Shown one piece after another: positions 1 to 33,461 of a stretch of DNA of 33,461 nt (the stretch's first letter is position 1; each line of letters begins with the position of its first letter). The notes below the pieces were generated by a model. That model searched no databases and was not told the origin of the DNA. It was given only the letters and a program-made list of their open reading frames with translations. The position numbers were made by a program, and so were the translations under genes. This DNA comes from an uncultured virus (IMG/VR IMGVR_UViG_3300032296_001854) (Duplodnaviria > Heunggongvirae > Uroviricota > Caudoviricetes): IMG/VR virus record IMGVR_UViG_3300032296_001854. One strand, 5' to 3'.

Positions 1-264
1 TACCCTATCTTTAGGGAATTGCTCTAACAGGGAATCTTGGAAGCCTCGTTCGCGCCACTCAACACAAACTAATCTGCCGTATTCGTATAGTGCGCCTTCA
101 TAATCTCTCCACATAAGAACGGCGGGGTGGTTTCGCCAACCTTTTGTCATACCTGCTAATACACGCATGACTTGGTAGGCTTCTACTCTCTGCTTACCTA
201 ATCTTTTATCGTCGAGAACTCTAGCGCTCTCTTTAAAGTCAGGAAGCGGTAAGAACGTCTGAAT
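1..264 (-). CDS. MSMEG_6728-family / pyrimidine dimer DNA glycosylase-like protein (3' end outside window; probable ATT start)
   Basis: Not in ORF track. Manual translation: (M)QTFLPLPDFKESARVLDDKRLGKQRVEAYQV...GWRNHPAVLMWRDYEGALYEYG..VCVEWRERG carries the QTFLP / LDxKRLGKQRVE / HPAVxMW motifs of this family. AAGGAG SD lies upstream. Confidence 0.85.
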   Translation of the reverse strand, partial: MQTFLPLPDFKESARVLDDKRLGKQRVEAYQVMRVLAGMTKGWRNHPAVLMWRDYEGALYEYGRLVCVEWRERGFQDSLLEQFPKDRV

Positions 265-274
265 CTTTCTCTCC

Positions 275-418
275 TTAGAACGGTGGCTTGTCCCCTTGCG
301 GAACTATACACATTACGCAGAACGCTACACCCGCAGTAACCGCCTCGTCAATAGCCATGCCGTCAGGAATCACAACCTCTCCGTTGTCGTAATCAATTAA
401 GCAACGTGAGCACTCCAT
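275..418 (-). CDS. 47-aa CxxC...CxxC zinc-binding microprotein
   Basis: MECSRCLIDYDNGEVVIPDGMAIDEAVTAGVAFCVMCIVPQGDKPPF; TAATG coupling with upstream ORF. Confidence 0.65.
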   Translation of the reverse strand: MECSRCLIDYDNGEVVIPDGMAIDEAVTAGVAFCVMCIVPQGDKPPF

Positions 419-558
419 TAATTATCTTTCTTTACAATAGGTAATTCGTTTTCTATATTTGAACTCTCTTGTTGGCAGGTACACCCGCCACACCCGCAGC
501 GTTGAGCTGGCTCTTCAGCGGGGGTATAAAGAATCTCATTTCCAACGTTATCTCTCAT
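418..558 (-). CDS. 46-aa protein with CGCGGCTC motif
   Basis: MRDNVGNEILYTPAEEPAQRCGCGGCTCQQESS...; ATGA and TAATG overlaps with both neighbours. Confidence 0.65.
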   Translation of the reverse strand: MRDNVGNEILYTPAEEPAQRCGCGGCTCQQESSNIENELPIVKKDN

Positions 559-992
559 TTATTCTCTCCACTTTCAAATAGACTCTCTCCACCTTCTATT
601 TTTCCTTCAGCAAGAGTTAGTTTCTCTCCGTACCCTTGCCACACAATATTTCCCTCGTTGTCGTGGATAGTTATTAGTTTTTGATTTGGTATCCATTGGT
701 GAAGCGCGTGGCTATCCACCATAGTCTTGACGCTGGCTTCGGGCTCTCCTTTGTATAGATTTCCGTCAGGTAGTTTAATCATTGAATCCCACTCGCCATT
801 ATTTGCTCTCTCGATAGCCTCTAAGCATGGGTCTATCATGGCTAGTGGTATGGGCTTATCGAATCTTGTTTGAAGGTGGTGTCCAACCTCGTTCCATAAC
901 GGCGGTAATTCCTCTACGCCGTCGTCGTCACTCTCGCTAATAATCTCAGCGTCAATAATCTCGTTACCGTAGTTATCGTACTCAGTTACCAT
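555..992 (-). CDS. acidic hypothetical phage protein
   Basis: ORF track 555..1076; start revised to MVTEYDN because 982..1134 occupies the upstream part. Confidence 0.7.
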   Translation of the reverse strand: MVTEYDNYGNEIIDAEIISESDDDGVEELPPLWNEVGHHLQTRFDKPIPLAMIDPCLEAIERANNGEWDSMIKLPDGNLYKGEPEASVKTMVDSHALHQWIPNQKLITIHDNEGNIVWQGYGEKLTLAEGKIEGGESLFESGENK

Positions 993-1134
993 CAGGGTTC
1001 GAATCTTTCTTGTAGTCGGGCTTGTACTTGGGCTTTCTATTATATAACTTCTTGTTTCTAATTGGAACACTCGCATTACTACGGCGTAACTCGAGGATAC
1101 GCCGTAGTTGCTCTGCGGTCTTTGAGAATCTCAC
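982..1134 (-). CDS. 50-aa basic protein, ArfA (alternative ribosome rescue factor)-like
   Basis: MRFSKTAEQLRRILELRRSNASVPIRNKKLYNRKPKYKPDY...; GTGA overlap; NKKxYNRK resembles the ArfA KKGKGSYxRK motif. Confidence 0.55.
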   Translation of the reverse strand: MRFSKTAEQLRRILELRRSNASVPIRNKKLYNRKPKYKPDYKKDSNPDGN

Positions 1135-1220
1135 TCGTCGGTTTCGTCGGGCTCGATACACTTGTGGTTATCCCACGCGTAAGGGCTTTGCTCGTCACCG
1201 CACCATGTACACGTTGCCAT
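1131..1220 (-). CDS. 29-aa CxxC...HxC microprotein
   Basis: MATCTWCGDEQSPYAWDNHKCIEPDETDE; TAATG and GTGA coupling at both ends. Confidence 0.55.
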   Translation of the reverse strand: MATCTWCGDEQSPYAWDNHKCIEPDETDE

Positions 1221-1531
1221 TATTCACCGTCTAATCCGTAACCGTTTTCAAGGTCACGTTCGTCGGCTTCGTCGAATATAGGCGCTCGTAATCCTAGCCT
1301 ATCTGCGTATGGCTCGATACTATCAACCGCCTCATCTATCTCACCTCTTGTGTCGTGGTAATCAAATAACTCGGTTAAGCGCTCGTCGGTATCGTTTCGT
1401 AGCGCCATAAGGTCAAGGCTTGCGCCTATTGCGGTATCGATTAGGTAGATAGCGTCGCTATCTCCTTCCATATATTTCTTTACTACGTCTTGGTATTGAC
1501 CCGATAGTAGTAAGTCTTTCATAGCACCCAT
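1220..1531 (-). CDS. acidic hypothetical protein
   Basis: 103-aa ORF with AAGGGA SD, tightly packed in operon. Confidence 0.75.
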   Translation of the reverse strand: MGAMKDLLLSGQYQDVVKKYMEGDSDAIYLIDTAIGASLDLMALRNDTDERLTELFDYHDTRGEIDEAVDSIEPYADRLGLRAPIFDEADERDLENGYGLDGE

Positions 1532-1532
1532 A

Positions 1533-1733
1533 TTAGTTTCCCTTTCGTATTTGGTACTGCTTCGAAGTATCCTCTAAGTAGAACGAATAGTCAATAGCGG
1601 TATGCGCTAAGTTAGTTAGATATTCTGCTTGAGGGTGGTCACTTGCTTCGGTTGCGCCGACTATCTTGAGTAGCGTATCCCTCAGTAGTTGTTTGTAATC
1701 TATATTTGTTTCCTCTGCTATTTCTATTTCCAT
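1533..1733 (-). CDS. hypothetical protein
   Basis: 66-aa ORF in operon. Confidence 0.7.
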   Translation of the reverse strand: MEIEIAEETNIDYKQLLRDTLLKIVGATEASDHPQAEYLTNLAHTAIDYSFYLEDTSKQYQIRKGN

Positions 1734-1777
1734 AATCCCTGCTTCTGTAATCCTTCCGTTTGCGGGTTTGTGTTGAA

Positions 1778-1809
1778 GCGCGGTGGGGGGAAGGGATAGC
1801 CCACCGCGC
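1778..1809 (-). terminator. GC stem-loop after VWA gene, abutting a GTTTGTGTTG half-site (1766-1775)
   Basis: GCGCGGTGGG-N12-CCCACCGCGC. Confidence 0.5.
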
Positions 1810-1817
1810 CAACCTTA

Positions 1818-3722
1818 TTAGCGCCTTACGACCTTCATCTGTGATTTAACTAGGTCTTTGGCTACGTCGAGAATATCTTTGGCTTCGTCAACGACCCTAA
1901 AGAACTTAGCGCCATGACGTAAGGTAATCATGTATTGGTCGTAACGCTCTCGGTCGTTATCTTTGACCCATTGAAGGCTACCTAAGAATATGACACTCGT
2001 TAGAACGTTGTTGGCGTTCATGCGAGAGATAATACCGTCGTTAACCTCTGTACTATCCCACTCGCCGTCGGTAATCATGAAGCATATCTTGATACCTTTA
2101 CGGCTTGCGTTAAGTATGCGCTCGGCTTCGATAAGTGCCTTGAACGGATTAGTGCTACCGCTACTATCAACGAATCTAAACTCGTCGGGCTTAGCCTTAT
2201 CGTCTGCTTTGTAAATTAGACGGCTATCGTGGTTGAACTTATAGACGGTTACTCGACCGTTGATACGTTCGATACCGCGCTTGAGAATCCACGCCGTTTC
2301 CATTGTCTTAAAGATACGAGCGCCCATGCTACCCGAGGTATCTACTAGGATTACCGCTTCAATATCATTAGACGAGTTACCTTCACTCCAACGGTCGAAT
2401 AACTTATTGATGTCATTGACGTCGGCGTTCATGGCTCGAGATACGTTAAGCCTACCGCTTTCTACCTCTAACTCCCACGCAGGGTCGTTATCAATACGAA
2501 TACGCTCTAACTCTACGGCGAATCTACGAGCGCTCGCCGTAGCGTTCATAGGTACGCTCACGTTTTTATAGTTAGCAGGTCTAACACCTGAACGCATGAT
2601 GTCGTTATCCATAATCGCTCTACGAACTTCGGCGGTATCACGACGTACGTTTTCGTCGTTTCTTATATTAGATAACTCGGAGTTAATCTTATCTTTGAGT
2701 AACTTCTCGCTATCTGTATATTCGTACTGTACGTCTTGAGTAGTAACCGAATCGTCAACCGTACCGTAACCTTGCCCTACGCTATCGTCATTGATGTCGT
2801 CGAACTTCTCGGTCTGTGTAGATTTCTCGGTTGCGTTAGCCTTATCTTGTAGTCGGTCTTGTTCCTTCTGACCTTCTGCTCGACCCTTTCTCATCATTTG
2901 GCGGTCGATATGACCGTCGCATTGACCTTTACCGTTTTGTGGTACTTGAGGTGGTGGGTTTTGCTCATCATTACCGATAACCTTAGCGAACTCTGCGATA
3001 AGCCTTTTGGCTCTATCGTAATCGCGTGGGAAGGCGAGTGTGCGGTACTCATGAATAATATCTGCTAGGAATATCGCTGTGGCTTTGCCGAACTGCTGTG
3101 AGAATCGTGTGGCGATTTCCTGACGAATATCATAATCTAAGTATTTTCTACCTGTGATTAATATAAATAAGGAAGCCCACTCACTTGAATCACCTTTGAG
3201 TATGTAGTCAAGCGTTGAAGCCTCTACGAACGGTTGAACGGCAGGATACTTAGCAATAATTAAGCGCTCGATACGACTATCCTCGAGTATGTTCATGGCT
3301 CGACGATATTGATTTTCTATGACCCACTTACCTAACTCCGAGTTTTCGCGTGGCGTATAAAGAACGTGTGCGACCTCATGGTAGTTGAATCCATGAAGGC
3401 TAACGATAGTGTTATCGTCAATATCCTCGAGTAGATGAGCGTTGAACACGATAGCCTTACCGTCATTGTAGGCGGTAGTTTCTAGGTCGGGATTATCGTC
3501 AACCCTGACCTCTATCTTGTCACCTGTGATAATACTATCGGCGCGTGAGTAGATAACACCCACGCTCGATAGTTTTTCTTTGTGCGCTTGATAAGCCTCT
3601 TGCTTGGCTTCGATTAGGTCTTGGTCGATTTCCATTTTGCCTAACTCGTCGTTCCATTGATAGGCGTTATGAATCTCGCGCAATAGGTCGTCGGTAGAAT
3701 CTGCTTGGTAGCGGTATCCCAT
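1818..3722 (-). CDS. CobT-like VWA domain protein with N-terminal HExxH metallopeptidase-like domain
   Basis: HEVAH and NILEDSRIE motifs; ESGRL; MIDAS residues DTSGS...T...ITDG; adjacent to AAA ATPase. Confidence 0.88.
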   Translation of the reverse strand: MGYRYQADSTDDLLREIHNAYQWNDELGKMEIDQDLIEAKQEAYQAHKEKLSSVGVIYSRADSIITGDKIEVRVDDNPDLETTAYNDGKAIVFNAHLLEDIDDNTIVSLHGFNYHEVAHVLYTPRENSELGKWVIENQYRRAMNILEDSRIERLIIAKYPAVQPFVEASTLDYILKGDSSEWASLFILITGRKYLDYDIRQEIATRFSQQFGKATAIFLADIIHEYRTLAFPRDYDRAKRLIAEFAKVIGNDEQNPPPQVPQNGKGQCDGHIDRQMMRKGRAEGQKEQDRLQDKANATEKSTQTEKFDDINDDSVGQGYGTVDDSVTTQDVQYEYTDSEKLLKDKINSELSNIRNDENVRRDTAEVRRAIMDNDIMRSGVRPANYKNVSVPMNATASARRFAVELERIRIDNDPAWELEVESGRLNVSRAMNADVNDINKLFDRWSEGNSSNDIEAVILVDTSGSMGARIFKTMETAWILKRGIERINGRVTVYKFNHDSRLIYKADDKAKPDEFRFVDSSGSTNPFKALIEAERILNASRKGIKICFMITDGEWDSTEVNDGIISRMNANNVLTSVIFLGSLQWVKDNDRERYDQYMITLRHGAKFFRVVDEAKDILDVAKDLVKSQMKVVRR

Positions 3723-3724
3723 GA

Positions 3725-5179
3725 TTAGATTACCGCCTGATGTTGAGTGATAGGGATATTAAAGGTGGTAACGCCGTCGCTAACCTTATCCTCTAGCATT
3801 TCTACTTTAGCCTCGTCGGTCTTAATTGAAAGTACCGCTAAGCCTAACTCCTCTGCGATATTATCGCGGTGAGTGTTGACTACCAACCGTACCGCCGAAC
3901 GTTCCTCATCACCTTCGAAGGAGTTGATGTAGTTGTATGTAGCGAACTCCATGCCGAAGGTTTTGGCGTTAGTTACGAACGCTACGAGCGAACGAGTTGA
4001 GATAGGAGTAACGAGCGTACCTTTATTGAACTCGTCGCGTAGTTGATTTGCCATTTCAACGAGCGCTCTATTCTTGAGTAACTTCTGCTCGATAGGCTTG
4101 TCGTATGGGAACGATAGTCTTATTGAGAATCGGTCTGCGAGTGCTTGGTTGAGTGGTCGAGTGCCACGATAGTCGGGGTTCATGTCACCGATAATCAATA
4201 GATTAGGGTGAGCCTTGATTACCTCGCCACCGTTTTCCATTAGTTGAATCTCACGACGATAATCGAGTAGTGAGAATATGAAAGTTAAGAATCGCTCGGG
4301 CGCGAAGTTAATCTCGTTAAATAGGAGTACGCCACCGTTACGAACTATCTCTGTAACTGCGCCGTCTTGCCACCTAAAGTGACCGTCGGGAGTTGGTATC
4401 CAACGACCGACTAGGTGAGAGGCTTCTAGCCCGATATGGCATGCGACGTTGAAGTACCTCATGCCTCGAGCGCTTGCGTACGCTTGAGCGCTCATAGTCT
4501 TACCGCTTCCTGCGTGACCTTCAATTAGAACGTTCATGCCGTTGGCGAGTGCGTGGTCGTACACCTGATAATCGGTTAAGCCGTCAACGACCTTGCGGTT
4601 GATGTAGGTATCTGCCCATTTCTTGTCGGGTACGCTTACCATAGCATTGACGAGCGCTTGGCTTGTCGTTGATACGGTTGGTCGTTCGATAACCTTAGTA
4701 GTGGTGGTTGCCACCTGTGCTACTTGCGCGATAGGCGTATCAACACCCTTCGCAATAGGCTTAATAGATACACCCTGATTACGTCGCTTGTCGGTGATGT
4801 AATCGTTGAGTGAGTTGTCGCCGATTTCTAGTCGAGCGATAAGACTACCTGCGACCTCATTGTGCGCCTCGGGCGCGGTTGCGGTAGGAGTGGTTTCTAG
4901 GGCATATAGCGCCTTGATACCGACGTTAGTGATTTGACCTAGTTTCATCATGTCGCGGTCGCGGTCGCTAATAACGACGGCGCATGGTTCATGAGAGATA
5001 GGGTTATTTGGTAGTTGTGTGAGTGATACTTGCTTCCACGCCTGACCTCGACCTTTCATGCCGTTCGATACGCGGTGGTATAGATATACCTCGGTATCGT
5101 CGGATAAGATGAGTGTCTGCGCTTGGGCAGGTAATCCCTCGAGTTGGTCGTCTGATACGACGAGTAACGCGAGTGACAT
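3725..5179 (-). CDS. MoxR/CbbQ/CobS-like AAA+ ATPase
   Basis: Walker A GHAGSGKT, FRWQDG, Walker B variant LLFNE, MNPDYRGTRPLNQALADRF, ISTRSL sensor II. Confidence 0.9.
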   Translation of the reverse strand: MSLALLVVSDDQLEGLPAQAQTLILSDDTEVYLYHRVSNGMKGRGQAWKQVSLTQLPNNPISHEPCAVVISDRDRDMMKLGQITNVGIKALYALETTPTATAPEAHNEVAGSLIARLEIGDNSLNDYITDKRRNQGVSIKPIAKGVDTPIAQVAQVATTTTKVIERPTVSTTSQALVNAMVSVPDKKWADTYINRKVVDGLTDYQVYDHALANGMNVLIEGHAGSGKTMSAQAYASARGMRYFNVACHIGLEASHLVGRWIPTPDGHFRWQDGAVTEIVRNGGVLLFNEINFAPERFLTFIFSLLDYRREIQLMENGGEVIKAHPNLLIIGDMNPDYRGTRPLNQALADRFSIRLSFPYDKPIEQKLLKNRALVEMANQLRDEFNKGTLVTPISTRSLVAFVTNAKTFGMEFATYNYINSFEGDEERSAVRLVVNTHRDNIAEELGLAVLSIKTDEAKVEMLEDKVSDGVTTFNIPITQHQAVI

Positions 5180-5273
5180 TTGTTCGGGTTTCCCTTCTTA
5201 ATCGCCATTGTTGGCTTAGTACCTATCTAAGCCTATTTCCGTATTTAATTCCACTTGCGAGCCTCATATTTTG

Positions 5274-5311
5274 ATAACGAACTTATAACGATTTTCTCTC
5301 ACTTATCCACA
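5274..5311. promoter_or_regulatory. composite site 1: tandem ATAAC repeat + perfect DnaA box
   Basis: ATAACG at 5274 and 5285 (11 bp apart); TTATCCACA 5303-5311. Confidence 0.8.
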
Positions 5312-5502
5312 ACCCTCTCTATGCGCCCGACGGCGCGGTAATAGGGTTATCTCTTGTATATATAGAGAGAGAGTAAGGGGGGCGAACACTAGCCTTATTG
5401 CTTCTTATCATATAGCCCACCCACTCTCTTAGCCGTAGGTCTGGCCTTACGCCTAATAAGCCTATCTCTCGTCGTGGCAGTAGCCTAACTCTCTCGGCTA
5501 GT

Positions 5503-5542
5503 CAAGCCGACACGCCGTTGCTCTCTTGTGATATGCGCCACA
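5503..5542. promoter_or_regulatory. GACAC (WhiA-like) motif next to a minus-strand TTGACT -35, plus CRP-like site
   Basis: CAAGCCGACACG (repeated at 10589-10600); TGTGA-N6-CCACA 5527-5542. Confidence 0.5.
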
Positions 5543-5551
5543 GGCCGCAGG

Positions 5552-5658
5552 GTTTGTGTTGGCCATAGCCTGCGGCTATGGCCAATGACGGAGTAGGCCG
5601 TCAAGGCCTTCAAATAGGGTGGGTCTATTCTAATATAGTTGGGTGGGTCAACACAAAC
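5552..5658. repeat. palindromic element A (GTTTGTGTTG...CAACACAAAC)
   Basis: Conserved 10-bp inverted arms enclosing hairpins TTGGCCATAGCC-TGC-GGCTATGGCCAA and TGACGG...CCGTCA. Confidence 0.8.
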
Positions 5659-5717
5659 ATTTCCGCGCCGAAGTTACTCGCGAGTAGCAACAGAATCAAC
5701 GGGTGGCGGCAAACAAG

Positions 5718-5754
5718 CAATAAGCCTACCGCCGAAGGAGCGGTAGGCTTATTG
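5718..5754 (-). terminator. intrinsic terminator
   Basis: CAATAAGCCTACCGC...GCGGTAGGCTTATTG just downstream of the 5770..6291 gene. Confidence 0.75.
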
Positions 5755-5769
5755 GTGAGAAAGGGGAAC

Positions 5770-6291
5770 TTAGCAGATAGAGAAGCCACCACAGTCCTGC
5801 AGGAATTCTGCAAACTCTTTGATGTTCTCCTCATTGAGCGGATAATGGCTTTCCCATGGTTCGGTCTTTCCGAAACCGCGACAGCCGTTACACGTTCCCT
5901 TCGTTCTACCTACTAAGAGTGCTATGTCCTCATCTAGGACTTTTTCAGGCATACCTGCCTCTACGCCAACCTTATCGGTTCTTATGCCAACGCCTTCGCA
6001 TTGACGACAGGTATCCCACTCTAACTCCGCGATACGCTTATCGCGCTCTTTGATGTATGTGAGTGCGCTACCGTCGGCTAGAGATTCAAGAAGCAAATCT
6101 GCGAGCGCCAAGCACTCCTCATGCGTTTTCAGGCCGTCGCCGTCGTTAGAGTGTCCATTTGGAACTCTATAGTGGAGAGTGCTATCTACCTCACAGCAGT
6201 ACTCCCACAGAGGTCGCCACCACCACACGTTATTGCGGAAATACTCACCGCGCTCGCTCTTAGGGTTATTACCCATTACGTCCATACCCAT
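5770..6291 (-). CDS. phage protein (YFRNNVWWWRPLW) with DnaJ-type CxxCxGxG zinc finger
   Basis: CRQCEGVG and CNGCRGFG repeats; AAGGA SD. Confidence 0.8.
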   Translation of the reverse strand: MGMDVMGNNPKSERGEYFRNNVWWWRPLWEYCCEVDSTLHYRVPNGHSNDGDGLKTHEECLALADLLLESLADGSALTYIKERDKRIAELEWDTCRQCEGVGIRTDKVGVEAGMPEKVLDEDIALLVGRTKGTCNGCRGFGKTEPWESHYPLNEENIKEFAEFLQDCGGFSIC

Positions 6292-6293
6292 GA

Positions 6294-6524
6294 TTATCTT
6301 ATCCTTTCCACTAAAACGTTATTCCAACCGCGTTGTTTTTCCTCTAACTGTTGGTCTACTTGTAATACATCTAGTAAGGCTTCCTTAGCCTTGCTAGTGA
6401 GTATCTCGTCTGATACTCCTATCGTTGCGTAGTTGAAGTATTCGTGCTCTTCCATATAGGTCACGAACTCGACACTAAAGGGAAACGCCTTGAAGGTCTT
6501 GCCGTTGATAACCTTAGTCGTCAT
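6294..6524 (-). CDS. hypothetical protein
   Basis: ORF track 6294..6533; likely start MTTKVING overlapping upstream stop. Confidence 0.7.
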   Translation of the reverse strand: MTTKVINGKTFKAFPFSVEFVTYMEEHEYFNYATIGVSDEILTSKAKEALLDVLQVDQQLEEKQRGWNNVLVERIR

Positions 6525-7047
6525 TAGATTCACCTAAGACTTTCTCGATTACCGTCTTGAACTTTTCCACGTCCATATCCTCATCAAGCATGTCTAGTGG
6601 ATTGAACTTGCCGAACATTTGTGCGTGTGCGTTAGGACGAAAGACTAGGCTTATGTCCTCGGGAATATCTATCTCGAAGTTTTCTGATATTTTTCCAGTT
6701 ACGCCTAATAAGGCTAGTAGCGGATTGAAAGCCCCAACTCCCCAACAAGTATGGATAGCGGTAGATAGTGCGTACATGTCGTCCTCGCTAGGCTTATCGT
6801 TAGTGTTGATAGATTCCATAGCGGTATTGGCGAGCACATTGACGAGCCTCGCAGAGAACTCCTCGTCCTCTTTGAACACTTGGCACATGATAGCCGAGCG
6901 AAGTCGGCCGTCTGATAGTCCTGTCGTTCCATTAGGAAGTCGGAACTCTTCACCGCTTTCTGCCTCACTCATAGTTGGAGTAAGATGAACTGCGGTCATA
7001 ATCTCTGAGAAGCGGTATTTCCGTTCCTCGGTTGTCATTTTAGACAT
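6514..7047 (-). CDS. hypothetical protein
   Basis: 177 aa, strong AAGGGGAG SD. Confidence 0.8.
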   Translation of the reverse strand: MSKMTTEERKYRFSEIMTAVHLTPTMSEAESGEEFRLPNGTTGLSDGRLRSAIMCQVFKEDEEFSARLVNVLANTAMESINTNDKPSEDDMYALSTAIHTCWGVGAFNPLLALLGVTGKISENFEIDIPEDISLVFRPNAHAQMFGKFNPLDMLDEDMDVEKFKTVIEKVLGESNDD

Positions 7048-7074
7048 ATTCTCCCCTTTCTTGAGAGTGCTCTC

Positions 7075-7103
7075 ACTCTACTACGGCGGTGGCGCGGTAA
7101 CAA
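7075..7103 (-). promoter_or_regulatory. sigma70/SigA-type promoter
   Basis: minus strand TTGTTA-N17-TAGAGT. Confidence 0.65.
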
Positions 7104-7112
7104 GGATTCTCT

Positions 7113-7150
7113 ATAACAGATATATAACGATTCTCTTATAGTTATCCACA
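7113..7150. promoter_or_regulatory. composite site 2: tandem ATAAC repeat + DnaA box
   Basis: ATAACA 7113, ATAACG 7124, TTATCCACA 7142-7150. Confidence 0.8.
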
Positions 7151-7164
7151 GGACGAGCGATAAG

Positions 7165-7248
7165 GTTTGTGTTGGGCTTGCTTGGCGCTTGGCAGGCAGG
7201 CCTGCCAAGCAATAAAGCTACTAATAGCCAAGCAAGCCCAACACAAAC
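7165..7248. repeat. palindromic element B
   Basis: GTTTGTGTTGGGCTTGCTTGGC...GCCAAGCAAGCCCAACACAAAC (22-bp perfect stem) plus inner hairpin GCTTGGCAGG/CCTGCCAAGC. Confidence 0.9.
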
Positions 7249-7282
7249 AAAATAGCCCTAGCGCTTGCGCACTAGGGCTTTT
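7249..7282 (-). terminator. intrinsic terminator (possibly bidirectional)
   Basis: AAAATAGCCCTAG...CTAGGGCTTTTT. Confidence 0.75.
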
Positions 7283-7338
7283 TGTAGACTAGCGGGAGAA
7301 AGTAGTCGAAACGACCGCTAGTCTTATTAGTCGGGGGA

Positions 7339-7824
7339 CTAATCCTGTTCCGATACCTCTACTTCGAGGTTGTCGGTGATGAAATCGTCAAGGTCACCGT
7401 AGATGTCACCCTTGAAGTAACCAGCCTCGCCTTGGGATTCCACGTCGAAACTGATACGTACGTTGCTGATATTGAAATCGTCCCATACGGACTGCTTTGC
7501 TGACTCCTCGTCGTCCGCTTCAATATCGTTGATTGTAAACAATTCGTCGCCCATGAAGTTGACGGTTGCTGTGTACTTGACACTAAGGTTGTCAATGGTG
7601 CTCCAATCGAGTTGTGAAGCAAGGTTATTGTAGAGTCCGACCGCATAGTCTTCCTCCATGTTACCTTCACGTACTTCTGACTTGAAGGTTGTTTCTACCA
7701 CATTTGATATGCGGTTAGATGTGTATTTGTTCGCTAAGTCGGTGGCGATAGTCTTAGCCTCTGCCACCTTCTCTTGAACGTCGCTGTCGGTGTAGATGTT
7801 CACACCGTCGGGCGTTGTAATCAC
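7339..7824 (-). CDS. highly acidic hypothetical protein
   Basis: 161 aa, D/E-rich, AAAGGGGG SD, own promoter and terminator. Confidence 0.8.
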   Translation of the reverse strand: MITTPDGVNIYTDSDVQEKVAEAKTIATDLANKYTSNRISNVVETTFKSEVREGNMEEDYAVGLYNNLASQLDWSTIDNLSVKYTATVNFMGDELFTINDIEADDEESAKQSVWDDFNISNVRISFDVESQGEAGYFKGDIYGDLDDFITDNLEVEVSEQD

Positions 7825-7913
7825 TTGGGTATGTCCCCCTTTGTCTCTTGTAAGAGGCTTTCTCTTACATAGGCTAATCTAATATAAGACTGCAGTAATC
7901 TCTACTTACATTG

Positions 7914-7951
7914 GTAAATATTTGATAACAATTCCAGGGAAGTTATCCACA
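7914..7951. promoter_or_regulatory. composite site 3
   Basis: GTAAAT 7914, ATAACA 7925, TTATCCACA 7943-7951. Confidence 0.8.
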
Positions 7952-7960
7952 GGCGGCAGA

Positions 7961-8043
7961 GTTTGTGTTGGGCTGGCTGGCTATCTACTAAAGCATTAGT
8001 AGATAGAGATAAGTAATAGCCAGCCAGCCAGCCCAACACAAAC
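7961..8043. repeat. palindromic element C
   Basis: GTTTGTGTTGGGCTGGCTGGCT...AGCCAGCCAGCCCAACACAAAC; inner CTATCTACTAA-AGCA-TTAGTAGATAG. Confidence 0.9.
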
Positions 8044-8070
8044 AAAAACCCCCGTGCTTGGCACGGGGGC
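8044..8070 (-). terminator. intrinsic terminator
   Basis: AAAAACCCCCGTGC-TTG-GCACGGGGG. Confidence 0.8.
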
Positions 8071-8084
8071 ATTTGCTAGGCTTA

Positions 8085-8480
8085 TTACAGCCATTGACTT
8101 ACAGATTTATACACAGATGCTGGAACGCTCTGCTCGTTGGTCATACCCAACAACTTGATAGTCCTACCAAGTTCTTCGTAATCACTATCGTGATACATAC
8201 CTGCTGGTCGGTCAGGTCGGTCAGGTGAAGCAGGAATAACAGCCTTATCAACAACGAACTCAATTTCTAGTGTGTTGTTCCAATGACGGAAACAGGTGTT
8301 CTTTACTTCCAACTTACCTTGCTTGGCTAACGCAACTACCTTCTCGGCAAACTTTGCGTTATCCTTCTCATACTTGTCCTCTGCCTTCTTGTATTCGGCA
8401 CGGAACTTGTCTTGCTCAGCAAGACGACTCTTGAGTGCGTCCATTAGGACTACTCTATCTACCTTTATGGTGGTTGCCAT
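8085..8480 (-). CDS. hypothetical protein
   Basis: 131 aa, AAAGGGG SD, single-gene module. Confidence 0.8.
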   Translation of the reverse strand: MATTIKVDRVVLMDALKSRLAEQDKFRAEYKKAEDKYEKDNAKFAEKVVALAKQGKLEVKNTCFRHWNNTLEIEFVVDKAVIPASPDRPDRPAGMYHDSDYEELGRTIKLLGMTNEQSVPASVYKSVSQWL

Positions 8481-8558
8481 AAAAGCCCCTTTCTCTTGTA
8501 TCGGTATCTCCGATAGGACTATCTAATCATTTCTTGTTATCTATCTCAAGCGTAGTAG

Positions 8559-8596
8559 GTATCTTTTGTATAACGATTTCTTTGGAGTTATCCACA
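8559..8596. promoter_or_regulatory. composite site 4
   Basis: GTATCT 8559, ATAACG 8570, TTATCCACA 8588-8596. Confidence 0.8.
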
Positions 8597-8603
8597 GGCA
8601 GAT

Positions 8604-8681
8604 GTTTGTGTTGGGGCTTTATATATGGGCAGGAAAGACAACTACCCTGCCCATAAGCGCATATAAAGCCCCAACACAAAC
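8604..8681. repeat. palindromic element D
   Basis: GTTTGTGTTGGGGCTTTATAT...ATATAAAGCCCCAACACAAAC; inner ATGGGCAGG/CCTGCCCAT. Confidence 0.9.
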
Positions 8682-8685
8682 AAGA

Positions 8686-8712
8686 GAGCCCCCCGCTGGG
8701 TGCGGGGGGCTC
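8686..8712 (-). terminator. intrinsic terminator
   Basis: GAGCCCCCCGC-TGGGT-GCGGGGGGCTC. Confidence 0.75.
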
Positions 8713-8726
8713 GGGGGCGTTACGCG

Positions 8727-9734
8727 TTACGCGTTAGCGAATTCGCGGACCGCGGATAGAATGCGTGCCTTTTCGGCATTGACCATGGCGTCAAATCCGC
8801 TAGCAGCAGCCTTGATTGCCTCGCCATTGGCGGTGCGTGAAGGGCGGAAATAATCTAGGCGCTCAGTTAGCGCATTAAGCGCACCCCATGCAGTCCCGCG
8901 GATTCCGTCCTGAGTAGGCGCCTTGAAATATAGGTCATTCAAGACGTCGATTTTTTGCGCATGCTTAGTGACAGTGCCTTTTGGCGCATTATCATCAAGC
9001 GGATATATAGCGGTGAGCAACTTACCCCATTGCACATTGTCAACTGGTGTTTCGAATAAGGCTTGCGCCATAGTTTCGAATTCATCCATGTGATTGAATG
9101 TTAGGCCTAGCACACGGCGGGCCTCAGCGACGCGTCCCTCAACTTTTAAAGTGTGACGCACTTTAAAAGATTGCTTAGTGGACTTTAGCGCCATGTTCAG
9201 CGTGTTTTGGCATACGACGCGCACGGGCGTGATTGACGCCTGCACACTGGCGCTACCGTCATGTGAAGAGTGCACCAATAAATAAGTGACGGTCTTATCA
9301 GCGACGCCTTGCGGGTCTAGAATAAATTCGCGTGGCACAACTAGGCTACCGAATACAATTCGGCCGTCCTTGATTGAGCCAGCGGATTCCCATTTGGCGC
9401 CACCGTCCAAAATATTATCGCCAAAATTGAAGAGGTCCTCATTTTGGAATACGGAATAGCGGTCACCTACGACGGAAAGCACATCAGCGCCAGCGTCGAC
9501 GGGATTAGTACGCACAACATAGTTGAGCGCGGATTTAGTACGATACCCTGCAGGATAGATGACTGGCTCAAGACGTACATTCCAGTCATTTAGCAATGCG
9601 CCCTTGAGCATGTCCGCGGTAGTAATATCCGCGTCCACGTCAAAAGTTGCATTTGCTAACCCATGCCATGCAGGGGCGCCACGTAGGGCAAAAGCAACTT
9701 GCCCGTTATCGTGAGTTTCGAGGTTATGAGCCAC
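8727..9734 (-). CDS. DUF932 / TIGR03299 phage-plasmid protein
   Basis: MAHNLE...PAWHGL, VGDRYSVFQN, SHDGS, TPVRVVCQNTL, GTAWGALNALTE motifs; GTG start after AAGGGGAG. Confidence 0.9.
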   Translation of the reverse strand: MAHNLETHDNGQVAFALRGAPAWHGLANATFDVDADITTADMLKGALLNDWNVRLEPVIYPAGYRTKSALNYVVRTNPVDAGADVLSVVGDRYSVFQNEDLFNFGDNILDGGAKWESAGSIKDGRIVFGSLVVPREFILDPQGVADKTVTYLLVHSSHDGSASVQASITPVRVVCQNTLNMALKSTKQSFKVRHTLKVEGRVAEARRVLGLTFNHMDEFETMAQALFETPVDNVQWGKLLTAIYPLDDNAPKGTVTKHAQKIDVLNDLYFKAPTQDGIRGTAWGALNALTERLDYFRPSRTANGEAIKAAASGFDAMVNAEKARILSAVREFANA

Positions 9735-9820
9735 GATTCTCCCCTTTCGCATAAGGATAGGCGGGTGCCTATCAATGGCCAGCCTATCATAGGACGCGCT
9801 AGTACTATCTCATTCTCTGC

Positions 9821-9858
9821 ATAACAGATTGATAACAATCTTCAGATAATTATCCACA
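9821..9858. promoter_or_regulatory. composite site 5
   Basis: ATAACA-GATTG-ATAACA 9821-9837; TTATCCACA 9850-9858. Confidence 0.85.
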
Positions 9859-9864
9859 GGCAAT

Positions 9865-9941
9865 GTTTGTGTTGGGGCTATGGGCTGTGTGTTCACAAGC
9901 TTTAAGAACACACACGCCCAGCCCATAGCCCCAACACAAAC
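9865..9941. repeat. palindromic element E
   Basis: GTTTGTGTTGGGGCTATGGGCTG...CAGCCCATAGCCCCAACACAAAC; inner TGTGTTC/GAACACA. Confidence 0.9.
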
Positions 9942-9969
9942 AAAAAGCCCCGCATTTCTGCGGGGCTTC
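9942..9969 (-). terminator. intrinsic terminator
   Basis: AAAAAGCCCCGCA-TTTC-TGCGGGGCTT. Confidence 0.8.
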
Positions 9970-9984
9970 TTGGTTAGGGGGTTG

Positions 9985-10164
9985 TTACTTCACACCGCAA
10001 GCGGTGAGAAACTTATCCCTTTGAAAGTTGCCGTTATCTGCGCCGTAGATAATCGCCAACTCGTAGGCAACCTTTTTTAATACTTCCTCATTTGCGGGGT
10101 TCATCAGTTGTTTGATGATTTCCGCGTGCGCCTTGTAGGTGGCGCGGTGCCACTTAGTAGCCAT
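9985..10164 (-). CDS. small phage protein (..DNGNFQRDKFLTACG)
   Basis: Likely start MATKWHR with GGAGG SD. Confidence 0.7.
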   Translation of the reverse strand: MATKWHRATYKAHAEIIKQLMNPANEEVLKKVAYELAIIYGADNGNFQRDKFLTACGVK

Positions 10165-10378
10165 GTTTTGCCTCCAAGTCTTCCTCAATTCGTGCGTCAA
10201 TCCATGAGTCATAAGCGTATTCCGCTTCTAACTTGTGCATGCGCTCGCAATCATCACAGACCGCGTCCGCTTGTCCTTCACTATAACCGCGAAACCAGCC
10301 AGCGCGGTAAGAGAAGAAGAAAACAACACCAGCAAGAATAAGGTCAATCAACAGATTGAAACCATTATAAAACATCAT
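10154..10378 (-). CDS. small membrane protein with CxxC
   Basis: N-terminal hydrophobic helix; ATGA overlap. Confidence 0.7.
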   Translation of the reverse strand: MMFYNGFNLLIDLILAGVVFFFSYRAGWFRGYSEGQADAVCDDCERMHKLEAEYAYDSWIDARIEEDLEAKHGY

Positions 10379-10518
10379 GCGGACACCTTTGCCTTCTGTT
10401 CATTGGCGCAATCGTAGCAAATGCGCTCGATTTGCTCCATGCACTCTAAAAGAAACGCGTCCACGCCTGAGAATACGATATTCTCAGAGGTATCACATAC
10501 TCCACACTTGCCGAACAT
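10375..10518 (-). CDS. 47-aa CxxC...CxxC zinc-finger protein
   Basis: Not in track: MFGKCGVCDTSENIVFSGVDAFLLECMEQIERICYDCANEQKAKVSA; AGGTAGG SD. Confidence 0.7.
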   Translation of the reverse strand: MFGKCGVCDTSENIVFSGVDAFLLECMEQIERICYDCANEQKAKVSA

Positions 10519-10588
10519 AACAACCTACCTATTCTATAAGCGCCCCTTGCGCTTATGAGATAACAATATAACAACACACCAACAACAC

Positions 10589-10637
10589 CAAGCCGACACG
10601 ATTACAGATTTATAACGATTTCTAAAAGTTATCCACA
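10589..10637. promoter_or_regulatory. composite site 6 with GACAC motif
   Basis: CAAGCCGACACG; ATTACA 10601; ATAACG 10612; TTATCCACA 10629-10637; adjacent minus-strand TTGGTG-N17-TATTGT. Confidence 0.8.
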
Positions 10638-10720
10638 ATCTCTTCAACAACTCCCTATAGAACGGGGTGGGTGGGCCAACACAAACTTTGGCAGGCTTCG
10701 GGTTTGGCGCCCTAAATAAT

Positions 10721-10750
10721 AAAGGCCCGAGGGGGAAGTCTCGGGCCTTT
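10721..10750 (-). terminator. intrinsic terminator; CAACACAAAC half-site at 10677-10686
   Basis: AAAGGCCCGAG...CTCGGGCCTTT. Confidence 0.7.
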
Positions 10751-10753
10751 GGT

Positions 10754-10924
10754 CTAGAAACAACAACTCATTGTGCAATGAGGTTGATGTCCTCGTGTGA
10801 ATGGCTCATGGCTAGGGCCATGTCCTGCACACCTATCGCATCCAACTACGGCGCGGTATTCGTGAGGCTTATCGTTGCACCCATTAGCCTCCCAAGTGCA
10901 CACCCGTGTTTCATAATCAAGCAT
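10754..10924 (-). CDS. 56-aa Cys/His-rich protein
   Basis: MLDYETRVC...CDRC...PSH...HCTMSCCF; GGAGG SD. Confidence 0.65.
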   Translation of the reverse strand: MLDYETRVCTWEANGCNDKPHEYRAVVGCDRCAGHGPSHEPFTRGHQPHCTMSCCF

Positions 10925-11144
10925 GGAGCTCAGACCTCCACTCCTTGTATAACACCTGCGCCCTGCGTGGGTGGGTGATAATTTCAATCGCCATGTCTAT
11001 TGTGTAGAGAGTCTTGGTGTAGCGTATGCGTGGCTTATCCTCCATGAACCACATCAAGCGCCCCACGGGTGAGTTCAGGTCATGAGGCCCTACATAGCGA
11101 GCGCGTCGGCGCTCGCTAAGTAGGTCTAGAAATCGGGCAATCAT
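10917..11144 (-). CDS. hypothetical protein
   Basis: 75 aa, ATGA coupling. Confidence 0.65.
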   Translation of the reverse strand: MIARFLDLLSERRRARYVGPHDLNSPVGRLMWFMEDKPRIRYTKTLYTIDMAIEIITHPRRAQVLYKEWRSELHA

Positions 11145-11329
11145 GCGGAGGCCTTCATATTGCCGACGATATCGGCAGCCTTGGTGAAACCATCAGCCAT
11201 ACCCTGAGAGTATGCGTTGCTTACAACCCCTGCTAGTAGAGACTCAACTGAGTTTCTAACATCAGGCGCGGTAAGTTTAAGAATTAAGGCGATAGCCTCG
11301 CTTCTAGCCTCGCTTGGACTTACTGACAT
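11141..11329 (-). CDS. hypothetical protein, first gene of the leftward arm
   Basis: Start MSVSPSE after AGGGGA SD; promoter TTGCGT-N17-TATGTT upstream. Confidence 0.7.
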   Translation of the reverse strand: MSVSPSEARSEAIALILKLTAPDVRNSVESLLAGVVSNAYSQGMADGFTKAADIVGNMKASA

Positions 11330-11407
11330 TTTATATCCCCTAACTGTGAGCGCTTTGCCCACTGAGATAAACATATGCGATAGCCCTAACATACGCAAGC
11401 GCACATG

Positions 11408-11470
11408 GTCTCAGATTTATAACAATGTTATCCACATATCCACACCCCCCACCCTTAAGTCTGTGGATAA
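11408..11470. promoter_or_regulatory. composite site 7 / DnaA box cluster at strand switch
   Basis: ATAACA 11419; TTATCCACA 11428-11436; ATATCCACA 11436-11444; inverted TGTGGATAA 11462-11470. Confidence 0.8.
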
Positions 11471-11649
11471 CTAAGGAAGCCGCCAGGCTTTACGAGCACC
11501 TACATATGGGTGGGGTGGGCAGTAGCCCGACGGCGCGATTGCGGTGGAGTCCCAAAATATTTTTAAAAGGTACATTTACCAGGCAGTAGCCGAATAAGTT
11601 CTTTGCGCTTACCCTTTTTAATTTAGATTGCCCTTTTACCCTATTTGCC

Positions 11650-11877
11650 GTGGATTTTATTAACTTTCTGAACGATAGCCTGGATTGCCCTGGGCGTGTC
11701 TCACGTTTTGCTCGTATTATCTTTTCTGATGTAAATAACGGATGTGGAAGACTGGAGTGGGGAGCAGTCGCGTGGAAGGGACACTTTGAGGAAAAACACC
11801 CTGAAACTAGCCCTCAGTTAATACATATGCTTACAGAGACTTATGTGACATATATCCGTACGCTCAATCAAGAATAG
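11650..11877 (+). CDS. small protein, possibly YozE/SAM-like
   Basis: F..FL......GRV..FAR....D pattern; first gene of rightward arm. Confidence 0.55.
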   Translation: MDFINFLNDSLDCPGRVSRFARIIFSDVNNGCGRLEWGAVAWKGHFEEKHPETSPQLIHMLTETYVTYIRTLNQE

Positions 11878-11891
11878 GAGATACTTAAGTT

Positions 11892-12092
11892 ATGGAACCA
11901 TTCGGCCCTATTGCAAAAGGCATCGTAAGCCGCTCCAACGATTCCCGTAGAGTCATTGACTTATCCGCAACGCGAAGAGTTAAAGAACTTACGGGCAAAA
12001 CGGTCCCCATCGCATTAGACAGGTCATCGCGCAACGAAGCTTTTGAAAAGCATGTTGATGAAGCTCTAAAGATGGGGAATCCCGACAAATGA
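11892..12092 (+). CDS. hypothetical protein
   Basis: AGGAG SD, 66 aa. Confidence 0.65.
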   Translation: MEPFGPIAKGIVSRSNDSRRVIDLSATRRVKELTGKTVPIALDRSSRNEAFEKHVDEALKMGNPDK

Positions 12093-12190
12093 GCGACATC
12101 TGTAATAAGTGCGAACATAACTTAGACGCTTACGGACTTTGCACAGAAAACGCTTGTTCATGTTTTTGTGAAAAGAGGAACTATGGCTAA
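12089..12190 (+). CDS. 33-aa Cys-rich microprotein
   Basis: MSDICNKCEHNLDAYGLCTENACSCFCEKRNYG; ATGA overlap. Confidence 0.55.
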   Translation: MSDICNKCEHNLDAYGLCTENACSCFCEKRNYG

Positions 12191-12443
12191 GTCACCAGCG
12201 TGGCAACGCAAAGAAGGTAAGAACCCTAAAGGCGGTCTTAATGCAAAAGGCCGTGCCAGTGCAAAAGCAGAGGGACATAATCTAAAGCCACCAGTAAGCG
12301 CAAAGCAGGCTAAGAAGTCACCTAAGAGTGCTGCACGTCGTAAATCATTCTGCGCACGTATGGGCGGTATGCCAGGCGCAATGAAGAAACCTAATGGAGA
12401 ACCAACACGTAAAGCTCTTTCCCTACGTAAATGGGATTGTTAA
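12183..12443 (+). CDS. DUF6321-like small basic phage protein
   Basis: MAKSPAWQRKEGKNPKGGLNAKGRAS...RRKSFCARMGG...SLRKWDC. Confidence 0.8.
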   Translation: MAKSPAWQRKEGKNPKGGLNAKGRASAKAEGHNLKPPVSAKQAKKSPKSAARRKSFCARMGGMPGAMKKPNGEPTRKALSLRKWDC

Positions 12444-12613
12444 TGACTCTTTCATTCTGCCGTCATGTGTATGAAGAGACAGATGAGGACATCTGTAGCG
12501 CATGTGGTCGTCTTACCCACCGCACCGATTGGGAATTACAGAACATAATGATGAAGAAGTGGTTAAAGGATAACCCTGACGCATACAAGACCGTAGGGTG
12601 GTGGAGCATATGA
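12443..12613 (+). CDS. small Cys/His zinc-binding protein
   Basis: CRH...CSACG; TAATG coupling. Confidence 0.65.
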   Translation: MTLSFCRHVYEETDEDICSACGRLTHRTDWELQNIMMKKWLKDNPDAYKTVGWWSI

Positions 12614-12858
12614 TTAACGACCCAGCGTTAGGACGCAATAAAGCTCAGCGTGCTTTTGGCAATGATATGCCAAATAAAAAAGGTGTAAACACGAAAAAAA
12701 AGCCTCCGTTGAAGCAGAAACGCAGTCGCGTCAATGAGTTTCGAAATGACCGTAATGGTATGTTTTCGGGTCCGCGTCCAACATATGGAAGATACAATGT
12801 ATCTGAACAAGCAAGTGATGTTTTAAATAACTCATTCAGAAATAGAGGAGAACGATAA
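12610..12858 (+). CDS. small basic protein
   Basis: ATGA overlap, GGAG SD. Confidence 0.65.
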   Translation: MINDPALGRNKAQRAFGNDMPNKKGVNTKKKPPLKQKRSRVNEFRNDRNGMFSGPRPTYGRYNVSEQASDVLNNSFRNRGER

Positions 12859-13070
12859 TGTTACCAGCAGTTGGAGCAGCAGTAGCAAGATTAGCGCCTA
12901 TGATTGCACGTGTAGGCGGCTCCAGTGTTGGAAAAGCTGCAACACGCGGAGCAGTGCGTGGAGTAGAAGCTGGAGTAGCTGGTAGAGTGGCAAACATGGT
13001 ACAAGGTCAAAAAGACGGCGGAACCCAACAACAGCCACCACAGCAACCTTCATATCCAAATTTTGTGTAA
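12858..13070 (+). CDS. small Ala/Gly-rich protein
   Basis: AGGAG SD, TAATG coupling. Confidence 0.65.
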   Translation: MLPAVGAAVARLAPMIARVGGSSVGKAATRGAVRGVEAGVAGRVANMVQGQKDGGTQQQPPQQPSYPNFV

Positions 13071-13225
13071 TGAAATCGAAAGACAGCCAGTTTCCTACAT
13101 GCGATAATTGTGGGAGAGAGATTCGAGGAAAGGTTCTAAGTGTTAAGACTAAATCATCTGACCAAACCTTTCATCCCGACCATCATGGATGTTCGGAAGC
13201 AAGCAGACCAAAGGATTCTAAGTAA
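13070..13225 (+). CDS. 51-aa CxxC...H..C zinc-finger protein
   Basis: Not in track: MKSKDSQFPTCDNCGREIRGK...FHPDHHGC; TAATG at both ends. Confidence 0.65.
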   Translation: MKSKDSQFPTCDNCGREIRGKVLSVKTKSSDQTFHPDHHGCSEASRPKDSK

Positions 13226-13515
13226 TGGCAACTACTAAGAAATTTGGACCTTACAAAGGCTCCAAAGAGAACGGAGGTCGTCCAATCTACGTCTACAAGA
13301 AAAAAGTAGGCGGTAAATGGGTTACTACTTCGAAGAATAAGGCCCGTGCCGATTATGAATCGAAGAATGGAAAGCTACCTCGAGGGACAGATGTTGACCA
13401 TAAAGATAACAATCATAGCAATGACTCTAAAGGAAACTTAAGAGCATTGAAACACGGAAAGAATACTGCTAAGGAAAACAAACGCCGAGCAGGAAAGAAG
13501 GAGAACGAAAAATGA
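13225..13515 (+). CDS. HNH endonuclease-like protein
   Basis: DVDHKDNNHSNDSKGNLRALKHGKN. Confidence 0.75.
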   Translation: MATTKKFGPYKGSKENGGRPIYVYKKKVGGKWVTTSKNKARADYESKNGKLPRGTDVDHKDNNHSNDSKGNLRALKHGKNTAKENKRRAGKKENEK

Positions 13516-13727
13516 ACCCTACCTCAAGACAGTTTGAAAGTGTTAATGTAATTCCTGCAGGTTCAAAGCCTAGAACAAAAGGCGCAGGTACTGAGCCATA
13601 TGGCGCCCCTTATCGTGAAAGACTTGCAGATAAAGTTAACTCTTCTAGAGGAGGCGCAATGCCAGCAGGCGCATCAGGTGTTACTCGTCCAAAACCAGGT
13701 AGCGCATATGATGGTGGCAGCTACTAA
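13512..13727 (+). CDS. small basic protein
   Basis: AAGGAG SD, ATGA overlap. Confidence 0.7.
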   Translation: MNPTSRQFESVNVIPAGSKPRTKGAGTEPYGAPYRERLADKVNSSRGGAMPAGASGVTRPKPGSAYDGGSY

Positions 13728-14011
13728 TGCCTATCTATCGTAAAGGTGATGACCTATCTGACCTACACAAGGCTGCTCTAGCACAGCAGATTGGTGAAGC
13801 TACTAAGCGTCGCAACATGACTGGTGCAGAGCTTACTGAGTATGACTACAACACTGGTCGTACTGGAGCTGAACGCGTTCTAACAGCTGGTCCATCAACT
13901 GACCCACGCAGAGATACTATTGGCCCTGTAAGTGGCGACCATATGAAGCGTTTTGGTGCTCAAATGCGTAATGCTAAAGCAACCAAAGAAAGAGAAATGA
14001 AGAGACGATAA
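13727..14011 (+). CDS. small basic protein
   Basis: TAATG coupling. Confidence 0.7.
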   Translation: MPIYRKGDDLSDLHKAALAQQIGEATKRRNMTGAELTEYDYNTGRTGAERVLTAGPSTDPRRDTIGPVSGDHMKRFGAQMRNAKATKEREMKRR

Positions 14012-14364
14012 TGGATAAGCGTTCAGAGTCTCAATTTGTAGCGGCTGCAGCCCATGTAAAGGCTCCCAGCGTTGTTGAAGGAAAACAAATATATCAGTCT
14101 GGAACAACCTCTGTTTACTCGGGTACACCGCAAGATGTTATGAAAAACGTAGCAGCACAGGGTAGAAATTTTCAAAGACATAACGAAGGTCCTCGCTCAT
14201 TACTTAAAGAGGGCGACCTAAAGTGGAAAACAGACGTTCAAGTAAGTACTCGTCCAGGAGGTCCTCCTGCAGATACTACAAAAAAAGAAGGCCGCAGAGC
14301 CGTAGCAAAAGATTTAGGTTTGCCTAATAAAAAAGAATTTAGAGCAAAAAAGAAGAAAGGTTAG
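14011..14364 (+). CDS. small basic protein
   Basis: TAATG coupling; K-rich tail. Confidence 0.7.
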   Translation: MDKRSESQFVAAAAHVKAPSVVEGKQIYQSGTTSVYSGTPQDVMKNVAAQGRNFQRHNEGPRSLLKEGDLKWKTDVQVSTRPGGPPADTTKKEGRRAVAKDLGLPNKKEFRAKKKKG

Positions 14365-14366
14365 TT

Positions 14367-14564
14367 ATGGAAACTGTTGTAAAATCTAAAGAGCTTACGA
14401 CAGCGGACAGGTGTGACCTTTGCAGCGCTGCTGCTCAAGTTGTATTTACATTTATGAATGGTGAGTTATATTTTTGCGGTCATCACGCAAAAGATAAACG
14501 TTCAGCACTTCTTAACCAATCAGTAGATGTGTTTGACCCCTTAAATTATTTAAATCGTTTATAA
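14367..14564 (+). CDS. actinobacterial DUF7455-like zinc-ribbon protein
   Basis: LTTADRCDLCSAAAQV...GELYFCGHHA. Confidence 0.7.
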   Translation: METVVKSKELTTADRCDLCSAAAQVVFTFMNGELYFCGHHAKDKRSALLNQSVDVFDPLNYLNRL

Positions 14565-14605
14565 TAAAATTTGTACTAACAAATTAATATTTAGGGGATA
14601 AATAA

Positions 14606-17380
14606 ATTATATTTCTGCGATTTTTCGCAGCACTATTCCTCGCAACATTTCTATTTTTACTTGGTCAATCAACTGCGCATGCTGAAGAACCTGCTACTGA
14701 CCAGCAGGTAGTTTCCCCTGCCCCAAGCCCAGCTCCTGTAGATGGGGCTACAGTAACTACTTCTTCTGAAGCCTCTCCACAACCAACGTCAGCTCCTCAA
14801 TCAACTGGTGAGAGTTCTTCAAACTCTTCTTCAACTGATTCAGCTCCACAATCGTCTTCAGCTTCAGATACTTCATCGCCATCGCCCAACCAATCAACCA
14901 TGCAATCGGCAGAGCCAGTAGCCACACCAACAAATAGTCCTGAACCAATTACTGTTACCTCCGTACAAGAAAAGATTGAAACTGCTACGGCAACTGTAGC
15001 AAACACAATTATACCAACTACGGTTTCTTCTGACACCGCAGTTGTAATAGCTGTTACAGAAGCAACAACTGCAATTACAACTGCACAGACAGCAGTTGAG
15101 AGTGCAACTGTTTTAGTGCAAGCTGCTGAAAGCGCTACTGCACTTATAGCACCTGCCGCAGCAGCTGTAGAAACCGCTACCACTACAGCTGCTGTTGCAG
15201 CTACCGCAGTTACTGAACAGACTACTGTTGTTGCAACAGCCACAACCGCTGTGGAATCAGCAACTGCAACAGTTGTCACAGCTACAGCAGCAGTAGAGAG
15301 CCAAACTGCCGTAGTAGCCACTGCTACAACTAACCTTACTAACGCTCAAACTACTCTAACAGAACTTCAAAATACCCCAGCCGATTCTAAAACGTATACA
15401 ACTACAGGATACGTAGCCCCAGAGCCAGTAGTAACGCCAAACGTTACTACGACCACCCTTCCAGTTATGTATGATGCATCAACTAAAATTCAAACGCCTT
15501 TTGATATAAAAATGGGAGACACCGTATACAACGGTCAGGGTGCAGATAGCCAGATTTACGTAACTTCAAAGGCAACTATTACATTTGGCACTGGAGACCA
15601 TATCTGGTGGGATTTTCCTAATGGACCAAGCATCTCAGTATTTGCCAGCGACTATATGAATGCTGGCGCAGGAACTTCTACAGTTGTTAAAACTACAGAA
15701 ACAACTTTAGAAGTTGATTGGAACCTAAAGAAGTTTGGTGACAACAACAGCCCCATAACCAACGTTAATTGGAAAATGACAGTAAACCCAACAACTGGTG
15801 AGTGGACTGGTGTGGGAACGGTTGCTGGAAACACCACTAATCTTTGGTATCCGCAACGCACTGGTGTTCGTGAAGTTGCAGGTGAGCCTGTACAAACAAT
15901 GACTAATGTAACCAATGAAACTTTAACCGCTCAAATTGAAACTCAAACAGCAGTAGTTGCTGATAAGACAGAGGTTAAAGCAGCAGAAGTTGCTGTTCTT
16001 ACAACCCTTACAGCAGAGAAAACAACAGCAGAGACAGCACTTGCAACATCTCAGACCACATTAACAACAGAAACTCAAACATTGTCTAACCTCCAGGCTG
16101 AGAAAACTACTGCTGATGCTGCTGTTGTGTCAACTACTGCTGTTCTTACACAGGTTACAAACGATGCAGCAACTGCTACTTCTGCAGCTAATGCTGCTTT
16201 AAATACTGCTAATACTCTTGCAGATGTTGCGGTAGAAAAATCTACTCAGGTTGCGAGTGTAGTCGCCACTGCTGTTTCTCAACTGCCTGTCGTGCAGCCT
16301 CAGCCGACAACTCCGCCTCCTGCAACTCCTTCTCAACCAGAAGTTTCTTCTTCAACGCCAACTGAGCCTGCAAATCCAGGAACTCCAACGTCTCCTTCTG
16401 ACGATGTTTCAACCACTCCTCCTCAGACAGATTCTGAAAGTCCATCTAATCCTCTTCCTCCAACTGATACTGAACCTCAGCCCGATTCTCCATCTCAACC
16501 TGAAGGTCAGGAACAATCTCAAGAGCCTTCCGAAGATGAGGCTCAAAACCAAGAATCCAATCAGGAATCTGACCAGAATCCTGAATCTCCTGACGAGCAA
16601 GAATCAACTGATGATACGCCTGAACAAGATGAGAGTAACACATCTGATGATGATATTGATAGTTCTGAAGACTCATCTGAAGAACCTACAAACTCAGAAG
16701 AAGAACAGCAAACCACAGACCCAGAGTCACCAGAAACAGACCCCGAACAAAGCGGCGAAACTGACGAGTCTCAAAGCGAGAGTAATACTGAAGAATCAGA
16801 ACAGCCACAGTCAGAAGAACAAGAGCAAGATAATCCGTTGGAAGAAACATCTTCTGATAATACACCAGATGAGGTAATAAGTGAAGCACTGGCTGACGGA
16901 AAGCTTACAGATGAAGAAAAGGCCGCCGTTGTAGAAGCTTTGGTTTCTAATTTAGAACCTGGAGAGGCTGTTAGTGTTGAGGCTCTGCAGGAAGCTGGAT
17001 TAACCTATGAAGACCTACCTCCTCAAACTCCAGTCGACGTTCGTACTGATGAGAACGGTAATCCCGTTATAATTGAAGCAGAGGTTGCTGCGGCGCTAGT
17101 CTTATTAGAGAACCCCGCAGAACTCATTGGCGCAATATTCGATGACCCAGGTCAGGTCTTAACAGCACTCGGAAATATCGGTGCTGATATGTCTCCAGAA
17201 GAACGAGAAGAAGCAACCAAAATGGTGGTTGCAACTGTTATCGCTGCTGGAGCGGCTCTTAATGCAGTCGGTGCAGCAGTCGGTGGTTCACCCGCACCAA
17301 GTGGTGGTGGGGGGAGCAGTAACTCTGGAGGTGGAGCACCTTCTGGAGATAGTAGGGCCGTTAGGAGACGCAAGCCATGA
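14606..17380 (+). CDS. large secreted/surface protein (signal peptide, Thr/Ala coiled coil, globular NIDO-like domain, acidic Pro/Ser/Glu linker, C-terminal anchor)
   Basis: Frame is open 98 codons upstream of track start, to ATT after AGGGGA; (M)IFLRFFAALFLATFLFLLGQSTAHA|EE signal peptide; C-terminal hydrophobic stretch and RRRKP. Confidence 0.8.
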   Translation: MIFLRFFAALFLATFLFLLGQSTAHAEEPATDQQVVSPAPSPAPVDGATVTTSSEASPQPTSAPQSTGESSSNSSSTDSAPQSSSASDTSSPSPNQSTMQSAEPVATPTNSPEPITVTSVQEKIETATATVANTIIPTTVSSDTAVVIAVTEATTAITTAQTAVESATVLVQAAESATALIAPAAAAVETATTTAAVAATAVTEQTTVVATATTAVESATATVVTATAAVESQTAVVATATTNLTNAQTTLTELQNTPADSKTYTTTGYVAPEPVVTPNVTTTTLPVMYDASTKIQTPFDIKMGDTVYNGQGADSQIYVTSKATITFGTGDHIWWDFPNGPSISVFASDYMNAGAGTSTVVKTTETTLEVDWNLKKFGDNNSPITNVNWKMTVNPTTGEWTGVGTVAGNTTNLWYPQRTGVREVAGEPVQTMTNVTNETLTAQIETQTAVVADKTEVKAAEVAVLTTLTAEKTTAETALATSQTTLTTETQTLSNLQAEKTTADAAVVSTTAVLTQVTNDAATATSAANAALNTANTLADVAVEKSTQVASVVATAVSQLPVVQPQPTTPPPATPSQPEVSSSTPTEPANPGTPTSPSDDVSTTPPQTDSESPSNPLPPTDTEPQPDSPSQPEGQEQSQEPSEDEAQNQESNQESDQNPESPDEQESTDDTPEQDESNTSDDDIDSSEDSSEEPTNSEEEQQTTDPESPETDPEQSGETDESQSESNTEESEQPQSEEQEQDNPLEETSSDNTPDEVISEALADGKLTDEEKAAVVEALVSNLEPGEAVSVEALQEAGLTYEDLPPQTPVDVRTDENGNPVIIEAEVAAALVLLENPAELIGAIFDDPGQVLTALGNIGADMSPEEREEATKMVVATVIAAGAALNAVGAAVGGSPAPSGGGGSSNSGGGAPSGDSRAVRRRKP

Positions 17381-17559
17381 ATCTAATTAAGAAGTTAGCA
17401 CGAGACTTTATTGAGCAAACCTGGACACTTCTTGGAATGTTCATTGCCTGGGTCGTTTTAGACGGTAGCGCTAAGACAGTAGTTGGGTATGCAATTTTGT
17501 TCAGCCTTGGTGCTTGGGCAATTACTTACCCTATTCGTAACCCAAAGGAAGAAGATTAA
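17377..17559 (+). CDS. small 2-TM membrane protein
   Basis: Two hydrophobic segments; ATGA overlap. Confidence 0.75.
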   Translation: MNLIKKLARDFIEQTWTLLGMFIAWVVLDGSAKTVVGYAILFSLGAWAITYPIRNPKEED

Positions 17560-17969
17560 TGAAATCAATAGGTAATATTTTATTAAGAATTGTTGCTACT
17601 TTTGCAGCTAGCGGACTTTCAGTTATTGGTGCTGGAGCAATTGCAGGCGTGGACACTTTAACGGCTGTTGCTGTTGCTGGTCTTACCGCTGTTGCCGCAG
17701 TAGTAGAGAAGCTAGCACGTGGCTTTATGAATGACGGCAAGCTTGACCTTGACGAAATTAACGCGGCATTTGCTGCAGTTGATACAAAGGCTAAGAGCGC
17801 AGCTGACCTTCAAGTAGAAGCTAAGCAAAACGGGCACAACATCACAATTGCTGCTGGAACAGGCGCAGTTAGTTATGCAGCCGCAGAAGAGCTGTCAGCT
17901 GCTCCAGCTAAGGTTGGAAATCACCAACCAGACGCACATGACCCAGACGACGAGTGGGATAAGGACTAG
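17559..17969 (+). CDS. membrane protein (2 TM; DGKLDLDE loop)
   Basis: Hydrophobic N-half; TAATG coupling. Confidence 0.75.
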   Translation: MKSIGNILLRIVATFAASGLSVIGAGAIAGVDTLTAVAVAGLTAVAAVVEKLARGFMNDGKLDLDEINAAFAAVDTKAKSAADLQVEAKQNGHNITIAAGTGAVSYAAAEELSAAPAKVGNHQPDAHDPDDEWDKD

Positions 17970-17981
17970 TTCCTTAAAAAC

Positions 17982-18024
17982 TAAGCCGCATAAGGCACTC
18001 TAACGGGTGCTTTATGCGGTTTTA
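17982..18024 (+). terminator. intrinsic terminator
   Basis: AAGCCGCATAAGGCACTC-TAAC-GGGTGCTTTATGCGGTTTT. Confidence 0.75.
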
Positions 18025-18057
18025 CTATTAGAAAGCACCTACAATCGGAGTATGACA

Positions 18058-18447
18058 ATGCTGAGTAAGGGATATAAGCGCTCTGGTGGGCAAGGCGGTG
18101 GCAGCAAAGGCGTAGCTGCAAGCGGAATTGAGGCTCTTAGCTCTAGAGCTAGCACTGGTTCTCGCAAATCTATGCCAAAAATGGCATCAACCCAATCAGC
18201 AACTAAAGCAATTTACAAAAATAAAGCTAAAGAGCAACAAAAAGCTAATAGATACGTAAAAACCTCATCAACTAAGCCTGCTCCAGCTAAAAAAGCACCT
18301 GCAAAAAAAGCACCAGCTAAAAAAGCAGTATCTTCTAAACCAAAATCTGAAAAAGCGTTGTCAGCAGAGTATAAAAGTGTAGGTTCTGATACCTCACACC
18401 TACCACCAGTTAACTTAACGGGCAAACAATTCAATGGCAAAGCGTAA
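18058..18447 (+). CDS. histone-H1-like basic protein with PAKKA repeats
   Basis: PAPAKKAPAKKAPAKKA; GGAG 7 nt upstream of ATG 18058. Confidence 0.65.
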   Translation: MLSKGYKRSGGQGGGSKGVAASGIEALSSRASTGSRKSMPKMASTQSATKAIYKNKAKEQQKANRYVKTSSTKPAPAKKAPAKKAPAKKAVSSKPKSEKALSAEYKSVGSDTSHLPPVNLTGKQFNGKA

Positions 18448-18610
18448 AAGAAGCAAGGCTTCTATAAAATCAGAAATTACCGCCTCAACTACCTCTTCAG
18501 TTAAGGCAGATACGGCGTCTCGCCAATTTAGGGACCGTAAAACCTTTGTCATGTCACCTATTAAGCCTAAAGACACTCATGCGCTACAATGGAACCGTTG
18601 GTCCCCATGA
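18434..18610 (+). CDS. 58-aa basic protein
   Basis: Not in track: MAKRKRSKASIKSE...ASRQFRDRK...WNRWSP. Confidence 0.55.
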   Translation: MAKRKRSKASIKSEITASTTSSVKADTASRQFRDRKTFVMSPIKPKDTHALQWNRWSP

Positions 18611-18765
18611 GATATAAGGAGTTTTTACAAGCAGAGCCTAGACCAATACAGGTTCAAGACTCTAGATTTGGTTTACGTAAGTTCTTTACAACGGATAAAG
18701 AAAAACCTAGTATTGTCGTCTGGAACCAGCCAGGCAAAGGACCAAATGGCGAAAGCCAGAATTAG
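18607..18765 (+). CDS. 52-aa hypothetical protein
   Basis: Not in track: MRYKEFLQAEPRP...GPNGESQN; ATGA overlap. Confidence 0.55.
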   Translation: MRYKEFLQAEPRPIQVQDSRFGLRKFFTTDKEKPSIVVWNQPGKGPNGESQN

Positions 18766-18782
18766 TATTTGAAAGGACTACA

Positions 18783-19571
18783 ATGGCAGCATCATATCCA
18801 GGTTCGGTACGAGTATTTGATACAAAGTTTAATATCACCGACACCGTAGACGCTTCGCACCCCAACTCTTTACAAGAAGAGGTAGTTGCTATGCAGTCTA
18901 TTATTGGTACAAACCCCCATGTTTCTACTGCTGCTAATCCTACAACCGCTTTTGTCGCCAGCTCCTTTACATACGGAAGCCTTTCTGCACGTATTGCTAA
19001 CATTGAAAACGGTGTTGTAGCTGATTCACACACTCAGTATCTGCGTAAAACTGCAGACGGTGCTAATAGCAACAGAGTTGACACTGGTAATTCAGCAAAT
19101 CGCGGAATTATTGTACGAGGGGCTCAAAATCAGACTGCAAACCTTCAAGAATGGCAAAATGACATTGGAGTTGTTCAAGCGGCTGTTACCCCTACTGGAT
19201 TATATACTGGCACCATAAACGCAACCAACATTATTGGTAGCGTAACCGCAATTCCTCAAGACGCAACAATTGAACAAAAATCTTCTAATTTTTCATTAGT
19301 ATTAGCTGATAAAAACAAAGTATTTTGGTGTATTAACACTGGTGCGGTTTTAACAGTGACTATTCCTCTAAATGCTAGCCAAGCTTTTCCAACTGGTTCT
19401 CAAATAACTTTTATTCGTGGACAAAACCAAAATGTAACGTTTGTTGGAGAATCTGGCACAGTTGTATTAGGCGCAACTCCTGGTCCAAACTTAAGAACGC
19501 AGTGGTCAGCAGCCACTCTTATAAAGCTTGCTGAGAATACCTGGACTCTACTTGGCGATTTGAGCGCCTAA
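18783..19571 (+). CDS. tail fibre/virion protein
   Basis: SYP..V..F / VDASHPNSLQEEV N-terminus; QTANLQEWQN; C-terminal TVTIP...FPTGSQITF...WTLLGDL domain typical of fibres. Confidence 0.75.
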   Translation: MAASYPGSVRVFDTKFNITDTVDASHPNSLQEEVVAMQSIIGTNPHVSTAANPTTAFVASSFTYGSLSARIANIENGVVADSHTQYLRKTADGANSNRVDTGNSANRGIIVRGAQNQTANLQEWQNDIGVVQAAVTPTGLYTGTINATNIIGSVTAIPQDATIEQKSSNFSLVLADKNKVFWCINTGAVLTVTIPLNASQAFPTGSQITFIRGQNQNVTFVGESGTVVLGATPGPNLRTQWSAATLIKLAENTWTLLGDLSA

Positions 19572-21355
19572 TGTTAATTAGAGTCGGACCAGTTGACTCC
19601 CAGAAAAAAGTACCGCCTGGTGTAGCAACTCTAACCTCAGCAACTGATACTGGGTCTAATAGAAACTTTGATGACGGTGCGTGTAACCTAACATGGACTG
19701 CGCCTACATTTGATGGAAAATCACCGCTTGTAGGCTATGACCTTGTTGCTACTCCATCTGACGGTGGTGCAACTATTACTACACAGGTTGGGCTAACAAC
19801 AACTGGAAATGTTACTGGTCTTCGTTCTGGTATTGAGTACACTTATACAGTTAAGGCTAGAAATCAAAGTAGTACTGGACCTAACTCAGCTGGCAGAGGA
19901 CCAATTAGAGCTACTACAAAACCCAATATCCCTACAAACGTTTCAGCTTCTAATTTAAATACTGGAAGCACCGCATCAGTTTCATGGTCCGCCCCAGCTA
20001 ACGGCGGCTCAACAGTTACTCAATATACTGTAAAGATTGTTGGAACTAGTACAACTCTAACAACTTCTGGTACCTCTCTTACCTTTACTGGATTAACTAA
20101 CGGCAATAGTTATAGTTTTGTTGTTACTGCTACAAACGCAAACGGAACCAGTGCTGAATCAAACCCGTCTAATGTTGTCGGTATTACTCAACCTGCGCCT
20201 GCGCCTGCGCCTGCTCCATCACCTAGTGGTAGTACCTGCACAAGTTGTTTCCAAGACACTGGAACTAGCTATTGTTCTGGAGCAAATTTAGTAATTAACC
20301 AAACAGACCCTTGTTGTGGAAGAACAACAACGCCAAGAGTTGTTACAGTTAACGGCTGTGCTTCTCCAACTCCAACTGCTCCACCAGTAACATGTTGCCA
20401 AGATGACGACGCAGGATTTTGCAATAACGGTACTTGGTTTCAAAATCAATTCGACCCCTGCGGAAGCACTTACTGTTCCCCAAGAAATACTGGAAGTCCT
20501 TGCACCACAAGCGGTCCCTATGATGCAAACACCACATATTGCATATATACCAACTCGTTTGTTCCAACTTCGGGGTACCCAGGAAACTGCCAACCTGCCC
20601 CAACTCCAACAGCTGCTCCGACTCCAACTACTGCTCCAACTCCAACTGCTGCTCCTGGACCTGACGCTTTTGGTTGCCCTCCAGGCACTGGATTTGCTGG
20701 CGTTGGTCGAGGATGTATACCTACTGGTCCTGTGCCAACAACTGCACCAACTCCAACTGCCGCACCAGTAGTTGTAACCCCTACTCCACCATCTCAACCA
20801 TTTGCACCGTGGCCAGAGTATTTCTACACAGGCGTTGGTGGTACTCCGCAGGCGCCAAGACCGCAATACCCTTACTACTGCTTATCTATTGACAGCATGA
20901 TTCCTACTCCAAATGGGGATAAAAGGTTATCTGAGTTAAAAATTGGTGACCAGGTTATTTCTGCACGCTTTGAGGAGATTGACCCAGACGACCCAAACGC
21001 AGACTTAATTGTGGATACTTGGTCTTCAGACAGCTTTACCTATCGTGAACTAGATATAACAACAATTGTTAATATCAGGGAGTGGGAAGAAACTGGCCGC
21101 TACACTATTAATAATAGAATTCATGTAACGGGCTCTCACCCATTTGTTGCAAAAGAAGCCGCTGATGGGCGCTATTACTATACTCGCGCCGCTCAGCTTG
21201 TAGAAGGAGACCTCTTGTTTGATGGAGATTTAGAGACTTGGGTCCCTATAACAAGCATTACTTATGCTCCAAACATTAGATTTAAAGTTCGTACTCTTAG
21301 CACCGAGCCCTATGATATGTTCTTCGCAGAGGGTATACTAGTTCACAATAAGTAA
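19571..21355 (+). CDS. FN3 x2 + Cys-rich + Pro/Thr-rich virion/fibre protein with C-terminal Hint domain
   Basis: LTWTAP..DG / GLRSGIEYTYTVKARN and VSWSAP..GG / GLTNGNSYSFVVTATN FN3 motifs; PTPTAAP repeats; Hint C437-LSIDSMI...VTGSHPF...ILVHNK. Confidence 0.85.
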   Translation: MLIRVGPVDSQKKVPPGVATLTSATDTGSNRNFDDGACNLTWTAPTFDGKSPLVGYDLVATPSDGGATITTQVGLTTTGNVTGLRSGIEYTYTVKARNQSSTGPNSAGRGPIRATTKPNIPTNVSASNLNTGSTASVSWSAPANGGSTVTQYTVKIVGTSTTLTTSGTSLTFTGLTNGNSYSFVVTATNANGTSAESNPSNVVGITQPAPAPAPAPSPSGSTCTSCFQDTGTSYCSGANLVINQTDPCCGRTTTPRVVTVNGCASPTPTAPPVTCCQDDDAGFCNNGTWFQNQFDPCGSTYCSPRNTGSPCTTSGPYDANTTYCIYTNSFVPTSGYPGNCQPAPTPTAAPTPTTAPTPTAAPGPDAFGCPPGTGFAGVGRGCIPTGPVPTTAPTPTAAPVVVTPTPPSQPFAPWPEYFYTGVGGTPQAPRPQYPYYCLSIDSMIPTPNGDKRLSELKIGDQVISARFEEIDPDDPNADLIVDTWSSDSFTYRELDITTIVNIREWEETGRYTINNRIHVTGSHPFVAKEAADGRYYYTRAAQLVEGDLLFDGDLETWVPITSITYAPNIRFKVRTLSTEPYDMFFAEGILVHNK

Positions 21356-21365
21356 AGGACCTAAT

Positions 21366-21983
21366 ATGGAATCAAAAATCGTTGCACCAGGGATAGTTTT
21401 ATTTGAGAACATAGTCCCTGACTATAAAGAGCTAGTACAAGACATAGAAACAGTAGGCAATTCACCATCTAAAGTAATTAGGTGGAAACGAGCTACCGTA
21501 GGTTCTCCTACCTCTGGAACTCAAGTACATGAGGCTAGAACCAACTCATCTATTCATCTTCAAGCAGATTGGGCTACTTTAGAAAATCCAGATTTAAATG
21601 CTGGAGGACAGTTAGCAGTAAAACTAATTAATAACATTCAAGATGCGTATAACAAATATAAAGAATATTACCCAACGGTAAATTCTGGAGAAATTCCAGT
21701 AAGCCCTATTATTCTACGATATCAAACTGGTCAAAAATACGATATGCACGCAGATGCTGGGGGAGGAAATAACCGCGTATTATCTTTAGTTTGGTATGTT
21801 AATAATGAGTATGAGGGTGGAGAAATTGACTTTCCATACTTTGGGTATAAGTTAAAGCCACCAGCTAATTCTATGATTTTCTTTCCTTCTAACTACATTT
21901 ATGCACATATAGCTCACCCAGTAACTGATGGAACAAAGTATGCTGTGGTTATGTGGATACTGGAAGACACAACTCATTTATGA
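21366..21983 (+). CDS. 2OG-Fe(II) oxygenase, prolyl 4-hydroxylase-like
   Basis: LRY..GQ.Y..HAD, RVLSLVWYVN..YEGGEI.F, FPS..IY.H.A.PV..G.KY. Confidence 0.88.
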   Translation: MESKIVAPGIVLFENIVPDYKELVQDIETVGNSPSKVIRWKRATVGSPTSGTQVHEARTNSSIHLQADWATLENPDLNAGGQLAVKLINNIQDAYNKYKEYYPTVNSGEIPVSPIILRYQTGQKYDMHADAGGGNNRVLSLVWYVNNEYEGGEIDFPYFGYKLKPPANSMIFFPSNYIYAHIAHPVTDGTKYAVVMWILEDTTHL

Positions 21984-22573
21984 AATATTTTTCTGATGAT
22001 GCGGATATGGGTACTCGCCCAATTGTAAAAGACCCAATTATAGTAAGTGACGTGCTAGAGCCAGCTAGATTTGCAGAGGTTGTAGAAACGGTTACTAACT
22101 ACCCTTTGGATGAGCTTAGTTACGATAGAGGTTTTGGCCGTTTTATGTTAAAGCCTGGGTCAAGTACCTTGCCAGACGACCTATTAAAGGAATGTCAGCA
22201 AAAAGCAAGAGATATATTTGACAGCCAAACTCTTCTACCCACATATGCTTGCTACGTAAAGTACAAAGGTGCTAGAGCTAACTTATTGCGCCATAAAGAC
22301 AGCAATGCTTGCACATATACGATTGACCTTTGTTTAACACAAATGGTTGAGTGGCCGCTGTACGTTGAGGATAAAGAGTACATATTGCAACCAAATCAAG
22401 CTTTGTGTTTTTATGGAGAAGACCAACTTCATTGGCGCGGACCATATCCAGAAAAAGATACAAATATAATAGATATGATATTTCTACACTATGCAGAACC
22501 AGACCACTGGTATCACACCAAAGGAGCGGAGTACTACAAAACAATAATGGCTAGACACAACGCTGTGATGTAA
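21980..22573 (+). CDS. 2OG-Fe(II) oxygenase (phage type)
   Basis: LPTY...Y....L.RHKD..AC; G....HWR; IFLHY. Confidence 0.8.
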   Translation: MKYFSDDADMGTRPIVKDPIIVSDVLEPARFAEVVETVTNYPLDELSYDRGFGRFMLKPGSSTLPDDLLKECQQKARDIFDSQTLLPTYACYVKYKGARANLLRHKDSNACTYTIDLCLTQMVEWPLYVEDKEYILQPNQALCFYGEDQLHWRGPYPEKDTNIIDMIFLHYAEPDHWYHTKGAEYYKTIMARHNAVM

Positions 22574-23301
22574 TGCCAGTAATTAAGTTTTATCCTACTG
22601 ACGAGGAAGTAGGAGGTTTTGCTCCTCCTCCAGTCCCCGTTCGGACAATGATGCCAGAATGGTTTAGAAAGCTTCCGCCTTACTTAACTCAAAAGCCAGA
22701 AGTTGTAAAAGCTATTGACGATTCTCCAAATGGTGGTCATTTTTTAAACGTAACTGGTAAGAAGTGCATGTCTATGATTGATACGTTTACCACTGGGTAT
22801 TACTTTCTATGTCCCGTAGATATATTTATAGACACTACAAATCCAAAAGACATTCAATTAAAGTGGAGAAACCCTCGTTACGAGTTTATATTAACGCACA
22901 ACCCAGAGCAGGTTGGAGATTACCCTATAGATGACAACCTTTGTGAGGATATTTTAAGATGGGTTCCTTTTTGGTGCGCCGTAACCCCAGAGGGATATAG
23001 CACACTTATTATTACCCCAGCCCATAGACCAGACCTTCCTTTTGTAACAATGACTGGAATTATAGACACAGACAGCATGCCTTCGGCTGGAGCTTTACCT
23101 TTTCACATAAAGAAAAACTATAAAGGAATTATTAAACGAGGAACTCCTATTGCTCAGGCTATACCCTTTAAAAGAGAAGAGTGGAGTTCTGAAATCGTAG
23201 AGGAAAGAAGTCAGGAAGTTCGTGATAGGCTAAATCTGATAAACTCTTCCTTTTCAGGAATGTATCAAGAAAACATGTGGGAGAAGAAGACGTTTAAATG
23301 A
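22573..23301 (+). CDS. tail-cassette protein (DUF6065/dUTPase-like fold)
   Basis: PEWFRKL, KKC..IDTFTTGY, TPEGYS, GIIDTD, IKRGTPIAQAIPFKRE. Confidence 0.65.
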   Translation: MPVIKFYPTDEEVGGFAPPPVPVRTMMPEWFRKLPPYLTQKPEVVKAIDDSPNGGHFLNVTGKKCMSMIDTFTTGYYFLCPVDIFIDTTNPKDIQLKWRNPRYEFILTHNPEQVGDYPIDDNLCEDILRWVPFWCAVTPEGYSTLIITPAHRPDLPFVTMTGIIDTDSMPSAGALPFHIKKNYKGIIKRGTPIAQAIPFKREEWSSEIVEERSQEVRDRLNLINSSFSGMYQENMWEKKTFK

Positions 23302-23567
23302 GCAAAATTTCAGATAGATTTAGAAACAGTGATAAGGGTAAAAACCTCCCCAAACCAGTTAGGCCGTGGGATTTACTAAAAACCTCTGAGCCTAGGGCAA
23401 CGGATGACGTTGCTTCAGACAGGTTGTCTATCTGCAGGTCTTGTCCTGAGTTAATGCCCCTTACTGGTCAATGTAAAAAATGTGGTTGTGTTATGCATTT
23501 AAAAGTAAAACTAGCAAAAGCCTACTGTCCACTTCATAAATGGGCCCCAACCCACGATACGGAATAA
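23298..23567 (+). CDS. small Cys-rich protein (DUF6171-like)
   Basis: RLSICRSCP...CKKCGC...K.KL..A.CPL.KW. Confidence 0.7.
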   Translation: MSKISDRFRNSDKGKNLPKPVRPWDLLKTSEPRATDDVASDRLSICRSCPELMPLTGQCKKCGCVMHLKVKLAKAYCPLHKWAPTHDTE

Positions 23568-23569
23568 AA

Positions 23570-24592
23570 ATGACCCCAAAACTGCTGGTAAGCATCGTAA
23601 ACTACAAAGACCCAGAGTTTTTTGAAACTGTGAGGAGTCTTTGGGACACTTGCGAGTTTAAAGATTCTATTGTGTTTTCTTTAGTTGATGAGGATGAAGC
23701 GCCTAAAGATTTTTCTTTTATTCCAGAAAAAAATTTAATTTACAGATATTTTTCCTCCGATAAATATTATGGCGGGCTGTGTTGGGCAAGAAACTTAGCT
23801 ACAAAGGTAGATTTTAACTATGATTACTTTGTTCAGTTTGATTCCCATTCTAGAGCTCGTAAAGGGTGGGATATAAGGGGGTACGAAAACTATAAATATA
23901 TAGAAGCGGCGTTTTCAGAAGAAAAAGTATTAATTTGCTATGCGCCTCCTTCTTATTTTATAGATAAAGAAGGAAATGTAGATATAGAACTAGAAACCAA
24001 CAAGTTTGGACAAAGAGCTGTTTGGTATAAAGACTTAGTTCCAGGATATGAATTTCCTGGGTATAGAGAATTAACTGGAACAGAGGTTGCAAAAACATAT
24101 TGGACCACTTGTATGTACATGTTTGCTCCAAAAGCTTGGATAGATGAAGTCGGAGTAGATGGGATTGGGGCTTTTAGTACTGAGGAGTTCAATCAATCTA
24201 TAAGAACGTTTTCAAAGGGTTGGTCTATATACGCAATTGGGGCTAGAGACGTTTTTCATCAACACCATGATTCTTGGGGACGAAACTATACAAAGGCAGC
24301 TTTACGGCCTTGGGGTGATGAAAGAGAAAACGCTTATTGGGACCATGTACTAAGGGCTACTAACCACCTTGGCAGACTTCTAGCTGGGTTAGAAGACGTG
24401 CCTATAGAAAAAGTAAAAGAATTTTTTAAAGTGACTGAAATAGATGAGCGTTTCTTAGATATGTCAGACGCTTACTACGATACGGTTAATGCACGAGGTA
24501 AAGCTTTGGGAATGCCACCAAGACCAAACAGAAACGGCATGCCCCCTCTACCCTCTCCAGACGCACCAGTATTTAAGCCTGACAGACCGTAA
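23570..24592 (+). CDS. GlcNAc transferase, GT60 / Gnt1 (Skp1 hydroxyproline GlcNAcT)-like
   Basis: LVSIVNYKDPE, GLCWAR, YFVQFDSHSR...WD, EE...SIRTFSKGW..Y, match the GT60 VSIASYRDPE / GPCxAR / LQIDSH pattern. Confidence 0.78.
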   Translation: MTPKLLVSIVNYKDPEFFETVRSLWDTCEFKDSIVFSLVDEDEAPKDFSFIPEKNLIYRYFSSDKYYGGLCWARNLATKVDFNYDYFVQFDSHSRARKGWDIRGYENYKYIEAAFSEEKVLICYAPPSYFIDKEGNVDIELETNKFGQRAVWYKDLVPGYEFPGYRELTGTEVAKTYWTTCMYMFAPKAWIDEVGVDGIGAFSTEEFNQSIRTFSKGWSIYAIGARDVFHQHHDSWGRNYTKAALRPWGDERENAYWDHVLRATNHLGRLLAGLEDVPIEKVKEFFKVTEIDERFLDMSDAYYDTVNARGKALGMPPRPNRNGMPPLPSPDAPVFKPDRP

Positions 24593-24607
24593 ATACTCTT
24601 AGACAAT
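24577..24607 (+). promoter_or_regulatory. putative late promoter
   Basis: GCCTGAC-N18-GACAAT, same geometry as 26681 and 30800. Confidence 0.6.
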
Positions 24608-24663
24608 AGGTAAGGCGCCCCCGATATCAGGCGTTCACTACCACTCTAGAGAATAGGTACAAA

Positions 24664-25593
24664 ATGGCAACAGATTCTTCAGGTCGACAGGCCGTCGATT
24701 TTGTATGGGGCAACTTCCCTATGCAGCCAAACGACGACCGTGCGGCTACAGTCACCAACACTGGTGGTTCAACTGGCGATTACGGTTGGGCACAGACTAC
24801 AAAAGTAGCAAGCGCTCGTCTTGACGCAGCTCTTGACAATCACGCAAACGTAGAAGCTGGATGGTCAGGCTATCCAACATTTACTGCAGGCGCAGGTAAC
24901 TATATGGTTACTGAAGCTTCAGGTAACGGAACAACCGTAACCTACAAGTCACAGAACAGCTTAGCTGCAGGTGATGTTGTAAATATTACTGGTCTTACCG
25001 CATCTTCTTACAACCTTTCAAGCGCAACTGTAGCTAGCGCAAACGCTCTTCAGTTCACAGTAACTAACGCTGCTAACGGCGGCTTAATTACTGGTCAGCG
25101 CGGTAAGGTTGAGTCAACAACTGCTCTAACAGCAGCTGATGGCGTAGGTCTTGGAAACATTATCGTTCCTAGCGTACTTGGCGATACCACAGCAGTAGCT
25201 ATTGACGAACTACGCGATGCTGGTTACGAGTTGGCTAACATTACAACGGCTTCAGCAGCTACTAACGCAGCTGTAACCGTTACAGCAGCAGCACGCACAG
25301 CTGGTCAGACAACCACAACCATTACCGCAGCCTCACACGGCTACGTTACTGGCAACAAGGTTACGCTTTCTTCTGTCGATGCTTCAGTCAACGGAACATA
25401 CACAGTTACACGCCTTACAGACAACACCTTCACAGTTACAACTACAGCAACCACAGTCTTGGCCCTCACAGGCATTACAGGCTCAGTTGTGGCAGTTGCT
25501 GGAACTATCAAGTCCCAGAGCACTGCAGCTGGTGCAGCAGGCGTTGCAACAACAGCAACAATTACTATCACCCCTTGGGCTGCTGCTTCCTAA
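24664..25593 (+). CDS. Ala/Thr-rich virion protein with repeated beta domains and a PASTA-like segment
   Basis: Two GxxVxI/L...YN/VNG...F.V repeats; VPSVLGDT..VAIDELRDAG; own promoter and terminator. Confidence 0.65.
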   Translation: MATDSSGRQAVDFVWGNFPMQPNDDRAATVTNTGGSTGDYGWAQTTKVASARLDAALDNHANVEAGWSGYPTFTAGAGNYMVTEASGNGTTVTYKSQNSLAAGDVVNITGLTASSYNLSSATVASANALQFTVTNAANGGLITGQRGKVESTTALTAADGVGLGNIIVPSVLGDTTAVAIDELRDAGYELANITTASAATNAAVTVTAAARTAGQTTTTITAASHGYVTGNKVTLSSVDASVNGTYTVTRLTDNTFTVTTTATTVLALTGITGSVVAVAGTIKSQSTAAGAAGVATTATITITPWAAAS

Positions 25594-25604
25594 TAGCGCC
25601 CAAC

Positions 25605-25643
25605 AAAAAAGCCCCCTGCTGTTACGCAGGGGGCTTTTTCTTT
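25605..25643. terminator. bidirectional intrinsic terminator
   Basis: AAAAAAGCCCCCTGC-TGTTAC-GCAGGGGGCTTTTTCTTTT between convergent genes. Confidence 0.88.
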
Positions 25644-25647
25644 TAAG

Positions 25648-26196
25648 CTAGTTTATTGTCGGAAACTCCTTATAGAAGTCTTCAAATCTTTCTCCATTTG
25701 TCTGCCCTGGGTACACCTTCCACGATGTCCAGTCAGCTCCTCTATTTGACATGTGATACGCAATTTTTGCGTTAGTCACGGGGTCAAAGAGTTCTTTATT
25801 AGTTTGTAGGTTAAATTTTTCTCGCCTATCCGCTCCTAGGTCACCAAGCATATTGATTTGGAAGATGCCATATGAGTTATCTCCCGTGTTCGTATTGTCG
25901 TTGTGGGCAATAGGTCGGCCGTTCGATTCTTTCATCGCTACGGCCCAAGCAGTCCTGAGGGCCTTTCCCTCAAACCCGACTGCTTGAAGCAGGTCTTTAA
26001 GTTCCGCCTTGTCTAACGACTTGGCATTCTTAAAGTCAGCTAACGGGTCTTCGACTACGACTATAGGTCGTACCGCTTCTTGTGTACCCACATCCGCTCT
26101 TGCTGCTGCAATTACAAATGGGCTACCAATCAGTACCATGACATAAACCATGATAATTGCCAGTTGGCTGTTTTGCTCTTTGCTGATATTAAGCAT
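25648..26196 (-). CDS. membrane-anchored/secreted lytic transglycosylase (SLT)
   Basis: AWAVAMKES, SYGIFQIN, LFDPVTNAKIAY, DWTSW; N-terminal TM; GAGGAG SD before MLNISK. Confidence 0.85.
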   Translation of the reverse strand: MLNISKEQNSQLAIIMVYVMVLIGSPFVIAAARADVGTQEAVRPIVVVEDPLADFKNAKSLDKAELKDLLQAVGFEGKALRTAWAVAMKESNGRPIAHNDNTNTGDNSYGIFQINMLGDLGADRREKFNLQTNKELFDPVTNAKIAYHMSNRGADWTSWKVYPGQTNGERFEDFYKEFPTIN

Positions 26197-26430
26197 TTGA
26201 TTGCTCCTCTCAGTAGTGGCAAAAGGCTCCATTGCTGGAGCCTTTCAGGTTCTAGACTGCCACAGAGTTACAGCAACGGTCAAGTTAAGCCACGCATAGA
26301 AAAAATAATTTTTTTACGCTGACATAATTAAAATCTCAGTATTTAATATAAATACGGTATTTCTGCATTTTATTGCTACACGGACAACATACACGCGTAT
26401 TCTAATTTAAACTACCATGGGGAGCAGTAA

Positions 26431-26676
26431 ATGTCTTTTGCAGAATGGGCCGCTACGCTAGCTAGCTTGTCAGCTTTTGGAGCCGCAATCATTGCGGCTA
26501 CATCATGGATATTAAAGAATTATCTAAAGAACTTTGTTCACGAGTTGAAGCCCAATGGAGGCTCCTCAATAAAAGACACCGTTAATAAGATTCACTTGGA
26601 GCTCACCGACCTTCGCATCTCGGTAGCCCGTCTAGAGGGGCGTTTTACCCAGCACCTAGAAGACGGAAAAGAGTAA
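26431..26676 (+). CDS. small membrane protein in lysis cassette
   Basis: N-terminal TM, ELKPNGGSS.KD motif, coiled-coil C-terminus; GGGGAG SD. Confidence 0.7.
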   Translation: MSFAEWAATLASLSAFGAAIIAATSWILKNYLKNFVHELKPNGGSSIKDTVNKIHLELTDLRISVARLEGRFTQHLEDGKE

Positions 26677-26680
26677 TTTA

Positions 26681-26711
26681 GCCTGACATTACATTTCTCC
26701 TGGGGCACACT
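26681..26711 (+). promoter_or_regulatory. putative late promoter
   Basis: GCCTGAC-N18-CACACT. Confidence 0.6.
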
Positions 26712-26737
26712 AGTAGGTGACCTAAAAGGAGATTTTG

Positions 26738-27295
26738 ATGGCAGAACAAGGTACCGCCGCCCGACTAGTAGAAGTCGCGCTTGGCGAGGTTGGCTATATT
26801 GAAGGTCCTAAAGACAATGAGACCAAGTATGGCAAATTTACAAAAGCAAATTATCAGCCATGGTGTGGCAGCTTTGTAATGTGGTGCGCCAATGAAGCTG
26901 GCGTTAAAGTTCCTAATACTGTTTATACCCCAGCAGGCGCAGAAGCTTTTAAAAAAACTGGTCGCTGGCATGAAGATAATCCACAGCCTGGAGATATCGT
27001 ATATTTTGATTTTCCCGCAGACGGCGTAGACCGCATTTCTCACGTAGGTATTGTTATTAAAGATAACGGTGACGGAACTGTAACCTGCGTAGAAGGAAAC
27101 ACAGCAGGAGACCCTAAAGGTAATCAGCGCAACGGCGGCGAGTGCTGCAAGAAAATTCGCGCTTATAAGAAAAACAATGCTAAGAAACTTCAGGTTGGAA
27201 TCGTTGGTTTCGGCCGTCCAAAATTTGCTGGAGCACCTGCTGCTGCCCCAGCTGAAAGTAATATCTGTCCTACTTGCAAGCAGCCAGTAAAATAA
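26738..27295 (+). CDS. endolysin, CHAP domain
   Basis: GYIEG..NETKYG, PWCGSFVMWC, PGDIVYFDF, SHVGIV, VEGNT. Confidence 0.9.
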   Translation: MAEQGTAARLVEVALGEVGYIEGPKDNETKYGKFTKANYQPWCGSFVMWCANEAGVKVPNTVYTPAGAEAFKKTGRWHEDNPQPGDIVYFDFPADGVDRISHVGIVIKDNGDGTVTCVEGNTAGDPKGNQRNGGECCKKIRAYKKNNAKKLQVGIVGFGRPKFAGAPAAAPAESNICPTCKQPVK

Positions 27296-27304
27296 GGAGA
27301 TAAC

Positions 27305-27586
27305 ATGAATAAAGCTATGATTGAGTCCTATGCACGTAACCTGCTTGGTCAAGTTATTGGTGCCGTGATGATTGTCATGCAGACAAGTGGAGTTGCAACC
27401 CCTCTTGAGTTCGGTGCATCAGAATGGCTTTTAGTTGCTAACGCACTATGGGCATCATTAGTGCCTGTTGCACTTCGTTGGGTAAATAAGAAAGACCCAG
27501 CATTTGGTCGCATTGCAGACGCTGCGGCAAAAGAAATTACAAAAAAAATTGCAGCTGAAGTTAAAAAGTCAGCTAAGAAGAAGTAA
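27305..27586 (+). CDS. holin
   Basis: Two TM segments, basic C-tail, directly after endolysin; AAGGAG SD. Confidence 0.75.
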   Translation: MNKAMIESYARNLLGQVIGAVMIVMQTSGVATPLEFGASEWLLVANALWASLVPVALRWVNKKDPAFGRIADAAAKEITKKIAAEVKKSAKKK

Positions 27587-27597
27587 GGGGAAGACAC

Positions 27598-27825
27598 ATG
27601 GCAAGCAAAACTCAATGCGATAACTGCGATAACTCCGCATCCTATACATGTGCAGACCCAGGTGTAAACCCTGTTAACTACTGCACAGACTGTCTTCCAA
27701 CCTGGCTACTGCAAAGAGCTGAGGCTGGTCACTTTCCATTAGTTGAACAGCTTCCAGACTCTGATAAACCAAAGAAGAAGGCTGAAGCAAAAGCAGAAGC
27801 GTCTTCGGCAGATGAAGGTAATTAG
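27598..27825 (+). CDS. zinc-finger hypothetical protein
   Basis: CDNC...YCTDCLP. Confidence 0.7.
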   Translation: MASKTQCDNCDNSASYTCADPGVNPVNYCTDCLPTWLLQRAEAGHFPLVEQLPDSDKPKKKAEAKAEASSADEGN

Positions 27826-28093
27826 AAAACAGGCTGTACAGGTACACCCAGTACCAGACCGTATAACTGAGCCTCAGGGCCCTTTTCCTAGAGAACTGTT
27901 TAGGGAACAGAGGATAGTCACTGACTATCAGTCTGCCTATGATGAAGATGGGTCAGATGTACCTATTGGCGGCACTGTTCAAAATAACTTTGAACGCGTA
28001 ATGCGTTGTGCCCGTTGTTTTGAAAAAGTGCTACAGTCTGAGACTAAAGACCATGTTTGCGAGGACGTAGCCGAAGATGCCGAAGAAGAATAG
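27812..28093 (+). CDS. hypothetical protein with C-terminal CxxC...HxC
   Basis: Start revised to MKVIRKQ. Confidence 0.65.
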   Translation: MKVIRKQAVQVHPVPDRITEPQGPFPRELFREQRIVTDYQSAYDEDGSDVPIGGTVQNNFERVMRCARCFEKVLQSETKDHVCEDVAEDAEEE

Positions 28094-28562
28094 CGGTTAT
28101 TACAAACGCTCCGCCGATAACGCAAATCGAGTACTAAACCTATCTCAGGCATTTGCTGAAAAACTTGGCGTTCAATCTCCAATTGATAAGGCGTTCTCTG
28201 CCGCTATCCCCATGGAAATCTCTCAGGGGTTTAGACAAAGGTCTGCTAACACTACTAACCCTTCACGCCCAAGAGCGCAAGCAATTGCTTATCATTCAGA
28301 AACTAAAGTTTTATATGTGGTATTTAGAGACGGTACTTGGTGGGAGTATAGAAATTGCCCACCTATACATTGGCAAAACTTACAGACAACAGAATCAACT
28401 GGTAAATATCTAAGAGAAAGCGGCTTAGACAAATGGCCAGACATGGGACCAGCAAACGTCTCAGACTTACCAGAGGATGGTGGACTTTCCGCATCTTCTA
28501 AAGAGATGTTAAGTTATGCAGCTGAGGTATCAAAAAGAATGCAGGCAGATACGGAGTTTTAA
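28077..28562 (+). CDS. KTSC domain protein
   Basis: AIAYHSETKVLYVVFRDGTWWEY.NCP...WQNL...ESTGKYL. Confidence 0.75.
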   Translation: MPKKNSGYYKRSADNANRVLNLSQAFAEKLGVQSPIDKAFSAAIPMEISQGFRQRSANTTNPSRPRAQAIAYHSETKVLYVVFRDGTWWEYRNCPPIHWQNLQTTESTGKYLRESGLDKWPDMGPANVSDLPEDGGLSASSKEMLSYAAEVSKRMQADTEF

Positions 28563-28565
28563 TAT

Positions 28566-28856
28566 ATGAAGTCAATCGGACCACTATATGTTGGCAAACT
28601 TAGATACTGGCATAAAAAAGCCCTACCCATTTTAGAATTAGGTTCTACCCAAGAAACCGACTTCCCGTATAGGAAGGGAAAGTGTTTAGTATTTAGAGCT
28701 CCGTTTACTGAGCCTGGTTATTACTGTGGGGTGTTTTATAAAACCCCAAATGTGGCGCCTGATGACGAAGACGCTATTGATAGGCTATTCTTAGATGCTA
28801 TGAAAGGCAGAAAAGCCTGGGTACCTGAAGATGGAGCATATGATGAGTTTTTTTAA
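28566..28856 (+). CDS. hypothetical protein
   Basis: GGAG SD, 96 aa. Confidence 0.7.
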   Translation: MKSIGPLYVGKLRYWHKKALPILELGSTQETDFPYRKGKCLVFRAPFTEPGYYCGVFYKTPNVAPDDEDAIDRLFLDAMKGRKAWVPEDGAYDEFF

Positions 28857-29085
28857 AAAGGAACCGTGGGTAAAGCCTTTCCCTGAAAAAGTGGCTAAAC
28901 GAGTATCTAGGATTCCAACAGCTGAGTTAGAGATGTGGGCTGAGCAGGCTCTGATTGAGATATCCAAGTGTTTATCTGGATATTCAAAGAAAAGGGACCA
29001 GGTTTACATTGATGAGGCCCTAAAGGGCTCTGAAGCCCTCCACGCAGTCATTGACGAGTTGCATCGCCGAGTGACTATCAAATAG
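28840..29085 (+). CDS. hypothetical helical protein upstream of terminase
   Basis: GGAG SD; operon position. Confidence 0.7.
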   Translation: MMSFFKKEPWVKPFPEKVAKRVSRIPTAELEMWAEQALIEISKCLSGYSKKRDQVYIDEALKGSEALHAVIDELHRRVTIK

Positions 29086-29138
29086 GATTATGATAGAATT
29101 AGTTCTGCCTCTCTCTTCCTCTCCCGTGTGATGGCCAA

Positions 29139-29172
29139 AGAACCTGGGTTTCAACATCCAGGTTTTTTGTTT
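29139..29172 (+). terminator. intrinsic terminator upstream of terL
   Basis: AAGAACCTGGG-TTTCAACA-TCCAGGTTTTTTGTTTT. Confidence 0.65.
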
Positions 29173-29189
29173 TCCTCTAAACTTTTCAT

Positions 29190-30788
29190 ATGGAGAATTA
29201 CAACGTGCTAGAAGATGAAGAAGACGACCAATTTTTTCCAGACGATGAGCTGGAGGATGAAGATAGTATTCCTGAAGAGGTTGAAGAAGAACTTGATGAG
29301 CTTTCTAAAGAGTTTGTAAAAAAACTTGTAGATAAAACAATTACCTTTATGAACGCCCTTGTTGGGCATGAGCTACACCCATATCAAATGCCGCTTGCGC
29401 GTCGCATCATTGAGTCTGTAATTATTAACGACGGTGAAGAAATTACAGCACTAGCTGCACGTCAGTCAGGTAAATCAGAAACTATTGCTAATACCGTAGC
29501 AACATTGATGGTTCTTTTGCCACGTTTAGCAAAAATGTATCCAGACTTATTGGGTCAGTTTAAAGACGGTATTTGGGTAGGCATGTTTGCTCCTGTTGAA
29601 GGTCAGGTAGAAACGCTATTTGGTAGAACTGTTAATAGACTTACTAGTGAGCGTGCACAAGAGATTTTAGGCGACCCAGAGATTGATGATTCCCTTGGAA
29701 AAGTCCCTGGAGTTACACGACAGATTAAACTTAAAAACTCAGGTAGTAGCCTCATGATGATGACTGCTAACCCGCGTGCAAAGATTGAGTCCAAGTCCTT
29801 CCATCTTATTGTTATTGACGAGTGTCAAGAAGCAGACGATTTTGTAGTATCTAAATCTATCTCTCCTATGTTGGCGTACTACTCAGGAACTATGGTTAAG
29901 ACTGGTACACCAACAACTTCTAAGAACAATTTTTACCGTTCTATTCAGTTAAATAAGCGCAGACAAACAGCAAGGTCTGTACGTATGAATCATTTTGAGT
30001 GGGACTATAAGGATGTTTCTAAGTTCAATGCTAACTACGCAAAGTTCATCAAGAAAGAGATGTTGCGTATTGGTGAGGACTCTGACGAGTTCCAAATGTC
30101 GTATAACTGCAAGTGGTTACTAGAACGAGGTATGTTTGTAACCTCAGCTATTATGGATGAGCTGGGCGACACTTCTCAGGAAACCGTTAAGGCTTGGCAC
30201 CGTTCTCCAGTGGTAGTTGGTATTGACCCAGCCCGTAAGTTAGACTCTACAGTTGTAACAGTTGTCTGGGTAGATTGGGACCGCCCAGATGAGTTTGGAT
30301 ATTTTGACCACAGGGTCCTTAATTGGCTGGAGCTACAAGGTGATGACTGGGAAGACCAATATTTTCAAATTACTAACTTCTTGGGTAATTATGACGTACT
30401 TGCTGTTGGCGTTGACGCTAACGGCGTGGGTGATGCGGTTGCACAAAGACTCAAACTCCTCCTCCCACGAGCAGAGGTTCATGCCTTAACTAGTAGCCAA
30501 CCTGAACAATCTAAACGTTGGAAACACTTAAAAGCACTAATTGACAGGCGAATGATTGGCTGGCCTGCACACGCCAAAACTAGAAGACTGCGCACATGGA
30601 AGCGTTTTTACCAACAAATGACAGATTTGGAAACTAAATTTACTGGACCAAACTTTCTTGCCCATGCCCCTGACGAAGCCCATGCCCACGATGATTATGC
30701 CGATAGTTTGGCCATAGCCGTATCCCTAACCTTGGATATGACCATGCCTTCTGTAGAGGTCTCTACGTCCCCGTTCTTTTCTAGGTAG
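29190..30788 (+). CDS. terL: terminase large subunit
   Basis: LHPYQ, ARQSGKS Walker A, LIVIDECQ Walker B, GTP coupling motif, VGIDPA and HDDYADSL nuclease motifs. Confidence 0.95.
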   Translation: MENYNVLEDEEDDQFFPDDELEDEDSIPEEVEEELDELSKEFVKKLVDKTITFMNALVGHELHPYQMPLARRIIESVIINDGEEITALAARQSGKSETIANTVATLMVLLPRLAKMYPDLLGQFKDGIWVGMFAPVEGQVETLFGRTVNRLTSERAQEILGDPEIDDSLGKVPGVTRQIKLKNSGSSLMMMTANPRAKIESKSFHLIVIDECQEADDFVVSKSISPMLAYYSGTMVKTGTPTTSKNNFYRSIQLNKRRQTARSVRMNHFEWDYKDVSKFNANYAKFIKKEMLRIGEDSDEFQMSYNCKWLLERGMFVTSAIMDELGDTSQETVKAWHRSPVVVGIDPARKLDSTVVTVVWVDWDRPDEFGYFDHRVLNWLELQGDDWEDQYFQITNFLGNYDVLAVGVDANGVGDAVAQRLKLLLPRAEVHALTSSQPEQSKRWKHLKALIDRRMIGWPAHAKTRRLRTWKRFYQQMTDLETKFTGPNFLAHAPDEAHAHDDYADSLAIAVSLTLDMTMPSVEVSTSPFFSR

Positions 30789-30799
30789 TTACCACTTTA

Positions 30800-30830
30800 G
30801 CCTGACTTTACGGCCAATACGTAGGACACT
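30800..30830 (+). promoter_or_regulatory. putative late promoter
   Basis: GCCTGAC-N18-GACACT. Confidence 0.6.
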
Positions 30831-30870
30831 TTTATACGAGGTCCTCAACCCTTTAATAAGGAGTATAAAA

Positions 30871-31269
30871 ATGGCAATTGCCCCAACACCTAAGTTCCCT
30901 GAGCGTCCAGGAAATATTTACGACCGTAAAGTTTCCGCAGCGACTCCTGGACAGCGCGGCCCACTTCGTTTTGAAGAAGGCTTAGCAACAGATACAGATA
31001 TCCCAACACAGTTTACTAACGGCGCTATGCAAGGCTACGAGCCAGCTGCAGGACGCCCTAATCGTAACAAGCCAGTGCACACAAAGACCGCAGAAGAAAC
31101 AATGCGCGAACGTGCACATGTTGGTTCAGCTGCATGGGTAGAAGCACCACAGAATCTCTCAGAGTTTTCTTCAGGCGCTTTTGCAGACCACGGCGACAAC
31201 CGCTTCGAACAAGAAGTTCGCAACGGCGCTCGCCAGTATAAGTCTAACCCAGCAGTAGTCGAAGACTAA
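30871..31269 (+). CDS. probable virion/head-associated protein
   Basis: AAGGAG SD; between terL and portal; GPLRFEEG, RERAHVGSAAWVEAP. Confidence 0.75.
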   Translation: MAIAPTPKFPERPGNIYDRKVSAATPGQRGPLRFEEGLATDTDIPTQFTNGAMQGYEPAAGRPNRNKPVHTKTAEETMRERAHVGSAAWVEAPQNLSEFSSGAFADHGDNRFEQEVRNGARQYKSNPAVVED

Positions 31270-31340
31270 TAAAAGAGCTAACCCACCCCTGCGCAACATT
31301 CCAGCGCAGGGTTGGTCCTCTTTCTATTTAAGGATTAACT

Positions 31341-31649
31341 ATGGCACTGATTCAAGGTAAAGAAGTAAAGAAGACGGAAAAGCAGGAACCTGCTAATCCA
31401 AAACTTTATAACATGGTAGTTGCGCAGGCTCGCGCCAAGTTCACCACTTATCCTTCCCCTGCCGCCGCCCACTGGGTTCGTTCTCGTTATAATCAACTTG
31501 GTGGTCAGTATGTTAAATCCAAGAGGGAAGTAGACCCTCGTTTTCGCGACTACGCCGCTGAAGAAAAAAAGAAAAAGGAAGACCAACAAAAGAAGAAGGT
31601 CACCAAGAAGGTGGGTAAGGGTAATATCAGAGGCGAGCGCTTCCGCTAA
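31341..31649 (+). CDS. basic hypothetical protein
   Basis: PANPKLY...YPSPAA..WV..Y...GG.Y; AAGGA SD. Confidence 0.75.
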   Translation: MALIQGKEVKKTEKQEPANPKLYNMVVAQARAKFTTYPSPAAAHWVRSRYNQLGGQYVKSKREVDPRFRDYAAEEKKKKEDQQKKKVTKKVGKGNIRGERFR

Positions 31650-31700
31650 AATAAATAGCGTGGTACCCTTTCCTGGTTGTTTTTAGAAAAAGGTGGATAG

Positions 31701-33407
31701 TTGAGCGGCATTGATTTTTCTCCCCCAAGTTATAGGGCAGCGTCCTCTGACTTAACTATTTCCATTTCCCCGCTAGGATTGGTGGAGCTTGCAGATGAAG
31801 AATTTGAAGTTCATGGTCCGCGTCTTAATCGTTATTCTCTTAACTGGGCTATGTATTTGGGCCACCATTACTCCTATCGCCGCCAGGTTGGCGATGCACA
31901 GTTAGTACTTAATTACTACAGAGCATTTACAGACTTTATTATTAACTTTACTTTTGGTAAAGGGGTAAACTTCCGTTCACCAAAAGAAACAGAAGCTATT
32001 GTTCCAGACATTCTAGAACGTGTATGGGAAGTAGATAACAACAAGGCAACAGTCCTATGGGAAATGGGTCAGCAGGGAACTGTATCTGGTGACTGCTTTG
32101 TAAAGGTTGCATACGAAGAACCTTGGACAGATACTTCAGGATTTCAACATCCAGGTCGTGTTCGTATTCTCCCACTAAACGCGTCGTTCTGTTTTCCAGA
32201 GTTTCATCCACATGACCGTGAACGCCTTATACGCTTTAAATTAAAGTATCGTTTTTGGGGCACTTCTCTTGAAGGTACGCGTCAAGTGTTTACTTATACT
32301 GAAATCCTCACTGATGACATTATTGAGGAGTATATAAATGATGAACTCATTGACTCGCGCCCTAACCCGCTTGGTGTTATTCCCATTGTTCACATTCCAA
32401 ATGTTCGCGTTAGCGGTTCTCCTTGGGGCCTTGCTGATTGCCATGACGTTATTAATATTAACCGCACTTATAACGAGACTGCTACTGATATCGCTGACAT
32501 CGTTAATTATCACGCTGCTCCCGTCACAGTCATCATTGGTGCCAAAGCTTCACAATTGGAAAAGGGCGCTAACAAAGTCTGGGGCGGTCTACCAAAAGAT
32601 GCAAAAGTAGAAAACCTAGAAGGCGGAGCACAAGGACTTAAGGGCGCTATGGAATTCTTAGCTATGCTTAAAAAGTCTATGCACGAAATGATTGGTGTTC
32701 CAGAAACAGCACTTGGACAGGCACAGCCTATTTCTAATACATCAGGCGTGGCTTTATCTATTCAGTTCCAGCCTTTGATGAACCGCTACCACCAAAAGAT
32801 TATTCAATACGCTCGCGGTCTAGAAAGAATTAATGACCTAATTCTTCGCAGTATTGCTATTAAAGAACCAGAGATGATGGTTTGGGACCCAACCCGCAAC
32901 GTTAAATTAAAGAAGGGCCAGGTAGACAGACTTGACCCACACGACCCTCTAACTTATTTAACCTACGTTCATTTCCCACAACCATTGCCATTAGATAAGC
33001 TTATTGCTCTTAACGAAGTTCAATCCATGCTTTCCCTTGGTCTTGAGTCCAAGGAAGGCGCCCTTCGTACTTTGGGAGAAGAGTTCCCAACAGAGAAACT
33101 TAACGAAATTCGTCAAGAGCTTCTTGATGACGCTACAGCCGATGGCGCCCTTAAGTTGTTACAGACTCAAATTGAGCAGGAAATTGCAGAGCTTACAGGC
33201 ACTATGCCTAACCCAGAAACTGGCGGTAAGCCTGGTCAACCTCTACAGCCAGGGGCCGCTGGTGCTCCTGCCGTCCTACCACCAACTATGGACGAAGCCC
33301 TAACCGCAGCAGATATGGGTGAGGCTGACTTACGCAATAAGTTGGTAACCGAAGCTTATGGAACCGTCCTCCCACAGAGGCGAGTACCAGAAGAGTACGA
33401 AAAGTAA
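31701..33407 (+). CDS. portal protein (SPP1 Gp6-like)
   Basis: Position after terL; GDCFVKV, NPLGVIPIVHIPN, WG.AD, NTSGVAL motifs; AAGGTGG SD with TTG start. Confidence 0.9.
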   Translation: MSGIDFSPPSYRAASSDLTISISPLGLVELADEEFEVHGPRLNRYSLNWAMYLGHHYSYRRQVGDAQLVLNYYRAFTDFIINFTFGKGVNFRSPKETEAIVPDILERVWEVDNNKATVLWEMGQQGTVSGDCFVKVAYEEPWTDTSGFQHPGRVRILPLNASFCFPEFHPHDRERLIRFKLKYRFWGTSLEGTRQVFTYTEILTDDIIEEYINDELIDSRPNPLGVIPIVHIPNVRVSGSPWGLADCHDVININRTYNETATDIADIVNYHAAPVTVIIGAKASQLEKGANKVWGGLPKDAKVENLEGGAQGLKGAMEFLAMLKKSMHEMIGVPETALGQAQPISNTSGVALSIQFQPLMNRYHQKIIQYARGLERINDLILRSIAIKEPEMMVWDPTRNVKLKKGQVDRLDPHDPLTYLTYVHFPQPLPLDKLIALNEVQSMLSLGLESKEGALRTLGEEFPTEKLNEIRQELLDDATADGALKLLQTQIEQEIAELTGTMPNPETGGKPGQPLQPGAAGAPAVLPPTMDEALTAADMGEADLRNKLVTEAYGTVLPQRRVPEEYEK

Positions 33408-33461
33408 AGCGTTTACGCAGACATTTTCGTATTAAAACGCAAAAATAGAAACAACGTTAGG

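Follow-up and report, generated by a model that had tools for sequence, protein, structure and literature searches.

The operon and its genes

The window analysed here is the whole 33,461-nucleotide stretch of DNA from an uncultured tailed virus (IMG/VR record IMGVR_UViG_3300032296_001854). Within its tail region, positions 19571-24592 form a single, tightly packed plus-strand operon of six proteins: a fibre, two 2OG oxygenases (oxyA and oxyB), two accessory proteins (p242 and p89) and a glycosyltransferase (GT). The gaps between the ORFs, in that order, are 10, -31, -1, -4 and -28 nt. Matches to phrogs and the gene neighbourhood show that the operon is surrounded by tail genes. The gene preceding the fibre (18783..19571, plus strand) matches a minor tail protein family (phrog_8780, 1.3e-13) and overlaps the start of the fibre by 1 nt; its homologues likewise precede the fibre in related loci. 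Promoter and terminator scans gave nothing exceeding shuffled expectation, so the operon boundaries are those given by gene packing. A preliminary description, made from the letters of the sequence, had proposed these six coupled genes and their motifs, and all of these features were found where it had placed them. The domains that it named were borne out, while a C-terminal domain of the fibre had been missed.

The fibre (594 aa; 19571..21355), which is the proposed substrate, matches Pfam fn3 (8.3e-26) and the minor tail protein family phrog_6977 (4.2e-9). Like the rest of the operon, all of its features are on the plus strand. Two FN3 domains, each recognised by Pfam fn3, span aa 36-202 (19676..20176), and the pair matches by sequence the FN3 pairs of Titin and Dscam in the PDB, down to 1.7e-39. 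They are followed by a PAPAPAPAP linker (aa 208-216; 20192..20218), small Cys-rich modules with 14 Cys (aa 223-340; 20237..20590), a PTPTAAP/PTPTTAP repeat linker (aa 342-362; 20594..20656) and, as placed by the positions of the fibre motifs, a second Pro/Thr linker, PVPTTAPTPTAAPVVVTPTPPS (aa 387-408; 20729..20794). The repeats named in the preliminary description are thus present and can be mapped: PTPTAAP occupies aa 344-350, 356-362 and 393-399, and a PTPTTAP separates the first copy from the second. Tandem Repeats Finder detects the corresponding DNA repeats, with a period of 6 at 20192-20214 and of 18 at 20595-20655. The stretch from aa 206 to 445 (240 residues) accounts for 17 of the fibre's 18 Cys, along with 46 Pro and 39 Thr. 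Differences between the fibres of near-identical phages concentrate in the linkers; the sequence of the PAPAPAPAP linker is variable, and the fibre of locus L002 has one additional PTPTAA unit in its PTPTAAP linker. Comparable Cys-rich modules are also found in the fibres of other lineages.

The domain that had been missed is a Hint/intein-like self-processing domain at aa 437-594 (20879..21355), recognised in the alignment by Cys437, TGSH and a terminal VHN-K-stop. A profile of seven homologues matches the PDB entries 6rpp (9e-6), 2lwy (7.1e-5) and the gp41-1 intein (7.2e-5); these matches are inteins and one bacterial intein-like domain. All seven members of the homologue set match Pfam Intein_splicing, the strongest at 2.1e-6; the copy in the window itself scores under the cut-off (20.9 versus 35.8 bits). 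The last 158 residues of the fibre share the Cys1, TxxH and HN motifs with bacterial intein-like (BIL) and Hedgehog Hint domains. They differ from inteins in that HN precedes a Lys and then the stop codon, and protein splicing is impossible for this reason. From the sequence, the only conceivable reactions are cleavage or thioester transfer to another nucleophile, and the domain probably cuts itself off at Tyr436-Cys437 during maturation. In locus L061, an ORF of the Peptidase_S74 intramolecular chaperone type lies directly after the fibre, in a position equivalent to that of the Hint domain. Tail fibres are not known to carry a Hint domain in a self-cleaving C-terminal role.

The first oxygenase, oxyA (205 aa; 21366..21983), matches PF13640 at 1e-15. 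H128, D130 and H181 are invariant in 13 homologues and position 191 is K or R, giving the full HxD...H...K/R set of a 2OG-Fe(II) oxygenase. The family profile matches the solved structures of a Bacillus P4H (4e-10), the chlorovirus P4H 5c5t (2.6e-7) and PHD2 (about 5e-5). Judged by these profile matches, the nearest solved relatives of oxyA are prolyl 4-hydroxylases, the chlorovirus enzyme included, in line with its initial reading as P4H-like.

The second oxygenase, oxyB (21953..22573, likely start 21980), is a divergent protein identified by fold only, and it is at this level that its earlier assignment as a 2OG oxygenase is upheld. Pfam gave no match for the window's own protein, four of 18 homologues match PF13532 weakly, and the oxyB and oxyA profiles have no detectable similarity to each other. 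The structural model (pLDDT 90.3) resembles PiuC/PKHD, SnoN, Hal/BesD, PHD2 and the Dictyostelium PHD with Z scores of 14-16.3; its structural neighbours as a whole are a broad mix that includes amino-acid halogenases and hydroxylases as well as AlkB-type enzymes. H114, D116, H160 and R162 are invariant among the homologues, and oxyB can be modelled with confidence as a 2OG-oxygenase fold with an invariant HxD...H.

Of the two accessory proteins, p242 (22573..23301; phrog_7084, 6.5e-41) is weakly DUF6065-like (PF19541, 0.026). Its Atlas neighbours are viral clusters bearing DUF6065, and true DUF6065 proteins adjoin GT in L022 and L061. The other, p89 (23298..23567), is a small DUF6171 protein (PF19668, 7.3e-7) with six invariant Cys (C46, C49, C59, C62, C64 and C77).

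The last gene (23540..24592) encodes a GT60/GT27-type polypeptide glycosyltransferase, with a probable start at 23570 that agrees with the start given initially. The proposed GT60 assignment holds, since the protein matches PF11397 at 4.7e-16 and above the curated cut-off (59.6 versus 21 bits). The match spans only positions 111-273 of the 352 in the profile and a search with the phage GT profile found no solved structure by sequence, which places the phage clade at a distance from characterised GT60 enzymes. The VSIVNYKDPE, GLCWAR and QFDSH motifs are present in the translation. In an alignment of 19 sequences, GG.(C/A)WARN and QFDSH are conserved, and D101-x-H103 and the downstream H240 are invariant. 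The 29 best structural entries for the model (pLDDT 86.7) are all ppGalNAc-Ts of family GT27 (Z 17.6-20.6; for 6e7i_A, Z 20.6 and rmsd 3.4 A over 263 residues), while generic GT-A enzymes reach Z 16.7 at most. Grouping with generic GT2 enzymes, which would have spoken against the assignment, is therefore not seen; the model groups with polypeptide GalNAc-transferases. Given that GT60 includes both Hyp-directed (Gnt1) and Thr/Ser-directed enzymes (PMC8724618), membership of this family does not name the acceptor.

Conservation of the cassette

The gene order p89-[oxyA]-oxyB-GT is conserved across 61 related viral loci. GT is adjoined by p89 in 55 loci and by oxyB in 54, with oxyA found in 34. 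Both oxygenases named in the preliminary description are present, but the conserved one is oxyB and not the P4H-like oxyA; likewise, p89, listed there as one of two accessory proteins, belongs to the conserved core. In five of the seven loci without oxyB, the sequence ends just upstream of GT. The L061 lineage lacks both oxyB and p89.

The cassette also tracks Pro-rich fibre proteins in divergent phages, which favours the initial proposal. With ORFs counted as Pro-rich if a stretch of 40 aa has 12 Pro or more, one is located upstream, on the same strand and within 2.4 kb, in 41 of the 61 loci. Ten lineages have enough upstream DNA to be evaluated, and nine of these encode a Pro-rich repeat protein immediately upstream. 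The ten representative loci contain 165 ORFs, of which 12 are Pro-rich and nine of those 12 are the upstream neighbour. The repeat units vary between lineages (PTPTAAP, TPTAPV, PAPTPTA, PTPVAP, PTPPSP, TPTPTP and PPGFF); thus, it is composition that is conserved rather than sequence, as would be expected of an enzyme substrate.

A candidate fibre modification system

That genes are adjacent is not in itself proof of an enzyme-substrate pair. From the computational evidence, we infer that the operon is probably a self-contained system that modifies the phage's own tail fibre in the cytoplasm of the infected cell, as first suggested in the preliminary description; each computational test proposed there came out in its favour. 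OxyA and oxyB would hydroxylate prolines in the Pro/Thr/Ala-rich linkers, possibly helped by the six-Cys protein p89. GT, a DxH-type GT-A enzyme, would then place a sugar, probably a HexNAc from a host UDP-sugar, on hydroxyl groups of the linkers. The result would be a stalk resembling extensins, arabinogalactan proteins or mucins, which joins the FN3 domains to the distal Cys-rich modules and is extended, stiff, hydrophilic and protease-resistant. As to the residue modified in the fibre, a sugar on hydroxyproline is a plausible but tentative assignment, and a sugar on Thr with hydroxylation alongside is rather doubtful; Thr had already been named as an alternative in the preliminary description. 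Literature searches found no description of a hydroxylation and glycosylation cassette for fibres in phages. If true, the hydroxylation and sugar-coating of a fibre by such a gene set would be new for phages.

It is also possible, if unlikely, that this is mucin-type O-glycosylation of Thr/Ser only, where GT acts directly on Thr in PTP/TPT and the oxygenases create no sugar site; these might stabilise the polyproline-II helix through Pro hydroxylation, or modify another residue or protein. The top structural matches of GT are Thr/Ser-directed ppGalNAc-Ts, and GT60 itself has Thr/Ser-directed pp-alpha-GlcNAc-transferases in Dictyostelium and T. cruzi (PMC8724618). Thr beside Pro is abundant in nearly all linkers, so that glycosylation of Thr would account for the conserved synteny just as well. 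However, GT is always accompanied by an oxygenase, if not oxyB then, in the two lineages without it, PF13640-type enzymes beside GT, and the PPGFF/FFPP repeats of L061 contain no Thr at all. GT60 domains are also repeatedly fused to P4H-type domains in non-phage relatives. The profile matches that come next after the phage-type clade are proteins of 1641-2461 aa in which GT60 is fused to PF13640 domains. Among the best 150 matches, 53 proteins exceed 600 aa; 15 of them carry a 2OG-oxygenase domain and two a hydroxyproline O-arabinosyltransferase (HPAT) domain, with HPAT, GT60 and PF13640 on one chain in P0194.

Bacterial P4H-type enzymes hydroxylate translation factors, and a host protein or other virion proteins could be the target here, the Pro-rich adjacency reflecting a common late tail-gene region. 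The window has a gene for a further Pro-rich protein at 14900-17380. In L022, where nothing Pro-rich adjoins GT, it lies in an oxygenase/halogenase island with six PF13640-matching ORFs, five of which exceed the Pfam cut-off. Distant relatives of oxyB, annotated as 'ferrochelatase' or hypothetical, are found outside such an operon in cultured cyanomyophages and one pelagiphage. Such a target is nonetheless improbable, given that the Pro-rich protein keeps its place upstream in nine of the ten evaluable lineages despite differing repeats and a differing remainder of the fibre, that Pro-rich ORFs are rare elsewhere in the ten representative loci (three of 156), and that successive genes of the operon either overlap or leave a gap of 10 nt. 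Least probable is nucleic-acid modification, where the oxygenase would hydroxylate a base and GT glycosylate it, as in phage DNA hypermodification. The top Foldseek matches of oxyB do include the AlkB-family proteins NMAD-1 and ALKBH6, with E values similar to that of PHD2. Yet GT is a PF11397, ppGalNAc-T-like enzyme and not of the DNA glucosyltransferase type, oxyA is P4H-type, neither of the window's own oxygenases has a Tet_JBP match, and the operon follows Pro-rich proteins within a tail module.

Comparison with known systems

One of the closest parallels to the proposed fibre modification is the Skp1 pathway of Dictyostelium and Toxoplasma, where the prolyl 4-hydroxylase PhyA acts first and Gnt1, a GT60 Hyp GlcNAc-transferase, then caps the Hyp (PMC8724618). 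Both systems have a cytoplasmic P4H-type 2OG oxygenase and a soluble GT of the PF11397/GT60 type without a membrane anchor (PMC8724618), and the same logic, a proline hydroxylated and then capped by a sugar, is proposed here. The substrate would differ, being a single Pro in Skp1 and repetitive linkers in the virion fibre. In addition, oxyA is nearer to the Bacillus and chlorovirus P4Hs than to PhyA (6t8m, 1.7e-4), the match of the phage GT to the Pfam model is confined to the core, and the pathway has no counterpart of the conserved oxyB and DUF6171 protein.

The phage GT model is closest to the catalytic domains of GT27 ppGalNAc-Ts, with which it shares the DxH motif, and it lacks a ricin-type lectin domain, as do the GT60 pp-alpha-GlcNAc-transferases (PMC8724618). 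Mucin-type initiators of both families act on Pro/Thr-rich repeats, as proposed for the phage GT. They are, however, Golgi membrane proteins that modify Ser/Thr, whereas the phage enzyme would act in the cytoplasm and always occurs together with 2OG oxygenases.

Proline-rich repeats are known to be encoded in viral genomes, and chlorovirus PBCV-1 has its own P4H, vCPH, which hydroxylates Pro in Pro-Ala-Pro-Lys repeats (PMC3634087). This enzyme (5c5t) ranks with the closest solved relatives of oxyA. Its source is a giant virus that infects a eukaryotic alga, while oxyA belongs to a tailed phage of a prokaryote, and the passage on it in PMC3634087 describes no operon shared with genes for a GT60 enzyme and for a fibre.

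In extensins and arabinogalactan proteins, repeats of the AP/TP/VP/SP type are hydroxylated and then O-glycosylated, giving stiff, extended stalks (PMC8724618). The metagenomic proteins that fuse GT60, P4H-type and HPAT domains provide a further likeness to these plant and algal hydroxyproline-rich glycoproteins. There is no HPAT-like gene in the window, and plants use Hyp glycosyltransferases from other GT families, which act in the secretory pathway.

Virion proteins of mycobacteriophages are also reported to be glycosylated, with GT genes beside the structural genes. These systems are said to have no hydroxylase and to use GT families different from that of the phage cassette, and their targets are reportedly subunits of the capsid and the tail tube, not a linker within a fibre.

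Genomic Setting of the Operon

The window carries genes for an endolysin (26735-27295), the large terminase subunit (29190-30788), and a portal protein (31701-33407), and is thus phage DNA. G001, the record closest to it, is a fragment of 29 kb with an estimated completeness of 30%. The terminase shares 55% identity with that of Streptomyces phage BRock, which is the sole hint at a host and one of little force.

Six plus-strand genes lie end to end at 19571-24592, with junctions of +10, -31, -1, -4, and -28 nt. In order, they encode a fibre protein, a 2-oxoglutarate (2OG) oxygenase of the prolyl 4-hydroxylase (P4H) type (oxyA), a divergent protein of the 2OG-oxygenase fold (oxyB), p242, the six-cysteine protein p89, and a glycosyltransferase (GT). 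Judging from homologues, the probable starts are 21980 for oxyB, which then overlaps the oxyA stop codon, and 23570 for the GT gene. A scan for promoters and terminators returned sites no more numerous than in shuffled sequence.

One gene past the GT, the minus strand at 25648-26232 encodes a lysozyme-like protein (SLT_3, 1.3e-20) whose N-terminus is hydrophobic. A lysozyme-like gene also follows the GT directly in distant lineages (L019 8995-9585, L049 8966-9556), so this synteny is conserved. Unrelated to the cassette of enzyme genes downstream of the fibre are a minus-strand ATPase at 1818-5179, which matches phrog_249 'porphyrin biosynthesis' (4.3e-50) and may, as a guess, be CobS-like, and an adjoining 634-aa protein with a weak match to a peptidase PHROG.

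The Fibre and Its Linkers

The fibre gene (19571-21355, plus strand) encodes 594 aa. The preliminary description had reported PAPAPAPAP and PTPTAAP/PTPTTAP repeats in this protein, and all of these elements are present; the description missed a C-terminal Hint/intein-like domain. Two FN3 domains occupy residues 36-202 (Pfam 8.3e-26, with matches to titin-like pairs) and are followed by PAPAPAPAP at residues 208-216. Thereafter come cysteine-rich modules with short Pro/Thr stretches in between, and the PTPTAAP linkers, among them APTPTAAPTPTTAPTPTAAP at residues 343-362 and another PTPTAAP at residues 393-399. Residues 206-445 consist of 19% Pro, 16% Thr, and 7% Cys, and the linkers are underlain by DNA repeats at 20192-20214 and 20595-20655.

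The fibre was compared with that of a related viral locus, L002 (4014-5816), from a phage whose other genes, those for the enzymes included, are 99-100% identical to those of the window. The L002 fibre has one extra PTPTAA unit, and the substitutions between the two proteins cluster in the linkers; for example, L002 has PAPAPAPVAPPSGGG where the window has PAPAPAPAPSPSGST.

The window encodes a further protein rich in proline, of 826 aa, at 14900-17380. It contains a long acidic low-complexity region rich in Pro, Thr, Ser, and Glu (13 Pro in 40 aa); its C-terminus is hydrophobic, rich in Gly and Ala, and has RRRKP as its last residues. The protein is conserved in the clade of the window, has no match in Pfam or PHROG, and is a candidate second target of the cassette.

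The C-terminal domain extends from Cys437 to residue 594 (158 residues, encoded at 20879-21355 on the plus strand). Alignment reveals an N-terminal Cys, a TxxH block (TGSH), and a C-terminal VHN, after which a single Lys precedes the stop codon. A profile of seven homologues matches solved structures of inteins and of a bacterial intein-like domain (6rpp, 9e-6; 2lwy, 7.1e-5; the gp41-1 intein, 7.2e-5), and all seven members match the Pfam family Intein_splicing, the window's own copy lying under the curated cut-off (20.9 vs. 35.8 bits). These motifs and similarities place fibre residues 437-594 in the Hint/intein-like superfamily. Splicing is impossible, since the Asn is followed by no nucleophile. 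The domain could instead cleave itself at Tyr436-Cys437 or transfer the thioester to another nucleophile.

In L061, the open reading frame directly 3' of the fibre gene encodes a Peptidase_S74 'chaperone of endosialidase' (2.8e-5). This is a different self-cleaving C-terminal module in the same place, which supports the reading of the domain as a device for fibre maturation. The proline-rich fibres of the lineage that spans L048-L056 end in the same Hint domain as the window fibre, and a separate aromatic-repeat protein in L019 (15247-16341) carries a degenerate copy without the Cys.

The Glycosyltransferase

The assignment of the GT to GT60, put forward in the preliminary description, holds at the level of both profile and fold. 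The protein matches PF11397 with 59.6 bits, above the curated cut-off of 21 (E 4.7e-16), and the match spans positions 111-273 of the 352 in the profile, that is, the catalytic core only. In an alignment of 19 sequences, the QFDSH motif (DxH) is invariant, as is a His located 137 residues downstream. These residues (D101, H103, and H240) we take, by residue numbers, to be equivalent to the metal ligands of GalNAc-T2. With an AlphaFold model of the GT (pLDDT 86.7), the top Foldseek matches were exclusively polypeptide GalNAc-transferases (about 5e-11). A second structural alignment gave the same picture: the 29 best entries were all catalytic domains of these enzymes, with Z scores of 17.6-20.6, while generic GT-A enzymes reached 16.7 at most. 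Since the polypeptide GalNAc-transferases rank ahead of every generic GT-A enzyme, the GT does not group with generic GT2 enzymes that act on DNA or polysaccharide, the outcome named in advance as counting against the proposal. The protein thus has the structural marks of GT60, a GT-A fold with DxH, related to GT27 and without a lectin domain (350 aa, no extra domain). A profile of the phage GTs matched none of the sequences of solved structures, and no Gnt1 structure was among the fold-search matches listed.

In a collection of 5.8 billion proteins, the GT has 46 relatives. PF11397 is precomputed in 45 of them, which is every relative that has precomputed domains, and none of the 46 carries a functional name. 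Neither blastn with the operon nor tblastn with the GT recovered anything from the collection of cultured phages, and no cultured representative of this GT emerged at E 1e-5. When species-representative genomes of bacteria and archaea were scanned with the GT alignment, they too yielded no relative, and therefore no lead to a host or prophage.

The Oxygenases

The first oxygenase had been described as P4H-like, and this is borne out. OxyA matches PF13640 with 58.9 bits (cut-off 27), and its profile finds prolyl 4-hydroxylases as the closest solved relatives, namely that of Bacillus anthracis (3itq/5hv0, 4e-10) and that of a chlorovirus (5c5t, 2.6e-7); PHD2 and a Dictyostelium enzyme are also matched. 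H128-x-D130 and H181 are invariant, and position 191 is Lys or Arg in 13 of 13 sequences. OxyA therefore combines the family match with the HxD...H iron triad and the basic 2OG-binding residue of a P4H-type enzyme.

The claim of a second 2OG oxygenase stands for the fold and for HxD...H, but not for membership of a Pfam family. The oxyB model (pLDDT 90.3) is a 2OG-oxygenase barrel, a double-stranded beta-helix. It aligns over 148-171 residues, with Z scores of 14-16.3, to PiuC/PKHD, SnoN, amino-acid halogenases and hydroxylases, and PHD2, as well as to prolyl hydroxylases of Trichoplax, Dictyostelium, and Pseudomonas. H114-x-D116 and H160 are shared by all 18 aligned sequences. The modelled fold and these residues place oxyB in the 2OG-Fe(II) oxygenase superfamily, with a putative metal site at H114/D116/H160. 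OxyB itself has no match in Pfam, and 4 of the 18 homologues match PF13532 with a best E of 0.0012, which leaves the protein outside any named family. The oxyB profile found no match among PDB sequences. Membership of the oxyA family was also considered and rejected, as hhalign gave a probability of 0.2 and no relation.

Distant relatives of oxyB (26-31% identity) occur in 63 records of cultured cyanomyophages and pelagiphages, where most are annotated 'ferrochelatase'. Given that the modelled fold is that of a 2OG oxygenase, this label is probably wrong.

The Accessory Proteins p89 and p242

The p89 protein belongs to DUF6171 (PF19668; 29.9 bits, cut-off 27) and has six invariant Cys. By tblastn, relatives are found in 81 cultured-phage records, four of which were inspected. 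In Synechococcus phage Sf-FS3, the relative lies directly 5' of, and overlaps, a gene annotated as prolyl 4-hydroxylase, and these are followed by a second 2OG dioxygenase, sugar-nucleotide genes, and a glycosyltransferase. In the other three (S-LBS1, S-SRM01, and Sf-FP1), the relative sits inside a tail or tail-fibre gene cluster. The gene contexts in these four phages would fit a role for p89 as an accessory in fibre modification. Synechococcus phage S-SRM01 (L065) also encodes a flavin-dependent halogenase beside its DUF6171 gene and tail-fibre genes.

The p242 protein is phrog_7084. Its match to DUF6065 (PF19541) stays below threshold (14.4 bits, cut-off 26.6, E 0.026), and its feature neighbours in the Atlas are viral clusters with DUF6065 in 12-23% of their members. 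It is thus a distant relative of DUF6065 at most.

Conservation across Viral Loci

Scans of viral contigs yielded 61 related loci, with GT identity ranging from 100% down to 39%. By tblastn with the window proteins, oxyB was located next to the GT in 54 of the 61 loci; the corresponding counts are 55 for p89 and 34 for oxyA. Five of the seven loci without oxyB end just upstream of the GT (L008, L014, L023, L043, and L060), and the lineages truly without it are those of L022 and L061. The usual gene order is p89-[oxyA]-oxyB-GT, which indicates that DUF6171, oxyB, and GT form the conserved core and that the P4H-like oxyA is a frequent addition.

The presumed substrate is also a regular neighbour. 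A proline-rich ORF was defined as one of at least 100 aa in which 12 or more Pro fall within a stretch of 40 residues, a threshold of our own making. In 41 of the 61 loci, the 2.4 kb upstream of the GT contain such an ORF on the GT strand; of the 20 remaining, only L022 has that DNA and no such ORF, and the other 19 end before it. Single linkage at 80% GT identity gives 12 lineages, one of which is a heterogeneous group of 29 members, so that lineage counts are approximate. At least 2.4 kb of upstream DNA is available in 10 of the 12, and a proline-rich neighbour is present in nine of these 10, the co-occurrence across phages that had been named as a check. Among 165 non-overlapping ORFs in the loci that represent these 10 lineages, only 12 are proline-rich: nine are the upstream neighbour itself, and three are one acidic proline-rich protein of the window's clade.

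The linker repeats vary by lineage (PTPTAAP, TPTAPV, PAPTPTA, PTPVAP, PTPPSP, TPTPTP, PTPPAPTPT, FFPP, and PPGFF), as do the flanking domains of the fibre (FN3, tail-fibre N-termini, cysteine-rich modules, and Hint or none). Linker composition is thus kept while linker sequence is not, as expected for the substrate of linker-modifying enzymes. By eye, no association was seen between the presence of oxyA and repeat type across the tabulated loci.

Several loci have features of their own. Phe-Pro repeats (FFPP, PPGFF) occur in fibre-like proteins of L041/L042 (16101-16901), L048 (5027-6748), and L061 (1578-2420); Pro before Gly, as in PPGFF, is the classical substrate motif of collagen P4H. The lineage of L025 and L027 has a sulfotransferase-like ORF (Sulfotransfer_2, 4e-5) between the proline-rich fibre and the DUF6171 gene (5862-6656 and 1958-2749, respectively), which may add sulfation as a further modification. 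L022 carries an island (1-10118) with the GT, six ORFs that match PF13640 (five above the Pfam cut-off), a DUF6065 protein, and an enzyme of the tryptophan-halogenase family (1.9e-91), and it lacks a proline-rich neighbour.

Domain Fusions of GT60

An exhaustive search with the GT profile gave 2227 cluster representatives at E ≤0.001, 30 of them at ≤1e-30. After three phage-type proteins, the next best matches (E 9e-67 to 2e-59) are 1641-2461 aa long and carry several GT60 domains fused to PF13640 domains, often together with a peroxiredoxin domain. Among the best 150 matches, 53 proteins exceed 600 aa, and each of these was scanned. A 2OG-oxygenase domain is present in 15 of the 53 (PF13640 in 12, PF13661 alone in three), and a hydroxyproline O-arabinosyltransferase (HPAT) domain in two, one of which, P0194, combines HPAT with GT60 and PF13640 on one polypeptide. 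Other domains found in the set are those of protein O-fucosyltransferases and PLOD-type GTs. The fusions are evidence, separate from the phage operon, that connects this GT60 branch with prolyl hydroxylation and, in one case, with hydroxyproline (Hyp) glycosylation.

The metagenomic proteins P0050-P0052, P0084, P0095, P0135, and P0194 contain up to four GT60 domains and P4H-type domains, with peroxiredoxin, O-fucosyltransferase, PLOD-GT, or HPAT as partners. Such giant fusions look like single-polypeptide factories for Hyp-glycoproteins.

Proposed Pathway and the Site of Glycosylation

Directly observed are the domain identities, the catalytic motifs, the conserved gene order, and the conserved composition of the substrate; the chemistry and the function are inferred. 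In the best-supported reading, the cassette would act in the cytoplasm on the linkers of its own fibre; inspection of the enzyme sequences by eye gave no sign of a signal peptide or membrane anchor in any of them. The oxygenases would hydroxylate Pro residues of the linkers, the GT would then transfer a sugar from a host UDP-sugar onto Hyp or onto Thr, and the Hint domain would finally be removed from the fibre. Extended glycosylated proline-rich linkers are stiff and protease-resistant, as in plant hydroxyproline-rich glycoproteins, mucins, and the Pro-Thr linkers of bacterial cellulases.

The residue that receives the sugar is where the readings diverge. Attachment to Hyp, to which we give somewhat less than even chances, is suggested indirectly by the oxygenase that stands beside the GT in every locus with enough DNA, and by the fusion of GT60 to P4H and HPAT domains. 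It is also suggested by L061, in which the GT is accompanied by three PF13640 enzymes and a fibre whose PPGFF repeats are free of Thr. Attachment to Thr, which the preliminary description had listed as an alternative and which could take place with hydroxylation alongside or apart, appears rather unlikely. In its favour are the structural kinship of the GT with Thr/Ser-directed enzymes and the presence of Thr-Pro in nearly all linkers; moreover, GT60 includes Thr/Ser-directed members (PMC8724618).

If the sugar is on Hyp, the wider proposal would be that tailed phages of prokaryotes make Hyp-linked glycoproteins. A compact cytoplasmic cassette, made up of the DUF6171 protein, a GT60-type transferase, and one or two 2OG prolyl hydroxylases, would turn the proline-rich linkers of the tail fibre into a Hyp-O-glycosylated stalk resembling extensins or arabinogalactan proteins, and Hint maturation would follow, the thioester being hydrolysed or attaching the fibre covalently to another component. 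We advance this whole scheme tentatively, at a probability well short of even.

Should it be true, virion assembly would depend on O2, 2-oxoglutarate, and host UDP-sugars, and would include an oxygen-dependent step. An explanation would also be on offer for the many unexplained 2OG-oxygenase genes of aquatic phages, and a minimal four-gene toolkit would be at hand for Hyp- or Thr-glycosylated linkers in bacteria.

Comparison with Known Systems

Hyp and Hyp-attached sugars are regarded as characteristic of the extracellular matrices of eukaryotes and of the Skp1 oxygen sensor of protists. Glycosylated virions are known from mycobacteriophages, and the Hint and S74 self-cleaving domains are likewise familiar. 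No description of a phage system of P4H, GT60, and proline-rich fibre was found in the full-text literature, in a coverage from which subscription journals are mostly absent. The PhyA/Gnt1 pathway and the GT60 and GT27 enzymes are already established (PMC8724618), a viral P4H of chloroviruses acts on proline-rich repeats (PMC3634087), and 4-hydroxyproline is reported by a review to be absent from viral and bacterial proteins (PMC3634087). If the cassette modifies a receptor-binding fibre in this way, Hyp chemistry would extend to the viruses of bacteria, and a system for Hyp glycosylation would for the first time be known beyond eukaryotes and their giant viruses.
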